A DNA stretch of 64,000 nucleotides, taken from the sequence record OZ336094.1; one strand, written 5' to 3'. The position numbers and the translations under genes were made by a program. Origin of the DNA: a phage. Below, piece by piece: positions 1 through 64,000 of this stretch. Each line of letters begins with the position of its first letter. The first letter of the stretch is position 1. The notes under the pieces are model-generated. The model was given only the letters and a program-made list of their open reading frames with translations. It made no database searches and was not told where the DNA came from.

Positions 1-34
1 CGTGGATGCTATTGTTGCTAAACGCACATAATCA

Positions 35-58
35 AAGCCCCTTCGGGGGCTTATTATT
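35..58 (+). terminator. Intrinsic terminator-like hairpin (AGCCCC-TTCG-GGGGCT) with T-rich tail, downstream of a truncated upstream gene ending about nt 30
   Basis: GC stem with UUCG tetraloop followed by ttattattt; position read by hand. Confidence 0.5.
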
Positions 59-70
59 TAAGGAGATTAA

Positions 71-2890
71 ATGTATCCTATTCCTTTATTTATGTCAACA
101 ACATCAGCTTCAGTAGTAACAGCTACATCTATAACTACTTCCTCTATTGGTATTGCAATAGTTGGTGGTAAAAAACAACTGACATACACAGTTACACCCG
201 AAGATGGTGCGTTATTTGATATAGCTTTTTCATCTTCAGATAATACCAAAATGGTTATAGATAATAGTGGTATGATGGAGTTTGTTGCCGAAGGTGGTTT
301 TGATGCAATAATGACAGCTAAAAATAATTTAGGTGCTGTCTTAACTGATCAATCTGGTGGTTATGCTTCAGAATTAAGTGTGTACACTGAAAGTCTATTG
401 GCTATGGATGTAGGCACTACTCAACAGTTGGTTGCTACAATCAGTCCAGAAGGTGCTAAAGACCTTCCAGATATGGTAATTACATACACCACAACAGATC
501 CAGAAGTAGCTACTGTAAGCCCTACAGGATTAATAACTGCTCTTAAAGATGGCAATTGCCGTATAGGTTGTACTGCAACGTATCAAGGAACAGTTGTGGC
601 CTCTGATAGTTCTTATTTAGGTGTTAATGCTATTCCTGTTATTTCTAATGTAACAGCCGTGGCAAACAGCTATGGAGACGTTCGTGTTGCTTGGGATGTA
701 GCTGATCCGCTAGACGGTGATACTTATACTGTAGAAGTATTAGATTTAAGTAATAACAGTGTCCAGTGGACTACAACAACCACGAATACTTACGCCTACT
801 TTGATATCTCTGACTCTATTCCTCTTTATGGGTTTGCTCCAACATACCTTAAAATTAGCGTTAAGAGCACCAAAGCAGCAGCCGTTATCTTTAATAACTC
901 AATAGCTACAGATGATTCATTCATTAAAGAAGTTATTGTCTTTGCTGGACAAGATAACGTAAATGCACACTTTACAGAACTATCTGGTGCAAATAAAGCA
1001 GCAATGAGTAGCACAACAGCCCGTAATGCATATGCTACGCAACGTGGTTTAGCAAATGCTGAAGTTCTTCCGTTAAATACAGCTTCTGGATCATCAGCAG
1101 CAGATAAATATGCTGACGATAAAGCTGGAACAGGTACACCAGACAACTACTGGTATGATCTGGATAACACAGCAGATGGGCCATGCTTAACTAACTTTAT
1201 CACTAAAGTAACACCTTATGCAAGTAAGGTTAAAGCAATTATTTGGGGACAAGGTGAAAATGATGCTGTATCAGCATCTTCAACTGTTGCAGGTAGGTAC
1301 AGTAACACTACACGTTACCATGATGCTACGATAGCTATCTTTGATAAGATGCGTACAATAGTTCCTGCTTCTCAAGCAAAAATTGTTTGGCAGATCCTAG
1401 GACGTTCTTATTTATATGGTGTAGAAGTTAATGGTGTGGATTGGCAGAAGTACAGAAATGTACAAAGAACCATCTCTACAGCACGTGATGATGTTATCAT
1501 TGGTTCTTGGGTAGATGGTGCTGAACGTTACAGTGGTTATGTTTATGAAGAAGGTATTGATGGTCGTATCCATTATGTTTCTTCTGTATACCAAACAGCA
1601 GCTACAAAACTTGCTAAATCAGCAGCAGACGGTACAGACTTAACATCAACGTCACCTGTTTGGGTTGATATGGCTGTTCCAACTGGAGCAACAGCTACTT
1701 CCCAACCTAATCAAGATACAATTTTAGCATGGGATGCTCAAGGCTATAGTAAACACTACTTCCGTAATATTAACGTCTTAACCGCATCTGTATTAACTGA
1801 ACAAACGCTTAATACGAACAGTTATACGTTTACCTATGCAGATCAAGTAGAACAATATGGTTTTGCAGCAGGAACTACTATATTTGATGTTGCATATTAT
1901 GACGAAGCAAATGATGTGTTATCTCCTTTAGTACGTTTTAATGTTAACGTTACAGCAGGAACCGTAGAAGATAAACCTGTCGTGATGGACTATGATTTGA
2001 CGCAAGAAACTCTTCCATCAGATGTTAAGGTTAATGGTGGGAACTCTTTTGCTCGTGCTTCTGGAGATATACTTGTAGCCACTAACACCTTGGTTGCTCC
2101 GTTGGAGTATGTTGGTAATACCCCTGTAGGTAGACGTGTAACAGCTAACACAGCTTCACAAATTTTTGTCAACAACGCCTTAACAAGTGCAAGCCCGTGG
2201 GTAAAGACCAACTTAACTGTTGCAGCTTCATCTGATAAATCTCCGGCTGGAACTACTGCCAATGTATTCAAATTAACTCCGACTACAACCTCTGGTAGTC
2301 ATATCTTAACTGCAACATATACTAACGCGTACAACATATCTGCCGGACGTAACTGGTCTGCCTCTGTTTTCTTGAAAGCAAACGGGATTACTAAGGCCAA
2401 ACTAAGATTAAAAGCAGGAACTGAAGTTAATGAGGGTACTTTTGATTTAGCAGCAGGTACATTCACAGGAAGTGAAGCTAATATTATATCTATGGGCAAC
2501 GGTTGGTATCGTGCTATTCTGCATAAAACAGGGATAGCCAAACAGTCCTTCATAAGTTTTGAAATAATTGCCTTGGATGCAACTGGTGCGGAGATTTTCT
2601 CTGGAGATGGTACTAGTAACCTTGCAGTTTGGTTGCCACAGCTTGAAGGTGCTTCTACAGGAGAAACATCAAAAGCTGGATCGCCTTATGTCTGCACATA
2701 TCCTGGAAATTTAGGAGGAGTATCCTTCACTATACCAAGGAACGGACATACTGGTGTGGATGTTTACTATTCCAACGGAGACGTTGTTCGTGACGTATTC
2801 TCTGGTACGGCATCTACTTGGACAATAAACTACTCCAGCTTGTACGATTGGGGATCAGTCTTTATTACAGGTTTGAAATATTACGACTAA
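71..2890 (+). CDS. Tail fibre / tail spike protein with Ig-like (BIG2/FN3-like) repeats and a central SGNH/sialate-O-acetylesterase-like segment
   Basis: 939-aa ORF; RBS aaggag before ATG; Thr/Ser-rich N-terminus; BIG2-like segment (TTDPEVATVSPTGLITALKDGNC); esterase-like block (KAIIWGQGENDA); domain calls from motif memory only. Confidence 0.5.
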   Translation: MYPIPLFMSTTSASVVTATSITTSSIGIAIVGGKKQLTYTVTPEDGALFDIAFSSSDNTKMVIDNSGMMEFVAEGGFDAIMTAKNNLGAVLTDQSGGYASELSVYTESLLAMDVGTTQQLVATISPEGAKDLPDMVITYTTTDPEVATVSPTGLITALKDGNCRIGCTATYQGTVVASDSSYLGVNAIPVISNVTAVANSYGDVRVAWDVADPLDGDTYTVEVLDLSNNSVQWTTTTTNTYAYFDISDSIPLYGFAPTYLKISVKSTKAAAVIFNNSIATDDSFIKEVIVFAGQDNVNAHFTELSGANKAAMSSTTARNAYATQRGLANAEVLPLNTASGSSAADKYADDKAGTGTPDNYWYDLDNTADGPCLTNFITKVTPYASKVKAIIWGQGENDAVSASSTVAGRYSNTTRYHDATIAIFDKMRTIVPASQAKIVWQILGRSYLYGVEVNGVDWQKYRNVQRTISTARDDVIIGSWVDGAERYSGYVYEEGIDGRIHYVSSVYQTAATKLAKSAADGTDLTSTSPVWVDMAVPTGATATSQPNQDTILAWDAQGYSKHYFRNINVLTASVLTEQTLNTNSYTFTYADQVEQYGFAAGTTIFDVAYYDEANDVLSPLVRFNVNVTAGTVEDKPVVMDYDLTQETLPSDVKVNGGNSFARASGDILVATNTLVAPLEYVGNTPVGRRVTANTASQIFVNNALTSASPWVKTNLTVAASSDKSPAGTTANVFKLTPTTTSGSHILTATYTNAYNISAGRNWSASVFLKANGITKAKLRLKAGTEVNEGTFDLAAGTFTGSEANIISMGNGWYRAILHKTGIAKQSFISFEIIALDATGAEIFSGDGTSNLAVWLPQLEGASTGETSKAGSPYVCTYPGNLGGVSFTIPRNGHTGVDVYYSNGDVVRDVFSGTASTWTINYSSLYDWGSVFITGLKYYD

Positions 2891-2892
2891 TA

Positions 2893-2922
2893 AAAAAGGA
2901 GCCATTAGGCTCCTTTTCTTTT
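2893..2922. terminator. Bidirectional terminator hairpin (GGAGCC-ATTA-GGCTCC) between convergent genes
   Basis: Perfect 6-8 bp stem flanked by A-run upstream and T-run downstream; same stem recurs near 4066. Confidence 0.55.
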
Positions 2923-2925
2923 ATC

Positions 2926-3357
2926 TTAGTCAGTGAAAATTACGCTTACATCTTCTTTAGAAAAGAGTTTATGATCTTCACCTTTTGTCTCAAGAGTTTC
3001 ATACAGATTAAGAAGTTCTGAAACATCTTTCTCTACCAGTTTCTTCAATGTTGCAATTTTCTGTTTGCGACTCTTAATACGTTCAGCTACAACCTTACGC
3101 TGGTATCCGGCAGTACGATAACCTGAGAAAGTTACACCAGTAAGGCTTGCAGTCACAGGATCGTAGTGACGTTCAATCTGAAACTTATTAAAAGGTACAG
3201 CGTCATCACGAATAATCTTACCGCCATTACTTACTTGACGAAGACCAGTAACTTGCTCCAGTCGTGCCATAGAAATCTTTGGAGACAGACCAGAGTCCAG
3301 GTTCATACCATTGTTAATCAGTGCTTTCAGGGTGATTTTGCTGTTCAGTGTACTCAT
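2926..3357 (-). CDS. Hypothetical protein, 143 aa, overlapping the 3' end of the methyltransferase gene
   Basis: Track ORF; strong RBS (ggagga) 8 nt upstream of ATG on minus strand; no recognisable motif. Confidence 0.5.
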   Translation of the reverse strand: MSTLNSKITLKALINNGMNLDSGLSPKISMARLEQVTGLRQVSNGGKIIRDDAVPFNKFQIERHYDPVTASLTGVTFSGYRTAGYQRKVVAERIKSRKQKIATLKKLVEKDVSELLNLYETLETKGEDHKLFSKEDVSVIFTD

Positions 3358-4045
3358 TTAGTCGTTCCTCCGCTTGCTTAAAAATATTTACATCGGCTTC
3401 ACAGCCAAAGTATTCTCTACCTGTTAAAAGTGCCGCAACTTGTGTTGTTGCACTTCCAGAGAAGAAGTCTAAGACTACATCTCCTTCGTTGGTGTGTATA
3501 TTAATAAGGTCACAAAACAAAGTCAAGTGTTTTTGTGTTGGATGAAAACGATCTGCTCCTTGATAGATAGGATACTCAAACACACCCTTATGGTAGGAAG
3601 CATTGAAGGTTGGCTTCGAACCTTTAACACAAACAATAGCCATCTCTTTAGCGTTACTAAGATAGTTAACACCACTGTTGATGGGTACAGGGTTTGTTTT
3701 AATCCATTCGATAGTACGGAACATACGAAAACCAAGTGGTTCAAGGATTTCACGTAGCTCTTGGATCTTCCAGATATCATACCAAACGATGCAAGTACCA
3801 CCTTTTCTAAGCACCCTGTAGGCTTCTTTGAATACTTCTTTAAAGTAAGGAATATCTACAACATCCCAATCACCAAAGTTGTAAGATACACGGAATCTAT
3901 CCGTATCTTTTCCAGTCGGCTCTCCAGATTGAAAATTTGTGTCACGAGAAATAGCATATGGTGGGTCAGTAAGAATCAAATCTACACTATTGCTTTCGAG
4001 GGTTTGCAGGTAGTTTAATGCGGTGTTGTTTACAAATTCGCTCAT
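3314..4045 (-). CDS. DNA methyltransferase, beta-class N6-adenine or N4-cytosine type
   Basis: DPPY motif IV near N-terminus (LILTDPPYAIS) and FxGxG-like SAM motif near C-terminus (VLDFFSGSATT); RBS aaggag. Confidence 0.75.
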   Translation of the reverse strand: MSEFVNNTALNYLQTLESNSVDLILTDPPYAISRDTNFQSGEPTGKDTDRFRVSYNFGDWDVVDIPYFKEVFKEAYRVLRKGGTCIVWYDIWKIQELREILEPLGFRMFRTIEWIKTNPVPINSGVNYLSNAKEMAIVCVKGSKPTFNASYHKGVFEYPIYQGADRFHPTQKHLTLFCDLINIHTNEGDVVLDFFSGSATTQVAALLTGREYFGCEADVNIFKQAEERLNEYTEQQNHPESTD

Positions 4046-4057
4046 TATATCTCCTTC

Positions 4058-4084
4058 AAAGAAAAGGAGCCGTTAGGCTCCTTA
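4058..4084 (-). terminator. Terminator hairpin (GGAGCC-GTTA-GGCTCC) downstream of the SSB-like gene
   Basis: Same stem as the 2898 hairpin; T-run follows on minus strand. Confidence 0.5.
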
Positions 4085-4105
4085 TATTCACACAATACTT
4101 AACTA

Positions 4106-5053
4106 TTAGAAACAGTGCAGGAAGTTTCGACCATACTGCAAACCAATAGGAGCAAATGGGATATCATCATCGAAGTCTTGAACAACAGGTTCTGGTTCTT
4201 TCGGTGCTGGCTCTTTCTTCTCTACTTTTTTAGTTTCTTTCTTAACTTCTTGTACTGGGGTAGACATTCCACGGATAGCAGCAGCTACTTTATCAGACAA
4301 AGCAAGAACTTCACGAGCAGCTTCAATAATCTCTTCTGCCGTTACAGTTTTACCTGTATGATCACGACAAGCGTTAAGAATTGCGTGTCCAACTGAAGCA
4401 CCAAGATCATAGTCAGTTACATCAACGCCACGATCTTTAGCAATTTCAGCTTTCAGAGTAACAGTTGCAGATTGTACCACACCAGCCAAGTCGAAAGCAT
4501 CACCTTTTACACCAGCACGTAGAAGCTCCAGAGCGCCGTTTACAGCGTGTCCTGTTTCAATCCCTACGGTATCACGTTTTTTGTAGTTAGGCTTGCTACC
4601 GTCATTATTAGAGGGCTTATTTCCACCTTTTGAAGAGGATTGTGCTTGCTGAACACCTTCTGTTGAAAGAATAGTGATTTTACCTTTAGAGGAGTTGTAG
4701 TATGTTTTGCCATTCCATTCAGAAGGTTTAACATCCATAGTTAGTTCTACACCTTTTTCGATAGTAACCCACTTATCACCATCTTTAACTTGCAGGTTTT
4801 CATGTTCTGGGTGCAGTTTAACTTCACCTAGGCTAACCCAAACACCTTTATCATCAGCACCAGCACCTTTCTCTTTAATAAGCAGAGATGCTTTGTGAGT
4901 TGATTCAATTTTCTTATCTGGCTGACCTGCAACCTTAATATAAGAGACTTTCATTTCATCAAACTTATCTAGTTTGACATATTCAACGATACCTTCAGCC
5001 CAGAATGCTTCTTTTTTAGTACGACGGTCGATTTCAGAATTAATTACTGGCAT
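4106..5053 (-). CDS. Single-stranded DNA-binding protein-like, with SSB-type acidic tip motif DFDDDIPF followed by a 15-aa extension
   Basis: 315 aa; C-terminal region ...VVQDFDDDIPFAPIGLQYGRNFLHCF; Gly/Ser/Asn-rich linker; location in replication module. Confidence 0.45.
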   Translation of the reverse strand: MPVINSEIDRRTKKEAFWAEGIVEYVKLDKFDEMKVSYIKVAGQPDKKIESTHKASLLIKEKGAGADDKGVWVSLGEVKLHPEHENLQVKDGDKWVTIEKGVELTMDVKPSEWNGKTYYNSSKGKITILSTEGVQQAQSSSKGGNKPSNNDGSKPNYKKRDTVGIETGHAVNGALELLRAGVKGDAFDLAGVVQSATVTLKAEIAKDRGVDVTDYDLGASVGHAILNACRDHTGKTVTAEEIIEAAREVLALSDKVAAAIRGMSTPVQEVKKETKKVEKKEPAPKEPEPVVQDFDDDIPFAPIGLQYGRNFLHCF

Positions 5054-5069
5054 AAATTCTCCTCTATAA

Positions 5070-5468
5070 TTACATTACTTTAACACAAAACTCTCGTAAA
5101 AGAGTAGCGTCAGTTTCTTCCAACAGGTATTTACCAAGACCAATACCAAATCCTATTTCACCACTTTCAAAATGGAGGATTTGTATCTTTTCTCCACCAA
5201 GGTTAATTACTTTTGCTTTTCCAGGATTATCCAAAACATCTCGTATTGTATCCTGTAGTAACATAAGTTCACGTTTTGTGATAGTGGTTTCAGATATCTC
5301 TTTGTTTTCTACTCTCACTGTTAAACGGTTGTATCCACCAAAGAGACATAGTATTTGAATAAAAAAGGTATTATCTTGAGGTTCAACATCTTTTTTAGTT
5401 AGCTCAAGACGATTAGTTTCTCTACTGTAGAACGTCTCGACTAAGATTTTAGAACGATTATCTGTCAT
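5070..5468 (-). CDS. Hypothetical protein, 132 aa
   Basis: Track ORF co-oriented in replication block; no motif recognised. Confidence 0.45.
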   Translation of the reverse strand: MTDNRSKILVETFYSRETNRLELTKKDVEPQDNTFFIQILCLFGGYNRLTVRVENKEISETTITKRELMLLQDTIRDVLDNPGKAKVINLGGEKIQILHFESGEIGFGIGLGKYLLEETDATLLREFCVKVM

Positions 5469-5511
5469 TCAAGTCCTCATAATAACACACAATTATAATG
5501 TTTGTCAACAC

Positions 5512-6105
5512 TTAAATTTTAAATTCTTCATTGTTAAATGAATCCAGTGTACGTACTTCTGGTTCTTTGGGAATGAAAACGTCTTTTACAAAGCGGAACA
5601 TGGGGAAACGTTCTGCCATTTTACGGACGTGTGCTTCTTTACCTGTGTATCGGTGATTAATAGTACAAATATTAGTTTTCAGTGCAAATTCAAAATCTGG
5701 ATGATATACATAATTTTGACCATCCCAGTAACACAAGCAAATAGCTACATCAAAGTTCCATACGATTTCACTGCGTACACCTTCTTCCATGATCATAAAG
5801 TTAAACTTAAGATCTTTATAGTATGCTTCAAATACCCATTTCAAATGTGGTAGTTCGGCATAAGTGTGTTCTGTTTGCTTAGTAAGTTGTTTAACATTAC
5901 GTGCACCAACACCCAACATCAAAAATTTCTCTACTAATACGAGTGTATTGTGGTTAGGCATACGCAAGTAAATGTCAATATCTTGCGCAGGTTTCTCTAA
6001 TCGCCAGTCACGTACAGCGCCGCCAGCTACAATTGCAAACGGATCTACCAGTTGGCACATACGTAATACTTCTAAAGCTCGTACTTTTTGATCTTCAATA
6101 TTCAT
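5512..6105 (-). CDS. Minimal nucleotidyltransferase, pol-beta superfamily (CCA-adding / poly(A) polymerase head-domain-like)
   Basis: Motif AIVAGGAVRDWRL...DIDIYL resembles the GGxVRD...DxD head motif of tRNA nucleotidyltransferases; only 197 aa. Confidence 0.4.
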   Translation of the reverse strand: MNIEDQKVRALEVLRMCQLVDPFAIVAGGAVRDWRLEKPAQDIDIYLRMPNHNTLVLVEKFLMLGVGARNVKQLTKQTEHTYAELPHLKWVFEAYYKDLKFNFMIMEEGVRSEIVWNFDVAICLCYWDGQNYVYHPDFEFALKTNICTINHRYTGKEAHVRKMAERFPMFRFVKDVFIPKEPEVRTLDSFNNEEFKI

Positions 6106-6242
6106 ATTTTCTCCTATCTCTTATGGTCTTTGCGTTATTCTAGATGTTCAAACATCTAATTATGAAATGGTTTAAAAGTGTGGAACAACCTTGGCAATAA
6201 TAGATTGTCCCACATAAAAACTCCTTTAAAATCAAAGAGATG

Positions 6243-8822
6243 TCAGTGACAACTAGCCCATGAGTTACCAACATCGTAACCAGCAGTGAGAGGTACATTA
6301 AGATTGTAATACTCACCAGCTTTATTAACAGCGATAGATGCTAATTCTCCAGCACGACTGTAGGCTGTAAACCAACCACCTTTCGGAGATTCATGTACGT
6401 TAGCCCAAATCTTGCCAGTACGTTTCTCTTCCTCTTCTTTCCAGGCATTAACTTTATCCAAACATTCTTTATCAATTTTCTTTTGTTCTTCTGGATCATC
6501 AACTTGAGTCCAACCTAAAGATTCTTTAGAGAACCATTTAAAATGCACCAGATCACGAGTTACTTCAAGCTGCGCTTCATCGTGATATGCAATCATTTGT
6601 TGAACGAATGACTTATTTTTCCAGTCATCAACAAAAAAGTCAACAGCTAATCCTTCTTCTTCGATAAGATCGTCGTAGATAACCATTGCTCTTTTTGCAC
6701 AAATAACACCACCACTCTGGAACAGAGAGTTAAGTATTGCGTGTGCAGATCGTGTAGGTACTTTTCTACCATCAATACCGAGAATGTATTTCTTACCTGT
6801 TTTAACCCAAAAATCATGCAGACGTTCTTTAAGAAGCGCAAGAGGTTTTGCAGCTTCCCAGAAAGCATCGTATACAAGCTGTCCTGTATACATATCACTA
6901 CCTATAGTTTTTGCTACTTTTGCAGCTTGAGCACCATAAGTAATACCATACTTAACAGATTTAGCAGGGCTTCGTTCAAACTTACGACCAATAGTGTCAG
7001 AAATACGTCGAGCCATCATTGTATGAACATCATTAGGTTTTTCCAATAATAGAGCATTACAATATTCGTGTGGTTCTTGCTCGTACCGCCAACAGTAGTG
7101 TGATTCTATTTTTGCCTCAAGAGAATCAAAGTCATAACCAATTTGGAAGTATTTTGGAACTTCTACACCAAATAAGTTACGCATTTCATATCCGTACAGA
7201 GATGTTACACGTGGGATATTTGCTACTAACCTATGTTTCATACGAGACGTAGCTGCATCACACGTTGCAGCAGGAGTTGGTATACGACCATCAGCCCTTA
7301 CTGCCGCCAGATAACCTTTATCGTAATCCTCTTCATCTTCTTCCCAATCAGCACCACCCCCTAGAATAGAGTTCCTACGGTGTTTATACGTAAGATACTG
7401 CACAATCTGCGTAGCATAAGGAAACTTTTCACCTAGTGCTTCCAAGTTAGGACAAATATCTTTCTCTTGCCCTTTTGTAAAGGAAGGGTTAGTAAGCACT
7501 TTAACACCACGACCTTTAGCTTTAGCAATACGATCTCTTAGTTTCCATTCCAAAGTTTCTGGTGTGCACTCTAGATGATCACATCTGTCCTGGCAGAAGT
7601 TAGATGCTAACGTTTGATCAACATAGTCACGAATAGCTTTCTCCATTTGTGCTTCATCTTTCTTAATCTTAGTGCCAGATTTAAGAGTGATATCTTTATC
7701 TTTGTATTCAGATGGACTCCAACCTAAACCAACTAACCAGTTTTTAATATGTGTAGTGTCGTCTAAAGTAGCAGGTACTGTAGGATCACAAATAGGTTCT
7801 TCTGCTGGAATAGGTAGTTTAAACTCCTTACCTAATGCAAATAGCCACCAACCATCTTCTTTTTGTACAAGTTCACCAGAATGTTTCTCTGCAAACTTTA
7901 TCATGTTACTTGAAGGTTCACCATTCTTTTTAAACTGTAGTTTAGGTGGAATGAATGATTTCAAATAACCTTTGGTAGCAGGTTTAGGAGGTAGCACAGG
8001 TTCTGCCTCTAAACGACATGCTTCCATTCGAGCATCCAGATCACGAATATTATCTTCTGCTTGTTTCATATTGAAAGCAAAGCCACGGTGCTCTTGACGT
8101 GTAATAATATCAGCTACACGTTGTTCTAAGTTAAATGGTTCAGACCACTTATTATAATCACCCCACTCTTCCATCAAATAACGGAACACTGCGGTGTTAG
8201 CTTTGTTATCGTAAATACAGTAATACAGCATATCTGCTGCAAATGTTTTAAATCTTTCAGTTTCAGGAATGTTTTTTCTAAAATCAATTTTAACATCCCC
8301 TCCAGCTTTCTTAGATAACTCTGCCAGACTATGACCACCGAAGCGATCAGGGTTTAGTGTCTTACTTAAGATCATAGTATCACAAATTTCAATGTTACTA
8401 TCACCCCAAGTATTGTACTTAACACTGTAGTTGAGTTTAAAAAATAATTTAATTGCCAGTAAGTCGAAGTTAATGATGTTGTGTCCAACTACTTTGGTAA
8501 TTTTATAGTTTGAATTACCTTTAAATTTACCTGTTCCATTTACAAAATCAGGAAAATCTTTAAGAGGGAAATGGGTATATTCTAAATGCTCATATTCCTC
8601 CAGTCGGTATTCATACTTTCCGTCAGTCTCAACATACGGACGACCATCGAAAAGATATTTATCACCATCATGGAAAGCAATAATCTCTCCAGTATCATGA
8701 CTTTCGCACACAATACAGTGCATTGCAAAACTATCTTTTAAACGATATGGACTTGCCAAGTAATCTACACTTTCGTCATTAAGCAAGTTGTTACTTTCAA
8801 TGTCGAAAGTAAAAGCTCCCAT
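6243..8822 (-). CDS. DNA polymerase, family A, with N-terminal 3'-5' exonuclease domain
   Basis: Exo motifs FDIE, GHNIINFD, YYCIYD; polymerase motif A-like DFDSLEAKI, motif B-like KSVKYGITYG, motif C YHDE; RBS ggaggg. Confidence 0.8.
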   Translation of the reverse strand: MGAFTFDIESNNLLNDESVDYLASPYRLKDSFAMHCIVCESHDTGEIIAFHDGDKYLFDGRPYVETDGKYEYRLEEYEHLEYTHFPLKDFPDFVNGTGKFKGNSNYKITKVVGHNIINFDLLAIKLFFKLNYSVKYNTWGDSNIEICDTMILSKTLNPDRFGGHSLAELSKKAGGDVKIDFRKNIPETERFKTFAADMLYYCIYDNKANTAVFRYLMEEWGDYNKWSEPFNLEQRVADIITRQEHRGFAFNMKQAEDNIRDLDARMEACRLEAEPVLPPKPATKGYLKSFIPPKLQFKKNGEPSSNMIKFAEKHSGELVQKEDGWWLFALGKEFKLPIPAEEPICDPTVPATLDDTTHIKNWLVGLGWSPSEYKDKDITLKSGTKIKKDEAQMEKAIRDYVDQTLASNFCQDRCDHLECTPETLEWKLRDRIAKAKGRGVKVLTNPSFTKGQEKDICPNLEALGEKFPYATQIVQYLTYKHRRNSILGGGADWEEDEEDYDKGYLAAVRADGRIPTPAATCDAATSRMKHRLVANIPRVTSLYGYEMRNLFGVEVPKYFQIGYDFDSLEAKIESHYCWRYEQEPHEYCNALLLEKPNDVHTMMARRISDTIGRKFERSPAKSVKYGITYGAQAAKVAKTIGSDMYTGQLVYDAFWEAAKPLALLKERLHDFWVKTGKKYILGIDGRKVPTRSAHAILNSLFQSGGVICAKRAMVIYDDLIEEEGLAVDFFVDDWKNKSFVQQMIAYHDEAQLEVTRDLVHFKWFSKESLGWTQVDDPEEQKKIDKECLDKVNAWKEEEEKRTGKIWANVHESPKGGWFTAYSRAGELASIAVNKAGEYYNLNVPLTAGYDVGNSWASCH

Positions 8823-8912
8823 TCTCCCTCCTTAAAATATTTCTAAAGTCTTAATTTGTTAATACTGTACCACAAATTAATTGTTTTGTAAAGGGGCTTT
8901 CGCCCCTTCTTG

Positions 8913-9308
8913 TTATTTATTGTCAGCACTTAGTTGTACTTTAATAAGGCAATTAGGGACACCATTGGTATTTCTCAAGCCTACACGTTCAATTTTAACA
9001 GTGCCTGTCAAACCATTAAAAGTGGAAACAATGTTATTAATGTTTTCATCCTTACTAGTGATATCAAGAATAACTTTATCACTGACATTTTTCAACATAC
9101 GATCTACAAGCTCTCCCACAAAACCACTGGTAGTTTGAATGAGAAGGTATAGACAACCATCCTCAAACCACAAATGTTCACCATAAGCATAACCGTATGG
9201 TTCTAATTCTGATCCGTCTTGAAATTTAAACTTAGCAATAGTTTTCGTATAATCATACGCTAAAGCAGAAGGGCATACCCCATAGAGGATGTTTTCGTTG
9301 TCTTTCAT
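8913..9308 (-). CDS. Hypothetical protein, 131 aa (start refined to internal ATG with RBS)
   Basis: Track ORF 8913..9437 overlaps primase-helicase 3' end; internal Met 44 preceded by aaggag and lies just downstream of the primase-helicase stop. Confidence 0.45.
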   Translation of the reverse strand: MKDNENILYGVCPSALAYDYTKTIAKFKFQDGSELEPYGYAYGEHLWFEDGCLYLLIQTTSGFVGELVDRMLKNVSDKVILDITSKDENINNIVSTFNGLTGTVKIERVGLRNTNGVPNCLIKVQLSADNK

Positions 9309-9318
9309 ATTTTTCTCC

Positions 9319-11091
9319 TTAATAAGAACCAGCAGAAATATTTTCTGGGTTACTTGTGTATTGATCGTAATCGTGAAGTGTAGCTGTTTTAATCTCATAG
9401 AAGAAACTACCTGCTGCACCAGTCTCTGAGAACTCACGGTTCTTTAGAATGTAGCAATATGTGCGGTTACGTTCCATAGGATCTTCAGCTTGTTTATCCC
9501 GCTCCAGCGCAATTGTAATACCAGCACCTTTAGCAAGGAAGCTACTACCCATTGCATCATCTTCTACAATATGTTCATTACTATTGTTAGAAGACTTTTT
9601 AACGTGTGAAATTACAACAATGGTTATTGCGTACTCTTTCATAATGCGTTTCAGCCACGTCGCAAGTTCCTCTTGTTGTGACACGTCCATACCAGAAAGC
9701 AAGTCAGAATAAGGGTCGATAACAAGAATGGTTACTCCGAAATAAATAATCATTTCCAGAACCTTCTCTTTAATCACATCTACGTTAGCTCCACGATCAT
9801 CACAAACATAGAAACGTGGTGTTCCATCTTCCCGTTCGTAAAAATCACGAATCTTTTCTTCATTATCTTTTAAAATCTTTTCCTTCTCTTCTTTCGTTTT
9901 ACGGTGAAGAGGGATATGCAAGAATGAAGACAGTAAGTTACGAGAATACTTCTTATACGTTGCCTCCAAAGATAAAATACCAAGAGTATGTTCTGGGTGT
10001 GCAAGAATAATGTGTTTCGTAATCTCGTTAACCAACAGTGTCTTACCGATACTTGTTTTTGCAAGTATAACAGTAATTTCTTCTTCTACCAAGCCTCCAC
10101 CTAACATATTCGAAGCAACACGCATGAATGGAGGAAGGGTGATCATTTTAGCTTCCAGGCATTCCAAGGCTGCTTCATACAGTACGTTAGAAGCGTAAAC
10201 ACCAGCAGGTGTGTACAGTTTAGCTTTGAAAAAGCGATCAATAAAATGATCAATTTTTCCTTCTACTAGTGCCTGGTTAGGATCTTTAACATCCGTTAGT
10301 TCCATCACGTAAACTTTATTACGTGGTAAGATTTTAACACATTTCTCAACTGCTGCACGTCCAGCTTCATCATTATCCATACATAGAACAATCTTTTTAA
10401 ATTGATCTAAGAATTTATAACGATGTTGAAGCTGCTTATGCAGAGATGTTTCGCCACAAGTACCAGATACTACAGCAGGAACAGGATATTTACCACCCTT
10501 GTTATAATCTTTTAGCATCTGTGTTGCAGCCAGCATATCATGTTCACCACCAACGATTAGAATAGTACCGCTGTGGTTACGATATTTAAACTCACCAAAA
10601 AGATCACAATCCTTTCCTGTTTCACCGATAGGATGTGAGAAATCTTTTGGATCGATACGTTGTTTATACCCAGCAATATTGTAATCTTTAGTTGTAGGGT
10701 ATAGTGTTGAAATTACTTCGCCAGTAGCTTCATCGTACATATAGCGTACACCGAAAGGCTTAGAGATATCTTCACGAATACCGCGATAACCTTTTGGATT
10801 AGTTCCAGTGCTGGCTTTTAGTTTATCATGTACTTCTGGATTAAACTCACTACCCAAGATATCCTCCTCTTCAATTTCTTCGCCGTGTGCATTTAACCAT
10901 TTTTGATCAGGGATAGTAAAGCCACAAGAAAAACAATGTGCGCCTCGATGATCTTCATCGGCATCTAAGCCATATACCATCAAATTGTTTTGTGATCGAT
11001 CACGCCCTCCTTTCATACAACGAGGACACCCAGTATGTCCTTCTTGACTTAAATCAATGTTATACCCATATTTATTTACAACATAAGACAC
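9319..11091 (-). CDS. Primase-helicase (T7 gp4-like): N-terminal zinc-ribbon primase plus DnaB-like helicase
   Basis: Zn-binding CPRC...CFSCG at N-terminus; Walker A AKTSIGKT in C-terminal half; 590 aa. Confidence 0.75.
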   Translation of the reverse strand: MSYVVNKYGYNIDLSQEGHTGCPRCMKGGRDRSQNNLMVYGLDADEDHRGAHCFSCGFTIPDQKWLNAHGEEIEEEDILGSEFNPEVHDKLKASTGTNPKGYRGIREDISKPFGVRYMYDEATGEVISTLYPTTKDYNIAGYKQRIDPKDFSHPIGETGKDCDLFGEFKYRNHSGTILIVGGEHDMLAATQMLKDYNKGGKYPVPAVVSGTCGETSLHKQLQHRYKFLDQFKKIVLCMDNDEAGRAAVEKCVKILPRNKVYVMELTDVKDPNQALVEGKIDHFIDRFFKAKLYTPAGVYASNVLYEAALECLEAKMITLPPFMRVASNMLGGGLVEEEITVILAKTSIGKTLLVNEITKHIILAHPEHTLGILSLEATYKKYSRNLLSSFLHIPLHRKTKEEKEKILKDNEEKIRDFYEREDGTPRFYVCDDRGANVDVIKEKVLEMIIYFGVTILVIDPYSDLLSGMDVSQQEELATWLKRIMKEYAITIVVISHVKKSSNNSNEHIVEDDAMGSSFLAKGAGITIALERDKQAEDPMERNRTYCYILKNREFSETGAAGSFFYEIKTATLHDYDQYTSNPENISAGSY

Positions 11092-11103
11092 ATGATTCTC
11101 CTA

Positions 11104-11373
11104 CTAAAATGATTCGTTTGTCTCCATAATATATTGCATTTCCAAATCTTCCATATGTTTCTTAAATTGGTAAACAATTTCCGATGGGGAAATATCTATA
11201 TCAAAAAGTTCTTTTGTACCAGAATAAAATCTAATACCATCAACAATAAGACCACCATAATAATCCCAATCACTTTCTCGTGAGAAAGGATTAGGTTCTT
11301 CATAATAGTAATCTACTTCAACAATAATAGGTTCTTTATTATCTTGTTTATACTCAAAATCAAAAGTGTTCAT
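11104..11373 (-). CDS. Hypothetical protein, 89 aa
   Basis: Track ORF; acidic; start overlaps upstream gene stop. Confidence 0.4.
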   Translation of the reverse strand: MNTFDFEYKQDNKEPIIVEVDYYYEEPNPFSRESDWDYYGGLIVDGIRFYSGTKELFDIDISPSEIVYQFKKHMEDLEMQYIMETNESF

Positions 11374-12317
11374 TATAAATCCTCGATAAGCAGTCTGCGG
11401 GTTTCATTTAAATCATCAATATTGTAGTTATCTCTTACATACTTAGCAAGAGCCAATCCTTTCTCAATACAAACATCAGGAGATTCGATTAAGTATTCTA
11501 CAATATCTTTCCACTCTTTAACTGAATCAGCAAAGAAGATTAGATCTTTAAATTCTTCAGTATAATAGTTCTCTCGTGGAGAACAGACGAGTGGCAAACC
11601 TTTAGCACCAGCTTCAAGAATTTTTAAATTACTTTTGGCATTATTAAAATGATTATTTACTAATGGAGCTATGGAGATTTGATGACCATCGTATGCTTCC
11701 ATATAACACTCATAAGGACGAATACCTTCATAAACACAATCTGGTTGAATATCTTCTTTAATTTGCAACCATTGAGCACTACTTAACTCTTCGTGATCTC
11801 TACGAAATCCACATAAAGTTAAATCTTTACCAAAACCAGGAAGAATTGCTAAATCATGTTTATGTGTTTCACTTCCCGCCCAAACCAGTGGACTTTTAGA
11901 ATAACGGTCTTTCGTAAGAACAAACTGTCCTTCATCAAAAGGTAGTCCGTTAGGCACAATATGTACATTATCATTGTATTGGCTTAATTCAACCTTTAAT
12001 GCCGGAGTTGTTGTAGTTACAAGATCGCTTCTTTCAAGGAACCATTTTAGGTCATCTCGGATTTGATTTTCAAATAATCCTTCAAGCATATGCCCTTCAG
12101 GAATAATTAAAGAATCATCCAGATCCATTACCAATTTAAACCCAAGTTGTTTAAGAGCCAGGAAACCTGGCTTTCCACGTGTTGGTACTCCATTGAACAC
12201 AAAAATATTATGCTTAGGATTAATGGTCAGTTTGCGTTTATATGGCAAAATGATTCTATGAAAATCACATACACTATACTTTTCATTTCCGCGTGTGTCA
12301 AGAATAATATTAGGCAT
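11373..12317 (-). CDS. Putative GT-B fold glycosyltransferase (paralog 1)
   Basis: C-terminal motif KILEAGAKGLPLVCSP resembles the nucleotide-sugar-binding E..G..EA.A.G.P motif of GT1/GT4 enzymes; paralogous to 12329..13342. Confidence 0.45.
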   Translation of the reverse strand: MPNIILDTRGNEKYSVCDFHRIILPYKRKLTINPKHNIFVFNGVPTRGKPGFLALKQLGFKLVMDLDDSLIIPEGHMLEGLFENQIRDDLKWFLERSDLVTTTTPALKVELSQYNDNVHIVPNGLPFDEGQFVLTKDRYSKSPLVWAGSETHKHDLAILPGFGKDLTLCGFRRDHEELSSAQWLQIKEDIQPDCVYEGIRPYECYMEAYDGHQISIAPLVNNHFNNAKSNLKILEAGAKGLPLVCSPRENYYTEEFKDLIFFADSVKEWKDIVEYLIESPDVCIEKGLALAKYVRDNYNIDDLNETRRLLIEDL

Positions 12318-12328
12318 ATAGCTCCTTA

Positions 12329-13342
12329 TTAAAGACTTTCAATAACTTGACGACGCAGTTCATTGGCATCTGCAAGATTATAATTAAGACGAACGTGTTC
12401 TGCAAGCATCATACCACGATCTTCTGTGTATCTAGGGTTCCTCATTAGCTTGACAACTTCATAATGCCAAGATGCTTTAGAGTCTGCATAGATAACAGCC
12501 TTTGCATCTACCGGATTGAAGTACGGCAGCACAGGAGAACAGATAATAGGAAGACCCTTTGCACCTGCTTCCAAAATCTTCAAATTGCTTTTACAGTTGT
12601 TGAAGTCATTATCTACCAGAGGAGCAATTGCAATACTGTGACCGTCATACACAGACATATACTCACCTAAATTTTTAATAGCTGGTTTATACTGTGCATT
12701 TGGAATTTTACGTTTTATTTTAACCCACTCCGCAGTAGTTAGATACTGACTGTTATTTCCAACAGGTGCAGAAGGATACACTTCATACCCTGCAATTGTC
12801 AATAGTGTATCATCAAATGTATTAGCTACAAGAGATAAATCAGGTTCATGGCTTGCTCCTCCAGCCCAAACAATAGGTGTGTCAGAATAACGGTCTTTTG
12901 TTAAAGTAAATTGACCTTCGTCGTAAGGCAGTGCGTTTCTAATAACGACAACATTACGATTTAAATGACGAATTTTGTAAGCTAGGTATTCTGTTGTTAC
13001 TGTAACAACATCTGCTAACTTAACCATCTCTACAATAGTTTTTGAGTGATTAGTAAATACGCCAGCCATATAATGTTCAGGATTAAGCGAATAAAAATCA
13101 TCTAAATCAACAATAATCTTAACACCTTGTGCCTTCAGGCGTTTAACTTCGTCTGATCCACGAGAATACACTCTATTAAAAACTAAAACGTCTTTCTTAG
13201 GCTTAAACGTATTTCCCGCAAATGGCATTACAATACGATGGTAATCACAACCACTGCCTAACTTATTATCACACTTAAGTACAGGAGTATTAGGATTTAC
13301 CATATTTTTGAGCCTCCTCATAAGAGATAAAAGTTTTACCAT
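12329..13342 (-). CDS. Putative GT-B fold glycosyltransferase (paralog 2)
   Basis: Shares motifs with neighbour (DLDD, LTKDRYS, PIVWAGG, KILEAGAKGLPIICSP); tandem paralog. Confidence 0.45.
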   Translation of the reverse strand: MVKLLSLMRRLKNMVNPNTPVLKCDNKLGSGCDYHRIVMPFAGNTFKPKKDVLVFNRVYSRGSDEVKRLKAQGVKIIVDLDDFYSLNPEHYMAGVFTNHSKTIVEMVKLADVVTVTTEYLAYKIRHLNRNVVVIRNALPYDEGQFTLTKDRYSDTPIVWAGGASHEPDLSLVANTFDDTLLTIAGYEVYPSAPVGNNSQYLTTAEWVKIKRKIPNAQYKPAIKNLGEYMSVYDGHSIAIAPLVDNDFNNCKSNLKILEAGAKGLPIICSPVLPYFNPVDAKAVIYADSKASWHYEVVKLMRNPRYTEDRGMMLAEHVRLNYNLADANELRRQVIESL

Positions 13343-14053
13343 TGCGAAGATCCTCCAGTGATTGTTTATATTGTTCCCAGTTTACACCAATCCCCTGTTC
13401 TTTCTCTTCTTTTGACAGATTCGCAAAAGGTAAAGGATTATCTCCAAACACATCGTCAGGATGGATAAACGCCATAATTCGAATAGGACATGGTACACCG
13501 AGAATGCCTCGGTTCAAACCTGCCAGTGGAACGCGCTGAATCCACTCTGCATCTTCATATCCATAACCGTGGGTGTATGAGCGGAAATAGCCAGCTTTCT
13601 CAATAACTGCACGGGAATACATACCAAACTGGCACATACCTAGTTCCCAAATAACCACCTCCCCTTCAATACCTTTTACTTTATCTTTAAAGTATTCAGG
13701 CATACCAAAGAAATCCCAACCATTTTCCTTTGCCTCTCCCCTTCAATACCTTTTACTTTATCTTTAAAGTATTCAGGCATACCAAAGAAATCCCAACCAT
13801 TTTCCTTTGCCTGTTTTACAAAATATGTTTCCCACCCTGGAACAACAGGATAGCAATCATCATCAAAAATAAACCAGTAGTCATACCCTTCATCATAAAA
13901 CTTTTTCATCAGTTCATTACGGGCATATGCAACACCTTTTCGTTCACGATCATACTGTACAACAAAAGTAGCATTAGGATCAGTCACAAGATAATCTTTA
14001 AGAGGACGCTTACCTACAGTAATAACACCAACACCAATTTTTGTATTTTCCAA
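13290..14053 (-). pseudogene. GT-A-like glycosyltransferase gene disrupted by a 77-bp perfect tandem duplication (frameshift)
   Basis: Track ORFs 13676..14053 and 13290..13703 both encode GMPEYFKDKVKGIEGE; removing one repeat copy restores a single ~237-aa ORF with a DDD motif (YDYWFIFDDDCYP). Confidence 0.6.
13659..13812. repeat. Perfect direct tandem duplication, 2 x 77 bp, inside a coding sequence
   Basis: Identical copies at about 13659-13735 and 13736-13812 (ctccccttcaatacc...ttttcctttgcct); 77 is not a multiple of 3. Confidence 0.85.
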
Positions 14054-14062
14054 AATAACTCC

Positions 14063-14626
14063 TTAAATAATTTTATTCATGTCTTGACAATGTAAAAGGT
14101 GTGAAACAGCTTTTCTAGGATCATCATTACCTAAACGGTATGTGTGAAATAAATATAACCCACGTAGTAAACCTAGCCTTTTATTGTTAGCGTGCAATGC
14201 TTTAGAGAAAATTATATCAAACTGTATTGATCTTTCCTCAAAAGGGATTTCATTCCACAGACTCTTACGAAAGAGAAGAAAGAATCCTGCTAAGATAGCA
14301 TCTGTAGGTACTTCCTCTATTGAGTTTCCCCATTCTAGATGTGCTCTTTTTGCAATCTCAATGTGGTGTAATATATTCGGATCTTCACTTCTTTCATTAT
14401 TAAATAATTGATATGTTGATCCCAATCTGTTACAAGATGCACCAAGAACATCAAAATCAGGATTTGAACGGACAATTGATTCCAGCCAAGCAGGTTGTTC
14501 TGGAAGAAGAAACATTGTATCAATGTCTCTTAGGCAAATCCAACTATCTTCTGGTAAGACACTTATTGTGTCATTGATACCTTTTCCAATATCTCCAGAA
14601 AGATAGGGAGTTATGTGAAATATCAT
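14063..14626 (-). CDS. Hypothetical protein, possible nucleotide-sugar transferase
   Basis: 187 aa; DxD-like segment WICLRDIDTMF; sits in the glycosyltransferase cluster; weak call. Confidence 0.3.
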   Translation of the reverse strand: MIFHITPYLSGDIGKGINDTISVLPEDSWICLRDIDTMFLLPEQPAWLESIVRSNPDFDVLGASCNRLGSTYQLFNNERSEDPNILHHIEIAKRAHLEWGNSIEEVPTDAILAGFFLLFRKSLWNEIPFEERSIQFDIIFSKALHANNKRLGLLRGLYLFHTYRLGNDDPRKAVSHLLHCQDMNKII

Positions 14627-14683
14627 ACTCCCTCCGTATTATTACTTTAGCATTTTTAGACTAAAAAGTCCAAATGGTTTTAC

Positions 14684-14878
14684 CTATTGATTACGTTTTG
14701 CGAGTTCCATTTGGATAGCTAAACTGTGATCTCGTGCTTCCATATACTCTTTATATGTTTCATTAAGATGATCACGACAAACATCACGCAGTTTAATCAG
14801 TTTATCTGTAGGGATACCACTAAGATCATCCCAAGATTTTACAACTTCACCAGTATCATTGATCCCAATGGTTTTCAT
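14684..14878 (-). CDS. Hypothetical protein, 64 aa
   Basis: Track ORF in co-oriented array. Confidence 0.4.
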   Translation of the reverse strand: MKTIGINDTGEVVKSWDDLSGIPTDKLIKLRDVCRDHLNETYKEYMEARDHSLAIQMELAKRNQ

Positions 14879-15086
14879 CTACAACCTCCTTAATTGCTAC
14901 AGCACAGTTTTTGCAGATACACTGCCCTTTACCTTTAGAAATCTGGATGTAAGGTTCATTTTCATTTTCGCCCTTACGTGAGTCATATATTACAGTATTG
15001 AAGCACACAACGCAAATATTTTTTAAGATTGTATACTTATCAACTTTCTTTTTTGTTTTAAAGTTAACTTCAATAACATCAGCCAT
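14856..15086 (-). CDS. Hypothetical zinc-ribbon protein, 76 aa (start refined)
   Basis: Two CxxC pairs (CVVC...CKNC); internal ATG overlaps upstream stop (TGATG coupling). Confidence 0.4.
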   Translation of the reverse strand: MADVIEVNFKTKKKVDKYTILKNICVVCFNTVIYDSRKGENENEPYIQISKGKGQCICKNCAVAIKEVVDENHWDQ

Positions 15087-15364
15087 CAGTGTAACACTCC
15101 CAGTATGTTGCTTTGTGACATAACCATAGAACATTCAACATTATCGTGACTACGTGAAAAACGTTCCCAAACCTCTTCATCGACTCGTAAAGCTATACAA
15201 GGATAGACGTTATCATTGATCATTTCAATTGAATAAACATCCATATTGTCTTCGTCTTCGATGAACATCATTGCAAACTGTTCTAAATGTTTCCTAATGT
15301 AATGTACATCCTCTTCTGTAAGACCAATAACAAGATAACTTGCAACGATAACGCCATCTTTCAT
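15086..15364 (-). CDS. Hypothetical protein, 92 aa
   Basis: Track ORF; acidic. Confidence 0.4.
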   Translation of the reverse strand: MKDGVIVASYLVIGLTEEDVHYIRKHLEQFAMMFIEDEDNMDVYSIEMINDNVYPCIALRVDEEVWERFSRSHDNVECSMVMSQSNILGVLH

Positions 15365-15374
15365 CTATATCTCC

Positions 15375-15884
15375 TTAGCGATAGAATTGATGTTCTTTGT
15401 AGCGGTACACTAGAACCATATCTTTTTCCCAGTGTGCTCTTATTGTAGATTTTTTAAAGTATAATGCTCCTTTTGTAATATCTAATGCAATTCGTAATTC
15501 TGGAAAATGCGTATCGAGATAAAGTAGACGTTCTGCTATAGCCTTAGCTTCCTTCCACTTATCACGTTCCATAACGTTGAATGTCTTTGTGTAAGAGAAT
15601 TGTCCTTTTTGAAACAAAACTTCTTTTATAGTATCAGGGAAATATGAATCTCTAGCCCTATTCAATACTACATTACCAACAGCAGACATACCGCGCTTTC
15701 CTTGATTACGACTTTCTGCATAGATTGCACAAGCTAATAGATTTTCTTTACTATCACGCTTTGTACACTTGTGAACTACTTTAGCAGTTTTTACGTTTGC
15801 AGCTTCGGCTTGCGCCACAACAGGTGTAAATGTAAAAGCAGTTAAGGATAGTAACGCAATTGCGACAAAGGTTTTTATTGACAA
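15375..15884 (-). CDS. Secreted cell-wall hydrolase, SleB/CwlJ family; candidate endolysin or lytic accessory enzyme
   Basis: N-terminal signal peptide (FVAIALLSLTAFTFTPVVAQA); motifs AIYAESRNQ and GMSAVGNVVLNR typical of SleB-type hydrolases. Confidence 0.6.
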   Translation of the reverse strand: MSIKTFVAIALLSLTAFTFTPVVAQAEAANVKTAKVVHKCTKRDSKENLLACAIYAESRNQGKRGMSAVGNVVLNRARDSYFPDTIKEVLFQKGQFSYTKTFNVMERDKWKEAKAIAERLLYLDTHFPELRIALDITKGALYFKKSTIRAHWEKDMVLVYRYKEHQFYR

Positions 15885-15977
15885 ACTTGCCTCCTATTTT
15901 GTTAAACGAACTTTTATTGTAACACAGAAGAGGCTGTTTTGCAAGTGGAGGGGGATAATCCCCCCTCTTACACCCTG

Positions 15978-16580
15978 TTAGATGTTGTAAACCTTCGTAT
16001 GAGTTACTACACCATCTTCTACAAAATCAATACGTTCTTGATCCGTAACTAGTGCAGACAATACTTTAAATTTAATTGTTACACGTTCAAAAGCTGGTTG
16101 ACCATCTTTAAGATAATTATGTTCAGTTGTTACTGTCTTGTTTACAAAATCAACTTTTGCTTTACCGTTTTCGCGTAGGTGGAATGTTTTTCCTGCTTTG
16201 TACACAATTTCAACATTACCTTCGAGAGTAATTCCTTCAAAAAGTTCACCCTCTTCTTCATTTTCTTCATTTTTGAACAGACGACGAAACTCTTCCATAT
16301 CAAGATAAACAACATCTTCAGAATAACTATCAGTAAGGTATGTCTTACCATCCATTAACCCGAAATATTGCCAGATTGCAGAATAAACATCACTAGTTGA
16401 TCCAAGGGTTTCTCTGAGTTTAGTTCCACGGATTACTTCATAAACTTCAAAATTGAAACCAGACTGCAAAGCATTAAACAGTACATCACTAACTTCTAAA
16501 GCATAATCTTCATTGTTGTCAATATCCACAAGAAAATTACCGCTACGAATAAGTTTTTGACCTTCTAAAGTAATACCCAT
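15978..16580 (-). CDS. Hypothetical protein, 200 aa
   Basis: Track ORF adjacent to TerD-like gene; no motif recognised. Confidence 0.45.
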   Translation of the reverse strand: MGITLEGQKLIRSGNFLVDIDNNEDYALEVSDVLFNALQSGFNFEVYEVIRGTKLRETLGSTSDVYSAIWQYFGLMDGKTYLTDSYSEDVVYLDMEEFRRLFKNEENEEEGELFEGITLEGNVEIVYKAGKTFHLRENGKAKVDFVNKTVTTEHNYLKDGQPAFERVTIKFKVLSALVTDQERIDFVEDGVVTHTKVYNI

Positions 16581-16599
16581 TGTTTTCTCCTCTTTTATT

Positions 16600-16626
16600 T
16601 AAAATATGCGCCCCGAAGGGCGCTAT
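16600..16626 (-). terminator. Terminator hairpin (GCGCCC-CGAA-GGGCGC) downstream of the TerD-like gene
   Basis: 6-bp GC stem with tetraloop, T-rich tract follows on minus strand. Confidence 0.5.
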
Positions 16627-16632
16627 GATTTA

Positions 16633-17229
16633 TTACTCGAACCAATCGTCGCCAGCGCCAAACGCTTTAACTACATCATAAATGTCAAGTCCAGCTTTAC
16701 CTACACCATATGCTTTCAGTTTCCATTCGCTATCTTCCCGCACCAGGGAGGCAACGTGGCAAATGGTGTTACCTGCAAGTTCTGGAGCCAAGAAATCAAA
16801 ATCCAGCAGTTCAACGTTACGTTCATCATCGAAGATTTTAAGGAAACCTTCGGTAGCGTGACCAAGGCGTTTTTTACCCGTTTCGTCATCAATAGTAATT
16901 ACGAATGCAATTTCCTGTGCTTCAGCAGAGATATTATCCAGTGTAACATCAATCTGCTCCATCTGTCCTACACCGTCACGAACATCTTCACCTGCAAAAG
17001 TAGAACGTTCAGGATCAAATTTCTGTGCGTAGCATACCAGGTGGCGAGGAGACAACAGTTCCGGCAGACCAGATGCATTGTGTCGGCAAATCAGAGCACT
17101 AACATCCAGATCCAGTTTTTCGTTAGATTTCCAAGAGAATTCCAGACGAATGCGTTTCAGTGCTGGTGCAATCTTTTTCAGAGAAACTTTTTCGCTAGAA
17201 CCTTTTTTCAGGGAAATTTTCTGAGTCAT
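16633..17229 (-). CDS. terD: TerD-family protein (tellurite-resistance / stress-response TerD domain)
   Basis: 198 aa, typical TerD size; segments LDLDVSALIC and FAGEDVRDGVG...IDV resemble TerD Ca-binding motifs; RBS aaggag. Confidence 0.6.
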   Translation of the reverse strand: MTQKISLKKGSSEKVSLKKIAPALKRIRLEFSWKSNEKLDLDVSALICRHNASGLPELLSPRHLVCYAQKFDPERSTFAGEDVRDGVGQMEQIDVTLDNISAEAQEIAFVITIDDETGKKRLGHATEGFLKIFDDERNVELLDFDFLAPELAGNTICHVASLVREDSEWKLKAYGVGKAGLDIYDVVKAFGAGDDWFE

Positions 17230-17301
17230 AATTTATTATCTCCTTTGTTGTTAATTTACGTTGTCTATTTTACTAATCTTTTCTACAAAGTCAAGCGTTT
17301 T

Positions 17302-18096
17302 TTACGCTTTTGCTCCAAATTTTTTAACCCACTCACCAAACTCTTCGGATAGCAGTTTATCGTAAAGTTCTTCGTCAGACAAGGACAAATCTGCAATACC
17401 GATAAAATCAACATTATCGTATTCTTTTGCCAAGTCTTTCAGGAATTTAAAGTTTGCATTGCCTACACCAACCATAAACCAGTAAACAGGAGTGTTGCGG
17501 TGTTTGTTCAGCAAACTACGTACTGCTGAAGTATCCATGTTCTCCCCGTCAGTTTGGAAGAAAATCATTGCAGGAGTACGATCAACTTGTGCATCAGTAT
17601 CTACAACCTGTTCTACAACAGTACGTGTAACTTCTACACGTTCTTTTTTACCAGTTAGTTTAGCAAGGAAACCCTTAGCCGGAACTTCTTCATACTCAAC
17701 GACTTCGCGTGTAATATTTTTCATAGGTACACTACCGAAGTATGTATCATAGATCTCTTGCATTACTGGGGCATAAGCTGTACCACCATTGATGCAAACA
17801 TTAGACATACAAGAGCCGACATAATCATCATATACATCAGCCGTTGCAGGAGGCAGTTCAAAAGAAGAACTATTGAAAGCCCACATGTCAATCTGTGCAT
17901 TATCATCAAACTTCATACCAAACGGCAGCAGTTTACCTACAAAATCACTAACAGTGCCATCACGATACAGCTCACACATACTACCCGAAATATCTAAGGC
18001 ACTACCGACACGAAGAACAACATCGTTAATCTTTTTCTTACGCAGAGATACGGTAAGAGTTTCTTGACGTTTTTTAAGACTGATTTTATTGGACAT
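17302..18096 (-). CDS. von Willebrand factor A domain protein (TerY-like)
   Basis: MIDAS motif DISGSM near N-terminus; 264 aa; adjacent to TerD. Confidence 0.6.
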   Translation of the reverse strand: MSNKISLKKRQETLTVSLRKKKINDVVLRVGSALDISGSMCELYRDGTVSDFVGKLLPFGMKFDDNAQIDMWAFNSSSFELPPATADVYDDYVGSCMSNVCINGGTAYAPVMQEIYDTYFGSVPMKNITREVVEYEEVPAKGFLAKLTGKKERVEVTRTVVEQVVDTDAQVDRTPAMIFFQTDGENMDTSAVRSLLNKHRNTPVYWFMVGVGNANFKFLKDLAKEYDNVDFIGIADLSLSDEELYDKLLSEEFGEWVKKFGAKA

Positions 18097-18097
18097 A

Positions 18098-18367
18098 TTA
18101 TTTCTCCTTTCTGAGTGTAATGTTAGTAACTTCTAAATCCACTTCTACCATTTCTGTATCATACGAAATACAGCTAAGTTGACCTCTTTGCGAACCGTTC
18201 AGACACATTGCTTGGTTTGTATTAACCTTAATAAACACTAAGTTTCTGAACGTATCTAAACCAGAATCTTGATAGGCAACATAATATACAAATGTATCAC
18301 CTACGTCAAGTTCTCCAAAACATTTAGGTTCATCTGATTTGTCGTCTTTGATATTAAATTTAAGCAC
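18098..18367 (-). CDS. Hypothetical protein, 89 aa
   Basis: Track ORF in co-oriented array. Confidence 0.4.
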   Translation of the reverse strand: MLKFNIKDDKSDEPKCFGELDVGDTFVYYVAYQDSGLDTFRNLVFIKVNTNQAMCLNGSQRGQLSCISYDTEMVEVDLEVTNITLRKEK

Positions 18368-18923
18368 TGTCTTCTCCTTTACCTGCTCTCAAGCCTAAAT
18401 AGAAAGCCTCTCTGGTGATCTTTTGCAACTCGTTTAAAGAGATAGTTACAACTAAATCATCTTCAATTTCTAGCTTTGAGTCTTCTTCTGTCTCAATGCA
18501 AGTATTATGCACTTTGTGGTAAGGATTGTCAACACGTTTAAATTTATTATTTTCAGTGCTGAAGAAGCAATCTGGATCTTCTTCCCCATCACCCCAACCC
18601 TGGTTAGGATCTTCTTCAGATCTTTCTGTTGGGATCTCGCCTGTAAAGTGCTCTTCTAATACCAGAGCAATCCCATCTCCAAGATCGGAAGAGAACATCA
18701 AATTACAAACTTCTTCCCAAGGCATAGACCACTTAAATCTTTTACGATTGCCATGTTTATCTTCTTCGTTAGAGAAAACACTACCATAGCTATCATAATT
18801 CCCATACATCTCTTCGACTACCTTACCACCTTTCAAAAGAAATAGGTAGCAAGGAGAGCCATCGAAAGAGGTAGAAAGAGCAGCATTACCAGACTCTTTG
18901 CACAAGAAACTAAAACACCCCAT
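18360..18923 (-). CDS. Hypothetical protein, 187 aa
   Basis: Track ORF; acidic C-terminal half. Confidence 0.45.
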   Translation of the reverse strand: MGCFSFLCKESGNAALSTSFDGSPCYLFLLKGGKVVEEMYGNYDSYGSVFSNEEDKHGNRKRFKWSMPWEEVCNLMFSSDLGDGIALVLEEHFTGEIPTERSEEDPNQGWGDGEEDPDCFFSTENNKFKRVDNPYHKVHNTCIETEEDSKLEIEDDLVVTISLNELQKITREAFYLGLRAGKGEDSA

Positions 18924-19123
18924 TATACACCAGCCTTAAGATCAATTAAAGCCAAAGTTGTTTCAGAGTGTGTTTGCTCGTCTACAGGTGCAGTCATATG
19001 ATAATACAAAAAATCTTCGGCATCATACCAATCTGATTCTTGACCTTGTTTCCAACCATCAATGAAAGCATCTTCCACAATGGTTTGCAATTCTTCACGA
19101 GTTAAGTGAATATCTTTACTCAT
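18923..19123 (-). CDS. Hypothetical protein, 66 aa
   Basis: Track ORF; stop/start overlaps with neighbours. Confidence 0.4.
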   Translation of the reverse strand: MSKDIHLTREELQTIVEDAFIDGWKQGQESDWYDAEDFLYYHMTAPVDEQTHSETTLALIDLKAGV

Positions 19124-19329
19124 TACACATTCTCCTCTTTTACCAATTCCATTGTTGAATTGTCAAAACCATCTTTAGAAGAATAGGTATAGACAGAACG
19201 TAGTTCTCGCAGGACAGTGAATACATTAGGATCATCTAACCAAGCATCCTGGAGGAGAACATAACGATCTTCATTGTCATATTGAACAGCAATCATAGAA
19301 CCAGACAGTTTGTAAATTTTAATATTCAT
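19123..19329 (-). CDS. Hypothetical protein, 68 aa (start refined to Met 10 with RBS aaggag)
   Basis: Track ORF 19123..19356; internal ATG preceded by aaggag. Confidence 0.4.
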   Translation of the reverse strand: MNIKIYKLSGSMIAVQYDNEDRYVLLQDAWLDDPNVFTVLRELRSVYTYSSKDGFDNSTMELVKEENV

Positions 19330-19342
19330 AATATATTTCTCC

Positions 19343-20446
19343 TTAAAGTAGACCACGTTTAACAGTTTGAATCATACCATCTTCAAGAGATTGCACTTCT
19401 TGAATGTAATCAATACGAGCAGCACGGGCTTCAGTGTTGATTCGGTTAGTTTCTTCCAACATTTTAACTAAGTTTTCTTGATCACGACGCAATGTTTCAA
19501 TATCCAATACTTGACGATTAGCAAGTTGTGTAGCTTCAATTTGGTTTTGTGCAGCCAGATCACTACCCATTGCAATAGCAGCATTAAATTCATTCAGTAC
19601 ATTGTTCTGTGTATCGGCTGCTTTCTTCTGGCGTAGACTTTCAATATACATAGAAAAGTTTGCAGAGTAAGCAGGAATAACATTATTCACAATATTACGG
19701 GCTGATCGCATCAAACTTGCAGATACTTTCTGCATACTTTGTACACGTGGCCCCATCTGAACACACAGTAAACGCAAGGCTTTCAGATCTGCAATACGAA
19801 TTTCAAGCAGATCCATAGTATCACGAGTACGTTGACGCTCTTCTACTTCATTTTCAGGTAGTGTATTAAGGCGAACTTCTTCTTTTTCATAAGTAGCTGT
19901 TAGAAGCTCTATATCCCTGTTTAAGCTAAGAGCATATTTTGCAATAGCTTCCTCTAAACGTTGCAGATATCGTAAAGAATCTTCTTCTTTTTTCAAGTCT
20001 GTTTGGAGTGTCTTTACCAAACCTTCAATACGGTTATTGATGGTGTCAAATTCTCCAAACAAATCTTCTTTCATACCTAAAACTTTCTTAACTAGTTTAC
20101 CTAAACCTTTAGATTGTTTAATAGAGTTAGGATCAAGTTGCTTTGCTTGCTTAATAAGCGCAGTTAAACGTTCACTCATTTCATCTCCCTGAGATGAACG
20201 CTGGTGTTTAAGCACTTCAGCATTAAGGTTACGAAGAGTAAGTCCTGCATCAGCACCAACCTGTTCAATCTCTTCACGAGACATTGGAGGCAGCATTTGT
20301 ACAGGGCGTGCAACAGCAGGGGCATATACAGGGCTTGCATCCATAGCACTTGGAGCAAACAAAGACTTACTTTTTTCTGTTGTTGCCGTGAATACACTCA
20401 TTTCAGACGGTTTGCTTTTTACGGCACTGATAAAAGGACTGGACAT
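19343..20446 (-). CDS. TelA-like toxic-anion-resistance family protein (coiled-coil)
   Basis: 367 aa, size and predicted coiled-coil character of TelA; context with TerD, vWA and TerC; call is context-weighted. Confidence 0.4.
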   Translation of the reverse strand: MSSPFISAVKSKPSEMSVFTATTEKSKSLFAPSAMDASPVYAPAVARPVQMLPPMSREEIEQVGADAGLTLRNLNAEVLKHQRSSQGDEMSERLTALIKQAKQLDPNSIKQSKGLGKLVKKVLGMKEDLFGEFDTINNRIEGLVKTLQTDLKKEEDSLRYLQRLEEAIAKYALSLNRDIELLTATYEKEEVRLNTLPENEVEERQRTRDTMDLLEIRIADLKALRLLCVQMGPRVQSMQKVSASLMRSARNIVNNVIPAYSANFSMYIESLRQKKAADTQNNVLNEFNAAIAMGSDLAAQNQIEATQLANRQVLDIETLRRDQENLVKMLEETNRINTEARAARIDYIQEVQSLEDGMIQTVKRGLL

Positions 20447-20514
20447 TCAATTTCCTCCATATTCTTTAGTAAATGGTGATACCTCTGTACCACCATCATA
20501 ACACAAGTTAAGTA

Positions 20515-21366
20515 TTAAACAAACATATCTAAATAATTTGTAGTAATAAATGCTCCATCTGCTTCCAGATTAACATAACCCGTGGTATTAGTAGTTAAGA
20601 AATCCAGATCGAAGGACTCTTTAACACCCCGTACCTCAACACGAGAGATATCGAATACAGGTAGTGTAACAGCCTCTTCGTGCAATACCGTACCTTTGTA
20701 GGTTGCCTTAATGATAAACTTGATATTACCTGTTCCAGCATCATATAAAACACTTTCAAACCCTTTGAGAGTATATTTATCACCAGAAGTGAAGTGCAAA
20801 GTTGCTTTGTTTACAGTACGTTTCTTACGAGGAGTTCCTTTCACACGTTTATGATCACTACGTTTTTTGTATTTAGGAATGAATACAAACGATACACTCT
20901 CAAGAAAGGTATCAACATCAAGGATTTTAATATCCTCTGTTGCAGCAAATTTTGAAGTCGTTGCATCAAAATGCTTTTCCCTGCGATCATACATAAAGAT
21001 ATCAAACCGATCTTCTAAATCAAACAAATTATGTATTTTAATTTCAGAATGCTTGCGCATTGCAGCAACCTTGAACTCTTCAAAACGTGGGTGTTCTACA
21101 AGTTCTTCAAGTTTTACACCAAAGACAGTATATTGCTTCGAAGTCTTTTCTGGTGTTGGCATTACAGAAGCATAGTCCCCGATTGCGCTCTTAAAGCAAA
21201 ATTGTTCTTGACCTGTATTTTTACCAACGAATTTACAGTATTCGTCATTGTGCATACTTTCCTTAGTAGTACCAACAAACTCAAAACCATCTTTATTCTT
21301 CTCAAGAATTTCTTGATTAAAAATCCAACCTTCCAGGCGATACACTTTACCAACTTCTAGTTTCAT
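20515..21366 (-). CDS. Hypothetical protein, 283 aa
   Basis: Track ORF; no motif recognised. Confidence 0.45.
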   Translation of the reverse strand: MKLEVGKVYRLEGWIFNQEILEKNKDGFEFVGTTKESMHNDEYCKFVGKNTGQEQFCFKSAIGDYASVMPTPEKTSKQYTVFGVKLEELVEHPRFEEFKVAAMRKHSEIKIHNLFDLEDRFDIFMYDRREKHFDATTSKFAATEDIKILDVDTFLESVSFVFIPKYKKRSDHKRVKGTPRKKRTVNKATLHFTSGDKYTLKGFESVLYDAGTGNIKFIIKATYKGTVLHEEAVTLPVFDISRVEVRGVKESFDLDFLTTNTTGYVNLEADGAFITTNYLDMFV

Positions 21367-21401
21367 CTGTTTCTCCTTCTTATTTAATCTGTATTAAATT
21401 A

Positions 21402-21992
21402 TTAACGACGACGTGAGCTACTAAAACTACGTTTCGACGAAGAATAACTTTTCGAAGACTTACTATAAGAGCTAATAGGGCTTGAGTAAGACTTACGAGC
21501 AGAGTAATCACTATTCACTTTTGTTGTTGACGGGCGTGAATACGTTTGTACACTTTGCTGCTTAATTGTGTTTTGTTTAGTGGTTGTATATGTATTCCCT
21601 TGTTTATCATAAAAACGATGCTTTTGTGTTGTATATGCTTTACTATTAGTTGTAGGAGCAGCGTTGTTATTGATAATTGTTGTATTGCTACCGCCATCTC
21701 TATAACCACCACCGCCACTATTACCACTCAACATATGACCAAGAAGCATACCTGTAGCAAACTCACCTACACCAGAAGAACCACTACCGCCTCCTTGCAC
21801 AACAACTGTTGAAGGTTGTGCAGGTGCTGCTTGAACAACTTGAGGTGCAGGCTGATTTACATATTGTTCATCTACCATCTGATTTGGTGTTTGTTGGTAA
21901 CGTTGATTTTGTACATTTTCAGAATCATCACAACCTACCAGCAATGCACTACCTAAAACAACTGCAACAATAAAAGATTTAATGTTTTTCAT
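21402..21992 (-). CDS. Putative lipoprotein with Ser/Tyr-rich low-complexity C-terminus (start refined)
   Basis: Signal peptide with lipobox LVGC (MKNIKSFIVAVVLGSALLVGCDD); RBS gagagg; Gly-rich and SYSS-repeat tail. Confidence 0.5.
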   Translation of the reverse strand: MKNIKSFIVAVVLGSALLVGCDDSENVQNQRYQQTPNQMVDEQYVNQPAPQVVQAAPAQPSTVVVQGGGSGSSGVGEFATGMLLGHMLSGNSGGGGYRDGGSNTTIINNNAAPTTNSKAYTTQKHRFYDKQGNTYTTTKQNTIKQQSVQTYSRPSTTKVNSDYSARKSYSSPISSYSKSSKSYSSSKRSFSSSRRR

Positions 21993-22185
21993 TTGTAACC
22001 CTCTCATTTAAAGTCTCAACACAATTTTTAAAATCCCTAGAGAAACAATACATCTGTTCTCCGTTCCTGTTGATAGTAATTGTATGGTTATCAATATATG
22101 TTGTCAAGATAAAAATCAAACAAAACAACCCTAGAGCAAAACAAATATTTTCAAACAGAATCCAAAGAACACGTAAAACCACCAT
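21979..22185 (-). CDS. Hypothetical small membrane protein, 68 aa
   Basis: Hydrophobic N-terminus; RBS gaggtg; overlaps start of lipoprotein gene. Confidence 0.35.
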   Translation of the reverse strand: MVVLRVLWILFENICFALGLFCLIFILTTYIDNHTITINRNGEQMYCFSRDFKNCVETLNERVTNEKH

Positions 22186-22199
22186 CAGATCACCTCAAC

Positions 22200-22219
22200 A
22201 AAGCCCCCGAAGGGGCTTA
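22200..22219 (-). terminator. Hairpin (AGCCCC-CGAA-GGGGCT) downstream of the TerC-like gene
   Basis: GC stem with tetraloop; weak T-tail. Confidence 0.4.
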
Positions 22220-22224
22220 ATGAA

Positions 22225-23202
22225 TTAAGCAACAGTCTGGTCTTCTTTTTCAGGGAAGATTAAACTTGCAACAACACCCAACCCAAGAGTACCTAACACA
22301 ATATACATACTGATCGTCGGATCAATGTGTGCTGGCAGGAAACTGACTTTTGCGTGCAGAGTTTCTGCAAACGGGTGATACATCAGTTTTACACCCACAA
22401 ACACCAGGACTACGATAACTGCTTTCTCCAGATGAACCAAATACTTCAGTGCAACACTAAGAACAAAGAACAGAGCACGTAAACCTAAGATTGCACAGAG
22501 CATCGAAGAGAACACCAGTAGAGGTTCTTGTGTCACTGCAATTACTGCTGGAACAGAGTCTACTGCAAAGATTACGTCAACCATTTCCATTACAAACACA
22601 CAAACCAGAGCCGGAGTTGCTACACGAACACCATTTTTGATTGTGAAGAACTTCTCACCATCCATCTGATCAGATACAGGGAACAGCTTACGAACAATGC
22701 GAGTAGCCCAGTGTTTAGAGTAATCAACTTCTGCATCATTATCTCCAGCGAATACCATTTTAGCCGCACAGAAAAGGATGACAGCACCGAAGAAGATATT
22801 AACATACCAGCCCAAACTCAACAAGTAAGTACCTACTGCTACAAACACACCTCGGAAGACAATCGCACCTGCAATACCCCAAAGTAGAATCTTGTGCTGC
22901 AAGTGTGTGCTTTTAATACCAAAACTTGCGAAGACTGCCACAAATACTACTAAGTTATCTACAGAAAGAGATTTCTCCAACACATACCCACTCAAAAACA
23001 AGCTCGCAAAATCAGCACCGTGTTGGAAGTATACAAAACCATAGTAGGCTAATGATACCCCAATCCAGAAAATTGACCAGCCAATTGCAGATTTAAATGA
23101 AATTTCTTTGTTTTCTCTGTGTCCAAAGAAGTCAATACAAATCGACAAGACTAAAATACCCACTAAAACAACCACATCAATAATTGGGAAACCCAGTTGC
23201 AT
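22225..23202 (-). CDS. terC: TerC-family integral membrane protein
   Basis: 325 aa with multiple TM segments; motif EKSLSVDNLVVF matches the conserved TerC signature. Confidence 0.6.
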   Translation of the reverse strand: MQLGFPIIDVVVLVGILVLSICIDFFGHRENKEISFKSAIGWSIFWIGVSLAYYGFVYFQHGADFASLFLSGYVLEKSLSVDNLVVFVAVFASFGIKSTHLQHKILLWGIAGAIVFRGVFVAVGTYLLSLGWYVNIFFGAVILFCAAKMVFAGDNDAEVDYSKHWATRIVRKLFPVSDQMDGEKFFTIKNGVRVATPALVCVFVMEMVDVIFAVDSVPAVIAVTQEPLLVFSSMLCAILGLRALFFVLSVALKYLVHLEKAVIVVLVFVGVKLMYHPFAETLHAKVSFLPAHIDPTISMYIVLGTLGLGVVASLIFPEKEDQTVA

Positions 23203-23219
23203 TCTTTTCTCCTCTTTAA

Positions 23220-23238
23220 TGCGGAGGACAATCCTCCG
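23220..23238 (-). terminator. Hairpin (GCGGAGGA-CAA-TCCTCCGC) between an upstream small gene and terC
   Basis: 8-bp stem; no strong T-run, may be an RNA-stability or attenuator element. Confidence 0.35.
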
Positions 23239-23279
23239 CTCTATGTCTTATACTATAAACTGTTTTTAAAGAAAGTCAA

Positions 23280-23528
23280 CTAGTTCAGTTCTGTAATTTT
23301 AAGTTTATCTTCTTTGTTAATGATAGGGAAAGCTACAGCATCACCTACGTCATCAATAAAGCAAATAGCAATACCACCTTCCACTTTGCTAATCTGACCA
23401 TTAAAGGCGTGATACGGGGCAGGAACTTGATCTCCATCTTCAAGGAGAATAGCCTCGTAAACCTTGCCGATAGTACAATCACGAGTGTTTCTAAATTTTT
23501 CAAGCACTTCAACATTTACTTTACGCAT
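23280..23528 (-). CDS. Hypothetical protein, 82 aa
   Basis: Track ORF. Confidence 0.4.
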   Translation of the reverse strand: MRKVNVEVLEKFRNTRDCTIGKVYEAILLEDGDQVPAPYHAFNGQISKVEGGIAICFIDDVGDAVAFPIINKEDKLKITELN

Positions 23529-23542
23529 ATAAAAATCCTCTC

Positions 23543-23749
23543 TTATTTGTTAGATTGAAAGATACCACGAAGTACCGCAAGAATGAACGTCACACAGACT
23601 ACACTCCAAAACGTTACAGGAACATGATGCCAGTCTAAGCCGATAATGTCAATCATATAATTGTATGCTAAAAGCAGTAGCCAACTAGGGATTAACACAA
23701 TCAAGAACACAACAATAAAACAACCTAATACTGCTAAAACACCTGCCAT
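23543..23749 (-). CDS. Hypothetical membrane protein, 68 aa
   Basis: Two predicted TM helices. Confidence 0.4.
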   Translation of the reverse strand: MAGVLAVLGCFIVVFLIVLIPSWLLLLAYNYMIDIIGLDWHHVPVTFWSVVCVTFILAVLRGIFQSNK

Positions 23750-23758
23750 ACTTTCTCC

Positions 23759-24475
23759 TTATTTCAGTTTGTAAACAATTACATTTAAACCTTTGTTTAC
23801 TAGAGTTTCTTCGATCATAAGTTTTACAATATTCCAAGAACCTCCAGCCAAACCACAACCAAGCATTGGTAAACCTACAATTTTACCGCCTGAAGATACA
23901 ACATCGTCTCCCATACTATCTAACGCATTGTAGATAGCTTCATAATTCAGGTCACGCTTACCTTCCTCACGACGACTATAACCATATTGTCCATATAAAT
24001 TATAAATTGTCAAATTGTTTTCTGTATACTTGGTAAACGTACCTAATTTTTTATAATCACCACGTTTAGTGGCACAATCTGCTTTAAACGCACCAGGCCA
24101 CTTACTTTTAATTTTTGGTGCAATACCACTACCCATAGTGCAAAAACAGTTACAGCAGTGTGCTATAGCGTCTATATCGCCTCTCTCGGCTGCTGCTAAA
24201 AGATCACCGTATACCTCAATGATACCTGCTGGATAACTTGTTACAATTTCATCTTCCCAGTACATTTTCTCTACACCACCGATCAGTGCAAAGTTTTGTG
24301 TAATGCGATCATCAATATAGTTAAGACCTGAAACATACACAGCATATTCATCCTGTGCTGTAATACCTTGTACACGAATTCTTAAGACACCATCTTTATC
24401 TGTTGCTACACGCCCAAAATCTTTTTCTGTAATATTGGTGATAGGATCTCCGAAAGTCATTACTTTATTAGACAT
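23759..24475 (-). CDS. Macro-domain protein (ADP-ribose binding/processing), start refined
   Basis: Segments DAIAHCCNCFCTMGSGIAPKI and GLPMLGCGLAGGSW resemble macro-domain motifs (VNAAN..GGGV..AI and FP.I.TG.YG.P); internal ATG with RBS aaagggga overlaps PRTase stop. Confidence 0.5.
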   Translation of the reverse strand: MSNKVMTFGDPITNITEKDFGRVATDKDGVLRIRVQGITAQDEYAVYVSGLNYIDDRITQNFALIGGVEKMYWEDEIVTSYPAGIIEVYGDLLAAAERGDIDAIAHCCNCFCTMGSGIAPKIKSKWPGAFKADCATKRGDYKKLGTFTKYTENNLTIYNLYGQYGYSRREEGKRDLNYEAIYNALDSMGDDVVSSGGKIVGLPMLGCGLAGGSWNIVKLMIEETLVNKGLNVIVYKLK

Positions 24476-25325
24476 AATAATCCCCTTTAACATTAGATTT
24501 GTTGATAATGTTGCTTTCAAAAAATTGACGTAGGAAATCAAAGTTCTCTTTATATTTTTCAATATTATTGTAGCCTTCTGCAAGGCAACCAAAGAACAGT
24601 TGTTCTACATAATACAAAGGAAGCTGTGAAAGTGCAATTTTAAAATCAACTTCGCTTTGACTCATTAGATACTTAATAGGACGAACCAAACATTTAGCAT
24701 CAGTTTCTTGCTTAATCATTTTAATAAAAGCTGCCAGGTTATTGATGTAGTTGAAGTTAAGTGCAGCTTCGGTGTTGGCTTCTGTACCTTCATACTTTGC
24801 AAAGTACAGGAAAAACGTATCGTTTTCAACACCTTCTTTGTCTAAAATTTCAATAAGTTTTTCTTCGTGCGTTCCTGTAATATTAACATCATCAATGAAA
24901 ATCAGAGTTTTATTACCCCAGAAATCACGATTGATAGAGAAAGTGTCACCATCGATCAAAGCCTTACGATCTTCTTTGCTAAGAAATCCATAATCATTGA
25001 TATAGCTCACTTTACGATGAACGATATCCCACTCCACGGCTTTACCTCCTTTGATAGAGATTAGGTAGTTGAGGTGATCTACAAAATGTTCAGATAACAC
25101 TGTAGCTGCATTTTTCACATAGTTATATGGAGATGGAATAACAACAAAACTTTCATTTACCAGTCGTTCTTCATACTTGGAAAAGAAACTTTCAGCCAGA
25201 ATGCGCCCCATTCTTTTTGCTGCCTGGTTACTACCAAACTTTAGCTTGGAATAATCTGCAATGTTAAATTTTGCTTCCTTCAGGTTAGTAAAAGTATTAG
25301 CAAAATGTTGAATTTGATTACGCAT
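24468..25325 (-). CDS. Phosphoribosyltransferase (PRTase)-domain protein
   Basis: PRPP-binding-like motif TLIFIDDVNITGTHEE. Confidence 0.55.
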   Translation of the reverse strand: MRNQIQHFANTFTNLKEAKFNIADYSKLKFGSNQAAKRMGRILAESFFSKYEERLVNESFVVIPSPYNYVKNAATVLSEHFVDHLNYLISIKGGKAVEWDIVHRKVSYINDYGFLSKEDRKALIDGDTFSINRDFWGNKTLIFIDDVNITGTHEEKLIEILDKEGVENDTFFLYFAKYEGTEANTEAALNFNYINNLAAFIKMIKQETDAKCLVRPIKYLMSQSEVDFKIALSQLPLYYVEQLFFGCLAEGYNNIEKYKENFDFLRQFFESNIINKSNVKGDYYV

Positions 25326-25974
25326 TAATAAGTTCCTCTTTTTTAAGTTTAGCCAACAAGTCTTCTGGATTAATAATATGACAGAACTTCATCCCTATGT
25401 CAACAGCTTTTCCATCATAAATCAAACTATCTCCAACGTGTAAAATCTCCTCTGGTGCGAGATCAAACGTTACCATTTCATCAAAAGAGAGTTTAAAAAA
25501 CCTGGGATCTGGTTTACACAAGCAAAACTCATCAGAAAAATGCATAAAATCGAATGGTAATTTTGTCAAGCCAGAATATACAGCTAAGAAACTACCAGGT
25601 ACAAAATTGGTATTGCTCTTAATACTCAAAGAATAGGTTGAACTTAGCTCTTCCAACTTCTTGCAAAGTTCAGGATTCAATGTTGGAGGATGTTTTATAA
25701 ACATTGCTAAACAGTCTCTTTTTAACCCATCCACTTTATCAAGATCAATGTTCAAACGAGTAGAAAGTGTTACCCAAGCATCCTTAGACGTTCCACAAAT
25801 GCCTTTTTCTGCTTTTAAATCCAGGAGAGTTTTTACCTCTTTATATACGGTAGCTGCTTCTACCTCAGAACAAGAGGCATACTCGGCAATAACCTTGTTG
25901 CGTTCTTCTGCATACAAAGGATTAGCAGTAATAAGAGTATTCCATACATCAAAAGAAATATGCTTAACAGTCAT
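25318..25974 (-). CDS. HAD-superfamily hydrolase-like protein (start refined)
   Basis: N-terminal ISFDVWNTLI (HAD motif I-like) and C-terminal VGDSLIYDGKA (motif IV GDxxxD); motif I lacks the second Asp. Confidence 0.45.
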   Translation of the reverse strand: MTVKHISFDVWNTLITANPLYAEERNKVIAEYASCSEVEAATVYKEVKTLLDLKAEKGICGTSKDAWVTLSTRLNIDLDKVDGLKRDCLAMFIKHPPTLNPELCKKLEELSSTYSLSIKSNTNFVPGSFLAVYSGLTKLPFDFMHFSDEFCLCKPDPRFFKLSFDEMVTFDLAPEEILHVGDSLIYDGKAVDIGMKFCHIINPEDLLAKLKKEELINA

Positions 25975-25976
25975 TT

Positions 25977-26132
25977 TTAATCCTCCGTCCAAAAGAATAT
26001 CATCTGCTTAATTTTATTGATCTCTTGATGTAGTAACTTTCCAGCATGTGATTGATCTTTAATATTGACAGCAAGAATTTCAAGCTCCGTTAGTTTTTCT
26101 TGGATAGCTTTATATTCATCATCTGTAAGCAT
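25977..26132 (-). CDS. Hypothetical small protein, 51 aa
   Basis: Hand-translated ORF (MLTDDEYKAIQEKLTELEILAV...), RBS aggggaag; below track size cut-off. Confidence 0.35.
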   Translation of the reverse strand: MLTDDEYKAIQEKLTELEILAVNIKDQSHAGKLLHQEINKIKQMIFFWTED

Positions 26133-26143
26133 TTTCTTCCCCT

Positions 26144-26347
26144 TTAGAATGGTAATCTTTGTATGTCACTTATCCCCACACCAAGAAGTCTAGCAATATC
26201 CTTATCTAAAAGCAACTCTTTTTGTTCTAAAATGTTAATCAGATCTCCTAATACTTCTTTAATGTCACGATCATTTTTAGCAACGTGACCACCTGCGGTA
26301 TCAACTTTATCTTTAAAAACAAAATAATGATCCATAATACCCTCCAT
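26144..26347 (-). CDS. Hypothetical protein, 67 aa
   Basis: Track ORF. Confidence 0.4.
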   Translation of the reverse strand: MEGIMDHYFVFKDKVDTAGGHVAKNDRDIKEVLGDLINILEQKELLLDKDIARLLGVGISDIQRLPF

Positions 26348-26352
26348 ATAAA

Positions 26353-26378
26353 TAAAGGAGGCTTTCGCCTCCTTTTAT
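26353..26378 (-). terminator. Terminator hairpin (AAGGAGGC-TTTC-GCCTCCTT) downstream of AAA+ ATPase gene
   Basis: 8-bp stem, tetraloop, T-rich flank. Confidence 0.5.
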
Positions 26379-26381
26379 CAC

Positions 26382-27542
26382 TTAGTAAGAACGACCACCA
26401 AACACATACTCTGTGTAGTTTTTACGTTCTTTGTTTTTAATAACAACTTCAATGTTGTTACCTTTATCATCGGTGAACATAAAGTGATAACCGTCACCAC
26501 CCATTGTACGAATGTGTTTTTCATCATACGTTAGCAAGATACGGTCTACACCCCAGTAGTAGTCACCTTCTTCATCTTTATCTTCTACAGTAACGATCCC
26601 TTCCATTTCAGGAAGATGCTCTTCTCCTGACTTATGATCTACAGCTACAACATAACGATTACCGCTAAACAAACCTTGTGCTGTCATACCGTCAATATCG
26701 GTATCTGACGAAACATCTCCTGTACGATCTACACCGTTAACTTTCAGAAGTTTAACTTCTTTTGCAGCATAGCGGTGTTCAGTAATACTGATACCCATTA
26801 ATGCAAGTGCATCAGAGAATTTGTCATTAGGGTAACGGTTAAGTTCTTCTACTAATGACTGAACAATATCAAAGTTCAAATCCACGGAGAGATTATAAAG
26901 CGTTTCAAAATCTGGTAAGAAGGCTTTGTTCTCCAGATTTTTAGCCAGATAATCATCCATAGTAGCTTTAGGTAGTTTCTTATAGCTAAAACTGTAGAAA
27001 ATACGGCTAGGACGATTACGCAAAAATTCTGATACATAACCATCATTTTTAGTCAATACAAACAGTTTGTCGTAGCCACCAACACCATCCAGCAGGGTAA
27101 GCAAACCATCTTGTGCATCTTTTTCAGCATACAGTTTATCAAATTCATCGATCATAATCATCACAGGTTGTGTGATTTTAGACATAAAGTTGATAAAGCC
27201 TTCACCATTAAAAGCACTACCGATAGAAATAGTAGGAATACCCATTTCACGAAGAGCAGAAGACAGCATTTTAGCTTGCAAAGTTTTACCGCTACCTTTC
27301 GTACCCTCAAGGAGAACACCTGTGTTTTTACCTTTGCGGCTAAGGAACGTCTTGATAATACGTTCTGATTTATCATCAGTATCACCGTATGTTACTGAAG
27401 GGACTTCCATATCGTTTTTAGGATACAGGAAGAACTCGCCACTTTGAGTAACACCTACACCAAAAGTTCCTGCTGGAATTTCTTCAATATCTGTACCAGA
27501 CTTCTGACGCAGGAAGATTTGATTGCCGAATACTGTAAACAT
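26382..27542 (-). CDS. AAA+ ATPase (classical-clade-like), paralog A
   Basis: Walker A GTKGSGKT, Walker B IMIDEFDK, sensor-1 LTKN, SRH-like LRNRPSR; paralogous to 42038..43165. Confidence 0.6.
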   Translation of the reverse strand: MFTVFGNQIFLRQKSGTDIEEIPAGTFGVGVTQSGEFFLYPKNDMEVPSVTYGDTDDKSERIIKTFLSRKGKNTGVLLEGTKGSGKTLQAKMLSSALREMGIPTISIGSAFNGEGFINFMSKITQPVMIMIDEFDKLYAEKDAQDGLLTLLDGVGGYDKLFVLTKNDGYVSEFLRNRPSRIFYSFSYKKLPKATMDDYLAKNLENKAFLPDFETLYNLSVDLNFDIVQSLVEELNRYPNDKFSDALALMGISITEHRYAAKEVKLLKVNGVDRTGDVSSDTDIDGMTAQGLFSGNRYVVAVDHKSGEEHLPEMEGIVTVEDKDEEGDYYWGVDRILLTYDEKHIRTMGGDGYHFMFTDDKGNNIEVVIKNKERKNYTEYVFGGRSY

Positions 27543-27562
27543 AGTTTTCTCCTCTATTTAAT

Positions 27563-28033
27563 TTAGTCAGATTCCCAAATGTTGTCTTTCTTAACCCACA
27601 TTCGTTGATTATCTGAACCTCTATAACGTTTCGTTGTTGGTTGATTCATATCATACTTACCATCTATCACTATGTCAACCAGTTTTTTAATTTTTTCTGG
27701 AATTTCTTCAAAAAGATATCCTGTATATAAAACAATATCTTTTTTGTTTCCAAAACAATCTCTTACCTTCTCAAGAACATACTCTACAGTATCAATGTTC
27801 TCTTTGTCAAGAGGTTCACCACCTAAAACTGTTAATCCTTTAATGAAAGGTCGAGATAAATCTTTCAAGATAAGATCTAATGTTTCAGCAGTGAACTCTT
27901 GTCCGTAGTTATACGACCAGGCTTTCTGGTTAAAGCAGCCACGGCAACCGTGGCTACAACCGCTCACCCACAAAGAGCATCTTACACCGTCACCGTTGAG
28001 CATGTCAACAGGTTCATATCCGGCGTAATTCAA
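27563..28033 (-). CDS. nrdG: Anaerobic ribonucleotide reductase activating protein (radical SAM)
   Basis: Cys cluster GCSHGCRGC (CxxxCxxC); 156 aa; immediately downstream of nrdD. Confidence 0.8.
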   Translation of the reverse strand: MNYAGYEPVDMLNGDGVRCSLWVSGCSHGCRGCFNQKAWSYNYGQEFTAETLDLILKDLSRPFIKGLTVLGGEPLDKENIDTVEYVLEKVRDCFGNKKDIVLYTGYLFEEIPEKIKKLVDIVIDGKYDMNQPTTKRYRGSDNQRMWVKKDNIWESD

Positions 28034-29829
28034 AAGTGTTTCTCCCTTTCTAGTACCTCTTGCATTTTACCTTTATTATAAGGGCGAGAGTTAGGGGCAG
28101 AAAGGTATCCTGACACTCTTCTGATCACAGATATGGATTCTTCTTCATGATTACCGCAACTTGGACACTCGAAGCCTTTAGCCGTTGCTTTAAATTCACC
28201 ATGAAAACCACATTTGAAACACTGATCTACAGGTTGGTTCACACCAAAATAAGGAATTTTGTTGTAGGCATAATCTACAAGAGTTTCCAGTGCTTGCAAG
28301 TTATGTTTAAGGTTTGGTGTTTCTACATAACCTATGTTCCCACCATTACTGATTTGTGCAAAACCTTCCTCATAATCCCACTTTTGGAACGGGGTAGTGT
28401 GCATCCACACAGGTTGATGGAAAGAGTTTGTCAAGTAGTCACGATCAATAGAACCAGGATAGCGATCATTTAATGCTTTGGCAAATTTATAGCACAAGGA
28501 TTCTGCTGGTGTTCCATACAAACTAAAAGCTAAACCAGAACGTTCTTTAAATGTGCCACAGATATCCTTCATATATTGAAGGATGTTTTTACCCATTGCT
28601 TTTGGATTGGTGTTACCTGGGTATAAAATCTCCATAGCTTCTGCTAAACCTACATAACCGATACTAATAGAGGCATAACCACCTTCAAATAGTTTACCAA
28701 TCTCTTCATTAGCTTCTAGTCGAGCTAAAGCCCCTTCCATAAACAATGTAGGGTTTTGAGATGCTTTGGTATGTCTGATACGGTTAACACGTAGCATATG
28801 TGCCTTATACGCCATCTCCATATGTTGTTCCAACAATTCAGTAAATAAGATGCCCTTTTCACGGGACTCTGCTGCAATGATAGGTAAGTTTAAAGAAACT
28901 ACGCCTAAGTTGAAACGACCATCATATTTTTCACCTTGCTCTGTTGCATAGTATGACAAGAAGCTACGGCAACCCATGCTTGTGACGCGACCATCTGAAG
29001 ATCCTGTAACTTCTTTGTTTAAAGGTACAGAGATAAAATCAGGATAAATGCGTTCAGCACAACACTCCATCGCCAGTTGCTTCAGATCATAATTTGGATC
29101 GCCAGCTTTCATGTTAACACCATCTTCCAAGAAGAAGATAACTTTAGGAAACACAGGAGTTACCCTATCTTTTCCTAATCCTTGTTTGTGCACCATTAGG
29201 TAGTTTTTAGTGATCATTCTACCAAAAGCAGAGGTATCCAAACCTAAACTAATTGTTATAAAAGGTGACTGACCATTTACACTCATTAGAGTGTTCACCT
29301 GGTAGATTAAAGTTTGCATTGCATCATAGACCTGTTTATCTACCATACGCATAGCAATATCATAATCGCCAACATCGGCATATATTTTATTAAAACTTGC
29401 TTTAACGTATTGACTAAGCCCAGTATCAACATGTGCACAAGTTTGTCCACCATATTGGCTAGAAGCTACTGCTTGAATAATTTGAGTTAGGACAGTAGTC
29501 GCTACACCGATAGATTTTGGTTTTTCAATATGTGCATTACCAATACGGAAACCGTTCTCAAGCATATCTTGGTAATTTACCAGGCAACAATTAGTTAAAG
29601 GTGAGAGTAAATAATCTAAATCGTGGATGTGACCATACCCACTTTTATGCCATTCTGCTAAATCTTCCGGTAAAATATGGGTCATTGCCATGTGCTTGCT
29701 TAGGATACCTGCTAGTAAATCTCGGTGAGTATTAACAATCATTGCAGGTTTGTTTGCATTTTCACGAGTAAATTCTTCGGATGTTTGTTCGAGGAATCCG
29801 ATTACATCCTCATATAGTTTTTGGGTCAT
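28030..29829 (-). CDS. nrdD: Anaerobic ribonucleoside-triphosphate reductase
   Basis: 599 aa; C-terminal glycyl-radical motif RRVSGY and Zn-ribbon CFKCG...CPSCG. Confidence 0.85.
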   Translation of the reverse strand: MTQKLYEDVIGFLEQTSEEFTRENANKPAMIVNTHRDLLAGILSKHMAMTHILPEDLAEWHKSGYGHIHDLDYLLSPLTNCCLVNYQDMLENGFRIGNAHIEKPKSIGVATTVLTQIIQAVASSQYGGQTCAHVDTGLSQYVKASFNKIYADVGDYDIAMRMVDKQVYDAMQTLIYQVNTLMSVNGQSPFITISLGLDTSAFGRMITKNYLMVHKQGLGKDRVTPVFPKVIFFLEDGVNMKAGDPNYDLKQLAMECCAERIYPDFISVPLNKEVTGSSDGRVTSMGCRSFLSYYATEQGEKYDGRFNLGVVSLNLPIIAAESREKGILFTELLEQHMEMAYKAHMLRVNRIRHTKASQNPTLFMEGALARLEANEEIGKLFEGGYASISIGYVGLAEAMEILYPGNTNPKAMGKNILQYMKDICGTFKERSGLAFSLYGTPAESLCYKFAKALNDRYPGSIDRDYLTNSFHQPVWMHTTPFQKWDYEEGFAQISNGGNIGYVETPNLKHNLQALETLVDYAYNKIPYFGVNQPVDQCFKCGFHGEFKATAKGFECPSCGNHEEESISVIRRVSGYLSAPNSRPYNKGKMQEVLEREKHF

Positions 29830-29837
29830 TAATCCTC

Positions 29838-29872
29838 CGTGGAAAATAAAAGCCAGCTTAATGCTGGCTTTA
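29838..29872 (-). terminator. Intrinsic terminator (AGCCAGC-TTAAT-GCTGGCT + T-run) upstream of nrdD
   Basis: 7-bp stem followed on minus strand by tttatttt. Confidence 0.6.
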
Positions 29873-29918
29873 GGGTGGATCTTTATTTTAAATCTTTTTC
29901 GTAAGATTGTCCTTGATC

Positions 29919-30869
29919 TTAGTCAAGGTTTTTGGTAATACGTGTACAACCGTCAGAAGTCAAACCGTCAACTTGAGTTTCCCAAGTGCCATGAATATTT
30001 CGGAACAATGTTGTTACACCTTTTGGTTCATTAATAATGATTGCCATAACAAGTTTAGGATCGATAACAGACATAATCTTTTCCTCAATACCCTCTGTAA
30101 TAACATTATTACGCACAATATTAATTACATCTTCTTGTACAGTAAGAGTGCTTACGTTCTTAAGAGTATATACCTGCTGCGTAGTGTAAATGATACGAAC
30201 ATAACTTACAGAACGAGTAGGCACAGGTTTACGTGGACGACGAAAACGTGGTTTTGGTGAAGATTCAGTCTTACTTTCATTTTTTGAATAATACTCCTCA
30301 AACAGTTTAGTAAATGTTTTTACATCAACTACAAACCGATCTTTCCTATATGGAGAATTCTTATGTGCACCATTAATACCACTGTTTTCATCGAAGAAAG
30401 TAATGTTTTCTTCAGTTGAATATGTTAGATAATGGTCTGCATCTTTCCAATGTGGTTGTGGACAATGCGGATTACAAACGGAAAGCAGATAACTAATATC
30501 TTCTTCCGTTGCACTAGTATCCAGGAAACACGTATTATGCACAGTCAGTTGTACTTTTGCAACCATATCCATTTCTTTATCCTCGTTGGCAAGATATTCA
30601 GTACGAATAATCTCCAGAAAACCTTCAGGTGTTACTTCCATAAATGTGTATTCAGGGTGAAGTTCCATATATTCAAATCCACAACCATCTAATTGCTGTA
30701 GGAAGTTAGGATAGAAGAACAAGTCATTAACACTATGAATCAGATCATTGATTTCTGCTTCAGATGTGTAACCAAAACTTTTGTGAATTGCTTCATTAAG
30801 AATATGCAGGATACCCATCTCTTCTGCTGCTTTTTTAACTTCCAGTTTATTAGCGTAAAATGCAATCAT
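29919..30869 (-). CDS. Hypothetical protein, 316 aa
   Basis: Track ORF; no motif recognised. Confidence 0.45.
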   Translation of the reverse strand: MIAFYANKLEVKKAAEEMGILHILNEAIHKSFGYTSEAEINDLIHSVNDLFFYPNFLQQLDGCGFEYMELHPEYTFMEVTPEGFLEIIRTEYLANEDKEMDMVAKVQLTVHNTCFLDTSATEEDISYLLSVCNPHCPQPHWKDADHYLTYSTEENITFFDENSGINGAHKNSPYRKDRFVVDVKTFTKLFEEYYSKNESKTESSPKPRFRRPRKPVPTRSVSYVRIIYTTQQVYTLKNVSTLTVQEDVINIVRNNVITEGIEEKIMSVIDPKLVMAIIINEPKGVTTLFRNIHGTWETQVDGLTSDGCTRITKNLD

Positions 30870-30886
30870 TATGTTCTCCTTCTAAA

Positions 30887-31321
30887 TTAGTTTAAAATTT
30901 CTTTGGCAATGGTAGAAGCAAGTTTTCCATCATATTGATTAGGATACTCTGCTTTAAGGTGTTTCATCATATCTGGCATTTTCTTGCCTGTCAAGGCAAA
31001 TTCTTCAGCAATCGCTCGAAGGTCATCTTCAGATAGCATTTCTGGTAAATATTTTTCCAGGGTGGTGATATCACGCATAGCTCGCTCACATTTGCTAATG
31101 GAGGCATTAACTTTCTTAAGCGAGTCTAGTTCCTCTTTAGCGTGTGCAATACCAATCTTAACAATGTTAATCATAATATCATCTTCTGATTTATTCAGAT
31201 TTGCCTTTTGAGTACGAGCAAGGTCAAACTCACCAATAATATTAGTTAACAAAGCAAAAGCACCCTTATCGGTTGTACGTGCTAAGATACGATCTGCTTT
31301 CATTTGTGTCACAATAGACAT
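30887..31321 (-). CDS. GatB/YqeY-domain protein
   Basis: 144 aa; pattern LSEDDLRAIAEEF...GKKMPDMMKHLKAEY resembles the YqeY/GatB C-terminal domain. Confidence 0.45.
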   Translation of the reverse strand: MSIVTQMKADRILARTTDKGAFALLTNIIGEFDLARTQKANLNKSEDDIMINIVKIGIAHAKEELDSLKKVNASISKCERAMRDITTLEKYLPEMLSEDDLRAIAEEFALTGKKMPDMMKHLKAEYPNQYDGKLASTIAKEILN

Positions 31322-31333
31322 TCTATTCTCCTC

Positions 31334-31906
31334 TTATTTGCTAATGCTTTGAATCTTATTTACAACACGGTTTATTGCCAGTGAAGCCCTAGGCTCCGCA
31401 ATACCTGTTGCATAGATATAAGGATGACCTTTTGGAGACTCCCTCATACCGAATGAACCTAATTCTAAACCATATTCATCCTCTACGTCAACCCCAATAT
31501 TAGTGGGTACTAAATATGTTTTAACTCCATAATAAGTAGAGAAGAAACAGCGCATAGAGTTAGCATACTCTTCAATTGTAGCATCAGGGTAGAACTCAAT
31601 CAACTCCAATTTCAAGAAAATATTAAAATGGGTATCATCTAAATTTTCTTCTGTGCGGTAACATGGTGTTAGTGCCATATACGGATTACCTGCTGCAAAT
31701 TCAAAACCATCCTTCTCCATTTGCAGGAAAGATTGTTCTGCACTAGCTACATAGTATTTACCGTTAGGATGCCCTAATGGGCGATCCTCTTTATTTTCTG
31801 GTAGTGTATACGCCAGTATATCAGCATCCACGAGATATGGAACTTCTAACATTTGTGCAAATCGACCATAGTAATCAATAGCTTGAGCTATTACTGCAAC
31901 ATTCAT
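31334..31906 (-). CDS. Class II aminoacyl-tRNA-synthetase-like catalytic-core protein (AsnA/EpmA-like paralog)
   Basis: Motif-2-like LTPCYRTEENLDDTHFNIFLKLELIEFY and motif-3-like GIAEPRASLAI; only 190 aa, so a truncated core. Confidence 0.35.
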   Translation of the reverse strand: MNVAVIAQAIDYYGRFAQMLEVPYLVDADILAYTLPENKEDRPLGHPNGKYYVASAEQSFLQMEKDGFEFAAGNPYMALTPCYRTEENLDDTHFNIFLKLELIEFYPDATIEEYANSMRCFFSTYYGVKTYLVPTNIGVDVEDEYGLELGSFGMRESPKGHPYIYATGIAEPRASLAINRVVNKIQSISK

Positions 31907-32154
31907 GATCGACCTCCATTGCGGAATGCACGTTTAGTAATGTTTGACATAGTGATCAAATCTTGAAGCGTCATACCAGGAAAATGCTGTTCAAGAACAC
32001 CTTCAACAGCGCCTACAATATCTGATAACTCAATAAGTTGCATCAGCTTGCAATCTTGATCAATAGCATCTTGAAGTTCATAAAGCTCTTCTTGAATCTT
32101 AGCAACAGAACCATATTCCTCTTTGCTAATCTCCTTCAAATGATACCCTGCCAC
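31903..32154 (-). CDS. MazG/HisE-like nucleoside triphosphate pyrophosphohydrolase domain protein
   Basis: 83 aa; EExxE...D pattern (IQEELYELQDAI...ELSDIVGAVEGV). Confidence 0.4.
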   Translation of the reverse strand: MAGYHLKEISKEEYGSVAKIQEELYELQDAIDQDCKLMQLIELSDIVGAVEGVLEQHFPGMTLQDLITMSNITKRAFRNGGRS

Positions 32155-32164
32155 TTTAACCCCC

Positions 32165-33901
32165 TTAGTTTACCAGTTTATTTATGTCTGGTAAAAGATT
32201 TATTTCACCTAAGAAATCACCTTCACCTTCCTCTAGCCAACTCTCATATGCTTGTGCATGATTATAGTTACCATCAAAAGAATCTGCAACAAATTTTTCT
32301 ACAGTTTTTCGAGATGTGCCAGCGCCAAATACACCAAGTTTAATACCATTGATCGGTAAAGTGGTGCTTGTTGGTACTTTCTCTGTTGCAACACGATTGA
32401 TATCTATAATCTCCTGTACGGTTGTGTTCCATTGTAAGCATTTAACACAACGGGTATGCGCTACATACAGTAGGTTTCGCTCTGCCTCTTCTAGTCCTAC
32501 CCATTCACCAGTCTTTTTATCATAGTTGGAAGGAAAATCATTAGCAACAATAACCTGATCCCACTCCAAACCTTTAGACTTGTGTGCTGTAGTCAATGTG
32601 ACTTTTGCTGTAGGAGAATTTCTATGCGTTCTAAGTGTATGTGCTATAGTGTTTGCCTTACCAGAAACTACGATGTTTAACAAGCGTTTAGCATCTGGAT
32701 CAGCCTCTGCACACTCAACAAATTCATCCCAGTCTGCGTAAGGTAATACAGTTTCATGTTTTACTTTCTCAATATCTCCTCTCCGAAGAGCATTAACACT
32801 ATCTACCATAGAGATAAAATCCCTGGTATCTACGTTAATAATAATTTCTTCCCCATCTGCAATACGATCCATTGCCTCCATAAGCAAGGTTAAATTCTTG
32901 CGAAAGATGATAGTGTAAGGTTTTGTATAGTCTACAACATCTGATTTGTAGCTACCTACTACAGTATCAAAGCCTTTACCAACCAAAGGGTGACGCAAAG
33001 GTTCTTTATCGCTTAAAATCATATTGGCAATGTTTGCCACTTTGGGGCCAAAACGGAAGCAAGCAGTTAATGGAAGCTCTGCCCCATATGTAGATGTTTC
33101 CTTCATCATATTTTGGCTTCCACGGAACTGGTAGATGCTCTGATATTCGTCACCCACCACTACTACTTGTTTTGCAGATTTAGCATTTCGCAGAATAGAC
33201 AAGAATGCAGGGTTAACATCCTGGAATTCATCACCAAAAATAATATCATAACCAAGATCAGCACCAGACAATTCAAACAATTTTACATAGGTGTCATGCG
33301 TCATCAAAGTATCTGTGTTAGGATCGATGCGCTCTCGCCACAATTGTTTTGCATACTTAACTACTTCTGTAATTAGTTTGTGTTCGTTAATACCTTTTCT
33401 TTTAATATCTGCAAGATGTACACTAGGAAAATGTTTACGGCTGATAAAAGGATCATCCGAAAATTCAAACTTACCTACGGTTTGCTTGATCATTAAACCG
33501 ATCATAGCACGAGTTAAAAGTGTTTTCCCTCGTTTATCAATAAGATTATTAATCTTAAATTTCTTTGCTATCTCGCTACCTGTACCTGCAACGTTAACAT
33601 ACTGTCCTTCTGGTCGTGACAGTTTTGCACGTAAACGATGATCCAGGAATTGATAGCAAATAGAATGCAATGTACGGCATTCTACATTTAGTGGCATCTT
33701 ACGTCGTGCTTCTTCTGCCATGCTTTTATTGAAAGCTAAGTAAAGAATGCGATCTTCTGTACTGTTAGCCAGCAAATAAAGTGTTGACGTTTTGCCTGAT
33801 CCAGATTTAGCTTGGATAGTTAAAAAGCGATGGTCTGGAAAAGCCTCCTTAATAGCTGTTTGCTCTTCTGTTGGAGTGAAGCTCAACTCTTTCTTAGCCA
33901 T
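32165..33901 (-). CDS. UvrD/Rep-family (SF1) DNA helicase (start refined)
   Basis: Walker A AKSGSGKT, motif II GDEFQD; about 579 aa from refined start. Confidence 0.7.
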   Translation of the reverse strand: MAKKELSFTPTEEQTAIKEAFPDHRFLTIQAKSGSGKTSTLYLLANSTEDRILYLAFNKSMAEEARRKMPLNVECRTLHSICYQFLDHRLRAKLSRPEGQYVNVAGTGSEIAKKFKINNLIDKRGKTLLTRAMIGLMIKQTVGKFEFSDDPFISRKHFPSVHLADIKRKGINEHKLITEVVKYAKQLWRERIDPNTDTLMTHDTYVKLFELSGADLGYDIIFGDEFQDVNPAFLSILRNAKSAKQVVVVGDEYQSIYQFRGSQNMMKETSTYGAELPLTACFRFGPKVANIANMILSDKEPLRHPLVGKGFDTVVGSYKSDVVDYTKPYTIIFRKNLTLLMEAMDRIADGEEIIINVDTRDFISMVDSVNALRRGDIEKVKHETVLPYADWDEFVECAEADPDAKRLLNIVVSGKANTIAHTLRTHRNSPTAKVTLTTAHKSKGLEWDQVIVANDFPSNYDKKTGEWVGLEEAERNLLYVAHTRCVKCLQWNTTVQEIIDINRVATEKVPTSTTLPINGIKLGVFGAGTSRKTVEKFVADSFDGNYNHAQAYESWLEEGEGDFLGEINLLPDINKLVN

Positions 33902-33902
33902 T

Positions 33903-34379
33903 TCAACCTCTCTTAATTTGTTTAACAAGCATAGGAACAAAATCTCGTTTTAAAATTTGTTCAATAATATGATCAGGTAGCTGTTGGAAATTATAATTAA
34001 AAGCTACTGTCTCACCTTTAGGTGTTTCTACCCGCACATATAACATGTTACGAAGTTTATCCACTTGTGCTGTATATTCTAAACCATGTAATTGATGCAT
34101 TGCAAACATCAAATCATCAGTTTCAGTTTGGAATCTATCATTTGCTTGCATTAAGGACAAGGTAAAAGGTAGATTTTCCCTAAGAGCCACCTTCTTAGGA
34201 ACTAGTGAAGGAAAATACTCACCAATAACTTCCTGTGTAAGCTGGATACACTCTTTTTCAAGTTGGTTTTGTTCCTTAAGTTCACAAACACTTTTTTGTA
34301 AAGTGTTAACCTCTTTTTGCAAAGCTGCTAGTTGAGCACTTAACTTTCTTTTTTGATTACGACCAAAACGTTTAGACAT
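33903..34379 (-). CDS. Hypothetical protein with N-terminal coiled coil, 158 aa
   Basis: Track ORF; heptad-like N-terminus. Confidence 0.45.
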   Translation of the reverse strand: MSKRFGRNQKRKLSAQLAALQKEVNTLQKSVCELKEQNQLEKECIQLTQEVIGEYFPSLVPKKVALRENLPFTLSLMQANDRFQTETDDLMFAMHQLHGLEYTAQVDKLRNMLYVRVETPKGETVAFNYNFQQLPDHIIEQILKRDFVPMLVKQIKRG

Positions 34380-34387
34380 ATTTCCCC

Positions 34388-34903
34388 CTAGTAAAACCCT
34401 TTAACAATCTGTATTAACTCGGCACAACGGTTGACCAACTTTTCCTCATACAATACACGTTGTGGCATATGTTGTATAATATACTCCATTTGCTCATGCC
34501 ATGTCCACTTCTCTTTTTTGTCTGGGATAACATCACTAGCACGAGAATTATCTTTTAATGTTTGTATAATCCAATTGCTTGGAAAGTGCTCTCCACCTTT
34601 CTTAAATGGTTTATAGTGGCCTAGAGTAAATTGAGAATCCCCTGTTAGAGCACCCAATTTATTTAGATGGATAATCAAACTACGAAACACGTAGTATTCA
34701 TAGATGTTATCCACCGTATAGCAAGCATAATATTTCAAGATGCCCTTATCTCGCGGATACTTACCAACATCCAGATTGCACCAGTTAACATTTTCTGGAT
34801 CATAGTGGTGTTCCTTAAGCCATATCTCTCTTTCATCAAAGTCTGGATATATTACCGCCCTGCTTACAGAGTCAACAAGTGGAGATTGAGCATCAAAAAA
34901 CAT
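34388..34903 (-). CDS. Hypothetical protein, 171 aa
   Basis: Track ORF. Confidence 0.45.
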   Translation of the reverse strand: MFFDAQSPLVDSVSRAVIYPDFDEREIWLKEHHYDPENVNWCNLDVGKYPRDKGILKYYACYTVDNIYEYYVFRSLIIHLNKLGALTGDSQFTLGHYKPFKKGGEHFPSNWIIQTLKDNSRASDVIPDKKEKWTWHEQMEYIIQHMPQRVLYEEKLVNRCAELIQIVKGFY

Positions 34904-34924
34904 TATATTTTCCTTATTGGTTTG

Positions 34925-35290
34925 TTAAACGTTTTCTAAATCTTTTAAGGCATTACCCAACGTTAGAACAATAACATCGTTTGCTGCCTCTTCCCCATTG
35001 ATATTGGTGAAATTTGGTGTGACAAAAGTAACCATATAAAACTCGTCCACCTGGAAGACAGCAATAACACCATCCATCTTAACATCTTGACGAAAGGAAA
35101 AACCAATCATCTTCTCTTGCAAAGGCATATCCCCTTCCTTCATTACCGCTAGGGAGTTTTCAGGAATGTTATATTTATCTGATCCGATGTAGATGTACGT
35201 AATGTTATCTTTATCGTGATGATACAGGGTTGCTTTTTCCATATCTAAACCTGACAGATCAAATACGTTAATTTCTTGTGTAGTCTTCAT
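34925..35290 (-). CDS. Hypothetical protein, 121 aa (start refined to ATG with RBS ggagga)
   Basis: Track ORF 34925..35365; internal Met preceded by ggaggatattt. Confidence 0.45.
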   Translation of the reverse strand: MKTTQEINVFDLSGLDMEKATLYHHDKDNITYIYIGSDKYNIPENSLAVMKEGDMPLQEKMIGFSFRQDVKMDGVIAVFQVDEFYMVTFVTPNFTNINGEEAANDVIVLTLGNALKDLENV

Positions 35291-35654
35291 AAATATCCTC
35301 CCAAATCCAATAATCATCTGTGTAAGTAGGATGCCTTTTATCCCACTCTGCTCTAGCCCAAGCAACCGCTGCTACCAACACATCACCATGACAAGGTTGA
35401 GGTGCGCAGAAGCAAACTAAGTCTTTCCCTTCTAATTCTAACAAATCCTCAAGAGTGATTTTACCACAACGAATTTGTTCCCACAACCACTCTTTATATC
35501 TTTGTATAGTTGATCCTCGTGGTTCATCATCCTTTAACTTAAAAGGATTTGCAAACTTTGAGGCTTTTAACCCCATATGAGGCATAGCTCTGCCAATGTA
35601 CACTGCACCTTCAGGTATTACTTTACCTAAGTGGTAAAAATTTAATACTTTCAT
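35268..35654 (-). CDS. DUF4326-like protein
   Basis: Segments YIGRAMPHMGLKASKFANPF and CFCAPQPCHGDVL match my recollection of the DUF4326 signature; start refined to Met 9 adjacent to upstream stop. Confidence 0.4.
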   Translation of the reverse strand: MKVLNFYHLGKVIPEGAVYIGRAMPHMGLKASKFANPFKLKDDEPRGSTIQRYKEWLWEQIRCGKITLEDLLELEGKDLVCFCAPQPCHGDVLVAAVAWARAEWDKRHPTYTDDYWIWEDIYEDYTRN

Positions 35655-35655
35655 A

Positions 35656-36006
35656 TTAACCCAAACACATCTGTGCAATCAAACCCTGTATAAATTTATT
35701 AGCTTCTTTACTGTCGTAGTCAGTCTCTTCTGGATATCCATCTTCATCGTACACAACTGTACCTTCAATATACCCTGCCTCAATTAAGGCGCGGATCATA
35801 TCAAATTGCCAGCATGAGTTACCAAATGGACGTTTACCATTAAAACACTCTTCTTCTCTCCATAACGTAGAGAGTAGTTGTCGGAAATATTCCCGTACAG
35901 TAACAGTACCAAGATCTGAATCCTCAAACATAACATCCAGGGCATCAGGATTGCTTTTCTCTACATAAGGAATATATTTAACACCATTAATAGTTACATC
36001 AAGCAT
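35656..36006 (-). CDS. Hypothetical protein, 116 aa
   Basis: Track ORF. Confidence 0.45.
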   Translation of the reverse strand: MLDVTINGVKYIPYVEKSNPDALDVMFEDSDLGTVTVREYFRQLLSTLWREEECFNGKRPFGNSCWQFDMIRALIEAGYIEGTVVYDEDGYPEETDYDSKEANKFIQGLIAQMCLG

Positions 36007-36369
36007 TTATTTCTCCTTATCATCATATTCTAGGAACATATCTGCACGATATGCTTTACGCTCTTCAAACTTAGCAGGATCTACAACAATAAGCAATACA
36101 AGGTTAACATCTAAATACTTCTTAACAAATAGAAATAAATCTTTTCCACAGTTAAAACCTACACCAGTATAGGCATCCCCATATTGATCTACTGATTTAA
36201 TCTTCTTACTAACCGTACACTCTATGCTATTCTTTTCTTCTTGGTATAAGGCTTTCCCACCCCAATATGTAAAGAATTTAGTACCGTCAGCACCAAGTTT
36301 AAAACCTTCTGTTGCATGTCCAGCAAATGAAAGTAAACATAACCAAGTAATCATCAGGTACTTTAGCAT
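36007..36369 (-). CDS. Hypothetical secreted/periplasmic protein (start refined)
   Basis: Signal peptide MLKYLMITWLCLLSFAGHA; RBS gggtgg. Confidence 0.45.
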   Translation of the reverse strand: MLKYLMITWLCLLSFAGHATEGFKLGADGTKFFTYWGGKALYQEEKNSIECTVSKKIKSVDQYGDAYTGVGFNCGKDLFLFVKKYLDVNLVLLIVVDPAKFEERKAYRADMFLEYDDKEK

Positions 36370-36370
36370 T

Positions 36371-36853
36371 TTAACCACCCAATTGCAAATGTTTAGAAAG
36401 AACAATATCCCATTGATCACCACAGCCGTTATCTATGCGGAACATAATGTACGTATCATCTTCTTCTACGACATACCGTACCTCATAGGAATTACAACAG
36501 CCTTCCCAATTTTTAACAGCCTCTGGTGTATCATGTGTAAGAATTTCATTACCATCGTATGACCAAAACAAAGGGGTAAGGTTTTCGAAGGTCAGTGAAG
36601 TAGGGTTTACTTCATCTTTAACTGCTTCCTCATATTCTTTATGCGTTTGTACTGCTTTAGTTAGTGTACTCATGTCTATCTCCTTTTCTCCTTCTTGACT
36701 ATGGAGGATAGCGAACTCTCTAAATTCCACCTCACGCCATGTTTTCAGGTAGTGCTTTATAATTTGATCAACATCTGCCTGTTCAACGTTACTTTTCAAG
36801 CAATAGTAATCATGGTCTTCACCCATTCTACCCCATATGCTATACATTGTCAT
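36371..36853 (-). CDS. Hypothetical protein, 160 aa
   Basis: Track ORF. Confidence 0.45.
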   Translation of the reverse strand: MTMYSIWGRMGEDHDYYCLKSNVEQADVDQIIKHYLKTWREVEFREFAILHSQEGEKEIDMSTLTKAVQTHKEYEEAVKDEVNPTSLTFENLTPLFWSYDGNEILTHDTPEAVKNWEGCCNSYEVRYVVEEDDTYIMFRIDNGCGDQWDIVLSKHLQLGG

Positions 36854-37121
36854 CTGATTGATCCTTTACATTGTTCTTGGCATACACAGGAATAACATCA
36901 TTGTGATCTTTATTACTTTCATCTGTTAAAGCCCAAAACAATTTACCTGCTGGATGTTTAAAGATGTAAGCAATAGGTTCCTCTTCCTGGGCTTCTTTGC
37001 TACGGATACCATCCCGCCAGGCAAGCCAAGTGTAGATCATCATCTCTTGACGTTCTTCTTCATTAGGCCACAGATGTGGTAGAAAGTTTTTATCAAACCA
37101 TTGCTTAAACTCTTCAGTCAT
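36840..37121 (-). CDS. Hypothetical protein, 93 aa
   Basis: Track ORF. Confidence 0.4.
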   Translation of the reverse strand: MTEEFKQWFDKNFLPHLWPNEEERQEMMIYTWLAWRDGIRSKEAQEEEPIAYIFKHPAGKLFWALTDESNKDHNDVIPVYAKNNVKDQSDDNV

Positions 37122-37131
37122 AATCTACTCC

Positions 37132-37296
37132 TTAGCGTACAAAGTTAACTTCTGCTTCTTTCAGTTTTGACACTTCTACATAACCACCATGATCATCTTT
37201 AATCCATTCTTTTCCTTTACGGATGATAACAGGATATGTAGAGTGAGTAAGTTTAGGTACAGATCTTTTTGTTTTAGTGATAGAAATGTTTTGCAT
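37132..37296 (-). CDS. Hypothetical small protein, 54 aa
   Basis: Hand-translated (MQNISITKTKRSVPKLTH...), RBS aaggag; below track cut-off. Confidence 0.35.
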   Translation of the reverse strand: MQNISITKTKRSVPKLTHSTYPVIIRKGKEWIKDDHGGYVEVSKLKEAEVNFVR

Positions 37297-37422
37297 AGTA
37301 ATCTCCTTAGTAAATTTTACATAGAGTCTAGATTATTTAGTAGATAGAGTCAATAACTAATTACTGTTAGATCTGTATTCTGTCTTCCATTCACAATGGT
37401 AAACTTCAACAGGTTCTAACTT

Positions 37423-37623
37423 TCAATGTTCAGGAACTAATTCAGGACAATATCTACAAAAGAGAAATAGATAGATAACTAAGACAGGTATTAAATAGTA
37501 AAATGGTATACGATCATAACCATACTTATGAGATAACATGTAGACATATAGATAGGGTATAACAATTAATCCTATAACTATAAGTAAGAAGAGAAGTATA
37601 AACCTTAGTGTAGTAACATCCAT
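37423..37623 (-). CDS. Hypothetical membrane protein, 66 aa
   Basis: Two hydrophobic segments. Confidence 0.4.
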   Translation of the reverse strand: MDVTTLRFILLFLLIVIGLIVIPYLYVYMLSHKYGYDRIPFYYLIPVLVIYLFLFCRYCPELVPEH

Positions 37624-37787
37624 AGTATTCTCCTATACAGTAATATACTCTGTTCCTGCCCCTCCATGAGTGACAGGAACAATATCTATAGAGAATACTA
37701 ACTCGCTTCGCTCGTCACCTTTCAGGTTTAGGGTAGCATGTTTTTCTGAAAAAGTCAATACTCTCCACAAAACTTTACAAAATACTT

Positions 37788-38060
37788 TTACATAGGTACA
37801 ACAGAATCTGTTTTGAAGTCGTACATATGATTTACACCTGTGATTTTTGACATAGAGATTGCACGTTTAGCACCTGCAATTACCTGGTCTGTCTTCTTAA
37901 TCTCTTCACGGAACTTACGTACAGTTAAAGAGAAGAAACGATGATCCATCCATTGACGATTCACACGATCACGCTTGAAGTGACGGAAATCTTCAATCTG
38001 CTTATTGCGCAATCGGCGCAGTACATGCAATAGTTGATAGTAAGGGTGTTTATTTTTCAT
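37788..38060 (-). CDS. Hypothetical basic protein, 90 aa
   Basis: Track ORF; Arg/Lys-rich. Confidence 0.4.
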   Translation of the reverse strand: MKNKHPYYQLLHVLRRLRNKQIEDFRHFKRDRVNRQWMDHRFFSLTVRKFREEIKKTDQVIAGAKRAISMSKITGVNHMYDFKTDSVVPM

Positions 38061-38063
38061 AAA

Positions 38064-38492
38064 TTATTCTCCAAATCGAAAGTCGTCAATATCATCAAAC
38101 CATACACAATAGCGAGTCCTTTCTTTTTCTGTTGCAGACATTGTTTCAACAGCTTTAGGACTAAGCACAACAGGAATGTAACGAATAGGTCGTTCATAAT
38201 AGTAGCCATACTTTTCTGTATTAGCTGCCTCAAAGACTTTACGGCGTTCTTCAAGATCTTCTATGGTGAATCCTACCATATAACCATCATATTTGCTACC
38301 CCATCCTTCCTCACTTTCAACAATTGGGATATAAAAGCCGTTACGCGTCCCTGACACTGATTTTTCTTGAGCCTGAAGGCAAGCCTCCCATCCTGCTTTA
38401 AAGACGTTATAGAGCGATTTACGCACGTTATGAGTGCCGCTTTCGCTTGCTGGATAGAGTTCATTAAACTTGTCTTGGATTTGTTGTGTCAT
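38064..38492 (-). CDS. Hypothetical protein, 142 aa
   Basis: Track ORF. Confidence 0.45.
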   Translation of the reverse strand: MTQQIQDKFNELYPASESGTHNVRKSLYNVFKAGWEACLQAQEKSVSGTRNGFYIPIVESEEGWGSKYDGYMVGFTIEDLEERRKVFEAANTEKYGYYYERPIRYIPVVLSPKAVETMSATEKERTRYCVWFDDIDDFRFGE

Positions 38493-38635
38493 ACTCGCCC
38501 CTTAGTGATTATTTGACCAGCTAAACAAATAGCTTGTAGTACAATAAAGAAGTAGCCTAATTTTACACTACCCAATACCCAGAATGCAATGTTTGCAAAC
38601 AAACAAAAAGCAATATTAAGTCTAAAGAATAACAT

Positions 38636-38836
38636 TTAATCCCCTTCATATTTAGGTAAAGGCATATATGCCACAATAGGAGGGTAATCAAAGTGAAAAT
38701 GATGGTTCACCACAATAATCTTACCAGACATACTTTTATGCACTTCACAATACCCTTTTCCACCATCTTCCATTACCACCACATACTCACCTAGTGGGAT
38801 ATCGTATGGATCTTCTACTTTTACCCATTCTGTCAT
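38636..38836 (-). CDS. Hypothetical protein, 66 aa
   Basis: Track ORF in overlapping array. Confidence 0.4.
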   Translation of the reverse strand: MTEWVKVEDPYDIPLGEYVVVMEDGGKGYCEVHKSMSGKIIVVNHHFHFDYPPIVAYMPLPKYEGD

Positions 38837-39102
38837 TTTGGAAACACCTCTTGTCCATCTTCATGCATTTGTAGTAAAGTTTCACAGATTTCATACACAT
38901 CTTGATATGTTACAACTGAGAGATCAGATTCTTGATCTTCGACAAGCATAGCACAAAGAGCTTTAATGTCAATACCTTTACAATGTTCCGTAGCTATACG
39001 GTACATTTCACCATCCTCCCAAACAATTGGTTGCGGAAGCAAAACGTCTGTACCATCTTCACAAGTTACAATGTAGTCTGCAATATTATCACGAATTTTC
39101 AT
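38833..39102 (-). CDS. Hypothetical protein, 89 aa
   Basis: Track ORF, 4-nt overlap with neighbours. Confidence 0.4.
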   Translation of the reverse strand: MKIRDNIADYIVTCEDGTDVLLPQPIVWEDGEMYRIATEHCKGIDIKALCAMLVEDQESDLSVVTYQDVYEICETLLQMHEDGQEVFPK

Positions 39103-39356
39103 TGTACTACCCCCTTAAATCCAGATGTGCTGCCAGTTTTAACTTTTGCTTTAAGATGTTCCAACTCTACCATAGGTGTTGCTACTTGTATAGGATTTTC
39201 CTCAACCTCATGGATATAATATTCATAATAAGCATACTTACCAATAGAATGCAGATACTTAATTGCATGTTCAGGCGAATCTGCTTCGACATACCCTAAA
39301 TCTTTTGTGGTACGACCTTCGCAATCACCTTCGGTAGTTACATGATAAAGTGTCAT
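39099..39356 (-). CDS. Hypothetical protein, 85 aa
   Basis: Track ORF. Confidence 0.4.
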   Translation of the reverse strand: MTLYHVTTEGDCEGRTTKDLGYVEADSPEHAIKYLHSIGKYAYYEYYIHEVEENPIQVATPMVELEHLKAKVKTGSTSGFKGVVQ

Positions 39357-39517
39357 AAAACCTCCTCATAGTAAGGTAAAGCCTTGATCAGTTGTTCTGA
39401 AGTGCCATTTTGCACCCACGTAACACCCTTGTCAACAGAAACTTACCCTTTTTTGTCAATAAATTTACGCAGACAGCCAGTGAACTTATTTTTGTAGATA
39501 GCCATGTTTACTCCTTG

Positions 39518-39874
39518 TTACATCCACAGATTATGAAAATACTTAGCAAACAAAATGCGACCTTCTAAACGATCTTGCCGCTGTTTTTCATTAACTTCTT
39601 CTGGTGGAGTTGAGTCCTTAAAAGAAGACTCTATTTTTTCAAGAATTTCTAACCAGTGTTCTGCTGCTCGTTCTTCCATATAAGGTAGATAGTCACCTTT
39701 AGCGTGTGGGTACATCCGACGAAGTAACCCACTAGGAATTTTAACATTGTTTGTGGCTATCACTTTTGCACGATATGCAGAAAGTGCATTGTAGATCAGT
39801 TTACTTAGTGTCACATCTAAGTCAAGAAGATCACTCTCTTCAAATTGAATTTCATCGTGTACAATTTTCATCAT
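39518..39874 (-). CDS. Hypothetical protein, 118 aa
   Basis: Track ORF. Confidence 0.4.
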   Translation of the reverse strand: MMKIVHDEIQFEESDLLDLDVTLSKLIYNALSAYRAKVIATNNVKIPSGLLRRMYPHAKGDYLPYMEERAAEHWLEILEKIESSFKDSTPPEEVNEKQRQDRLEGRILFAKYFHNLWM

Positions 39875-40155
39875 GCTTTCTCCCGATCTGCCTCTAATTT
39901 CAATAAGAAAGCTGTATACTCTTCCGAGCCTTGGTGTAAAAACATGCGATAAGAGCTTACTAGTTTCTTCGTTGTCGTATAACGTTCCATTTCCCCAACA
40001 ACACCTCCACCCAAGGTGTAGAGCACAACACCCTCAAACCCAACATGAGTTACTACTTCAATCAAATCTGTGTTATCCCAATGGTAGTTAGGTGACACAA
40101 TAAGATCGCCAACTGCCAATTTAATGTTTGCTGCTTCGTCTTGTGAATAGTACAT
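39871..40155 (-). CDS. Hypothetical protein, 94 aa
   Basis: Track ORF. Confidence 0.4.
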   Translation of the reverse strand: MYYSQDEAANIKLAVGDLIVSPNYHWDNTDLIEVVTHVGFEGVVLYTLGGGVVGEMERYTTTKKLVSSYRMFLHQGSEEYTAFLLKLEADREKA

Positions 40156-40167
40156 TTTGTTCTCCTC

Positions 40168-40458
40168 TCACATTAAGACACGTTTTGTATTGATGGGGGC
40201 ATTGTCGAACATGTTTATCACTTTGTCAAGTTTGTGTATTAACTCGTTCGTAATGTTCCACTCTTTGTATGATCTCCATTGCTTCTTATTCTCACCTACC
40301 TGGTGTAAAACTTTGATTGGTGCGTTCAAACGTACATTGCGTTCTTTATCCTCTTCAAAAGAGGCTAACCATTTTTCGTTATGCCCATGAACAGCAATAA
40401 TAATGCCAAAACCATCAAAAGTTTCTGTAATATTCTTAGTTGCTAGTGTGATGTTCAT
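40168..40458 (-). CDS. Hypothetical protein, 96 aa (first gene of the minus-strand block)
   Basis: Track ORF next to the divergent intergenic region. Confidence 0.4.
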   Translation of the reverse strand: MNITLATKNITETFDGFGIIIAVHGHNEKWLASFEEDKERNVRLNAPIKVLHQVGENKKQWRSYKEWNITNELIHKLDKVINMFDNAPINTKRVLM

Positions 40459-40517
40459 ATCTAACCTCTTTTGTTACGATACACACAGAGTACCAGAAAT
40501 TAATTTCAGATCAAGTA

Positions 40518-40547
40518 TTGACATACTGTTTTATTGTGCTAATCTTA
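40518..40547 (+). promoter_or_regulatory. Sigma70-like promoter (TTGACA-N18-TAATCT) at the strand-switch region
   Basis: Exact TTGACA at about 40518; AT-rich spacer; precedes RBS gaggag and ATG at 40578. Confidence 0.4.
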
Positions 40548-40577
40548 ATGCATACACAAATGAGAGGAGATAAACGA

Positions 40578-41129
40578 ATGCAAAACACCGATCTGACTTG
40601 GATAGAAGCCAAAGAAGCAATGTTAAAAGGCAAGCGCGTTAAACATAAATACTTTTGCGAAGGAGAATGGTTTGAAATGCGTAACCGATCCATTGTAGAT
40701 GAAAAAGGGAATGACATGCAACAATGGTTCAAAAATGAAATTTGGCAGGGAACAGGTTGGTCTATAGTTGAAGAGCAGCCTAGCCCAAGCGCACTGTTTA
40801 GCCCTATTATGTATCGCGTTATCGGTGCTTTAGTTGTTGATCACGGGATTGCAGTGGAAAAAGAATGCTGGGAAGAGGTATCTTTTTTCAACCTGGCTTC
40901 TTATGCAAAAAGCCATATGCACTTGTTTGAAGAAGGGGATGAATTTGTTCTTCGTATGCGATATGGCAAAGAATTCAGATTACCACTTGATAACGATGTA
41001 GACACTGTTGTAAAATGGTTAGCAGAGCATTATGCTTACGATGCAATTTGTGGTCGCAGCTTCGGCAACGAACGCTGGGACATGATTTGTGAAAAATATG
41101 ATTTTGAGCCGGAATACGGAGTTTTATAA
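40578..41129 (+). CDS. Hypothetical protein, 183 aa (start refined)
   Basis: Track ORF 40518..41129 begins at a TTG inside the promoter; ATG at 40578 has RBS gagaggag. Confidence 0.5.
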   Translation: MQNTDLTWIEAKEAMLKGKRVKHKYFCEGEWFEMRNRSIVDEKGNDMQQWFKNEIWQGTGWSIVEEQPSPSALFSPIMYRVIGALVVDHGIAVEKECWEEVSFFNLASYAKSHMHLFEEGDEFVLRMRYGKEFRLPLDNDVDTVVKWLAEHYAYDAICGRSFGNERWDMICEKYDFEPEYGVL

Positions 41130-41380
41130 TGTTAAGCATCAAACCTAAAATGATAACAGAAGACGAAGCAGACTTTATTTTCAAATGTGGACGTGTATGG
41201 AGAGAATTCACAAAAGGAAATGAAGTGGTGGTTGTTGTCGAACACAAGATATCTATTCAGGATCTGTTTGGACAATATGTTGATGTTATTAAATTAGGTA
41301 TTGACAAAGGTTTAGTTGAGGTGTTAACCTTAGATCAAGTTGAAGCAGAGCATCTCGATAAAGTAGTGGTTGAATTTTAA
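41129..41380 (+). CDS. Hypothetical protein, 83 aa
   Basis: Track ORF; TAATG stop/start overlap. Confidence 0.45.
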   Translation: MLSIKPKMITEDEADFIFKCGRVWREFTKGNEVVVVVEHKISIQDLFGQYVDVIKLGIDKGLVEVLTLDQVEAEHLDKVVVEF

Positions 41381-41400
41381 AATACAGATGGGAGAAAGGT

Positions 41401-41574
41401 ATGAGTTTCTTTGTTACAGTATTTATGGCTATCTGGATTGTAGTCTCACTCGTTCTTTTCCTGGTGGGTTGTCTGGAAGAGATTAAGAAAGCGGTTATTT
41501 GCGGTTTCTTTGGCTTTATTATCTCTCCTGCCTGGATGTGGTTCTTCATTATGATTGGTTTCCTTAAAAGGTAA
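41401..41574 (+). CDS. Hypothetical small membrane protein, 57 aa
   Basis: Hand-translated (MSFFVTVFMAIWIVVSLVLFLVGCLEE...), RBS gggagaaagg; two hydrophobic segments. Confidence 0.4.
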   Translation: MSFFVTVFMAIWIVVSLVLFLVGCLEEIKKAVICGFFGFIISPAWMWFFIMIGFLKR

Positions 41575-41588
41575 GTGAGGAATAAAGA

Positions 41589-42026
41589 ATGAGTAAAACA
41601 AACGCAATCGCAGATAAAGCAACGGATGTACTTCTGAACATGGTTAACGTCACTATTCAAACAATGAGTGATGTTGTGGAGTTTGGAAAACAACAAATTC
41701 CAGAAGTAATCCATCAATTGTTAGTGTGGAAAGCAGTATCCGCAGGTTTATGGCAACTTTTTAGTATTTGCTTTATGTTTATTACTTTTATTGCTGTGCG
41801 GAACCTCGTAAAAGCAATTAAAGATAAAGAATGCCTGTGGTCACGAGATCGCTATGGTGAAGTATCTGCTTTACCTATTGTTGGCCTTGTTGTCTGTGCT
41901 TTCTTTTTCTTTTTAGGACTTGTTATTTTCTTTTCGAATTTTGATTGGCTAAAAATCATTATTGCACCAAAAGTGTATCTGATTGAATTTGCTGCTGATT
42001 TAATTCGTTCATCTCAACAAAAATAA
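41589..42026 (+). CDS. Hypothetical membrane protein, 145 aa
   Basis: RBS gtgaggaat; three or four hydrophobic segments. Confidence 0.5.
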   Translation: MSKTNAIADKATDVLLNMVNVTIQTMSDVVEFGKQQIPEVIHQLLVWKAVSAGLWQLFSICFMFITFIAVRNLVKAIKDKECLWSRDRYGEVSALPIVGLVVCAFFFFLGLVIFFSNFDWLKIIIAPKVYLIEFAADLIRSSQQK

Positions 42027-42037
42027 AAGGGGTTAAA

Positions 42038-43165
42038 ATGAAATACACGATTTATGGTGATATTGTAAGTGTAAATAAAGATATGGGCGTGGAATCTAAC
42101 TATCTTCCACCTGGATTCTATACTGTTAGTCGTGATCCCCTTGGCAATTACTTTTTAAGCCGTGGTAATCTAACAGGTGTACCGGATGTTCTGTATGGTG
42201 AAACAGAAAAACGAGCAAATCACGTTATTCGTACATTCCATCGCCGGAGTGCACAAGGTAAAAATACAGGTTTGCTCCTGACAGGCACTAAGGGCAGTGG
42301 TAAAACTATGTTAGCCAAACTCATTAGTCGTGACCTTGTAGAAGAAGGTATTCCAACTATTATGGTTACTCAAGCCTACAGTGATGCTAATTTCATTGAA
42401 CTTATTAGCAAGATCACAGACAAAGCAGTGATTATTTTTGATGAATTTGATAAAGTATATGAGAAGAAACAAGATCAAGAAGCACTTCTCACTTTGTTAG
42501 ATGGTACTGGCAGTGGTAATAAACTGTTTATTCTAACTAAAAACAGTGGCTTTATCTCTGAATTCTTTCTAAATCGTCCTAGTCGTGTGTTTTATAATTT
42601 TAATTATGATAAAATCTCACTAGAAACTATGATTGACTATTTAGATAAAAACCTGGATAACAAAGCACACTTTGATAATTTCCAAAGGCTTTGGGATGTA
42701 AGTTTAGAGTTGTCCTTTGATGTGATCCAAGGTATAGTAGAAGAACTTAATTTCTACCCTGATTTATCCTTTAAAGAATGCATCTCTATGATGGGCGTTT
42801 CTTTGGGTGGTGGTAATAAGTGGGATATCAGCAGCGTTGTTATTAATGGGAAACTTCAGAAAGTTAGCTGGGTATCTAGTTGGCATAACTTCACACCTGC
42901 AATCTTTTTAGGTGGCTCGTGCACACTAGACGTGTACTTGTCATCTCCAAGTGATGCAGACTCTAAAGAAGCCCTTGCTAATAGCTCTTACGTGGTTTTT
43001 GATGATGAAGGAGATGCTCGAATTCCATTGAATGCGACAAAAATGAAAGCAGATCTTATTACAGGCGGTAAAATCGTTGTGTTTAGTGATGATCCAGAAG
43101 ATTCTTTCCGTATTGTTCTGGAACCAACTATCACCAATGGTGCAACTTTGGCAAGCGTGTTTTAA
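42038..43165 (+). CDS. AAA+ ATPase, paralog B
   Basis: Walker A GTKGSGKT, Walker B IIFDEFDK, LTKN, LNRPSR; about 45-50% identity by eye to 26382..27542. Confidence 0.6.
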   Translation: MKYTIYGDIVSVNKDMGVESNYLPPGFYTVSRDPLGNYFLSRGNLTGVPDVLYGETEKRANHVIRTFHRRSAQGKNTGLLLTGTKGSGKTMLAKLISRDLVEEGIPTIMVTQAYSDANFIELISKITDKAVIIFDEFDKVYEKKQDQEALLTLLDGTGSGNKLFILTKNSGFISEFFLNRPSRVFYNFNYDKISLETMIDYLDKNLDNKAHFDNFQRLWDVSLELSFDVIQGIVEELNFYPDLSFKECISMMGVSLGGGNKWDISSVVINGKLQKVSWVSSWHNFTPAIFLGGSCTLDVYLSSPSDADSKEALANSSYVVFDDEGDARIPLNATKMKADLITGGKIVVFSDDPEDSFRIVLEPTITNGATLASVF

Positions 43166-43181
43166 GTAAGCCAGCAAATAA

Positions 43182-43206
43182 AAACCCGCTCCGGCGGGTT
43201 TTCTTG
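43182..43206 (+). terminator. Intrinsic terminator (ACCCGC-TCCG-GCGGGT + T-run)
   Basis: GC stem followed by tttcttgtatt. Confidence 0.55.
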
Positions 43207-43239
43207 TATTGATGCCAGATTTAATAAGAGGAGTAATAG

Positions 43240-44412
43240 ATGACAGCACCAAAATCATGGGAACAATATAAAGAAGAATTAACACCCCTTGCTAAAAATC
43301 GCAATATTCAAATCCTGGGTTATGTTGGTGAATGGAAAGGGAACAAGACTAAACTTAAGCTATCTTGCCCTAAACATGGAGAGTGGAACACCACGAACAT
43401 TAATGATTTTAAGAAGGGACGTGGTTGTCCTATCTGTTCTGGTAAGAAGCCGTTAACATGGGAAACAGAATTGCCGATCTTGGAAGAGATAGCACAGAAG
43501 AGGGGGTATCAGGTGTTAGGGTACGTGGGAGAATGGAAAGGGAATAAAACAAAACTTGATTTGTTGTGTCATTGTGGTAATAAATGGGATACTACAAGTA
43601 TTAACAATTTTAAACGTGGTAGCGGTTGTCCACAATGTAAGAGGGAGAGACAAACAATGTCCGACGATCAACATATTGCAGATTTCTTTTCTACAGGGGA
43701 ATTTAAGGAAGGCACTATCTTCACCAATACAGGGAAACGTAACAAGCGTGATACAGTATGGATGGTTGAGTGTCCTGTTTGCTCCCATGATGAATATGTT
43801 CAAGCAGGTGTTTGTGATGGTAAATTTTACTCTGCAGGACATAACCTTAAACAAGGGTATATTCCGTGTCGTTGTGGGAACTATCAGTATACAGAAGACC
43901 AGATCACCTATAGGGTAAAAAAGGAAGTAGAAGGGAAAGGGTATGTCTGGGTAGATTGGATTACCAAACCCTCTTCTATAGGTAAGTTTAAATATCTTTG
44001 TCTTGTGCATGGTGAGCAGATAGGGAGTGCTCGTAATTTATTAAGCCTCGGTCAAGGTTGTCCACAGTGTGCTGGTCATAATCAACAGCAATTATATATT
44101 AATATTGTTAAAGATAATGATATTATAGTTGCTCTTAAGTTTGGTATATCTAAAGATAGCGATAGACGATTAAACGGTCAAAATAGCCGTAATCTGTTTT
44201 TTATGGAGCGTATTTGTTTATATGATTTTAGCACAGTGAAACAATGTAGGGCTGCTGAAAGAGCTATAAAGAAAAAATTAAAAACTGGTATTTTAACGGC
44301 AAGAGAGTTGAAAGATGGTTATACAGAAACAGTAAGTGTTTCTGATTTGGAAAATCTTCAAAAAATTATTACACAATATGGTGGCAAATTAGTATACAGT
44401 AAGGAGATGTAA
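43240..44412 (+). CDS. Zinc-ribbon repeat protein with C-terminal GIY-YIG-like (T5orf172-type) domain; possible nuclease / homing-endonuclease-like
   Basis: Repeated modules LGYVGEWKGNKTKL..C..G.W.T..IN.FK.G.GCP.C; C-terminus LYINIVKDNDIIVALKFGISKDSDRR resembles GIY...YIG spacing. Confidence 0.35.
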   Translation: MTAPKSWEQYKEELTPLAKNRNIQILGYVGEWKGNKTKLKLSCPKHGEWNTTNINDFKKGRGCPICSGKKPLTWETELPILEEIAQKRGYQVLGYVGEWKGNKTKLDLLCHCGNKWDTTSINNFKRGSGCPQCKRERQTMSDDQHIADFFSTGEFKEGTIFTNTGKRNKRDTVWMVECPVCSHDEYVQAGVCDGKFYSAGHNLKQGYIPCRCGNYQYTEDQITYRVKKEVEGKGYVWVDWITKPSSIGKFKYLCLVHGEQIGSARNLLSLGQGCPQCAGHNQQQLYINIVKDNDIIVALKFGISKDSDRRLNGQNSRNLFFMERICLYDFSTVKQCRAAERAIKKKLKTGILTARELKDGYTETVSVSDLENLQKIITQYGGKLVYSKEM

Positions 44413-44964
44413 ATGCGGATTACTGATAAGTATGTGTTCTTCTTCTCGGCAAAAGATGAATTTAGCAACTGGTATCTATCATCTTTTATTGAACCTTTAG
44501 CTCCCAAGTATAATAATTCTATTACAAGTTCTGTTGAATTTACTTGTGTGGAACAATATATGATGTGGAGAAAAGCATGTTTGTTTTATGATTACAACAT
44601 TGCATCTTCTATTTTAACCGGAGATCTAAGATATACAGGAGAAAAAGAACAGGCATATTATAAGCGACTAGGTAGATTAGTTAAAGATTACGATGAAGCT
44701 ACTTGGACTTCTTTACGGGAGAAGATTGTCAAGCGTGGTTTGTATCTTAAATACACACAAAATGAAGATCTCAAAAATAAACTTATAACCTACGCAGATA
44801 AGGAGTTCGTAGAGGCAAGCCCTTATGATTCTATTTATGGTATCAAAATGGGGATGTGGGATCGTGATGTGGAAAATAAGGACTGTTGGAAAGGACAAAA
44901 TCTTTTAGGAAAATGGCATACAGACCTTGCTGTTTATCTAAAAACACAATCTGATATTTCCTGA
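44413..44964 (+). CDS. NADAR (YbiA-like, DUF1768) domain protein
   Basis: FFFSAKDEFSNWYLSSF, EQYMMWRKACLF and SIYGIKMGMWDR align with YbiA motifs (FYSTSDDYGDFSNF, EHYFQAQKF, DAYWGDGGHG). Confidence 0.55.
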   Translation: MRITDKYVFFFSAKDEFSNWYLSSFIEPLAPKYNNSITSSVEFTCVEQYMMWRKACLFYDYNIASSILTGDLRYTGEKEQAYYKRLGRLVKDYDEATWTSLREKIVKRGLYLKYTQNEDLKNKLITYADKEFVEASPYDSIYGIKMGMWDRDVENKDCWKGQNLLGKWHTDLAVYLKTQSDIS

Positions 44965-45180
44965 TATTTTGAAAATTTTTATTTTTATAAAAAGGGGTGT
45001 GGGTTTCATGTACGGAAATTCACCCTCTGCACAGTATATCCAGAGTAAGTAGTATTCTACACCCTGTTAATAAAGTATTTAATTTGTTTGTTGGACTATG
45101 GTATCTGATCTTTAAAAGACATACTATCTCTTAACTACTACTTATAACAGAACAGTAAAATCATTTTTATAAAAAGTACA

Positions 45181-45382
45181 AAATTATTTAAAGTTTTTAC
45201 AGATTTTTGGGTACAAATTTTGAAAATGAAAAGTTCAAGTTTGGTCAAAATTATTTAAAGTTTTTGTACGTATTTCTGTCCAGATTTTGAAAATGAAAAC
45301 TTCAATTTTTTAAAAATTCCCCAGTTTATTTAAAGTTTTTTTGCCTTTTTCCGTAGAAAAATCAAAAATGAAAAGTTCAATT
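45181..45382. repeat. Three imperfect direct repeats of about 66-76 bp, each with TATTTAAAGTTTTT and TTGAAAATGAAAAGTTCAA blocks
   Basis: Seen directly; conserved blocks with 34-37 nt spacing; ORF-free AT-rich DNA. Confidence 0.7.
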
Positions 45383-45401
45383 TCGTGTTTTTATAGGTGT
45401 G

Positions 45402-45515
45402 TTAATGAGAATCATTTTCGTTTGTAAATGAGAATCATTATCATTTAACTATGTAAGTGATAATCATTCTCAGTAAGAGAATGAGAATCATTAGCAAATG
45501 AGAATTTTCTCATTT
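45402..45515. promoter_or_regulatory. Array of five or more palindromic AATGA-GAA-TCATT boxes (Fur-box-like)
   Basis: AATGAGAATCATT x3, GTGATAATCATTCTC, and perfect palindrome ATGAGAATTTTCTCAT; one base from the Fur core AATGATAATCATT. Confidence 0.5.
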
Positions 45516-45776
45516 AGAGAATAACGCGCAGGGGCGGTGTTTGTCTCGCGCTCCCGTGTCCCCTCGCCATACAATAAGAATAGCATAACCAACAACAAAA
45601 GCAAGCGATTATTTTTATCTTTACATTTCTTTACAAATTTATTTTAGACGAGCTACCGGCGATCAACCTTCCAACCAGTGCCCCCTGGTATGTTAGCCCC
45701 GCCTTTACGCCGTGGGGGTGGCGTTTCCTCTTCTGTATGTAAAACAGTATAAGCCCGATCCCTGGGCTTGTCAAGA

Positions 45777-46043
45777 TTATTTTTTGTTTTCTTGCCAGGA
45801 TAGGACACCTAACCAAAAATACATGTCGCCCCGCGCCCCTGGCGGGATCTTGCTTTCCCCGCCGCCACTGCAAGCCCATAGATAACCATTAGCGAACGGA
45901 TCAAAATGATCTATTTCTTCCACCTTATGATCGCCCAGGTTGAGAACGGTTTCAACCTTTAAGCCCGTTGCGCTTGCTACCTGGTGCACCGTGCCGCCTT
46001 GCCAGCCTAATGAGTGCATGAGGTGTAGAGTAGTATTTGTCAT
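45777..46043 (-). CDS. Hypothetical protein, 88 aa, in a GC-rich segment
   Basis: Track ORF; RBS aaaggg; local GC well above genome average; adjacent out-of-frame ORF 45631..45879 suggests possible frameshifted remnant. Confidence 0.3.
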   Translation of the reverse strand: MTNTTLHLMHSLGWQGGTVHQVASATGLKVETVLNLGDHKVEEIDHFDPFANGYLWACSGGGESKIPPGARGDMYFWLGVLSWQENKK

Positions 46044-46156
46044 GGTATCGCCCTTTCTTTGATGTGCGCCCTGGTTGGCGCGGTAGAAAGATAATAGCCC
46101 TTTCCTTTATAGATAGCAAGCAAAAAAAAAGAAATGAAAAAAAGATTAAAAAAGGG

Positions 46157-46185
46157 GTTGACGTTCCTCACCTGGTAGCGTATTA
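46157..46185 (+). promoter_or_regulatory. Sigma70-like promoter TTGACG-N17-TATTAT
   Basis: Good -35/-10 with 17-nt spacer; no canonical ORF immediately downstream. Confidence 0.4.
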
Positions 46186-46313
46186 TTCATCTTGTCGAGG
46201 GGGGCGAGGCACAACGACAATAAACAAAAGGAGGGCGCAATGTAGGACGGGCAAAGGTGAGGATCTCCATAATCCACCGTCACAATAACATTACTTATAA
46301 AAGGTTGATAACG

Positions 46314-46409
46314 ATGATCAAGAAAGAAAACAGCTTGACGGTTGGAACGATTAACGCTATCATTCTTGCCGTTCCATTTTGGATTGTAGTTGCGGTTATT
46401 ATTTTTTAA
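46314..46409 (+). CDS. Possible small hydrophobic peptide, 31 aa
   Basis: Hand-translated MIKKENSLTVGTINAIILAVPFWIVVAVIIF; weak RBS. Confidence 0.2.
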   Translation: MIKKENSLTVGTINAIILAVPFWIVVAVIIF

Positions 46410-46417
46410 AAATATTC

Positions 46418-46473
46418 TTGACAACGTTTTTTAATCTGATAAGATGTATCACATAGGGCGGCAATAGTGCCGC
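46418..46473 (+). promoter_or_regulatory. Promoter + 5' stem-loop cassette (TTGACA-N16-TAAGAT; hairpin GCGGCA-ATAG-TGCCGC)
   Basis: Member of repeated cassette family; followed by purine-rich RBS and ATG at 46498. Confidence 0.55.
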
Positions 46474-46497
46474 TCATAACAGAAGAGAGAAATAATC

Positions 46498-46770
46498 ATG
46501 GCATCATATAGCGCATCAATGATCGTAATGGGCATCACTGGTAAACCTATGCGCGGTGGCGGATCTTTCGCTAACATCAATATTGATGGGCGTTTATCCC
46601 TGGATGCAGCGATCACCGTGGCACGGGAAACATTTAAAAAAGAATGTAATTTCAATAAACAAGATTATCTCGGTTTCGCTATTGAAAAAACCGCGCGATT
46701 TGTGGATTATAAAAGCCCGAAAATGATCGACACTACACTAAAAGCGCAAGATGTAGCGTTTTTGCTTTAA
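46498..46770 (+). CDS. Hypothetical small protein, 90 aa
   Basis: Track ORF directly downstream of cassette. Confidence 0.5.
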   Translation: MASYSASMIVMGITGKPMRGGGSFANINIDGRLSLDAAITVARETFKKECNFNKQDYLGFAIEKTARFVDYKSPKMIDTTLKAQDVAFLL

Positions 46771-46773
46771 GTC

Positions 46774-46833
46774 TTGACACTGAAAAATAATTTGGTAATA
46801 TATACTCCATAAGGCGGGAAATGGTTTCCCGCC
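46774..46833 (+). promoter_or_regulatory. Promoter + 5' stem-loop cassette (TTGACA-N16-TAATAT; hairpin GGCGGGAAA-TGG-TTTCCCGCC)
   Basis: 9-bp perfect stem immediately after -10; ATG at 46859. Confidence 0.6.
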
Positions 46834-46858
46834 AGGCCATCAAAGAAAGGGTAACACA

Positions 46859-47221
46859 ATGAGCAAGCAAATCAATACTATCATGTTAAACCTGGTATCT
46901 TTCCGCGACGACGTGAAAAATCTTCCACGTGATGCAGTGGATGCACGGATCGAAAGCTATCGCTCACAGATCGCAACGCTACCGCTAAAACGTGATCAAC
47001 ATGCCGCTAATATGATGCTTAATGCTATGCTTAAAAAGATGATTCAATGTGATCTTACCCTGGCTTATGAATATGCTGGCGATCTCTTTGTAACATATAG
47101 CAAGCCCGTACCAGGTATGAGCACAACGGAAGAATTGCATGCCTTAAATCTGCGACAAGATGCATGGGATAACATGCGCCGTGTTATGGTATGGGTAGAA
47201 AGCGGTAAAATTTACGAATAA
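46859..47221 (+). CDS. Hypothetical small protein, 120 aa
   Basis: Track ORF downstream of cassette. Confidence 0.5.
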   Translation: MSKQINTIMLNLVSFRDDVKNLPRDAVDARIESYRSQIATLPLKRDQHAANMMLNAMLKKMIQCDLTLAYEYAGDLFVTYSKPVPGMSTTEELHALNLRQDAWDNMRRVMVWVESGKIYE

Positions 47222-47227
47222 AAACGG

Positions 47228-47280
47228 TTGACATTGCACTAAAACCTGATAAGCTATCTTAAAGCGGGAATAGTTCCCGC
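47228..47280 (+). promoter_or_regulatory. Promoter + 5' stem-loop cassette (TTGACA; hairpin GCGGGAA-TAG-TTCCCGC)
   Basis: Cassette family member; ATG at 47300. Confidence 0.55.
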
Positions 47281-47299
47281 TTACATAGGATAAAACTTT

Positions 47300-47446
47300 A
47301 TGAAACAATATGTAATGAGTATTCACACCAAAAACGGCGCTACTGTTACGACTCCGGCACGGTTTGCACTTGTAAACCGTTGCAAGAGACTAAAACGAGA
47401 GCTAAAAAACAACCGTGCAACGGGCTTTAAACGCTGGGGAGGATAA
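47300..47446 (+). CDS. Hypothetical small basic protein, 48 aa
   Basis: Hand-translated MKQYVMSIHTKNGATVTTPARFALVNRCKRLKRELKNNRATGFKRWGG; downstream of cassette. Confidence 0.4.
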   Translation: MKQYVMSIHTKNGATVTTPARFALVNRCKRLKRELKNNRATGFKRWGG

Positions 47447-47448
47447 TC

Positions 47449-47709
47449 TTGTTTTTTCTAAAAGTTTTTGATAATGTGATCGCTTTTGAACATGCTGCAA
47501 CGTTCAACCTGGCGAGATACGCTATCAGGTTTAAAGATAATGTTTATCCCCGTGCTGGCGGCGGTTACACTATTTTTAATCATCGCAACGCGCAACTGAC
47601 TGATATAACTAATCCAGATCCGGGAGTGTATCGCATAGGCTGGCTACCGTCAAAAGACGCGGCAAGCATGTTTAAGGTATGTAAACTACTAACAGAAGAG
47701 GCAAATTAG
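47449..47709 (+). CDS. Hypothetical protein, 86 aa, probable TTG start
   Basis: Track ORF without in-frame ATG near start; RBS ggggagga upstream of TTG; uncertain. Confidence 0.3.
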   Translation: MFFLKVFDNVIAFEHAATFNLARYAIRFKDNVYPRAGGGYTIFNHRNAQLTDITNPDPGVYRIGWLPSKDAASMFKVCKLLTEEAN

Positions 47710-47710
47710 C

Positions 47711-48265
47711 ATGGGGCGTGAGTATGTGATCCAGTCCTGGGTAAAGCATGACGCTAATGATCCGCGCATAATACCAGATGACATGATCGATCACATGGTA
47801 GGGTATAGCGGGGAGCAGATAGGAAATCGAGCGGCAAAGAGCAACGGCAACACAAAGGCGCGATCTGTTCGCCCTGGTTGGCTGGCAAATGGTAACGCTG
47901 ACATTGCAAGCGCCGCAGATCCAAGCGATGACGCTAAAAATAATCCCTTATACAGCATTGATCCGGCTTTTAAGGTGTTAGAAGAATATCCCGCTAAATT
48001 AGCCGCACTAGATAAAGCATACGAAGAAAAACGCATGGCATGGACGGTATACAACACCGCTAAAATGGTGCTAGATGCAAAATTGATTAAAGCCCAGGAG
48101 AAGATCAATAAACTTGTTGCAGTAGCGCAAGAGGAAGACCAGGACGACCAGGAGGAAGAGGAAGAAATCATGCCTACCCTGGAAGAGGAAGAGATCCAGC
48201 CATACATGCCGACGGAAGAGGAAAAAAGACAAGCCCTAAAAAATTATGAAAATTGTCTTGTGTAA
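47711..48265 (+). CDS. Hypothetical protein with acidic C-terminal tail, 184 aa
   Basis: Track ORF; poly-Glu/Asp tract (EEDQDDQEEEEE). Confidence 0.5.
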   Translation: MGREYVIQSWVKHDANDPRIIPDDMIDHMVGYSGEQIGNRAAKSNGNTKARSVRPGWLANGNADIASAADPSDDAKNNPLYSIDPAFKVLEEYPAKLAALDKAYEEKRMAWTVYNTAKMVLDAKLIKAQEKINKLVAVAQEEDQDDQEEEEEIMPTLEEEEIQPYMPTEEEKRQALKNYENCLV

Positions 48266-48267
48266 GG

Positions 48268-48323
48268 CTTGACATATGCGAACAAGCCCCGTAATATGTA
48301 CCACATAAAGCGGGGCAACGCCC
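48268..48323 (+). promoter_or_regulatory. Promoter (TTGACA-N17-TAATAT) + short hairpin (GGGGC-AAC-GCCCC)
   Basis: Cassette variant; a second promoter TTGACA-N16-TATAAT lies at about 48346-48373. Confidence 0.5.
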
Positions 48324-48345
48324 CATAAGGTGAAATAAAAAATCA

Positions 48346-48373
48346 CTTGACACCTGAAATCAGTAAGCTATAA
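48346..48373 (+). promoter_or_regulatory. Sigma70 consensus promoter TTGACA-N16-TATAAT
   Basis: Exact -35 and -10 hexamers. Confidence 0.6.
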
Positions 48374-48411
48374 TGCTTATATAGATTGAAACATGACTAA
48401 GGAATAAAAGC

Positions 48412-48591
48412 ATGGCTATTATTGCAAAGACTGAGATCGTAGGTTTAGATTCTATCATCCTGGCATATGAGGAAGCTATAGAAATGTATGTGGTTTCCTA
48501 TGGTGATTATATCCGTGAATATAAATCTATTGATCTAGCTTTTGAATGCTATATTCGCCAGGTCAATAAAGCATATGATGATTATCGTTAA
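48412..48591 (+). CDS. Hypothetical small protein, 59 aa
   Basis: Hand-translated MAIIAKTEIVGLDSIILAYEEAIEMYVVSYGDYIREYKS...; downstream of consensus promoter. Confidence 0.45.
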   Translation: MAIIAKTEIVGLDSIILAYEEAIEMYVVSYGDYIREYKSIDLAFECYIRQVNKAYDDYR

Positions 48592-48610
48592 AAGTTTTAG
48601 TCTTGTGCTA

Positions 48611-48639
48611 TTGACAACGAACGATAGTACAAGCATAAT
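48611..48639 (+). promoter_or_regulatory. Sigma70-like promoter TTGACA-N17-CATAAT
   Basis: Exact -35; no hairpin in leader. Confidence 0.5.
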
Positions 48640-48686
48640 AACTTTTATCGGGAATACTCCTAACTAATCAAAAGAGATTAAAGACT

Positions 48687-49052
48687 ATGGCTAAAAATAT
48701 CAATGTTTCTGCTTATGCTACCCTGGCTAACACTGCTAAAATTGAACTATCCAGCATTGAAGCGGTACATATTAGCGCCCGTCGCTGGTTTCAAAAGTCT
48801 TATGGTAATACTTATTTCTCTTTGATGGTTGACGTTGAGATCGGCGGTAAACTGATTGAAGTCGTTAACGTTCCGTTTCAATATGGTTATGGTGATCATT
48901 TTGATACCGTTGCCCTAGAAGAGTTTAGCAAGGTTATCAACCTGGAAGGTAAAGAGTTTTCAAATTATGCATACCTTTCCCGTTTTTGCCGTGATAATGG
49001 GATCGCTGTATACAGTCATGCAAGCGATGTTAAACGTAAAAAAGATTTATAA
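48687..49052 (+). CDS. Hypothetical protein, 121 aa
   Basis: Track ORF. Confidence 0.5.
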   Translation: MAKNINVSAYATLANTAKIELSSIEAVHISARRWFQKSYGNTYFSLMVDVEIGGKLIEVVNVPFQYGYGDHFDTVALEEFSKVINLEGKEFSNYAYLSRFCRDNGIAVYSHASDVKRKKDL

Positions 49053-49058
49053 AAAGCA

Positions 49059-49116
49059 TTGACAGCACGAATAAAAAGCATATAATACTTATATCGAGAG
49101 CGGGAATAGTTCCCGC
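49059..49116 (+). promoter_or_regulatory. Promoter + 5' stem-loop cassette (TTGACA-N16-TATAAT; hairpin GCGGGAA-TAG-TTCCCGC)
   Basis: Exact consensus hexamers; cassette family. Confidence 0.6.
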
Positions 49117-49140
49117 CTCACTGAAAAAGAGATTAACATC

Positions 49141-49380
49141 ATGGCTAAATCTAAAATGTTCTTAGGTCACAAAAACAAAACTCATTGGAATGTAAGCCTT
49201 TGGATCAACAACGATGAAGGTTTTTATAATCTTGCGCGTGAATTTATCGCAGCTAACACCAATAAGAATGACGCAGCGCGGGATATGATGTTATTTCTTG
49301 AAAGTATGGATCAAGATAAAACGCCAGACGGATTCAAGTTCAGTAAAACCGCGATCCGTGCCGCTATGGTTGGAATGTAA
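49141..49380 (+). CDS. Hypothetical small protein, 79 aa
   Basis: Track ORF downstream of cassette. Confidence 0.5.
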   Translation: MAKSKMFLGHKNKTHWNVSLWINNDEGFYNLAREFIAANTNKNDAARDMMLFLESMDQDKTPDGFKFSKTAIRAAMVGM

Positions 49381-49475
49381 AGGAGGTATAAAAATGAAAC
49401 ATCGTTCGACCTATCTCACAAAACGTTTTAGCTTAGATCATAAGTTAGGCTATTACGGAAGAAATAGAAAATAAT

Positions 49476-49535
49476 TTGACACTGTTTAAAATTCTGGTAT
49501 AGTTTATCACATAGGGCGGGAAATGGTTTCCCGCC
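49476..49535 (+). promoter_or_regulatory. Promoter + 5' stem-loop cassette (TTGACA-N16-TATAGT; hairpin GGCGGGAAA-TGG-TTTCCCGCC)
   Basis: Cassette family. Confidence 0.6.
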
Positions 49536-49557
49536 AAATCAAAGAAAGGTTATCATT

Positions 49558-49785
49558 ATGGCTATCGTTATTGTTCGCGTATCCGGTACGGTTGGAAGCT
49601 CCCAGGTAGTAGCAGTTATCACAGAGAAGAAAGGGGATGATCTTCACTCCTCCTTGAATAGCTGGGCGGTCGCTAACTTTGGGCAATGGTCGAGCGTTGA
49701 GTACATCGAATCCTACCAGGTGCCAACGATTAGCCTAACCGATCTAAATGTTGATCGCTTGTTGTGCCTGGATCAATTAAACTAA
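49558..49785 (+). CDS. Hypothetical small protein, 75 aa
   Basis: Track ORF downstream of cassette. Confidence 0.5.
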   Translation: MAIVIVRVSGTVGSSQVVAVITEKKGDDLHSSLNSWAVANFGQWSSVEYIESYQVPTISLTDLNVDRLLCLDQLN

Positions 49786-49793
49786 AAATAATA

Positions 49794-49849
49794 TTGACAA
49801 GATAACTAAAATCAGTAAAATGTAATGCATAGGGCGGCAATAGTGCCGC
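49794..49849 (+). promoter_or_regulatory. Promoter + 5' stem-loop cassette (TTGACA-N16-TAAAAT; hairpin GCGGCA-ATAG-TGCCGC)
   Basis: Cassette family. Confidence 0.55.
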
Positions 49850-49872
49850 TCCTAGTGAGAGAGATTATCAAG

Positions 49873-50088
49873 ATGGCTAATATCCGCACACTGTTAAAAA
49901 ATGCAAGTCAAGTTTTATTTTCAGATGACGAGTATTTCAACAAAGACATTACAGGCGTGAAAAATTTAAAAGACGTGAAGGATGTTATCGGTATCCGTGG
50001 ATCTTTACGTAAAGGTGACATATACGGTAACAAGGTGCAATATAAACTGTCAAAAGATTATGATTTTACTTTGACATTTATTTCATAA
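49873..50088 (+). CDS. Hypothetical small protein, 71 aa (start refined)
   Basis: Track ORF 49825 start lies inside the 5' hairpin; ATG at 49873 follows purine-rich RBS. Confidence 0.5.
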   Translation: MANIRTLLKNASQVLFSDDEYFNKDITGVKNLKDVKDVIGIRGSLRKGDIYGNKVQYKLSKDYDFTLTFIS

Positions 50089-50094
50089 AACCGC

Positions 50095-50155
50095 TTGCAA
50101 TACTGCAAAAATAAAGTAAACTGTATTCATCAAGGCGGTGGAATAGCCCACCGCC
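50095..50155 (+). promoter_or_regulatory. Promoter-like (TTGCAA-N16-TAAACT) + 5' stem-loop (GGCGGTGG-AATAGC-CCACCGCC)
   Basis: Cassette variant. Confidence 0.45.
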
Positions 50156-50178
50156 TAACAAAGAGAAGAGGAAACATC

Positions 50179-50349
50179 ATGATCACTTTCGCTACCCGTG
50201 AAGCCGCTCGCAACGTTGCACGTAAAGTTAACGCCGCCAACCTGGGCGCTACGCTTAAAGCCCCGGTAAAAGATGAATCAGGTAAATGGATCTTCCCTGG
50301 TCTGCGTCACGCTGATAAGCTGGGAACGTTAACGCTAAAAAATAAATAA
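50179..50349 (+). CDS. Hypothetical small protein, 56 aa (start refined)
   Basis: ATG at 50179 after RBS agaggaaac; track start at 50095 lies in promoter. Confidence 0.45.
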   Translation: MITFATREAARNVARKVNAANLGATLKAPVKDESGKWIFPGLRHADKLGTLTLKNK

Positions 50350-50356
50350 AATCCGC

Positions 50357-50415
50357 TTGACAGTAGCATCATTTATAAGTAAAGTAACAACAACGGCGGG
50401 AAATGGTTTCCCGCC
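50357..50415 (+). promoter_or_regulatory. Promoter + 5' stem-loop cassette (TTGACA-N17-TAAAGT; hairpin GGCGGGAAA-TGG-TTTCCCGCC)
   Basis: Cassette family. Confidence 0.6.
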
Positions 50416-50435
50416 ATCAATAAAGAGATAAGATC

Positions 50436-50795
50436 ATGAAATCAGTAAAAGCAATTAAAACTTACATTGTGTCGGCTATTTCTTTTGATGGTACTACAAC
50501 CGAAAAAGAAAAGATCACCGAACTGATGCGCCGTTTTAACTCTGAATACTGGTATCCCGATAATCAAAAACGTTACAATTATAACGTGATCAAGGCGATA
50601 GCCTCATGGTTACAAGGTTTACCGTCAGACATTAACATCGCCTTTGATTATAACGAGATTGATCATTTATTAATTGAATGGAAGTACATAAAAGAAACAA
50701 GCAAAGAAACAACCGTTACCCGTGAGCGGGAAAATTATTGGTTATATATTGCAAGCATGATCGTAATCCTGGCAAAACAGCATAACGTGGCGTAA
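50436..50795 (+). CDS. Hypothetical protein, 119 aa
   Basis: Track ORF downstream of cassette. Confidence 0.5.
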   Translation: MKSVKAIKTYIVSAISFDGTTTEKEKITELMRRFNSEYWYPDNQKRYNYNVIKAIASWLQGLPSDINIAFDYNEIDHLLIEWKYIKETSKETTVTRERENYWLYIASMIVILAKQHNVA

Positions 50796-50810
50796 TTAAG
50801 AGGAAGAAAC

Positions 50811-50948
50811 ATGAACGCATCACAGCAGATCGAAAAATTCAACCGCAGCAAGGCGCGTAAAGATTGGAACGAAGAGATCACCAAAAAAGGCGACAAGCGG
50901 AACAAAACAAAGAGAGATCGCAGCACAAAAAGATACTGGAACGAATAA
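50811..50948 (+). CDS. Hypothetical small basic protein, 45 aa
   Basis: Hand-translated MNASQQIEKFNRSKARKDWNEEITKKGDKRNK...; RBS agaggaag; followed by terminator. Confidence 0.35.
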   Translation: MNASQQIEKFNRSKARKDWNEEITKKGDKRNKTKRDRSTKRYWNE

Positions 50949-50949
50949 C

Positions 50950-50980
50950 AAAAAAGGGCGCAATAAGCGCCCTTTTAGCT
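50950..50980 (+). terminator. Intrinsic terminator (AGGGCGC-AATAA-GCGCCCT + T-run)
   Basis: Same stem as terminators at about 55167 and 56319. Confidence 0.6.
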
Positions 50981-51067
50981 TATATAGAGGCTTGTTACCC
51001 ATAGGCAATGGTAACGCCAGGATAAGCCTATAAATCAACGTTAGACGGCTTTACAGGAGCTTTAAAA

Positions 51068-51250
51068 ATGAAATTAGACGAAATAAGCAAGGCACTAGCC
51101 CAGGGGCAAAGGTTATGCGCCCGATATCGTGATCAATATGGCTTCATAACTAGCGGCGTGATCCTGGGGATTGAAGGCAATAAGATTTTTATTGACACGT
51201 TGAAAAACGTTGTATATAGTGACAATATAATCTCAATAAAACATATATGA
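51068..51250 (+). CDS. Hypothetical small protein, 60 aa
   Basis: Track ORF. Confidence 0.45.
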   Translation: MKLDEISKALAQGQRLCARYRDQYGFITSGVILGIEGNKIFIDTLKNVVYSDNIISIKHI

Positions 51251-51258
51251 GGCAAGAA

Positions 51259-51660
51259 ATGAAAAAATTATTGATCGCTGGTTTAATCTCTTTTGGCATG
51301 GTTGGAACATCTAGCGCGGCGATATCCTCCACAGTAGCAGAATTAAGCGCCGTTGATGCAATGGAAAACGTCATGCTTATTAATAATGCGATCCCCGATG
51401 AAATCATGGAGGATTCACACATGATCGCTTATGGTGCTGTTACACAACTAACGGCAAAAATAGATAAATCTATTGTTAACGGCTTAAATGAAGATGTGCC
51501 ATGTGAAATTATTACCAGTGTGCTGACTACTCAAAATTTTACGCCGTGGTTAAAAAGTATTCAAAAAGTACACAGTACAGCCGCAGATCGTAGCAATGAA
51601 AAACTAGTGTCAGCACTTGCAACGTATACCCTAGCAAAATGCACCGAGATAAAAGATTGA
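51259..51660 (+). CDS. Hypothetical secreted protein, 133 aa (start refined)
   Basis: Signal peptide MKKLLIAGLISFGMVGTSSAA; RBS tgaggcaag. Confidence 0.5.
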   Translation: MKKLLIAGLISFGMVGTSSAAISSTVAELSAVDAMENVMLINNAIPDEIMEDSHMIAYGAVTQLTAKIDKSIVNGLNEDVPCEIITSVLTTQNFTPWLKSIQKVHSTAADRSNEKLVSALATYTLAKCTEIKD

Positions 51661-51685
51661 CAACATAGAAAGCACGTTATAAGAT
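51657..51685 (+). promoter_or_regulatory. Sigma70-like promoter TTGACA-N17-TAAGAT
   Basis: Exact -35; RBS aaggag follows. Confidence 0.5.
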
Positions 51686-51707
51686 ACACACAACAAAGGA
51701 GAACTAC

Positions 51708-52010
51708 ATGAACGGCATAGCTAAAACGTTTTTTCTTTTTTCTGGTGTAAATGATCCATCAATAAAAGTCGATAGTGTAAAAGAAAACAATACTATCACC
51801 GCTAAATTGTTTCAAGATGAAACAAATAACGTGCTAATCATTAATCTTAAAGAAATAACGAAAGGTTATTATACTATTGCTTACCATGCAATCTATCGTG
51901 CTGGTACTAGTGAGGAAGTGCAAACAAGCAACAACGAAAGCGCGGCACTACCTGGTGATCTGGTGCTGGGCGTTATCAGTTTAATTGTCAATGATTTTTT
52001 TAAGGAGTAA
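51708..52010 (+). CDS. Hypothetical protein, 100 aa
   Basis: Track ORF; RBS aaggag. Confidence 0.5.
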   Translation: MNGIAKTFFLFSGVNDPSIKVDSVKENNTITAKLFQDETNNVLIINLKEITKGYYTIAYHAIYRAGTSEEVQTSNNESAALPGDLVLGVISLIVNDFFKE

Positions 52011-52014
52011 AACC

Positions 52015-52110
52015 ATGCCCTATTTACATTTATTTTTCGGTATCTTATTGACAGGATCTTTTTTCTTCTGTATGCTTGTTTCTATTGTAAACCACGTTTT
52101 AAGACATTAA
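52015..52110 (+). CDS. Hypothetical small hydrophobic peptide, 31 aa
   Basis: Hand-translated MPYLHLFFGILLTGSFFFCMLVSIVNHVLRH; RBS aaggag. Confidence 0.35.
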   Translation: MPYLHLFFGILLTGSFFFCMLVSIVNHVLRH

Positions 52111-52119
52111 GGAAACAGC

Positions 52120-52239
52120 ATGAAAATTATTCCCGTACAATATAGCGTAATAAATCCAGCATACGAGGAAGGAAGGAAAACAAGCATGGCTTTATGTTGT
52201 ATTGCTACTATAGCCATGTTGTTATACATTGTGTTTTAA
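52120..52239 (+). CDS. Hypothetical small peptide with hydrophobic C-terminus, 39 aa
   Basis: Hand-translated MKIIPVQYSVINPAYEEGRKTSMALCCIATIAMLLYIVF; RBS aaggaaa. Confidence 0.3.
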   Translation: MKIIPVQYSVINPAYEEGRKTSMALCCIATIAMLLYIVF

Positions 52240-52268
52240 TAGGTTTTATAGTTGTACGCTTTAAAGGC

Positions 52269-52296
52269 TTGACAATTTTTTGTTATGCTTTAAACT
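52269..52296 (+). promoter_or_regulatory. Sigma70-like promoter TTGACA-N16-TAAACT
   Basis: Exact -35. Confidence 0.5.
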
Positions 52297-52339
52297 ATAT
52301 CTTGAAAACGGCAAAGGCCGCAAACAAAAGGGTAAAATT

Positions 52340-52663
52340 ATGAAATCTGTGATCGGTGTTTATTTGGATAACTCTGATTTTTTCTATCATCGCGCGCGTT
52401 TACTTGATGCTATTGAAATGATAGAATCAGGCTTTAAAGAGTATCGCCTTGCACATGATGACCTGGAAGCATTACAGGGCAATAGTGTTTTTACATTGCA
52501 AGCGAAAGCACTATGCAAAAGCCGGATCGAGATTGCAAGTAAAAAGATACAACGCGGCATGTCCTGGTTGCGCACCGCAGAAATCAACATGGGGCAATGG
52601 TACGGCGAAAACTTAGAAAATAAACGCACTTTTGTAAATGTAGAAAATCTTAAAGATTATTGA
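52340..52663 (+). CDS. Hypothetical protein, 107 aa (start refined)
   Basis: ATG at 52340 after RBS aaaagggtaaaatt. Confidence 0.5.
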   Translation: MKSVIGVYLDNSDFFYHRARLLDAIEMIESGFKEYRLAHDDLEALQGNSVFTLQAKALCKSRIEIASKKIQRGMSWLRTAEINMGQWYGENLENKRTFVNVENLKDY

Positions 52664-52725
52664 TTGACAGCACACCTAACAGATAGTATATTGTATCTCA
52701 TAGAGCGGGGAAATGGTTTCCCCGC
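52664..52725 (+). promoter_or_regulatory. Promoter + 5' stem-loop cassette (TTGACA-N17-TATATT; hairpin GCGGGGAAA-TGG-TTTCCCCGC)
   Basis: Cassette family. Confidence 0.6.
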
Positions 52726-52745
52726 CTTAACAGAAGAGATAAGCT

Positions 52746-53030
52746 ATGAAGATCACAAAAGCACTTTCCAACTATGCAGCACGTCGCGGATTATGTTTAA
52801 CCGTTGAAAATTTAGGGAAAGAAGATTTTTTGTGCTTTTGGGAGCTTGAGAATGATAATGAGTGGATCTTCTCTTATTCTATCTGCGAAGATCAAAACGG
52901 TTGTTTATTAACCTGGCGCGGTAATATCTATCTACCGGAAGAAATCAAAGAAGAATTACCAGGCACGATCATGACTGAGAAACAGCTTAAGGAAGTGATC
53001 AATTTTGTAGGGCAAAACATTAAAAAATAA
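52746..53030 (+). CDS. Hypothetical protein, 94 aa
   Basis: Track ORF downstream of cassette. Confidence 0.5.
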   Translation: MKITKALSNYAARRGLCLTVENLGKEDFLCFWELENDNEWIFSYSICEDQNGCLLTWRGNIYLPEEIKEELPGTIMTEKQLKEVINFVGQNIKK

Positions 53031-53031
53031 T

Positions 53032-53091
53032 TTGACACTAGGCAAACAACGTAGTAAAGTTTATCACATAGGGCGGGAAATGGTTTCCCGC
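53032..53091 (+). promoter_or_regulatory. Promoter + 5' stem-loop cassette (TTGACA-N17-TAAAGT; hairpin GCGGGAAA-TGG-TTTCCCGC)
   Basis: Cassette family. Confidence 0.6.
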
Positions 53092-53114
53092 TCACAACAG
53101 AAGAGAAACAAATC

Positions 53115-53285
53115 ATGATCCCAACTATGTTTTATGTATCGCGCAAAGGTCACAATATTTTTTGGTCTGAAGATTTAAATGAAGCCATGACGTTTGCCCG
53201 TGATCGTGTTGCTATCGGTGGCGTTAACATTACTGTAACCGATGAAAACGGCATTGAATACTATAACGGCGACGATGAAGAGTAA
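53115..53285 (+). CDS. Hypothetical small protein, 56 aa
   Basis: Hand-translated MIPTMFYVSRKGHNIFWSEDLNEAMTFARDRVAIGG...; downstream of cassette. Confidence 0.45.
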   Translation: MIPTMFYVSRKGHNIFWSEDLNEAMTFARDRVAIGGVNITVTDENGIEYYNGDDEE

Positions 53286-53292
53286 TTAATAA

Positions 53293-53313
53293 GGCGGGGG
53301 AGTATTCCCCGCC
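53293..53313 (+). promoter_or_regulatory. 5' stem-loop of cassette type without recognisable -35 (GGCGGGGGA-GTA-TTCCCCGCC)
   Basis: Same hairpin family; may mark an RNA processing or stability site. Confidence 0.45.
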
Positions 53314-53332
53314 GTCAATAAAGAGGTAAATC

Positions 53333-53602
53333 ATGAAAATATCTTTGGACGTTGCAATCAAGGCCATTGAATCCGGTTACACCCTGGTAAAAGATGATAA
53401 GGCTAAAACCGTGCACCACGTTAACAAGGAAACAGGCGAAAGCATGATCACATATAAAACCGCCTATTTTCTCCAATCAGTAGCAGATCCGCGCGTACAA
53501 CGCCAGGTTACGGCGGCTATTGCTAAAAAATTATGTGCTTTACAGGGTACAAGTTTTAACGAGATCGCCCCGTGTTTTGACTGGTCGAGCTTGAAAAAAT
53601 AG
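53333..53602 (+). CDS. Hypothetical protein, 89 aa
   Basis: Track ORF. Confidence 0.5.
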   Translation: MKISLDVAIKAIESGYTLVKDDKAKTVHHVNKETGESMITYKTAYFLQSVADPRVQRQVTAAIAKKLCALQGTSFNEIAPCFDWSSLKK

Positions 53603-53603
53603 T

Positions 53604-53659
53604 TTGACAACAATTATAAATCGGGTAGAATGTATTTCGTAGGGCGGCAATAGTGCCGC
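53604..53659 (+). promoter_or_regulatory. Promoter + 5' stem-loop cassette (TTGACA-N16-TAGAAT; hairpin GCGGCA-ATAG-TGCCGC)
   Basis: Cassette family. Confidence 0.6.
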
Positions 53660-53682
53660 TCACAACTAAAAGAGAAATCAGC

Positions 53683-53877
53683 ATGGCGCTTAAAAAACTA
53701 ACAAGCAATACTCGTTGGGATGAAATCGACGGAGAAGTTTACATTTTCGCCCGTAAACCAGGTGATCAAAAATGGTCAAAGGCTTTTACTTGCCACCCTG
53801 CAACAATAGACCTGATAAAAAGGGAAGGTTTACGTGAAGCGGTAGCAAGAAGTTTACTGATCCCTTATAAAAAATAG
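53683..53877 (+). CDS. Hypothetical small protein, 64 aa (start refined)
   Basis: ATG at 53683; track start lies in hairpin. Confidence 0.5.
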   Translation: MALKKLTSNTRWDEIDGEVYIFARKPGDQKWSKAFTCHPATIDLIKREGLREAVARSLLIPYKK

Positions 53878-53878
53878 T

Positions 53879-53940
53879 TTGACAATACGCGGTTATCTGG
53901 TAAAGTGTACGACATAGGGCGGGGCAATAAGGCAACGCCC
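53879..53940 (+). promoter_or_regulatory. Promoter + 5' stem-loop cassette (TTGACA-N16-TAAAGT; hairpin GGGCG...CGCCC)
   Basis: Cassette family, divergent loop. Confidence 0.5.
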
Positions 53941-53958
53941 ATTAATGAGGGTAGAATC

Positions 53959-54063
53959 ATGTTAGAGAAAATTTTCACGGTTGTAATAGTTGGCCTGGCG
54001 TTATCGGTTGGATTGGTTGCAACTATGGCTAACATGATCCTATCTTCCCACGGTATTGGATAA
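53959..54063 (+). CDS. Hypothetical small membrane peptide, 34 aa
   Basis: Hand-translated MLEKIFTVVIVGLALSVGLVATMANMILSSHGIG; downstream of cassette. Confidence 0.4.
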   Translation: MLEKIFTVVIVGLALSVGLVATMANMILSSHGIG

Positions 54064-54073
54064 GGTGAATCAA

Positions 54074-54289
54074 ATGATCACGAATAAGACAGGTAAAACA
54101 GAATTTTTACGCGGCTTGCAAATAGGTAAACCTGAGATCTGGCATTGCACTAAATCCGCGCATAATGAAATGAAAGATTTTACCGCTACTTTACAACGTG
54201 TTAAAATATCTATCACGCAGAAAAAAGCCTTGTTAGTAGTAGAAAACGAGATACCGCAAACCATTATTATTGTCGAGCGTACAGCATGA
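54074..54289 (+). CDS. Hypothetical small protein, 71 aa (start refined)
   Basis: ATG at 54074; track start 54056 is TTG. Confidence 0.45.
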   Translation: MITNKTGKTEFLRGLQIGKPEIWHCTKSAHNEMKDFTATLQRVKISITQKKALLVVENEIPQTIIIVERTA

Positions 54290-54672
54290 AAACTGAAATC
54301 ATTATTGAAATCATCAACGGTTATAAAGAAGCCTTTATTTTTGCTGAATCAGCCAGGGATCATGAAGGCTATTTTATTGATAACTTAGACGATTATGATT
54401 TTTCAGATCAAGCCCATCAGCGGATCATTCATGACGTAGCGGCTTATTGTGATGCCAATGATGCTGCTATCTCTGAGGCAATGAGCGACGGCGCTACAGC
54501 AAACCAGATCGGGAATGATTTACATTTTACCCGTAACGGTCACGGCGTAGGCTTTTGGGATCGCCCTGAAATATACACTACTAACACCGCCAACCGCCTA
54601 ACAAATGCAGCTAAATTAATGCCATCGGTGCATGCTTACATTGGTGAAGATAATTTGATTTATATTGAATAA
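54286..54672 (+). CDS. Hypothetical acidic protein, 128 aa
   Basis: Track ORF; ATGA overlap with upstream gene. Confidence 0.5.
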   Translation: MKTEIIIEIINGYKEAFIFAESARDHEGYFIDNLDDYDFSDQAHQRIIHDVAAYCDANDAAISEAMSDGATANQIGNDLHFTRNGHGVGFWDRPEIYTTNTANRLTNAAKLMPSVHAYIGEDNLIYIE

Positions 54673-54678
54673 AAAGTA

Positions 54679-54737
54679 TTGACACCGATCCCCAATATGT
54701 TATTATTTACCACGTAGGCGGGAAATGGTTTCCCGCC
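54679..54737 (+). promoter_or_regulatory. Promoter + 5' stem-loop cassette (TTGACA-N16-TATTAT; hairpin GGCGGGAAA-TGG-TTTCCCGCC)
   Basis: Cassette family. Confidence 0.6.
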
Positions 54738-54760
54738 AGGTAATCAAAAAGGTAAATACT

Positions 54761-55150
54761 ATGCGCAACCTGGTTTCTGTTTCTAACGTTGAAAAATTCC
54801 AATCTTTACAGGGTATCGTTAACAACGTAGCGCCTTTTTTAATCAATGGCTTGATTGCAAAGATGAAAAATAAACATCATGCGGCATGGTCTGCTTACTG
54901 CTTTGATAATGATGAAAAAGCGGCTGAAATGATGTTAAATATGCTGTTAGACAGTGTAGAATCATCTTTACCGGAAAACATCGCAGAAGAGATCACCTAT
55001 CGTTATAATATGGCGATCACTTACCAGGAGGTTGCGCAATTTAATATGATGGATGATGACGAACAACAGGATCAGGAAATGTTCTGGGAGTATGCAGATC
55101 GTCAATCGGCTTTTGATGAAAAGTTAGCGATGTATTATAACGAATATTAA
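54761..55150 (+). CDS. Hypothetical protein, 129 aa (start refined)
   Basis: ATG at 54761 after cassette; track start 54725 lies inside hairpin. Confidence 0.5.
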   Translation: MRNLVSVSNVEKFQSLQGIVNNVAPFLINGLIAKMKNKHHAAWSAYCFDNDEKAAEMMLNMLLDSVESSLPENIAEEITYRYNMAITYQEVAQFNMMDDDEQQDQEMFWEYADRQSAFDEKLAMYYNEY

Positions 55151-55162
55151 TACACGGTAAAA

Positions 55163-55192
55163 GAAAGGGGCGCACTAAGCGCCCTTTTTTGT
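55163..55192 (+). terminator. Intrinsic terminator (GGGGCGC-ACTAA-GCGCCCC + T6)
   Basis: Strong GC stem and tttttt. Confidence 0.65.
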
Positions 55193-55534
55193 ATTCTTTT
55201 TCACAATGGAAGCGACACGTAAAGAATAGGCGTAAAGGTGGCGTAAAACCATCTAAAACCGACTGTAACCGCTTAAACAAGGTAGGAATGATTAATCACC
55301 TTACCAGGATGAAAAAGCTGTTATAAAGCTATCTAGAGCGTTTAAAGCACATAGGAAATAATTTGCTTTTTATCTTGCCTTTTATCCTGCTTTTGATTAT
55401 TATTATGGAACGGGCGGCACCTGGGGACAGGGGAAGATAATCACCGGAAGATCCCGCTATATATTAATAGCTAATATCTATCAAACAACAAAACATCAAA
55501 GGAATAAACTATCAAATCTTTACAATCCTACCTA

Positions 55535-55594
55535 TTGACACCGGATCGCCCTTATACTAAGATGTATCACGTAAGGCGGGAAGTGGTTTCCCGC
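55535..55594 (+). promoter_or_regulatory. Promoter + 5' stem-loop cassette (TTGACA-N17-TAAGAT; hairpin GGCGGGAAG-TGG-TTTCCCGC)
   Basis: Cassette family. Confidence 0.55.
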
Positions 55595-55613
55595 TCAATA
55601 TAGGAATCATATC

Positions 55614-55844
55614 ATGATCGAACAAATTAAACGCGCTGAAGCTATTAACGGCAATGTGATCTATTCTGTCAGCAATAACGAAAAAGGCGTACCCTATGCA
55701 GCGGTGATAGTACAGCCTGACGGTGATTATTGGTTTACTGTATACGGATCTTATTCTTTTGGGCGTCCAGTACATGATAAAATTTTGAAAGTAGCTAATC
55801 CCACTGGGAAGAATATCACAGCAGAAAAATTTTATAAAAAATAG
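55614..55844 (+). CDS. Hypothetical small protein, 76 aa
   Basis: Track ORF downstream of cassette. Confidence 0.5.
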   Translation: MIEQIKRAEAINGNVIYSVSNNEKGVPYAAVIVQPDGDYWFTVYGSYSFGRPVHDKILKVANPTGKNITAEKFYKK

Positions 55845-55919
55845 CTTGCTTTATTTCTTCTGTTAACTTATAGTTATCGCGTAGGGCAAACAATTTTAAA
55901 CGGTAAACGAGGAATCACC

Positions 55920-56303
55920 ATGAGCAATATCATCAACCTGGCGGCTACTGTAAACGGTAAAGACTTTAACGGCGCTGTAGACCGTGATCCTATGTGGTGC
56001 TTATCAGTGTTTAAAGGCGATCTGGTTGAAGTTAGAACAACCGAAGGGTATAGCGATGATTATAAATGCGAGATCCATTTACACAACTGGTACACGGGTA
56101 AAACTTATGCGCTGAATCATGCGTTTATCGGCAAGGTTGAATATAGAGAAATGATCGACGAAGAAACGGGGCAAGATTTTAGCGAGCATGTTTATATTCG
56201 TTCCGAGACATTAGCCGAACGTTTGATCGAGAAAATGAAAGCAAAAAATAAAATTAATTTAACTCATTGGATTGATATAACAAACGATCCTGCTTATCAG
56301 TAA
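55920..56303 (+). CDS. Hypothetical protein, 127 aa
   Basis: Track ORF; RBS acgaggaat. Confidence 0.5.
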   Translation: MSNIINLAATVNGKDFNGAVDRDPMWCLSVFKGDLVEVRTTEGYSDDYKCEIHLHNWYTGKTYALNHAFIGKVEYREMIDEETGQDFSEHVYIRSETLAERLIEKMKAKNKINLTHWIDITNDPAYQ

Positions 56304-56316
56304 ATAACATTTCATA

Positions 56317-56346
56317 CCAGGGCGCACAAAGCGCCCTTTCTTTTTA
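56317..56346 (+). terminator. Intrinsic terminator (AGGGCGC-ACAAA-GCGCCCT + T-run)
   Basis: Same stem as 50955 and 55167 terminators. Confidence 0.6.
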
Positions 56347-56548
56347 CCTAAATAAAGATGATAGCTTTTACCTATCAAGAACGTTCACCGAAAAAAGTGA
56401 ATAGATCGCGGTATCGAGCTAATCAAGGAGCAGATGAACAACCATACCATGAAGATCATAAGGCGCTTACAGCGTGTTTTAGACCGCTTATTTTTAATTT
56501 CTTCATGCAACTATCTGGCAAAAACAGCCTTTTTCTCATCTTTCCTCT

Positions 56549-56626
56549 TAAATGATAATCATTCTTATTTATAGCTGATTATTTATGCAATAAACTGCAT
56601 AATGCAATAATGATAATCATTCTTAA
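56549..56626. promoter_or_regulatory. Two exact AATGATAATCATT palindromes (Fur-box core) in an ORF-free AT-rich region
   Basis: ttaaATGATAATCATTcttat and caataATGATAATCATTcttaa. Confidence 0.5.
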
Positions 56627-56986
56627 CTTAAGACCATCTAACTTATAAAATAATAAGTTATCTAACTAAATTAAAGCTAATTATCTTACTTTTATTTATA
56701 ACATACTGTTACTATCTTATTGATAACTTTATATTAAACAACAATAATCAATGTAAATCATTACTAAGCTAACTATAATCTATCTAACCCTTAAAACTAT
56801 AACTATAATCTATCGAATTGTTGCACAAAGTAACTATTAAATTGTTAGTAACATTGCTAAATAATTAATATCCTATCTATTTATGATCTAATCTTTACCT
56901 TCCTATTTATCACCTAACTAATCATTCCATATAGTAATCATTTCATACAATAACTATAACAAGAAATATAATTCGCAAGCGTATCA

Positions 56987-57182
56987 TTAGCAGCCTATGC
57001 CGGACACATAGGCGGCTAATAATAACGCAACTACACACCCCACATAATAACCATCACCGATAGTCATTATTTGTGCTTATGTAGCTTGCAACAACTGCAA
57101 GCGCAACAATATACAATTGTATATTGTATCCCTTACATTGTTGCGGTGCGTTATTATTAGCTAATGTTTAGAACATTGGCTA
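56987..57182. repeat. Cluster of three long palindromes in a roughly 1.4-kb non-coding region
   Basis: TTAGCAGCCTATG-N7-CATAGGCGGCTAA; perfect 20-bp palindrome CAATATACAATTGTATATTG; TAGCTAATGTT-TAG-AACATTGGCTA. Confidence 0.7.
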
Positions 57183-57465
57183 TAATATAAGCTAAATAAT
57201 AAGCTATACAATAATAAACATCGTGAATAATGATGCTGATGATCATAATGCGCCACCTTCCAGGGGGGCGCTATGTGAACACAAAGAAATCTTTCTTGTC
57301 AAGAAAAATATTAACACTATTGCGCAAAATTATTTATATATGAATAGATGGTTTTTCATACTATTGCCCCCATATAGCCTATCATTTGTTGAGCCTACTT
57401 TCTTAAAAGCGCAATAAATCAGAATTATCTTGATTTTTAGGGCGTTTTATAGTACAGAAAATATG

Positions 57466-57487
57466 CAAATGATAATCATTATCAGCT
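57466..57487. promoter_or_regulatory. Near-consensus Fur box (gcAAATGATAATCATTATCagc)
   Basis: 17 of 19 positions match GATAATGATAATCATTATC. Confidence 0.5.
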
Positions 57488-57639
57488 ATCTTCCACGGGT
57501 GGCACTATTTCACGCCAGATCATTTCATTTGGCAAGGTGTATATAGATGTTTAGACTTGCCAAGCCATTGATTTACTTAGAATTTATCTGTTTTGTTGTG
57601 AGTAGTACCTTTCTTGCTCAGAAAATAATCAAAAGTCTT

Positions 57640-57672
57640 ATAAGTCATTGAATGATAATGCAAATGATAATT
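57640..57672. promoter_or_regulatory. Tandem GATAAT-type hexamer array (gAATGATAATgcAAATGATAATTATTCTCATTg)
   Basis: Overlapping Fur-like hexamers. Confidence 0.45.
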
Positions 57673-58053
57673 ATTCTCATTGATATTTGAGGGGGACGGT
57701 CGGCAGAAATCGGGGGGCGCTGAAAATCGCGTTAAGCACCTCTCGCAAGCGAGCAGTATTTTGCGGCAAGTTATTGATATTATTGACTTTACGCTTATGA
57801 AAAGGGGGGTGTGTCGAAATAAATCGGGTATACCGGAAAATTTTTGTGGTATAGATATTTATTTGTCTATATTATGTACAAAGGGGTGTGTTAAAAATAA
57901 TAGGTATATATAGAATAATTGATAGGGAAATCCTATACTAATCCCTATACTAATTCCTCCATTAATGATGTTCCTATGTTACTGTTCTTGTAATAGATGA
58001 AAAGACGCTGTATGATGTGTGGCATGAAACGTAAACTTATAAAGGAGTCTGAT

Positions 58054-58431
58054 ATGTGTGTTCCTCTTAGCAGTCCACTGCTGTTAGAATTTTACAAAGC
58101 ATGGATGCAAGATCATTCCTCAATGCATCGTGAGAATGTTGGTTTGTGTATTTGCCTTATGGATTATCTGGCAACCACTATGTCAAAGAAAAAACCTACG
58201 CAAGAAGATATAGAACATTTCAAAATGGTTCGCAGTAAAACGCTGGAAGAGATGAAATTGCAATTCACGTGTGCTGGGCTATCCTCCTTCCTGCCCTTTA
58301 ATGATGATCTTCTGTGTTATGAAGATGAAGGTAAGAAACATTCTTGCCATACTAACCCAGAGAGATTGCAGTGGGTGAAAGATCGTATTGCCGATTCATG
58401 TTTGGTGTTAGGGGGTGGTAATGAAAAGTAA
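58054..58431 (+). CDS. Paralog-family protein 1 (start refined), 125 aa
   Basis: Shares LLEFYK.W, GLC.CL.DY, FTCAGL, LPFN, CHTN..RLQWVKDRI with three other genes; RBS aaaggag. Confidence 0.5.
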   Translation: MCVPLSSPLLLEFYKAWMQDHSSMHRENVGLCICLMDYLATTMSKKKPTQEDIEHFKMVRSKTLEEMKLQFTCAGLSSFLPFNDDLLCYEDEGKKHSCHTNPERLQWVKDRIADSCLVLGGGNEK

Positions 58432-58789
58432 TATTCCGTTGAGTAGTGCAGCTTTAATACGATTCTATAAAGCATGGATTGCCAACCATCCGGCAATGAA
58501 TCGCACAACGAGTGGCTTGTGTGGTTGTCTGGTAGATTATGTAGATGATTTTGTTGGTGAGGTAACTAGAGAAGAAGATAAAAGATGGCGTGATCGTTTG
58601 TTGGATAGTTTGAAATACGAAATGAGGAAACAATTTACATGTGCAGGACTGGACTACAATCTTCCGTTCAATGTAGATTGCATGGATTACCTTTCAGAGT
58701 GTATAGACTTGGCGTGTCATACCAACACGTTACGTCTTCAATGGGTGAAAGACAGAATCGAAGATGCAAATAATGCTTGCATTGAATAG
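58421..58789 (+). CDS. Paralog-family protein 2 (start refined), 122 aa
   Basis: Same motif set; RBS gggggtgg; overlaps upstream stop. Confidence 0.5.
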   Translation: MKSNIPLSSAALIRFYKAWIANHPAMNRTTSGLCGCLVDYVDDFVGEVTREEDKRWRDRLLDSLKYEMRKQFTCAGLDYNLPFNVDCMDYLSECIDLACHTNTLRLQWVKDRIEDANNACIE

Positions 58790-58860
58790 AAATGCCTGTA
58801 CACTGTGTTCCATAAGATATGCAATATCGCGCATAACAAAACTACTAATGAGAGGTGTAA

Positions 58861-59319
58861 ATGAAAACTGTATCTTTGTATCTTGCTAACACGGAGCGTG
58901 TACATAATCTTGTAAAAGAATGCGGTGTGAGTGTTCAATTTAACATAGGAACGCCTTCCGTGGTGACAGGCAGTGAGATGTGTGTTATTGATTTCATCAA
59001 TGAATATTTTCGTGGGAAGCCTATTGCTCGTCACTTCATTCGAGAAATGCGAGATGTACAACAGGATTATGAATTCTACCCAGAAATTTGTGAACGCTAT
59101 GAAACGATTCTTAGTTCTGTAGAAGATCCAGATACCAGTGAAACAGGTGTTTCCCACTTGCTGTGGATGTTGAATGAAATTCAGGATGGGTGTAATGGTA
59201 TGTCTGAAACCAAACGCCATCGTTGGTTAGGCTATATTCAGGGTGTTATGGTTATGAAAAACCTTATTACAGTGAATGATGAACGTAATGCTACACGCCC
59301 CGTCTTTAATGGAGCATAA
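58861..59319 (+). CDS. Hypothetical protein, 152 aa
   Basis: Track ORF; RBS gagaggtg. Confidence 0.5.
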   Translation: MKTVSLYLANTERVHNLVKECGVSVQFNIGTPSVVTGSEMCVIDFINEYFRGKPIARHFIREMRDVQQDYEFYPEICERYETILSSVEDPDTSETGVSHLLWMLNEIQDGCNGMSETKRHRWLGYIQGVMVMKNLITVNDERNATRPVFNGA

Positions 59320-59320
59320 C

Positions 59321-59536
59321 ATGAAAAGCATTCAGGTGTGTATTGAAAATAATTGTGGTTATCTGGGATTGACACATGTTGCTTTCCCTCTTATGTTAGA
59401 TGCCGATATCGCTTACAGCGGAGTTGCTTATGTGTCATTCAAGACAATGAGCCAAGTACCTGGCTGGAAGTGGGAAGTAGTTGATGTTGTTGAAGGAGAA
59501 GACTATGTTTTCCTTCCACACGAATATACTGTTTAA
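59321..59536 (+). CDS. Hypothetical small protein, 71 aa (start refined)
   Basis: ATG at 59321 directly after upstream stop. Confidence 0.45.
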   Translation: MKSIQVCIENNCGYLGLTHVAFPLMLDADIAYSGVAYVSFKTMSQVPGWKWEVVDVVEGEDYVFLPHEYTV

Positions 59537-59551
59537 AAAGAGGAAAAGAAG

Positions 59552-59728
59552 ATGGATAAAGAGACTACTGTGTACTTAGTAACAAAGAATACCCCAGGCT
59601 GGAGCCAATGCAGCACTGTACCTTACAAAATCTGTGCAACATTAGAACTAGCACAACGTGCAGAAGCAGAAGTGAATGCCATGCAATACAGCTATGGTGA
59701 AATCATTCCTTTTACTCTTGAACAATAA
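59552..59728 (+). CDS. Hypothetical small protein, 58 aa
   Basis: Hand-translated MDKETTVYLVTKNTPGWSQCSTVPYKICATLELAQRAEAE...; RBS agaggaaaag. Confidence 0.4.
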   Translation: MDKETTVYLVTKNTPGWSQCSTVPYKICATLELAQRAEAEVNAMQYSYGEIIPFTLEQ

Positions 59729-59739
59729 GGAGTTGTGTA

Positions 59740-60192
59740 ATGTTTGAAATTGGTAAAGTGTATCGTTTTAAAAACCCATCTTACATCCGTAAGTTTGCTA
59801 ACGTGTCTGAGTGCAATAGCAGGATTGCTTCTTTTTTAGGTGATTCCTATTTTCGTGTATTAGATGTGGATGATTGGTATGGTGTCACTGCTTTGCAATC
59901 CTTAGCAGGAGAACAAGAAATTATCGCTCAAAATGAAGGAGACTTTCTTCAGTGTTACACGTTGCTTGCAAAAAGTGAGTTTGAGTATTTTGTAGAAGTA
60001 TTGGAGGAAGCACCAAAAAGTAAACACGAAGAGAAATACCTGCTTGTAGTGGATGGAGTTCCGATCATGGAAACCACCTCCCGTGAGGAAGTTGAAAAAG
60101 AGGCGAAACGTTACAAGCTGGATCGTACACAGAGTGTAGTTGAAATCTATTCTCTTGTTGGTGTTGCAGATATTAGTGTGAACATCGTATAA
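59740..60192 (+). CDS. Hypothetical protein, 150 aa
   Basis: Track ORF; RBS aaggag. Confidence 0.5.
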   Translation: MFEIGKVYRFKNPSYIRKFANVSECNSRIASFLGDSYFRVLDVDDWYGVTALQSLAGEQEIIAQNEGDFLQCYTLLAKSEFEYFVEVLEEAPKSKHEEKYLLVVDGVPIMETTSREEVEKEAKRYKLDRTQSVVEIYSLVGVADISVNIV

Positions 60193-60195
60193 TAT

Positions 60196-60408
60196 ATGTG
60201 TAATGACAGATACATTCTTCGTGTATCTGATAAGTCTCCTATGTTTGACTGGCGGGGCTGGTGGCTACTAGCTCCGATGCAAGGTCTGACAGACGTGGAA
60301 AAGGAGGCTTATGTGTATACAAAAGAAGAGATAGAAGATAGCCTTTATTTGACAGATAACATTAAGAATGGTATCTTTGAGTGTAAATTGAAAGGAGAGG
60401 AAGAATGA
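60196..60408 (+). CDS. Hypothetical protein, 70 aa
   Basis: Track ORF. Confidence 0.45.
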   Translation: MCNDRYILRVSDKSPMFDWRGWWLLAPMQGLTDVEKEAYVYTKEEIEDSLYLTDNIKNGIFECKLKGEEE

Positions 60409-60704
60409 CTATTACAGAAAAACTGCGCTGTATTGCAAAGCAAAGTGGAGAAGGTTTATGGTTTCCTATTGAGGAAATTATTCAGGACTGTTATGATCAG
60501 GCTAAGACTGGCAAATACTCCAAAGCATTTAAACCGTCTGTTTTCGGTTTGGATGACTATCCAAAAAATGAACAAGCAAAGAAACGACAAGTTGATTTGA
60601 TTGATCTTGCTATGGAAGCACTACGAGAGCATGGGCTTAGTAAGGTGTATGCTTTAAACACCAAAGAGGGATTTGTAGATTCAGTGATCGTAGACTGGTA
60701 TTAA
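60405..60704 (+). CDS. Hypothetical protein, 99 aa
   Basis: Track ORF; ATGA overlap. Confidence 0.45.
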   Translation: MTITEKLRCIAKQSGEGLWFPIEEIIQDCYDQAKTGKYSKAFKPSVFGLDDYPKNEQAKKRQVDLIDLAMEALREHGLSKVYALNTKEGFVDSVIVDWY

Positions 60705-60713
60705 GGAGAAGTC

Positions 60714-61082
60714 ATGCAAGAGAATAGTAAAGTGTGTAGCATGAAAAGCAGCCCCTATTTGCTAGAATTTTATAAGTGGTGGTTAGAACAAGAAGATACA
60801 AACTTTAGCAAAAAGCATTATGGTCTTTGCACGTGTCTTGTAGACTTCTTATACAATATTGCTTGGATAAAAGATGTTGAGAGTGTATCAAAGCTCCAAT
60901 CCTCTGTACGAGAGGAAATGAAGGAACAGTTTAAGAAAGCGGGTTTGAACCATTTACATCCGTTTAATACGGATTTCTCGCACTACTTTACGGAAACAGA
61001 GCTAGGCATTGCACACCTTAATAAAGAACGTGTACAATGGGTGATTGATCGTATTCGTGATATGGAGGAATGCAATGATTAA
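60714..61082 (+). CDS. Paralog-family protein 3, 122 aa
   Basis: YLLEFYKWW, GLCTCLVDF, HPFN, HLNKERVQWVIDRI; RBS aaggagaag. Confidence 0.5.
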   Translation: MQENSKVCSMKSSPYLLEFYKWWLEQEDTNFSKKHYGLCTCLVDFLYNIAWIKDVESVSKLQSSVREEMKEQFKKAGLNHLHPFNTDFSHYFTETELGIAHLNKERVQWVIDRIRDMEECND

Positions 61083-61284
61083 GTTTAAAACTTTCTGTGC
61101 AATCACTGTTTGTCTTATTCTTGCATACGTGTTATTCTCTAGTATCATTCGTTTAGGTGAGTATATGGCAAGAGAAGCTCGTGAAAGTGAAGCTAAAAAA
61201 GAACAGTGTATTGTGTTAAAGCATCAAAGGGATGCTGAAAAATTTCTTGAACAGGATTGTGGGCGCTATGTGAATTATAATTAG
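61075..61284 (+). CDS. Hypothetical membrane-anchored protein, 69 aa (start refined)
   Basis: N-terminal TM helix (FKTFCAITVCLILAYVLFSSII). Confidence 0.45.
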   Translation: MIKFKTFCAITVCLILAYVLFSSIIRLGEYMAREARESEAKKEQCIVLKHQRDAEKFLEQDCGRYVNYN

Positions 61285-61293
61285 GAGGGAAGT

Positions 61294-61542
61294 ATGTTAG
61301 ATATTTTTACCTTTGATCGTGTTGGTACACCGATTACCGAAGAAGAACGTACCAAAATTGAACAAGAATTGGATGCTTTACGTGCGTCTCTTACAGACAC
61401 AGCCTCACTACAACGTGAAGCTGCACATCTCACAGAGATCACTGGTATTCAGTGGAGCACGGAGTGGGTTGTAATTACAATTGAAGCGGATATTTGGGGA
61501 CATGAAGAGACGCTACGTACCGGAGTAGTAACGGTTTGGTGA
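61294..61542 (+). CDS. Hypothetical protein, 82 aa
   Basis: Track ORF; RBS aggaggg. Confidence 0.5.
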   Translation: MLDIFTFDRVGTPITEEERTKIEQELDALRASLTDTASLQREAAHLTEITGIQWSTEWVVITIEADIWGHEETLRTGVVTVW

Positions 61543-61588
61543 TAGATGTTATTCTTTTGTGTTTCTTGATATATAAATAGGAGGGTTT

Positions 61589-61813
61589 ATGGTAAAACGT
61601 CTGGAATGGGATGCGTGTACTGCTCACGCTTGTCACTGTGATATTGTTGAAGATCCTAATGGAGAGATGGTGTATTATGAGGATTACGAAGCATTGCGCA
61701 ATGCTGTGATTGCTTTGCTGGATGATATTAGCTCACGCTATCCAGGACAACAATTCACGTGTCCACATATCCAACTATTAGCCGAACTTACGGAGTATCC
61801 AAGTGTTCCATAA
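61589..61813 (+). CDS. Hypothetical protein, 74 aa
   Basis: Track ORF; RBS aggaggg. Confidence 0.5.
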   Translation: MVKRLEWDACTAHACHCDIVEDPNGEMVYYEDYEALRNAVIALLDDISSRYPGQQFTCPHIQLLAELTEYPSVP

Positions 61814-61814
61814 T

Positions 61815-61982
61815 ATGGGTGTCCCTGAACAACTGCTCTTTATTGTAGGATTAGTAGGCTTATTGGCGGCTGGCGCTAAAGCCGCTTCTCACACGCATCA
61901 CATAATGTTAAGATTTCTGTTCCTACTCCCTTCTATCCTTGTATTATTAGTCATATTGATTGATAACATTTTTCACAATTAA
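61815..61982 (+). CDS. Hypothetical small membrane protein, 55 aa
   Basis: Hand-translated MGVPEQLLFIVGLVGLLAAGAKAASHTHHIMLRFLFLLPSILVLLVILID... Confidence 0.35.
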   Translation: MGVPEQLLFIVGLVGLLAAGAKAASHTHHIMLRFLFLLPSILVLLVILIDNIFHN

Positions 61983-61991
61983 GGAGAGGTT

Positions 61992-62576
61992 ATGAGTAAA
62001 ATTATACCAAGCAGTTATGAATTATTGCAGTTTTATGTATATTACTTAGACTGGGTTAATAGATCGAATGTTAAAGACAATGCGATGTTTAGTAAAAACA
62101 TCTGTTTAACAGAAAGTATCTTCCGTTATTGGCACACAGGCAGAAAGTGTACACACAGTGAAGCTATGCGCATTGTAGGTGAATACCTGGAGCAATTGCA
62201 AAAAGCAGAACTTCCTGTCCTTCACCCATTCAACGAATCTAAAGAAGAATTAGAACAAGAGTGTAGAGAAGGTAAGTGCCATTTAAATGAAAAACGTATC
62301 GAATGGGTGAGGCAACGTTTAGCCGATGCAGGAAAGACTCCTAGTGACTCTGACTATACGTGGTATGATGTAGAGGGTTTAGTTCAAGGTTTTGAGGCTT
62401 GTGCTATAGATAATACCAACTTTGCCAAAGTTTTATGCGAGGCGTATGACCTGGCAGATAAAATCCGAAATCACGGATGGAAACAAGAGCATAAAGAATC
62501 ATATGAACGCCTTGACAAGATTTTCAAACAGATCTATTCTAACCACAAAGAGATGTTCCAAATGGAGGATGTGTAA
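61992..62576 (+). CDS. Paralog-family protein 4 (divergent, with C-terminal extension), 194 aa
   Basis: ELLQFYVYYLDW, LHPFN, CHLNEKRIEWVRQRL; RBS aaggagagg. Confidence 0.5.
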   Translation: MSKIIPSSYELLQFYVYYLDWVNRSNVKDNAMFSKNICLTESIFRYWHTGRKCTHSEAMRIVGEYLEQLQKAELPVLHPFNESKEELEQECREGKCHLNEKRIEWVRQRLADAGKTPSDSDYTWYDVEGLVQGFEACAIDNTNFAKVLCEAYDLADKIRNHGWKQEHKESYERLDKIFKQIYSNHKEMFQMEDV

Positions 62577-63262
62577 TGAAAGAGATTATGTTTGAAGGGC
62601 ATCGTTACGAAGTTCCAGACAATGCAAATTTCATGGCTCGTGATATCACTGGAGATGTGTTCTGGTTTGAAGATGAACCTGTGTTTTCTTCGAACAAACA
62701 CTGGTTTTCACAACAATCTTCTTCGGAAAATATGACTTTTGGCTACGTAGAGCCTAAAGTGCGCTGCAAAGCAGCTTCTTCTTTGGTAAAAATTTCCCAA
62801 GATGATCAAGAAAATACTCCAGATGTTGTTAGTGCACTACTGAAGTACATTGCAGAACTTGAGAAGAAAATTAAAGAAGCAGAAACTAAGGTGAAAGCAC
62901 GATCAGCCATCATTGAAGCTATGTCTGAACGTATCTTAGAGCTAGAAGATTTGTGTGGAGAGGCTTATCAAGTGGTTGGTGCGCTGGCTTGTGAAGCACA
63001 AATGTTTGAAACTTCAGAACAAGTTTCACATATGTTAGATAATTTGAGTGAATGTAAAATGATTCATGATGATGTATTGCCATTTTGTTGCAATGTTAAC
63101 AAAACAGAGCAAACACAAGATTCAGAAACAGTTTATGTTCCGCTAATGTGTGTTCCAGATCATCTAAAAGGTGTATTCTCTTGTAAATGGTCGCTGTTGA
63201 GCGTTACTAATTGTGGTGAAAACTATTCTGCCAACATTGAATTGCTAAAACACGTTAAATAA
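62576..63262 (+). CDS. Hypothetical protein with central coiled coil, 228 aa
   Basis: Track ORF; heptad-rich segment (ALLKYIAELEKKIKEAETKVKARSAIIEAM). Confidence 0.5.
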   Translation: MKEIMFEGHRYEVPDNANFMARDITGDVFWFEDEPVFSSNKHWFSQQSSSENMTFGYVEPKVRCKAASSLVKISQDDQENTPDVVSALLKYIAELEKKIKEAETKVKARSAIIEAMSERILELEDLCGEAYQVVGALACEAQMFETSEQVSHMLDNLSECKMIHDDVLPFCCNVNKTEQTQDSETVYVPLMCVPDHLKGVFSCKWSLLSVTNCGENYSANIELLKHVK

Positions 63263-63272
63263 GGAGAGTAAT

Positions 63273-63677
63273 ATGTGGTCTGTTAAAATCAAATATAATG
63301 CGCAGTATTATGGTGGAAAGCCTTACGAAGTTGTTATTTGTGACTGTATCTCTAAAGAAGTTGCACAGCTTTGTGGCGCTGGTGTTAGTGAAGCTATGAA
63401 CAAAATGCATAACTCGACTGTGCGTTACCTGGATCAAGATATTCCAGAAGATGTAAATGACTATGCTTACGAAGTTATTTACAGTGAAGGTAAGAAGCTC
63501 TCTATTGAAGATGCACTTAAAGCACTACCTGCTATGTGCAGCCCAACGCCAGAAGCAGTTAAAGAGGTTTTACCAGAATCCAACCCCGATGAATATGCTT
63601 CTATGGTTGCTTCAGATATGTGGAATCTCTGTCGAGAAACTATGATTAAAAATCTTGTGGAAATGGCGCATGAGTAA
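63273..63677 (+). CDS. Hypothetical protein, 134 aa
   Basis: Track ORF; RBS aaggagag. Confidence 0.5.
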   Translation: MWSVKIKYNAQYYGGKPYEVVICDCISKEVAQLCGAGVSEAMNKMHNSTVRYLDQDIPEDVNDYAYEVIYSEGKKLSIEDALKALPAMCSPTPEAVKEVLPESNPDEYASMVASDMWNLCRETMIKNLVEMAHE

Positions 63678-63888
63678 AACACACTTTATACATCCGTTTG
63701 ATCCAAAGAACAAGGCGGTTATACACCGCCGTTGGACTGAAACGCGCATTACAAAATGTCCTGTGCCAGCAGCACAGGAATATAACAAAACATATAAAGC
63801 AGAATTTGTGGAGTACACCTTTGTAAATAACAAAGGGAAGGAGGTTTATGTTCCAGAATACTGCCTTTGGATAAAATGGGAGGAATAA
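63670..63888 (+). CDS. Hypothetical protein, 72 aa (start refined)
   Basis: ATG overlapping upstream stop (ATGAGTAA); track start 63655 is TTG. Confidence 0.45.
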   Translation: MSKTHFIHPFDPKNKAVIHRRWTETRITKCPVPAAQEYNKTYKAEFVEYTFVNNKGKEVYVPEYCLWIKWEE

Positions 63889-64000
63889 TGCAAACATTTT
63901 TTATCGACAAGTTCAATAAAAGTATGAACACGTGGATGGCAACATTCACTATGCAATTTGCGTCATTTAAAGAAGCTCAAGAATGGTGCGATCAACACAA
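63888..64000 (+). CDS. Hypothetical protein, N-terminal fragment running off the window
   Basis: ATG overlapping upstream stop (TAATG), open to window end (MQTFFIDKFNKSMNTWMATFTMQFASFKEAQEWCDQH...). Confidence 0.4.
   Translation, partial: MQTFFIDKFNKSMNTWMATFTMQFASFKEAQEWCDQH

Follow-up and report, generated by a model that had tools for sequence, protein, structure and literature searches.

Fur operators of Escherichia coli, among them those of ryhB, fhuA, fecI and fepA-fes, are clustered in non-coding DNA and built on a 19-bp inverted-repeat motif, with the proximal site lying between -35-like and -10-like elements; in the footprinted operators, the sites overlap by 3 or 6 bp (PMC2189734). 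At ryhB, the Fur box stands directly ahead of a short non-coding unit, annotated at 95 nt, that ends in an intrinsic-terminator-like hairpin. The host Fur regulon also reaches phage DNA, as on lambdoid phages, where fur boxes are found ahead of the iron/manganese transporter operon sitABCD (PMC6969025). In phage T5, Davison calculated that the shear point of first-step transfer lies at 9618, in Repeat Region 3, in a preprint that makes no mention of Fur or LexA (bioRxiv 10.1101/866236). Our literature search found Fur boxes on phage DNA only for cargo genes of temperate phages, and nothing on Fur boxes in virulent phages of the rV5/phi92-like or T5-like groups.

In this study we focus on five palindromic boxes at positions 45402-45515 of a phage sequence of 64,000 nucleotides (record OZ336094.1; this whole stretch is called the window). 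Positions 44900-46100 are 100% identical, in reverse complement, to Escherichia phage Paula (LR865361.1), a phi92/rV5-like virulent myovirus of the genus Justusliebigvirus (Stephanstirmvirinae). The boxes carry the same 19-bp inverted-repeat motif as the E. coli operators, with equal or higher scores, and are likewise clustered in non-coding DNA, the proximal one between -35-like and -10-like elements. Unlike the overlapping E. coli sites, they are discrete, with a centre-to-centre spacing of 23-29 bp, and they belong to a virulent phage, with neither an iron gene downstream nor a strong sigma-70 promoter. As at ryhB, a box directly precedes a short non-coding unit with a terminator-like hairpin at its end, but this unit is ~205 nt long and shows no Rfam match and no significant pairing with RyhB. 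Finally, whereas the boxes of sitABCD precede a transporter operon of temperate phages, those described here form multi-box groups in non-coding DNA and in the direct terminal repeat (DTR) of a virulent phage.

Identity and distribution of the boxes

The boxes of the array are the following.

45404-45422, no strand assigned: putative Fur box 1, AATGAGAATCATTTTCGTT, 21.1 bits with the K-12-derived matrix
45427-45445, no strand assigned: putative Fur box 2, AATGAGAATCATTATCATT, perfect 7-1-7 core, 23.9 bits
45456-45474, no strand assigned: putative Fur box 3, AGTGATAATCATTCTCAGT, 16.4 bits
45480-45498, no strand assigned: putative Fur box 4, AATGAGAATCATTAGCAAA, 17.5 bits
45497-45514, no strand assigned: box 5, degenerate proximal box, 8-2-8 palindrome AATGAGAATTTTCTCATT, sub-threshold in the window

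The original prediction had described five closely spaced palindromes in ORF-free DNA, each one base away from the Fur-box core. They are indeed present, far above chance, with the positions and sequences given then; only the fifth departs from the description, its half-sites lying one base too close (9-0-9 instead of 9-1-9). The sequence AATGAGAATCATT is found in exact copies at 45404, 45427 and 45480. With up to two mismatches the 13-mer has 19 matches in the window for 4.8 expected, a count reached by none of 100 shuffles, and with up to three mismatches the 19-bp E. coli consensus GATAATGATAATCATTATC has 6 window matches for 0.01 expected, boxes agreeing with this classical consensus at 16/19, 16/19 and 16/19 positions. 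The array itself, with a GC content of 26%, contains four sites that score 14 bits or more; local dinucleotide shuffles yield 0.008 such sites, and none of 1000 reaches four. The absence of genes also holds: between 44965 and 45776 there is no ORF longer than 45 aa, those present being mechanical ORFs only, and no CDS is annotated in the array region of phages Paula, inny or alia, part of this region being marked repeat_region in the last two records.

The scan with a Fur position weight matrix that had been proposed as a check gave the scores listed above for boxes 1-4. The matrix was built from 12 intergenic regions ahead of classical Fur-repressed K-12 genes (fepA-fes, fepD-entS, fepB-entC, fhuA, feoA, ryhB, fecI, fecA, cirA, tonB, exbB and fiu) by searching for the best palindromic 19-mer, unseeded, with each 19-mer tried as a start. 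The learned motif is AATGATAATAATTATCATT, with T, G or A at position 6 (frequencies 0.56, 0.21 and 0.21, respectively), and GAGAAT/ATTCTC half-sites are found in ryhB, fhuA, fecI and exbB. The central G of the phage boxes, which had been taken as a departure from the Fur core, is therefore a natural Fur-box variant. Moreover, the positions at which the phage boxes vary (6, 10 and 14) are those that vary in the K-12 motif. The training sites score 12.0-21.8 bits; boxes 1-4 score as high as ryhB or fecI, and box 2 exceeds all training sites.

Boxes of this kind are also found in the literature: AATGAgAATcATTctCATT is the published Fur consensus derived for Xanthomonas, GATAATGAGAATCATTATT is among the Gram-negative iron boxes, and TTAAATGAGAATCATTTTCATTTAT is among the predicted Fur-binding sequences of A. 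baumannii. Furthermore, Chen et al. 2007 (PMC2189734) reported that each oligonucleotide with a predicted site was shifted by Fur, intragenic ones included. With the matrix scores and these published G-containing boxes, the case for Fur boxes is stronger at the sequence level than the original prediction supposed, and purified E. coli Fur very probably binds boxes 1-4.

The number of boxes at this locus varies from one to five among related phages, with a spacing of 23-29 bp, as follows.

PVP-SE1, EspYZU14 and an Erwinia phage: one (23.3 bits)
NINP13076: two
FBKp34: three strong and one weak overlapping match
KP2025: three strong and one weaker (13.5 bits)
L031: four, with 28-29 bp spacing
Justusliebigviruses: five

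The homologue of box 1 in relatives L051 and L027 (the latter on the opposite strand) is TATGATAATCATTCTCATT, with 22.1 bits against 21.1 in the window, the Fur score being kept despite several substitutions. That of box 5 is AATGAGAAAAATTCTCATT (17.2 bits) in L027, a relative with 96% identity; in PVP-SE1, EspYZU14 and the Erwinia phage it is a perfect palindrome, AATGAGAATCATTCTCATT, with 23.3 bits. Box 5 of the window is the same box with one base deleted. The sequences thus turn over while each box stays Fur-like, which points to selection for binding one factor rather than for one sequence. The hosts of the compared phages (Escherichia, Salmonella, Klebsiella, Cronobacter and Erwinia) are all Enterobacterales. 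Taken at the level of sequence, the array is best explained as four canonical sites and one decayed site, predicted to be of high affinity, for host Fur.

The same box extends well beyond these relatives. The exact 19-mer AATGAGAATCATTATCATT is present in at least 120 IMG/VR contigs and also in T5-like phages, while two composition-matched scrambles, one of them palindromic, gave no IMG/VR match. Grouped by their flanks with three reference loci, the 118 IMG/VR loci listed form at least 54 families of 29-57% GC; two or more strong sites lie within 300 bp of each other at 83 of the loci listed, and three or more at 36. Several unrelated contigs carry 5-7 discrete boxes at periods of 29 or 41 bp. 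Examples of phased arrays, from IMG/VR loci L069-L186, are L162 3485-3731, L133 10045-10208, L069 5708-5945 and L081 5780-5906, and such arrays in unrelated contigs often adjoin other direct repeats.

This distribution bears on the other binder named in the original prediction, a phage regulator of related specificity, according to which the palindromes would be operators of a phage-encoded DNA-binding protein whose specificity resembles that of Fur. Many genes of this phage have no assigned function, and evenly spaced, discrete palindromes are typical of phage and plasmid regulators and of centromere arrays. On the other hand, T5-like phages and at least 54 unrelated contig families carry the identical 19-mer, so that all of them would need to have one phage protein in common, and the positions at which the boxes vary match those of the K-12 motif. 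A tblastn search with an approximate E. coli Fur query detected no Fur homologue in the phage genome. The sole small ORF next to the array is the following.

45777-46043, minus strand: small convergent ORF of 88 aa that has a terminator-like hairpin of its own at 45751-45769

Homologues of this ORF occur only in Justusliebigvirus, L031 and FBKp34, unrelated ORFs occupying its position in PVP-SE1, KP2025 and NINP13076. We rejected it as a box-binding regulator, as it matches no Pfam family and is not conserved in phages that keep the box. With no Fur homologue, no conserved regulator gene nearby and the motif in unrelated phages, the proposal of a phage regulator is weakened, and we regard it as improbable. 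As a separate observation, the 88-aa ORF, which converges on the non-coding unit described below, carries the motif MHSLGWQGGTVHQV.

The conserved non-coding unit beside the array

In all nine phages compared, the proximal box adjoins a conserved stretch with these features.

45517-45522, plus strand: putative -10-like hexamer GAGAAT, CAGAAT in most relatives
45529-45530, plus strand: candidate start, an invariant CA in the alignment
45530-45735, plus strand: conserved phage-specific non-coding unit of ~205 nt, 77% mean column identity in nine phages
45534-45546, plus strand: 5' arm of a predicted long-range helix, paired with 45646-45659 (RNAalifold, 13 pairs)
45646-45659, plus strand: 3' arm of the same helix, paired with 45534-45546
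45691-45735, plus strand: terminator-like hairpin (45691-45723) and U-rich tail

The records in the nine-phage alignment are assigned to several genera; the phages that share the unit include records of Stephanstirmvirinae and of Vequintavirinae. In all nine the order is the same: proximal box, fixed distance, (C/G)AGAAT, invariant CA, CGGTGTTTGTCTCGCG, CTACCGGCGAT, hairpin and T-rich tail. In distant BLAST searches, ~45497-45591 aligns to Seunavirus and Erwinia phages at 78-82%, and Klebsiella phages match overlapping stretches at 67-78%. Inspection of the nine-phage alignment revealed no conserved reading frame in 45530-45735, since indels disrupt the sole ORF there. Rfam gave no meaningful match, RyhB included, at E values up to 1 over 44000-47500. 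No counterpart of the unit exists in the representative genomes searched, which cover 185,579 species of bacteria and archaea, and a bacterial origin was rejected, 596 Gb of sequence yielding only four chance-level matches without homology in the flanks. A scan of IMG/VR with a 15-mer of the unit returned 48 matches, mostly due to chance, of which five are true homologues. The identity of the motif, its enrichment, its conservation and its fixed position beside the unit are direct observations.

The promoter-like signals are of uneven quality. The GAAT and CA columns are invariant in all nine phages, and relative to the (C/G)AGAAT...CA arrangement the proximal box spans about -33 to -16. The -35 element is weak (GCAAAT in the window, TTGAAT in PVP-SE1), two of the nine phages have CGGAAT, without the key -11 A of the -10 element, and a sigma-70 scan at a threshold of 9 of 12 matches found no promoter over the array or at 45517-45522. 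On the minus strand, the strong apparent promoter TTGACA-17-TATACT at 45774-45746 falls on the terminator-like hairpin of the 88-aa ORF; owing to this overlap, and to the G-U pairs that speak for the plus strand, a minus-strand RNA running through the array was not adopted.

Folding of the alignment with RNAalifold joins the two most conserved blocks in a long-range helix, in which 95% of cells are paired on the plus strand against 74% as minus-strand RNA; five of its pairs vary one-sidedly, among U-G, U-A and C-G. In the terminal hairpin the figures are 91% and 66%, respectively, with 26 G-U cells and one compensatory change, from C-G to A-U. The G-U pairs favour the plus strand for the helices of the unit. 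In the predicted structure 94% of cells are paired, whereas slid controls reach 39-51%. Covariation is weak, with two double compensatory changes in all and a score that 61 of 500 shuffles reach, and single-sequence folding of the unit is no more stable than that of shuffles on either strand (z-scores of +1.2 and -0.4). Altogether, 45530-45735 is plausibly a non-coding transcription unit of the plus strand. The possibility that it acts as a sponge or mimic of RyhB was discarded, the duplex energy being no better than that of shuffles.

Fur could control such a unit as follows. As long as iron is replete, Fe2+-Fur would be bound at the boxes and the ~205-nt unit would stay off, with the proximal box filling the spacer of its weak putative promoter and the upstream boxes adding cooperative Fur occupancy; upon iron starvation of the host, Fur would leave and the unit would be expressed. 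What we infer in this scheme is that Fur binds, that the promoter and the RNA exist, and in which direction the unit is regulated. We tentatively prefer this reading, in which host Fur sites would control the adjacent non-coding unit and repress it when iron is replete. Against it count the poor promoter-like signals, the weak RNA evidence, the discrete boxes in place of overlapping ones, and the state of box 5 in the window, where a 1-bp deletion has spoiled the very box that is best placed to repress.

The genes around the array encode NADAR, CapR/T5orf172 and AAA ATPase proteins, and no iron-related gene is found near it. The promoter-like sites of the small-gene array lie 650-1000 bp to the right of the boxes, which themselves coincide with no good sigma-70 promoter for those genes. 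The ~205-nt unit, which had escaped the original prediction, is the closest conserved candidate for a target.

Boxes in the terminal repeat and in T5-like phages

Over the 146.5 kb of the Paula genome, 11 sites score 14 bits or more, for 0.8 expected, and four score 20 bits or more, for 0.07 expected. All but one of these 11 sites fall in two non-coding regions, namely the array region (region A) and region B (56304-57996), a stretch of 1.7 kb that is free of ORFs and contains the terminal repeat. The features of region B are listed below.

56551-56627, no strand assigned: predicted Fur sites of region B at 56551 (21.1 bits) and 56609 (14.5 bits)
57392-57734, plus strand: direct terminal repeat of 343 bp, placed from the phi92 DTR features and the BME3 record ends
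57462-57486: predicted Fur sites within the DTR at 57462/57468 (15.8/15.5 bits)
57657-57681: predicted Fur sites within the DTR at 57657/57663 (14.8/23.2 bits)

About ten strong boxes per genome, multiplied by replication, could act as a sponge that titrates Fur from chromosomal operators and de-represses host iron uptake, to the benefit of phage iron enzymes, an effect that would depend little on where the boxes lie. Among the products of the genome are putative class I and class III ribonucleotide reductases, both of which need iron, and multicopy Fur boxes are known to de-repress the regulon in the Fur titration assay. The variation in box number, from one to five, would also fit a tuning of dosage. 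However, a sponge leaves the fixed positions unexplained, whether beside the ~205-nt unit in the nine phages or inside the DTR, and Seunaviruses keep only one box at the array locus. Furthermore, Fur is abundant, so that by our own reasoning titration would work only late in infection, and de-repressed outer-membrane receptors could invite superinfection. We consider titration a doubtful explanation of the array.

The terminal repeat is well defined. The DTR-L and DTR-R features of phi92 are identical to each other and map to 57392-57734 of the window at 98%, and the BME3 record starts and stops at the same points; a DTR of 342 bp was determined with PhageTerm in the BME3 paper. These phi92 features and BME3 record ends rule out the idea that the genome terminus is the first base of a Fur box. 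In the BME3 record itself (PP239276.1), the annotated 'DTR-L' (L188 1658-1999) is shifted by 73 bp from the true repeat. At 57468, within a Fur box, the window and the Paula record LR865361.1 differ by T/C.

The second set of boxes inside the terminal repeat hints at a role at the level of DNA. Fur might serve as an architectural host factor in packaging, DNA entry or exit, end protection or the start of replication, transcription control being secondary, with boxes that would assemble a Fur nucleoprotein complex beside phage-specific repeats. Host proteins are used in this way elsewhere, IHF acting at lambda cosB and DnaA at plasmid origins. As for IHF, the likeness, which concerns the DTR boxes only, lies in sites for an abundant host protein near the termini and beside repeats. 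In favour of such a role, the distance from the DTR sites to the physical end of virion DNA is 70 nt on the left and 53 nt on the right, and KPP-1, a phage of another genus (Mydovirus), has predicted Fur sites at 116713, 116845, 117239 and 117297, at the boundary of its published DTR (116316-116829). By contrast, ~11.9 kb separate the array from the terminal repeat, so that it is not at a terminus, where a packaging or terminus signal of the cos or pac type would lie; only the sites at 57462-57681 are near physical ends. The array also stands fixed beside a unit with promoter-like and terminator-like signals, and Fur is not known to take part in packaging, injection or replication.

Phage-specific direct repeats regularly flank such arrays, which again agrees with an architectural role. 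Here they are the following.

45163-45383, plus strand: three direct repeats of ~70 bp each (family D1), upstream of the array

These repeats are annotated repeat_region in inny and alia, and analogous but non-homologous triple repeats stand ahead of the box in PVP-SE1, EspYZU14 and NINP13076. Considered as an iteron-type origin, the locus offers the three 70-bp repeats and the AT-rich array, but there is no replication initiator gene near the array. Regions A and B contain no DnaA (TTWTNCACA), LexA, CRP, FNR or ArgR-like boxes, and apart from the Fur sites have only the short AAAAGGGGTGTG motif in common. In both large non-coding regions, a motif TTAT(G/A)AAAAGGGG(G)GTGTG is present (44982-45005, 45388-45402, 57795-57815 and 57872-57890), which may be a phage promoter or start-site element.

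The closest resemblance outside this group is with T5-like phages, to which the array aligns at 76%. Predicted Fur sites score 18.7, 23.9 and 19.5 bits in T5 and 23.9, 20.8 and 19.5 bits in EC100. In EC100 (L007 1370-1950) a perfect LexA-type box TACTGTATATTTATACAGTA comes first, then two DnaA boxes; five or six TTTTTAAATGAGAATCATT-type boxes follow, and after them a hairpin and TGTGCAAATCCGACAA repeats. In T5 (L126 14164-14660) a distance of 500-670 bp separates the boxes from the end of the terminal repeat, which puts them at about LTR coordinates 9472-9636, and the array thus spans the shear point 9618 of first-step transfer, a position that would suit an architectural Fur. Repeat Region 3, the injection-stop region of T5 (bioRxiv 10.1101/866236), shares with our locus the same box arrays, a conserved untranslated region and other direct repeats on the flanks. 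It differs in that DnaA boxes and a perfect LexA-type box are present in the T5-like region and absent from the phi92-like ones, and in that the T5 region lies inside a 10-kb terminal repeat, without a homologue of the ~205-nt unit, whereas our array lies outside the DTR.

Two further observations on unrelated contigs point in the same direction. In three unrelated contig families the array lies within ~0.2-1.5 kb of the large terminase gene, and among the matches listed, boxes are enriched near contig ends (13 of 41 for 6.2 expected, P ~0.005), although related contigs enter this statistic as if they were independent, and contigs broken at repeats during assembly would produce the same enrichment. 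On balance we judge an architectural role of Fur unlikely. It ranks after Fur control of the non-coding unit, which remains our preferred reading, and ahead of titration, a phage regulator coming last; Fur control, an architectural Fur and titration are not mutually exclusive.

These findings suggest that links to host iron sensing, of a kind not described before, are widespread among phages. Phased arrays of consensus strength are present in conserved non-coding hubs and in the terminal repeat of virulent rV5/phi92-like phages, which are relevant to therapy, and if Fur binds them, infection would be wired to the iron status of the host, a matter of relevance for phage therapy in iron-restricted tissues. 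The same arrays recur at the T5 injection-stop region, which has been a mechanistic problem for decades, and in dozens of unrelated viral lineages; the finding also gives handles on a new phage non-coding unit and on the two-step injection of T5. One could go further and speculate that many unrelated tailed phages co-opt host Fur, the arrays marking non-coding hubs and the ends of virion DNA, as in the phi92-like DTR, the T5 injection-stop region and the places beside terminase genes. Fur nucleoprotein complexes at these points would couple DNA entry, end handling or packaging, and early or non-coding transcription, to iron. We hold this broad proposal to be rather unlikely; if true, the stop in first-step transfer of T5 would depend at least partly on Fur. 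The wider pattern across phages is the part that most deserves experiment.

Further observations on the sequence records

Several features of the records were noted in passing. Between 45 and 64 kb, the window and the Paula record LR865361.1 show a 1-bp offset in length. GATC is in excess across the whole window (323 sites against 181 +/- 11 in dinucleotide shuffles), and several putative DNA methyltransferases are annotated in Paula, the closest genome record. Five records labelled 'Campylobacter phage' (MG065645.1, MG065639.1, MG065656.1, MG065689.1 and MG065650.1) match the coliphage group. MG065645.1 has up to 99.6% identity to this group in region A, where the array lies, and four of the five have 98.5% identity in the DTR, while MG065650.1 gives a weaker, partial match (70%); the host labels of MG065645.1 and the others look doubtful. 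Finally, the skew of the window changes at ~40 kb, the same place at which the strand of the ORFs changes.

Follow-up and report, generated by a model that had tools for sequence, protein, structure and literature searches.

A repeated promoter, hairpin and ribosome-binding-site cassette in the small-gene array of a phi92-like coliphage

Described modules of similar layout

The closest described counterparts of the element reported here are the promoter-early stem-loops (PeSLs) of the T4-type phages RB49/phi1, PST and nt-1 (Arbiol et al. 2010, PMC2839356; Comeau et al. 2014, PMC4122927). In RB49 the stem-loop is placed before the transcription start and has been tested as a terminator (PMC2839356). 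For phage rV5, promoters of the TTGACA-N15-17-TATAAT class were predicted in a homologous small-gene array (Kropinski et al. 2013, PMC3606486, Table S4); the tabulated sequences end 7 nt past the -10, with no mention of a hairpin or a composite repeated module (PMC3606486). Here, a 64,000-nt stretch of phage DNA (record OZ336094.1; the window) was examined, which matches Escherichia phage Paula (Justusliebigvirus, a phi92-like coliphage) at 99.9% identity. An array of small genes of unknown function, which adjoins the genome end, carries cassettes on the + strand between 46.4 and 55.6 kb. Their promoters are of the same class as those published for rV5, and the predicted rV5 promoter P174 coincides with a match to the covariance model of the cassette.

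The likeness to T4-type PeSLs that had been proposed for these cassettes is one of kind. Both are composites of ~70-100 bp, in which the upstream gene's AT-rich end is followed by a sigma70 promoter of consensus type, a GC stem-loop, a Shine-Dalgarno sequence and ATG; both recur many times in a plastic region, ahead of small genes whose function is unknown, and both delimit the places where closely related phages have gained, lost or replaced genes. They are not, however, the same element. The RB49 stem-loops are part of the promoter, placed either in its spacer or across the -10, whereas the Paula hairpin always lies ~10 nt past the -10, in the predicted 5' UTR, without a T-run and in one fixed geometry. 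Sequence homology was not detectable either, the best match of the cassette model to the RB49 hyperplastic region (E = 0.047) not being significant, and the PeSLs belong to Straboviridae whereas the cassettes belong to phages of the Stephanstirmvirinae/Vequintavirinae.

The E. coli ompA 5' UTR and the T7 phi10 leader of pET vectors are 5'-terminal stem-loops that stabilise mRNA, with measured effects on half-life. They share with the Paula cassettes an open RBS and a stable hairpin a few nucleotides from the transcript 5' end, which in Paula is predicted. Those leaders are single cases, whereas the Paula element is repeated ~16 times, its stabilising effect is putative, and its predicted unpaired leader, of 3-8 nt, reaches the upper limit. 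Experiments of the Emory/Belasco type reportedly place 3-8 nt at the edge of the range known to protect the 5' end, which counts against the reading favoured below. Bacillus phage SPO1 is said to carry a host-takeover module in its terminal redundancy, attributed to Stewart et al. in 1998, and this is like the Paula array in having dense small early genes near a genome end, in short units with their own strong host-type promoter and RBS. The phages and their hosts are unrelated, early timing in Paula is presumptive, and we know of no shared hairpin element in SPO1.

Anatomy and distribution of the cassettes

Each module runs from the stop codon of the preceding gene through TTGACA, a spacer of 16-17 nt, the -10, ~10 nt, a GC hairpin and an A-rich leader to ATG. 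An A-rich stretch upstream of the promoter overlaps the end of the preceding gene, and the promoters are near-consensus and often TG-extended. In the 14 copies measured, the spacer was 16-17 nt, the gap from -10 to hairpin 6-13 nt (mode 10), and the A-rich leader between hairpin and ATG, with its weak Shine-Dalgarno sequence, 17-25 nt. The cassettes of the original prediction, which put them at about 16, are present as 15 full copies on the + strand, each before a gene, and all three of the hairpin variants that it quoted occur in the sequence; one further full copy lies on the minus strand near 23.2 kb. An exact TTGACA, which the original prediction had ascribed to the cassettes generally, is found in 14 of the 15 + strand copies, that at 50095 having TTGCAA. 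The full copies are listed below; + strand intervals start at the -35, promoters are given as -35, spacer length and -10, and E-values are those of the covariance model.

46418-46497, + strand: cassette 1, TTGACA-16-TAAGAT; hairpin 46456-46475 (GGGCGGCA-ATAG-TGCCGCTC); RBS; gene 46498-46770; E=1.2e-7
46774-46858, + strand: cassette 2, TTGACA-16-TAATAT; hairpin 46813-46833 (GGCGGGAAA-TGG-TTTCCCGCC); gene 46859-47221
47228-47299, + strand: cassette 3, TTGACA-16-TAAGCT; hairpin 47262-47282 (AAGCGGGAA-TAG-TTCCCGCTT); three-gene operon 47300-48265; E=8e-4
48269-48411, + strand: cassette 4, weak hairpin 48312-48324 (GGGGC-AAC-GCCCC); gene 48412-48591; E=0.1
48347-48374, + strand: second perfect promoter inside cassette 4, after the weak hairpin and itself without a hairpin
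49059-49140, + strand: cassette 5, TTGACA-16-TATAAT; hairpin 49100-49116 (GCGGGAA-TAG-TTCCCGC); gene 49141-49380
49476-49557, + strand: cassette 6, TTGACA-16-TATAGT (TG-extended); hairpin 49515-49535; gene 49558-49785; E=5.5e-15
49794-49872, + strand: cassette 7, TTGACA-16-TAAAAT; hairpin 49832-49851 (GGGCGGCA-ATAG-TGCCGCTC); gene 49873-50088
50095-50178, + strand: cassette 8, TTGCAA-16-TAAACT; hairpin 50133-50156 (AGGCGGTGG-AATAGC-CCACCGCCT); gene 50179-50349; E=1e-3
50357-50435, + strand: cassette 9, TTGACA-17-TAAAGT; hairpin 50395-50415; genes 50436-50948
52664-52745, + strand: cassette 10, TTGACA-17-TATATT; hairpin 52705-52725 (GCGGGGAAA-TGG-TTTCCCCGC); gene 52746-53030
53032-53114, + strand: cassette 11, TTGACA-17-TAAAGT; hairpin 53071-53093; gene 53115-53285
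53604-53682, + strand: cassette 12, TTGACA-16-TAGAAT; hairpin 53642-53661; gene 53683-53877
53879-53958, + strand: cassette 13, TTGACA-16-TAAAGT; interrupted hairpin 53917-53940; operon 53959-54672; E=4e-3
54679-54760, + strand: cassette 14, TTGACA-16-TATTAT; hairpin 54717-54737; gene 54761-55150
55535-55613, + strand: cassette 15, TTGACA-17-TAAGAT; hairpin 55575-55595 (with G.U); gene 55614-55844
23202-23279, minus strand: outlying full cassette, TTGACT-16-TATAGT, -35 at 23279; hairpin 23221-23240 (GCGGAGGA-TTG-TCCTCCGC); E=3.5e-11

The gene behind the minus-strand cassette carries, in Paula, the annotation membrane-bound tellurium-resistance protein. With eight copies as input, a covariance model recovered the other eight window copies at E = 1e-7 to 4e-3, such that 16 copies score at E≤0.004. 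In the window outside the array the next-best matches reached only E = 0.12 and 0.82, Paula 86-136 kb gave none at E<0.05, and nothing comparable to the 16 copies occurs elsewhere in the 136 kb of the Paula genome. Promoter matches of at least 10/12 were strand-biased, with 21 sites on the + strand versus two on the minus strand.

The array also contains one promoter-less hairpin copy, one degenerate copy, promoters with a reduced hairpin or none, and terminators.

48611-48686, + strand: promoter-only unit, TTGACA-17-CATAAT, hairpin remnant only; gene 48687-49052
51657-51707, + strand: promoter-only unit, TTGACA-17-TAAGAT, without hairpin; gene 51708-52010
52269-52339, + strand: promoter with only a 4-bp mini-hairpin, TTGACA-16-TAAACT; gene 52340-52663; E=0.035
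53293-53332, + strand: hairpin and RBS without promoter, GGCGGGG-GAGTATT-CCCCGCC at 53293-53313, directly past a stop codon; E=1.4e-3
55846-55919, + strand: degenerate copy, TTGCTT-17-TATAGT, leader CGTAGGGC kept, hairpin lost; gene 55920-56303
50952-50976, no strand assigned: bidirectional intrinsic-terminator-like hairpin, GGGCGC-AATAA-GCGCCC between A/T runs, ending the first cassette block
55162-55190, + strand: canonical intrinsic terminator, GGGGCGC-loop-GCGCCC and T6
56319-56337, + strand: canonical intrinsic terminator, closing the array

The full module precedes ~15 of 30 array genes, and the earlier statement that almost every small gene has one was thus an overstatement; the remaining genes either come later in a short operon headed by a cassette or follow a promoter without a hairpin (48347, 48611, 51657, 52269). 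Five strong promoters of the array lack a hairpin, and their presence counts against the reading favoured below. Describing the genes as ORFans was roughly right: a PHROG family was found for 27 of the 28 array proteins scanned and not for the other one, and the families are of unknown function in all but one case. The gene behind the promoter-less hairpin copy (53333-53602) has no PHROG family.

Hairpin conservation and mode of action

The stem comprises 6-10 GC-rich base pairs; its GCGG/CCGC base is invariant, and its upper part differs between copies by compensatory changes. Folding energies are -12.8 to -18.7 kcal/mol per hairpin, except for the weak copy at 48269 (-8.7), with z-scores mostly of -3 to -4.8 (full range -1.4 to -4.8), and the RBS stays unpaired. 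Among 86 distinct copies from eight sources, 93.6% of cells are paired versus 81.5±0.8 in shuffles, eight of nine stem pairs have changes on both sides, compensatory cells number 73 versus 23±7.6, and the covariation score is 0.224 versus ≤0.073 for slid partners, although the counts are inflated because the alignment was fitted to the model and includes orthologues. A separate anchored count gave 83 canonical cells versus 64±3.2. Since G.U pairs exceed A.C/C.A pairs by only 31 to 18, wobble pairs do not prove the strand or a role at the RNA level.

The apex reads AAT(A/G)GT in 13 of 17 window copies, although the pairs between apex and base change. Conservation of the AAURGU apex and the GCGG/CCGC base exceeds what a pure stability element needs, and hints at specific recognition. 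The hairpin could feasibly be the binding site of a phage or host factor (an RNA-binding protein, or something that binds hairpins of single-stranded DNA) that switches the early units jointly off (or on), for example by repressing translation, by directing cleavage or by modifying the polymerase near the promoter. Such a role would fit also with the CA(C/T)(A/G)TAGG leader before the hairpin, which is conserved from Escherichia to Pectobacterium phages, and with the fixed position of the hairpin relative to promoter and ATG. It nevertheless appears unlikely, given that several copies have unrelated loops (TTG, GTA, AAC, ACAAG, ACT), that no Rfam family matches the hairpin and no candidate binding protein was identified, and that recent common descent of paralogous copies could explain the conservation.

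The GenBank record of Paula labels these hairpins 'terminator', terminator activity is reported for a PeSL stem-loop of RB49/phi1 (PMC2839356), and the promoter-less copy at 53293 lies directly past a stop codon, all of which favour the idea that the hairpins terminate or attenuate upstream transcripts and render each gene its own transcription unit. This is improbable, however, as on the + strand the cassette hairpins have A-rich tails and in no copy a T-run, and the Paula record places most of its terminator features for them on the other strand, on which the leader is read as TTAT. Moreover, the hairpin lies 45-50 nt past the stop codon, downstream of the promoter as opposed to between stop codon and promoter, and the phage has a distinct class of canonical terminators at 50952, 55162 and 56319, with GGGCGC...GCGCCC followed by a T-run.

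We favour, as on balance the probable reading, a self-contained early expression cassette in which the 5' hairpin stabilises or insulates the mRNA and repetition allows PeSL-like shuffling. Host sigma70 RNA polymerase would read the promoter of each cassette, and transcription is predicted from the position of the -10 to begin about 3-5 nt before the hairpin. Since the hairpin starts just past this predicted site it would belong to the 5' UTR, and every transcript would open with a stable stem-loop, followed by the unstructured leader, Shine-Dalgarno sequence and ATG. Most likely, the hairpin would then act in RNA, protecting the 5' end against RppH and against 5'-end-dependent attack by RNase E and, in read-through transcripts, insulating the ribosome-binding site from the sequence before it, without being a terminator. 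Protection of the 5' end is plausible on the predicted geometry.

Gene turnover among related phages

Related phages, rather than lacking the element, have the same architecture: it is present in phi92, rV5 and Citrobacter, Klebsiella, Enterobacter and Pectobacterium relatives, and the module is conserved across two phage subfamilies (Stephanstirmvirinae/Vequintavirinae). Distinct synteny breakpoints fall within cassettes ±10 nt in 32 of 41 cases (expected 22.6%; binomial p ~8e-14), an enrichment that is partly survivorship because viable whole-gene indels need intergenic ends and nearly all intergenic DNA here is cassette. Duplicated cassettes flank inserted genes in ECGD1, muut and ZYD, and the gene at 49141-49380 is 81.5% identical to its ECGD1 counterpart whereas the flanks are 94-95% identical. 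The module marks sites of gene gain, loss and swap among related phages, and the comparison, through both the breakpoints and the duplicated flanking cassettes, supports a role of the cassettes as a substrate for recombination, in line with the recombination hotspots that the original prediction had suggested the hairpins might be.

Breakpoints lie at or near hairpins at 46456, 49095, 49114, 49837, 53652, 53659 and 54736. This clustering, the location of the inverted repeat where repressors commonly bind, and a resolvase/invertase-family gene annotated in Paula outside the window (Paula 6363-7025) might suggest that the palindrome acts in double-stranded DNA, as an operator bound over +1 by a dimeric repressor, or else by forming a cruciform or serving as a recombination site, with its transcription incidental. 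Between the GCGG and CCGC half-sites, however, the spacing ranges from 8 to 13 nt, which fits a variable-length stem and not a rigid DNA operator, and a sequence-specific dimer would account neither for this variation nor for the compensatory inner-arm changes. For cruciform extrusion the arms are short, and the element always has the same orientation to its gene, model matches in relatives being all on the gene strand; action in double-stranded DNA is consequently very improbable. With the expression cassette as the preferred reading, the ~80-bp module, because it flanks most transcription units of the region, would provide homology for recombination, by which a whole gene may be inserted, deleted or replaced along with the signals for its expression, as proposed for PeSLs.

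Setting and anatomy of the cassette array

Over positions 46400-55600 the sequence shares 99.9% identity with Escherichia phage Paula (LR865361.1), a phi92-like Justusliebigvirus of the Stephanstirmvirinae, and lies as the reverse complement of the Paula record, in whose annotation about 30 small hypothetical genes occupy the window plus strand. These genes point away from the interval 44.9-46.4 kb, which is divergent and poor in ORFs, with the replication genes (T7-like primase/helicase and DNA polymerase) encoded on the opposite strand further to the left. Since the 343-bp terminal repeat of phi92 maps by alignment to about 57.39-57.73 kb, the array ends approximately 1.4 kb from the physical genome end.

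The original prediction of about 16 copies of a promoter, hairpin and ribosome-binding site (RBS) module, referred to here as the cassette, proved correct, as shown in the following list. The accompanying statement that almost every small gene carries the module was too strong, since the full module is found on roughly half of the 30 genes; array genes without it are translationally coupled members of short operons.

Cassettes and related elements (window coordinates)
46418-55613, plus strand: 15 full cassettes, numbered from left to right (-35 elements of cassettes 5, 11 and 14 start at 49059, 53032 and 54679)
23202-23279, minus strand: sixteenth cassette and the only one outside the array, preceding a gene annotated in Paula as encoding a membrane-bound tellurium-resistance protein
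53293-53332: hairpin and RBS copy without a promoter
55846: degenerate cassette copy
48347, 48611, 51657 and 52269: four strong promoters without a hairpin

Between the stop codon of the preceding gene, which is embedded in A-rich sequence, and the -35 element there are 0-9 nt. The -35 element is an exact TTGACA in 14 of the 15 copies, and is separated by a 16-17 nt spacer from a -10 element of the form TAnnnT, which is TG-extended in five copies. A gap of 6-13 nt (mode 10; consensus gTATCACATAG) leads from the -10 element to the hairpin, which is followed by an A-rich leader of 17-25 nt, with a Shine-Dalgarno sequence of the GAGA or AAGG type, and the ATG start codon. Intergenic regions that bear the module measure 78-90 nt. 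Sites resembling promoters (10 or more of 12 matches) are distributed unequally between the strands of the array region, with 21 on the plus strand versus two on the minus strand. A covariance model built from eight copies, with the hairpin supplied as structure, recovered the other eight copies in the window with E-values of 1e-7 to 4e-3, and gave only two matches outside the array within the window (E = 0.12 and 0.82). The same copies only were recovered from Paula 1-50 kb and 50-86 kb, and nothing below E = 0.066 from Paula 86-136 kb. The minus-strand cassette sits in the middle of a block of metabolism and stress-protein genes. Seven cassette genes (46498, 48412, 48687, 49141, 49558, 49873 and 53683) start with ATGGCT, encoding Met-Ala.

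Both regions that flank the array have features of their own. A 1.7-kb AT-rich stretch without an annotated gene (56348-58055) holds the mapped 343-bp direct terminal repeat and is thus taken as the physical genome end; a 'non-coding' box is likewise mentioned for rV5 (Kropinski et al. 2013, PMC3606486). In the divergent region upstream of the array, two copies of a 67-bp tandem repeat (82% identical) occupy 45179-45309, and repeat regions are annotated at the equivalent place in the phage muut record. Five Fur-box-like sites with no more than three mismatches to GATAATGATAATCATTATC were found at 45401, 45424, 45477, 56606 and 57465, against 0.01 expected by chance, all of them in these two ORF-poor regions (within 45401-45495 and 56606-57483). 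Similar sites are present at equivalent places in phi92 (one in the terminal repeat), muut, Citrobacter phage Tr1 and a Klebsiella phage, and a scan of 86 kb elsewhere in Paula found none. These could be iron-regulated promoters or Fur titration sites.

Structure of the hairpin and its predicted place in the transcript

The stems comprise 6-10 bp, and each copy folds alone at -12.8 to -18.7 kcal/mol, with the exception of a weak copy at 48269 (-8.7 kcal/mol); z-scores range from -1.4 to -4.8, mostly between -3 and -4.8. The RBS and start codon are predicted to be unpaired beside the folded hairpin. The core consists of GCGG, two to five variable pairs, a loop of 3-6 nt and CCGC, such that the distance between GCGG and CCGC varies from 8 to 13 nt across copies. 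The variable pairs are compensatory, the first position being G-C, C-G, U-A or A-U, and the second and third A-U or G-C.

Covariation was examined in 86 distinct copies, taken from the window and seven loci and aligned with the covariance model. This alignment replaced MAFFT and RNAalifold on full cassettes, which found only three pairs, MAFFT having misaligned the 3' arms because the stem lengths differ. In the 86-copy alignment 93.6% of cells were paired, compared with 81.5±0.8% in shuffles, changes on both sides were seen in eight of nine pairs, compensatory cells numbered 73 versus 23±7.6, and the covariation score was 0.224 as opposed to at most 0.073 with partners slid; since the alignment was fitted to the model and includes orthologues, these values are upper bounds, although their direction is clear. 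Covarying arms on a stem that varies in length speak for a folded single strand and against an operator of fixed spacing. Conserved half-sites at constant spacing, as in a palindromic DNA operator, were not found, the spacing of GCGG and CCGC being 8-13 nt and the inner arms covarying. With regard to which strand is folded, G.U pairs outnumber A.C/C.A pairs on the gene strand by 31 to 18 in the model alignment, which weakly favours the plus strand, whereas the equivalent figures of 10 versus 14 in an independent hairpin set are equivocal. The argument from wobble pairs is therefore weak. More weight lies with the orientation of the hairpin relative to its promoter and gene, which is constant in every phage.

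The hairpins were also considered as intrinsic (rho-independent) terminators. In a scan of the plus strand, canonical terminators came up only at 55162-55190 and 56319-56337, and a bidirectional terminator-like hairpin lies at 50952-50976; the three share the form GGGCGC-loop-GCGCCC followed by a T-run. No T-run was found on the plus strand after the cassette hairpins, the tails of which are A-rich, and termination on the transcribed strand is considered unlikely on that ground. In the Paula record the cassette hairpins are labelled 'terminator' (PAULA_TERMINATOR_010 and 012-020; window 46813-55595), in most cases on the strand complementary to the genes, where the leader reads TTATG, so that a few hairpins score there, which explains the annotation. 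Given that no T-run follows on the gene strand, these features look like prediction artefacts.

Searches of Rfam 15 gave no match at the gathering score over the whole window, and at a relaxed threshold only three chance-level matches (E>0.4) over 44.8-58.2 kb. Likenesses to T7-type promoters (CACATAGGG versus CACTATAGGG), the RfaH ops element (GGCGGTAG), rrn/lambda boxA (GCUCACAACA after some hairpins), REP elements and Hin/Gin recombination sites were dropped on inspection of the sequence only, being partial matches, present in some copies only, or in need of a partner protein not known in these phages.

With transcription predicted to start 7 nt after the -10 element, the unpaired leader before the stem would usually comprise 3-5 nt (CAUA or AUA), with a maximum of 8 nt, which would make the hairpin the first structure of a 5' UTR of roughly 45 nt. 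In the predicted transcript the hairpin ends just beyond the ribosome footprint. Decay of E. coli mRNA proceeds in part by 5'-end-dependent RNase E and RppH, and a hairpin of such geometry near the 5' end, as in the ompA and T7 phi10 leaders, can protect the message, the distance expected of a stabilising stem-loop from the primary 5' end being about 2-4 unpaired nt. The cassette hairpin could feasibly shield the mRNA in the same manner, as a stabiliser, and might additionally act as an insulator by keeping the RBS from pairing with upstream RNA in read-through transcripts (for background on E. coli mRNA decay, see PMC3014915). The copy at 53293, which lacks a promoter, is in keeping with a role of the hairpin that is independent of initiation at that site. 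A function of the hairpin as stabiliser or insulator, and of the cassette as recombination module, is well motivated, though inferred where it goes beyond the sequence evidence.

Occurrence in relatives and probable exchange of genes at cassettes

The array region has matches in 288 phage records, many of them 95-99% identical yet split into several pieces. The architecture recurs, on the gene strand in every case, in phi92, ECGD1, muut, PD114 and ZYD, in three IMG/VR contigs, in Citrobacter phage Tr1, Klebsiella phage phi1_175008 and rV5, and in Pectobacterium phage POP18 and Enterobacter phage F2M1E (Certrevirus). Stems vary among these relatives (for example GGCGGCA-AUGG-UGCCGCC, GCGGGGAA-AUGG-UUCCCCGC and GGGGCG-ACAAG-CGCCCC), while the leader CAYRTAGG is found again and again, as are the GCGG base and an apical AAURGU. 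BLAST with one cassette returned matches in rV5/phi92-type phages only. A search of IMG/VR for related loci gave just three, and a pattern scan eight stretches on seven contigs, five of which are approximately 150 kb long; within IMG/VR the element does not occur beyond this group of ~150-kb myoviruses. It is a real, lineage-wide, repeated expression cassette. Two records filed as 'Campylobacter phage A145/A110a' (MG065645 and MG065689) share ~95% identity with these coliphages in the array, and phage ZYD (PQ110661), filed as a Vequintavirus, is 96.5% identical to Justusliebigvirus genomes in this region; such host and taxonomy labels look doubtful.

Promoters were predicted in the rV5 paper (PMC3606486), in a table that ends 7 nt after the -10 element, with the hairpin and composite repeat unmentioned. 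In the region examined, the annotation of the phi92 record comprises genes, the terminal repeat, ribosome-binding sites and a single signal peptide, with no promoters or hairpins. No earlier description of the cassette was found in the papers searched on rV5/phi92-type phages, although the phi92 genome paper (PMC3457257) may mention it.

That genes are swapped at the cassettes, as originally proposed, is supported by comparison. The window was aligned with eight relatives and the junctions of broken colinearity were collected; 32 of the 41 distinct breakpoints fall within a cassette ±10 nt (binomial p about 8e-14), cassettes making up 22.6% of the region. Selection against breaks inside genes must account for some of this excess. 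Many indels distinguish the arrays of genomes that are 95-99% identical. The gene at 48412-48591 is missing in six of the eight relatives, in a deletion bounded by two start-codon regions. In ECGD1 and ZYD, extra genes lie between duplicated copies of cassettes 5 and 11, with cassette matches on both sides (junctions 49150|49080, 49114|49074 and 53117|53022), and such duplicated flanks would be the direct signature of cassette-mediated exchange. In phi92 the gene behind cassette 14 is replaced from the hairpin onwards (54736|55519), and in ECGD1 the gene at 49141-49380 is only 81.5% identical, compared with 94-95% for its flanks. The deletion of 48412-48591 ends exactly at two ATGGCT starts (48418|48687), which indicates that the homology used in exchange reaches a few bases into coding sequence.

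Comparison with promoter-early stem-loops and implications

The resemblance originally suggested to the promoter-early stem-loops (PeSLs) of some T4-type phages, described in RB49 and phi1 (PMC2839356; PMC4122927), held in part. Both elements combine a near-consensus sigma70 promoter, in which the AT-rich upstream region overlaps the upstream stop codon, with an adjoining GC-rich stem-loop, and both carry the Shine-Dalgarno sequence and start codon at the 3' end and precede small ORFan genes, in regions that are hyperplastic. In both, indels and replacements between relatives are bounded by the cassettes; in the present phages duplicated cassettes flank inserted genes. The formation of cassette mini-circles during infection counts as a further PeSL trait. 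The likeness to a portable promoter and recombination handle repeated before small genes thus stands, but that of placement and homology does not. According to its authors, the PeSL stem-loop precedes the transcription start, being placed in or ahead of the promoter (five subclasses), and acts as a terminator or attenuator (PMC2839356). In the stretch of the RB49 hyperplastic region examined it occupies the promoter spacer (TTGACAggggatcaccgatccccTATAAT) or overlaps the -10 element, apart from a single downstream case, whereas the hairpin described here begins 6-13 nt after the -10 element in every copy, without a T-run. Neither was homology to the RB49/phi1 elements found; with filters off, the best match of the covariance model in the RB49 hyperplastic region was not significant (22 bits, E = 0.047). 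Since the design is shared while placement and homology differ, the cassette appears to work like a PeSL, as an independent variant with its hairpin in the 5' UTR. Several small genes of the rV5 array (NC_011041, 15805-28545) are annotated as similar to RB49 hypothetical proteins; with RB49 being a phage in which PeSLs were described, small genes may have been exchanged between both phage groups.

It is also conceivable, albeit unlikely, that the hairpin, with its invariant GCGG/CCGC base and AAURGU apex, and the CAYRUAGG leader form a recognition element kept across the Vequintavirinae and Stephanstirmvirinae, that is, an 'early regulon' tag read by a dedicated phage or host factor so as to stabilise, silence or process all early transcripts, and travelling with each gene upon cassette recombination.

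When 28 array proteins were scanned against PHROGs, 27 were placed in families, all but one of unknown function, the sole functional label being small membrane protein; the product of the gene at 53333-53599 has no PHROG family. Phages of the rV5- and phi92-like type are frequent in therapy and biocontrol collections, and about a fifth of each genome consists of small genes of unknown function, which are likely to include host-takeover and anti-defence functions. The cassette provides a rule by which to locate the starts of early transcription units, corrects database entries that name the hairpins as terminators on the wrong strand, and represents a compact natural promoter and 5' UTR part. 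It also explains the turnover of the gene set between otherwise near-identical phages, and indicates that the principle behind PeSLs, the use of repeated regulatory modules as handles for recombination, evolved a second time, in an unrelated phage lineage where the stem-loop is placed differently.

Follow-up and report, generated by a model that had tools for sequence, protein, structure and literature searches.

Why does a gene-free stretch in the genome of a lytic phage carry repeated exact copies of a sequence that resembles the operators of the host regulator Fur? The question is raised by a 64,000-nt stretch of phage DNA (OZ336094.1), referred to here as the window. The favoured reading is that the repeated motif consists of host Fur (Fe2+-Fur) operators co-opted by the phage. 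From the DNA sequence and its comparison with relatives, this reading is given a probability of about one half.

The window is from a Justusliebigvirus, a phi92-like myovirus of E. coli, and the gene-free gap is, judged by homology to phi92, where this lytic phage has its genome ends and an associated regulatory region. The 343-bp direct terminal repeat (DTR) of phi92, annotated at both ends (FR775895.2), aligns end to end with the window at 337 of 343 positions. The DTR is placed here by mapping the phi92 repeat onto the assembly, and the window holds one copy. In BME3, PhageTerm gives a DTR of 342 bp (PMC12210895), and the subfamily as a whole is reported to have DTRs (PMC12695924). At the left boundary, phi92 DTR-R begins ...ttgttg^AGCC, in agreement with the motif GTTG^AGC, which is unchanged in every lineage compared, and the records of PD06 and PHB05 open exactly at 57391. 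The right boundary sits within an invariant block, where phi92 DTR-L terminates ...CGCGTTA^agcacc, and the records of BME3 and phi92 end at most 1 nt from it (~57734). Records of this subfamily are mostly opened at arbitrary positions. GTTR^AGC is present at both DTR boundaries and invariant across lineages, as a conserved cut-site sequence should be, and is the probable terminase cut motif on this sequence evidence.

The gap is gene-free, as the original prediction held, and is longer than the 1.4 kb first given, extending over ~1.7 kb (56338-58053). Its small ORFs (38-77 aa) are not conserved as coding sequence because relatives have frame-breaking indels and stops in every frame. The terminator that precedes it is annotated in Paula, PATM, and phAPEC8 and has 95% column identity across genera. 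Beyond the DTR, small early genes run on in the same strand (gp001 onward). The gap and a companion array at 45.4 kb were originally proposed to bracket the plastic small-gene region, and this proposal fails because those genes continue past the DTR; the second cluster lies in mid-region, at the genome ends.

A sequence qualifies as a Fur box if it matches the 19-bp consensus GATAATGATAATCATTATC, or contains three or more NATWAT hexamers, to the degree seen in natural operators. The boxes of the gap match at 14, 16, 17, and 15 of 19 positions, and sites at 15-16/19 occur four times at 45.4 kb. Two exact copies of the 13-mer AATGATAATCATT had been placed at about 56553 and at 56609, and they are found within 2 nt of these positions, at 56551-56563 and 56609-56621. 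The 17/19 box contains one more exact copy, at 57468-57480, which brings the total to three. That box is real and has exact coordinates of 57465-57483 in place of 57466-57487. It also holds TGATAATCATTATCA (57470-57484), a perfect unit of the 7-1-7 type, defined as the inverted repeat TGATAATnATTATCA with a free central base. The predicted hexamer array is present as well, at 57654-57684 and not at 57640-57672. It reads GATAAT-GCAAAT-GATAAT-t-ATTCTC-ATTGAT, contains three overlapping 19-mers at 14, 15, and 14 of 19, and is followed by an invariant TGATATTTG at 57681-57689. Boxes 3 and 4 are within the 343-bp DTR, boxes 1 and 2 lie 0.8 kb outside it, and the spacing of the gap sites is 58, 859, and 195 bp. 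The weak double box between the two pairs has 10% column identity outside Justusliebigvirus and is probably no conserved site.

Table 1. Features of the genome terminus and of the companion array (positions in the window; a dot marks features without strand).
Feature	Position	Strand	Description
Companion array	45401-45495	.	four or five Fur-type boxes, 15-16/19; other large non-coding region
Last right-end gene, gp30.8-like	55920-56303		homolog of Phi92_gp248; Pfam Phage_30_8
Intrinsic terminator	56319-56337	+	stem-loop plus T-run; ends last right-end gene
Fur-type box 1	56548-56566	.	14/19; exact 13-mer core 56551-56563
Palindrome TTATGCA-N6-TGCATAA	56583-56602	.	between boxes 1 and 2
Fur-type box 2	56606-56624	.	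16/19; exact 13-mer core 56609-56621
AT-rich spacer	56640-56960	.	short local direct repeats; families D6, D7, D12
Structured element	56993-57161	+	~170 nt; predicted hairpin 56993-57013, then closed three-hairpin domain
Weak double Fur-like box	57226-57250	.	14/19 twice; Justusliebigvirus-specific
Left DTR boundary motif GTTG^AGC	57388-57394	+	putative cut between 57391 and 57392
Direct terminal repeat (DTR)	57392-57734	.	one copy in assembly; expected at both virion DNA ends
Fur-type box 3	57465-57483	.	17/19; 74 bp inside left DTR end
P_DTR, sigma70-type promoter	57529-57557	+	TTGGCA-17-TAGACT; reads toward first early genes
Fur-type box 4	57654-57684	.	~5-hexamer array, 50 bp from right DTR boundary
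Right DTR boundary motif GTTA^AGC	57731-57737	+	putative cut between 57734 and 57735
~33-nt repeat, two further copies	57795-57904	+	leader of first early gene; family D3
First early gene	58054-58431		downstream of repeat-bearing leader

Sites of this kind could be an artefact of base composition in AT-rich non-coding DNA, or could be left over from a recent local duplication. In favour of such an origin, the gap has 32% GC and its four sites share some flank similarity (repeat family D1). The counts argue otherwise. Twelve matches to the 13-mer with at most one mismatch occur in the window, against 0.28 expected, and the seven matches that reach 15/19 or better across the window are confined to 45401-45495 and 56548-57678. 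The observed counts are attained in none of 1000 dinucleotide shuffles of the AT-rich gap alone, and likewise in 0/1000 shuffles of the DTR alone and of the 45.4-kb gap. The sites have also kept their slots where overall identity is down to ~64% and the flanks have diverged. Composition and recent duplication were rejected on the shuffles and the slots kept across lineages, and this explanation is almost certainly wrong. The motif had been called unlikely by chance even in AT-rich DNA, with an equal frequency in shuffled sequence named as the counter-evidence; the 1000 local shuffles bear the claim out. In a complete close relative of 148 kb, all four matches of at least 16/19 lie in the gap or the 45.4-kb array (0.05 expected), as do 7 of the 11 matches of at least 15/19, in two regions of ~2.5 kb in total. 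This relative has the signature described for CtrA sites, with skewed positions and higher scores in the cluster than elsewhere.

By sequence, the motifs cannot be told apart from genuine E. coli Fur operators, as first proposed. The entC-fepB operator of E. coli holds the 13-mer in identical form. Rebuilding the motif from 52 non-identical phage sites gives AATGAkAATCATTmTCA. Its central base is C in 37/52 sites and less constrained than the neighbouring positions, and position 20, which was not selected for, is A in 36/52, as the 7-1-7 model predicts. A matrix made from the phage sites alone was run over 30 kb of E. coli K-12; its top four hits are fepB|entC (twice), fepD|entS, and fepA|fes, a test that is partly circular in that the phage sites were gathered by similarity to the Fur consensus. 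The same matrix gives 26-30 bits to the phage gap boxes and 15-26 bits to the ent/fep operators of K-12. A tblastn search with E. coli Fur against the complete relative genome and the window found no phage-encoded Fur (best E = 3.8), so the binder would be a host protein. Literature searches turned up no mention of Fur boxes in phages of this group or in any other virulent coliphage.

Despite sequence turnover, five or more lineages have Fur-type sites in corresponding slots. The slots are kept in Justusliebigvirus, Phapecoctavirus, the Klebsiella lineage, phiWec190, EF1-1/WPEC1, and IMG/VR contigs, the last contributing only five and three loci. For the 45.4-kb module, this positional conservation reaches as far as Vequintavirinae. 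In distant genera, the upstream gene is useless as an anchor because its product is a widespread T4 gp30.8-like protein. The box-1 slot has a 15-16/19 site in Phapecoctavirus, KP13-26, phiWec190, EF1-1, and WPEC1. Box 2 is kept in KP13-26 (15/19) and is degraded or lost in Phapecoctavirus. The box-3 slot, at ~+75 from GTTGAGC, holds at least 14/19 in all lineages. Box 4 is kept in the E. coli-phage lineages (16/19 in 536P1, 17/19 in phiWec190) and reaches only ~13/19 in Klebsiella phage KP13-26 by a by-eye reading of the alignment. The boxes are conserved above the whole gap (0.67-0.74 vs 0.48; 73% vs 48% column identity for box 3), and the box-1 core is 92% conserved (6 phages). Conservation of box 4a is only average.

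Deep conservation is equally expected if the sites are operators or iterons of a conserved, dimeric, phage-encoded DNA-binding protein, such as an early regulator, a replication initiator, or the small terminase subunit. The likeness to Fur would then be superficial, and host Fur irrelevant or incidental. The motif is common to two phage subfamilies with a shared core genome, which fits such a protein; 7-1-7 Fur-type sites adjoin the homolog of the conserved element near the 45.4-kb array even in Vequintavirinae of E. coli, Salmonella, Cronobacter, and Erwinia. TGAGAATnATTCTCA, which is the commonest variant and the one conserved at greatest depth, departs from the ideal Fur half-site in a symmetric way, and this counts for a phage protein and against Fur. 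The loss of box 2 in Phapecoctavirus, the average conservation of box 4a, and the lack of promoter overlap also weigh against Fur, and sites off promoters and 50-75 bp from the terminase cut sites (two of them) are what a phage protein could use. The 45.4-kb array adds a lambda-origin-like layout, with five dyad-symmetric sites at 17-29 bp spacing beside direct repeats and AT-rich DNA. The sites at the terminus are dispersed and not iteron-like. A lambda-type origin, which calls for four or more evenly spaced dyad-symmetric repeats beside an AT-rich unwinding region and bound by an initiator of the phage, was therefore rejected for the gap and is considered only for the 45.4-kb array. A phage protein would also need chance to produce a 17/19 match, a perfect 15-bp 7-1-7 unit, and the entC-fepB 13-mer, which is very unlikely, and the enterobacterial Fur consensus has been held without drift on Escherichia, Klebsiella, Salmonella, Cronobacter, and Erwinia. 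Moreover, the neighbouring ORFs examined have no functional or DNA-binding annotation in Pfam or PHROGs. A phage-encoded binder is an unlikely explanation on this balance. The deeply conserved element at 45.62-45.74 kb folds no better than shuffles and has no repeat in the 56-kb gap.

The promoter P_DTR is the only one of sigma70 type conserved across genera in a position-weight scan, where it stays in the same alignment columns. Its -35 element is TTGACA in phi92, and it is followed by the conserved block TGCCAAGCCATTGAT. A simple promoter scan also finds P_DTR and is uninformative overall, with 11 promoters found vs 10.4 expected. Box 3 lies on its upstream side, at about -90 from P_DTR, and box 4 on its downstream side, at about +100. 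The conserved-promoter scan of the alignment found no box that overlaps the -35 or -10 of a conserved promoter, and none lies at the ordinary strong early promoters of the phage. The classical arrangement of a Fur repressor, with the operator on -35/-10 or the start site, was thus rejected. Fur sites upstream of the promoter are known at ftnA and hilD, so a lack of promoter overlap is compatible with Fur action.

The conserved, near-perfect sites in and beside the terminal repeat suggest that infection may be coupled to host iron status. Under the Fur reading, when phage DNA enters an iron-replete cell, Fe2+-Fur would occupy box 3 and the box-4 array around P_DTR, as well as the box-1/box-2 pair and the 45.4-kb array. 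This occupancy may modulate transcription of the terminal region and make the first stage of infection dependent on host iron status. The effect could go either way, by repression through looping or a roadblock, or by activation through displacement of H-NS from AT-rich DNA. Fur displaces H-NS at E. coli ftnA and Salmonella hilD. On physical grounds a side effect is also hard to escape: the ~9 strong sites of each genome, multiplied by replication, should titrate the cellular Fur pool, the principle on which the FURTA assay works.

The positions of boxes 3 and 4 also bear on an architectural role, in which Fur or another binder would act at the genome ends by aiding terminase at GTTR^AGC or by pausing DNA entry. 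Parallels are IHF at lambda cosB and, for paused entry, the region of DnaA boxes that has been proposed for the T5 injection stop signal. Where retained, the two boxes keep conserved distances from the DTR boundaries (~+75 and ~-50 to -80). Boxes 1 and 2, at 0.8 kb outside the DTR, and the 45.4-kb array, 12 kb off, cannot serve the ends, and we know of no link between terminase and Fur. Such a role is very unlikely.

The number of sites raises another possibility, that host Fur is bound mainly as a decoy. Replicating phage DNA would soak up Fur and derepress the host regulon for iron uptake and iron sparing (ent, fep, fhu, ryhB, nrdHIEF, suf), feeding the iron-dependent nucleotide metabolism of the phage. 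The sites are many, very strong, clustered, and off promoters, and each virion genome has ~9 of at least 15/19 with the DTR counted twice. In the FURTA principle, said to go back to Stojiljkovic et al. in 1994, a multicopy Fur box reportedly derepresses fhuF. These phages also encode the iron enzymes NrdAB and NrdDG (PMC12210895), a point that counts for the main Fur reading as well. A decoy has no need of fixed positions, yet the sites hold precise slots relative to the DTR boundaries and P_DTR, and the benefit requires ongoing host transcription and translation through a short lytic cycle. A role mainly as decoy is therefore quite improbable.

The remainder of the gap contains other conserved elements. 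The palindrome between boxes 1 and 2 has 90% column identity and is present in nearly all lineages examined; its right arm yields a weak -10-like CATAAT. The AT-rich spacer is poorly conserved (32% column identity) and of variable length. Downstream of it, the structured element is predicted to form a closing stem of 15 bp (57015-57029 / 57147-57161) around three hairpins. Twelve of its 48 predicted pairs have compensatory double changes among 10 sequences. The folding z-scores are -5.8 (+ strand) and -7.2 (- strand), and the U-G wobbles are compatible with the + strand only. A covariance model finds a single copy per genome. Rfam has no match at E <= 1 in 44-59 kb, and at E <= 10 only sub-threshold noise in the gap. 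An Rfam match to PrrF over box 1 (16.7 bits) was rejected as noise, and the window has no tRNA or tmRNA. A ~33-nt repeat, with its first copy at 57681-57713, is conserved in Phapecoctavirus.

A broader proposal, unlikely as a whole, is that lytic phages of the phi92, phAPEC8, and rV5 types read or rewire host iron physiology through Fur. Fe2+-Fur in the terminal repeat would gate the first-entering promoter, and infection would go ahead or wait according to iron. A candidate new phage non-coding RNA, the covarying element of the gap, would be under the control of the box-1/box-2 pair. Finally, as replication multiplies the arrays, Fur would be drawn off the host chromosome and iron mobilized for the phage ribonucleotide reductases.

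Independently of Fur, the probable genome ends, the candidate terminase cut motif, and the new structured element are fixed for the whole subfamily. Relatives of phi92, phAPEC8, and rV5 infect a broad range of hosts and are often included in collections for phage therapy, and the target infection sites (urine, blood, inflamed gut) are iron-limited. Should Fur control the DTR promoter and the non-coding elements next to it, the efficiency of infection would be iron-dependent, predictable, and engineerable. Iron would join LexA/SOS, Spo0A/sporulation, CtrA/cell cycle, and PhoB/phosphate as a host signal read by virulent phages, and the system would provide a naturally occurring case in which a replicating virus titrates a transcription factor.

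Compared with the E. coli Fur operators (entC-fepB, fepA-fes, fepD-entS, iucA), the phage sites have the same 19-bp consensus, the same 7-1-7/hexamer organization, the same tolerated variants (GAGAAT, free central base), and arrays of overlapping boxes. They differ in being on a virulent phage, inside or beside a terminal repeat, off the -35/-10 hexamers, and without an iron-related gene downstream. The predicted termini resemble the short DTRs of T7-like, N4-like, and other DTR-packaging phages, in which an identical copy of a few hundred bp stands at each end, the cut sites are defined, and early promoters for host RNA polymerase lie at the entering end; to our knowledge, the GTTR^AGC boundary motif and embedded Fur-type sites are not features of those systems.

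Fur boxes on phage DNA have precedents. One is found upstream of stx1 on Shiga-toxin phages. A fur box also precedes the phage-borne sitABCD on lambdoid prophages (PMC6969025). In these cases, too, a Fur operator plugs phage sequence into the host Fur regulon. They are single operators on temperate-phage cargo, whereas the present sites are multiple putative operators in the core region that serves regulation and the termini of a lytic phage. The use of host regulators by lytic phages is established for CtrA and Spo0A (PMC9437464). The comparable systems are the CtrA-site clusters of lytic Alphaproteobacteria phages ("lytic deferment"; Mascolo et al. 2022, PMC9437464) and Spo0A in virulent phi29. 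In them, as in the present phage, conserved high-scoring sites for a global host regulator cluster with a strong positional skew in large non-coding regions, and the sites are proposed to let the phage sense the physiological state of its host. CtrA sites are preferentially in promoter regions and their binding was shown experimentally, while the Fur-type sites flank the conserved promoter and are predicted Fur operators. The signal is the cell cycle or sporulation in those phages, and iron here.

Exact copies of the Fur-type core AATGATAATCATT start at window positions 56551, 56609, and 57468. With up to one mismatch, the window holds 12 copies against 0.28 expected, all in the gene-free gap or within 45404-45492. 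Across the 64 kb, the 19-bp consensus of Fur, the host iron sensor, is matched at 15/19 or better 7 times, always within 45401-45495 or 56548-57678. Because the gap is AT-rich (32% GC), dinucleotide-preserving shuffles were restricted to the gap alone, the direct terminal repeat (DTR) alone, and the 45.4-kb gap. None of the 1000 shuffles of each reached the observed counts, which answers the shuffled-sequence check attached to the original prediction. The complete 148-kb genome of a close relative, OZ035770.1, reaches 16/19 or better only in the two homologous regions (4/4 matches, against 0.05 expected). A chance origin of the Fur-type sites is excluded, and the exact cores and boxes had been placed correctly to within a few bases of the scan (56551, 56609, 57465-57483, 57654-57684). 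Present only in Justusliebigvirus, with no conservation in other genera, is a weak double Fur-like box (14/19 twice) that precedes the hairpin GCGCC-N-GGCGC.

Box 3 contains a perfect 7-1-7 unit, TGATAATCATTATCA. Rebuilding the motif from 52 non-identical phage sites gives AATGA(T/G)AAT-C-ATT(A/C)TCA, in which the alternatives at position 9 (T/G) and position 17 (A/C) are symmetric. The sites were collected with a 19-mer that does not reach position 20; 36/52 have A there, agreeing with the 7-1-7 model. A matrix of phage sites only, scanned across E. coli K-12 605-635 kb, ranks fepB/entC (twice), fepD/entS, and fepA/fes as its top four hits, which are the three classic Fur-controlled divergent promoter regions. 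The best K-12 match holds a 13-mer identical to that of the phage. The window boxes reach 26-30 bits, these operators 15-26. The test has some circularity, since resemblance to the Fur consensus was how the phage sites had been chosen. Despite this, the phage sites would, by sequence, rank among the strongest Fur sites. No Fur homolog is encoded by the phage, and host Fe2+-Fur quite likely binds these predicted sites.

The 56.3-58.0 kb region shares 99.6% identity with Escherichia phage Paula and 91-96% with ~50 further Justusliebigvirus genomes (phi92-like myoviruses, Stephanstirmvirinae). Its left neighbour is the homolog of Phi92_gp248, the final gene in the phi92 record; homologs of the first phi92 genes lie to the right, and transcription is rightward on both flanks. 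Small ORFs in the gap are not conserved as coding, and the gene-free stretch is ~1.7 kb long, not 1.4 kb. GenBank records MG065639, MG065645, MG065656, and MG065689 are labelled "Campylobacter phage" with host Campylobacter jejuni, yet share 96-100% identity with this coliphage group; a wrong host label or contaminated lysates are the probable cause.

The phi92 record (FR775895.2) has a 343-bp DTR annotated at both ends, which aligns end to end with window 57392-57734 (337/343 identical). The terminal repeat therefore contains both the 17/19 box (box 3), 74 bp in from the left end, and the hexamer array (box 4), 50-80 bp short of the right end; in virion DNA both would be present at each genome end. 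PhageTerm gives a 342-bp DTR for BME3, which among described phages is the closest to Paula (PMC12210895), and DTRs are stated to be general across the subfamily (PMC12695924). Independent GenBank records are opened exactly at window 57391 (PD06, PHB05) or at ~57734 (phi92, BME3). Both boundaries fall at the same position of a shared motif, GTTR^AGC (left ttGTTG^AGCC, right cgcGTTA^AGCAcc). This is probably a terminase recognition or cut motif and could set the true start of the subfamily's many arbitrarily opened records. Extra GTTGAGCA copies occur upstream in some relatives (KP13-26, 536P1, WPEC1). The exact cores of boxes 1 and 2 are 0.8 kb left of the DTR and 230-300 bp past the last-gene terminator; an architectural role at genome ends cannot explain sites outside the DTR.

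The gap was aligned with four Phapecoctavirus genomes and one Klebsiella phage (mean column identity 64%), and the same landmarks were then located in phi92, phiWec190, EF1-1, WPEC1, and IMG/VR contigs. Landmark order is the same in almost all lineages compared. Box sequences vary by lineage, e.g., slot 1 has TGCAATGATAACCATTATC in Phapecoctavirus, and slot 4 of phiWec190 has GATAATGATAATTATTCTC (17/19). A Fur-type site scoring 14/19 or better is kept at slots 1 and 3 in every lineage and at slot 4 in E. coli-phage lineages; at slot 4, Klebsiella phage KP13-26 has only ~13/19 by our own reading of the alignment. The gap has a column identity of 0.48, compared with 0.67-0.74 in the boxes and 0.92 in the box-1 core. 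Taken alone, deep conservation is compatible with the main rival to Fur, a conserved phage-encoded dimeric binder.

Features of the two non-coding regions and their neighbours, with rank in the conserved landmark order
Feature	Position	Strand	Order	Remarks
~70 bp direct repeats	45150-45400			three or four
Fur-type array	45401-45495
Conserved non-coding element	45618-45743
88-aa ORF adjoining the element	45777-46043	-		phrog_19316
Early promoters with 5' hairpin	46419-46475, 49790-49850, 53062-53117, 53603-53665
gp248 homolog, T4 gp30.8-like protein	55920-56303	rightward		Pfam Phage_30_8
Terminator			1
Box 1	56548-56566		2
Palindrome TTATGCA-N6-TGCATAA	56583-56602		3	90% column identity; kept in almost every lineage examined
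Box 2	56606-56624		4	not kept in all lineages
AT-rich variable spacer			5
Structured element	56993-57161	+	6
Weak double Fur-like box	57226-57272
GTTGAGC (left DTR end)	57388-57394		7	invariant across genera, every lineage examined
Box 3	57465-57483		8	~75 bp after GTTGAGC
Promoter block (P_DTR)	57529-57557		9
Box-4 array	57654-57684		10	~95 bp after promoter block
Invariant TGATATTTG			11
~33-nt repeats	57681-57713, 57795-57827, 57872-57904
GTTAAGC (right DTR end)	57731-57737		12	~50 bp after TGATATTTG; invariant as left end

When sigma70 promoters were scanned for conservation at matching alignment columns, P_DTR (TTGGCA-17-TAGACT; TTGACA in phi92) was the only one found. It points at the first early gene, with box 3 ~90 bp upstream of the start and box 4 ~100 bp downstream. 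Ordinary early promoters are near-consensus TTGACA-N17-TAAGAT (also TAGAAT) followed by a conserved 5' hairpin, TAGGGCGGCAATAGTGCCGCTCA, and none has a Fur-type box. This promoter and hairpin motif is the "PHIRE" promoter annotation in phAPEC8, which probably marks the 5'-UTR hairpin instead of a promoter. The ~490-nt leader from P_DTR to the first early gene contains three copies of a ~33-nt repeat (..AT..A.GGGGTGTG..AAATAAT.GG), conserved in Phapecoctavirus.

The first choice, at a probability of about 0.5, is that Fur binds and modulates terminal-region transcription in an iron-dependent manner. Such modulation is preferred because the sites occupy two large non-coding regions and the DTR around the sole conserved promoter. 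We infer the effect of occupancy: boxes flanking P_DTR do not fit the geometry of classical promoter occlusion and might form a repression loop or a roadblock. Alternatively, Fur could act upstream by displacing H-NS from AT-rich DNA, as is established for E. coli ftnA and reported for Salmonella hilD (PMC3089636). Titration of Fur by the phage sites is a serious alternative or additional effect, as ~9 strong sites per virion genome would, after replication, reach the same order as the Fur pool. In 1999, Zheng et al. reportedly put this pool at ~5,000-10,000 molecules per cell. The FURTA assay exploits such titration by multicopy Fur sites. NrdAB and NrdDG, both iron-dependent, are encoded by these phages (PMC12210895).

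The most substantial side finding is a structured element of ~170 nt, in which a hairpin precedes a three-hairpin junction closed by a 15-bp stem. It has z-scores of -5.8 and -7.2, and 12 of its 48 predicted pairs show compensatory double changes (e.g., ACGCA/TGCGT, AGCCA/TGGCT, CCGCA/TGCGG). U-G wobbles are compatible with the + strand only. The element is single-copy per genome, is found in Stephanstirmvirinae only, and matched no Rfam family. One candidate role is a new phage non-coding RNA, for which the weak promoter-like CTGATT-17-CATAAT between boxes 1 and 2 is a possible promoter; another is a single-stranded DNA signal for replication or packaging adjoining the terminal repeat.

The non-coding element at 45.6 kb is conserved at 72-85% into Vequintavirinae, Certrevirus, Henunavirus, and Seunavirus, and its fold is no better than shuffles. 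Fur-type 7-1-7 sites, TGAGAATnATTCTCA and TGATAATTATTCTCA, lie directly upstream of its homolog in Vequintavirinae, in phages infecting E. coli, Salmonella, Cronobacter (51% GC locus), and Erwinia (four distant loci checked). Distant IMG/VR relatives carry 8 sites of at least 14/19 in 7.4 kb and 11 in 4.5 kb. Immediately upstream of the 45.4-kb array are direct repeats, each with the palindrome TTGAAAATGAAAAGTTCAA; repeats and array together resemble an origin-like layout.

Phage co-option of host regulators is established for LexA in temperate phages and Spo0A in virulent phi29, and lytic phages of Alphaproteobacteria have CtrA sites clustered in a large intergenic region (PMC9437464). Fur boxes are found upstream of phage-borne cargo, e.g., sitABCD (PMC6969025). 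Such co-option is already known; what appears to be new, a literature search having found no report of it, is a virulent phage with predicted Fur operators in its core regulatory or terminal region.
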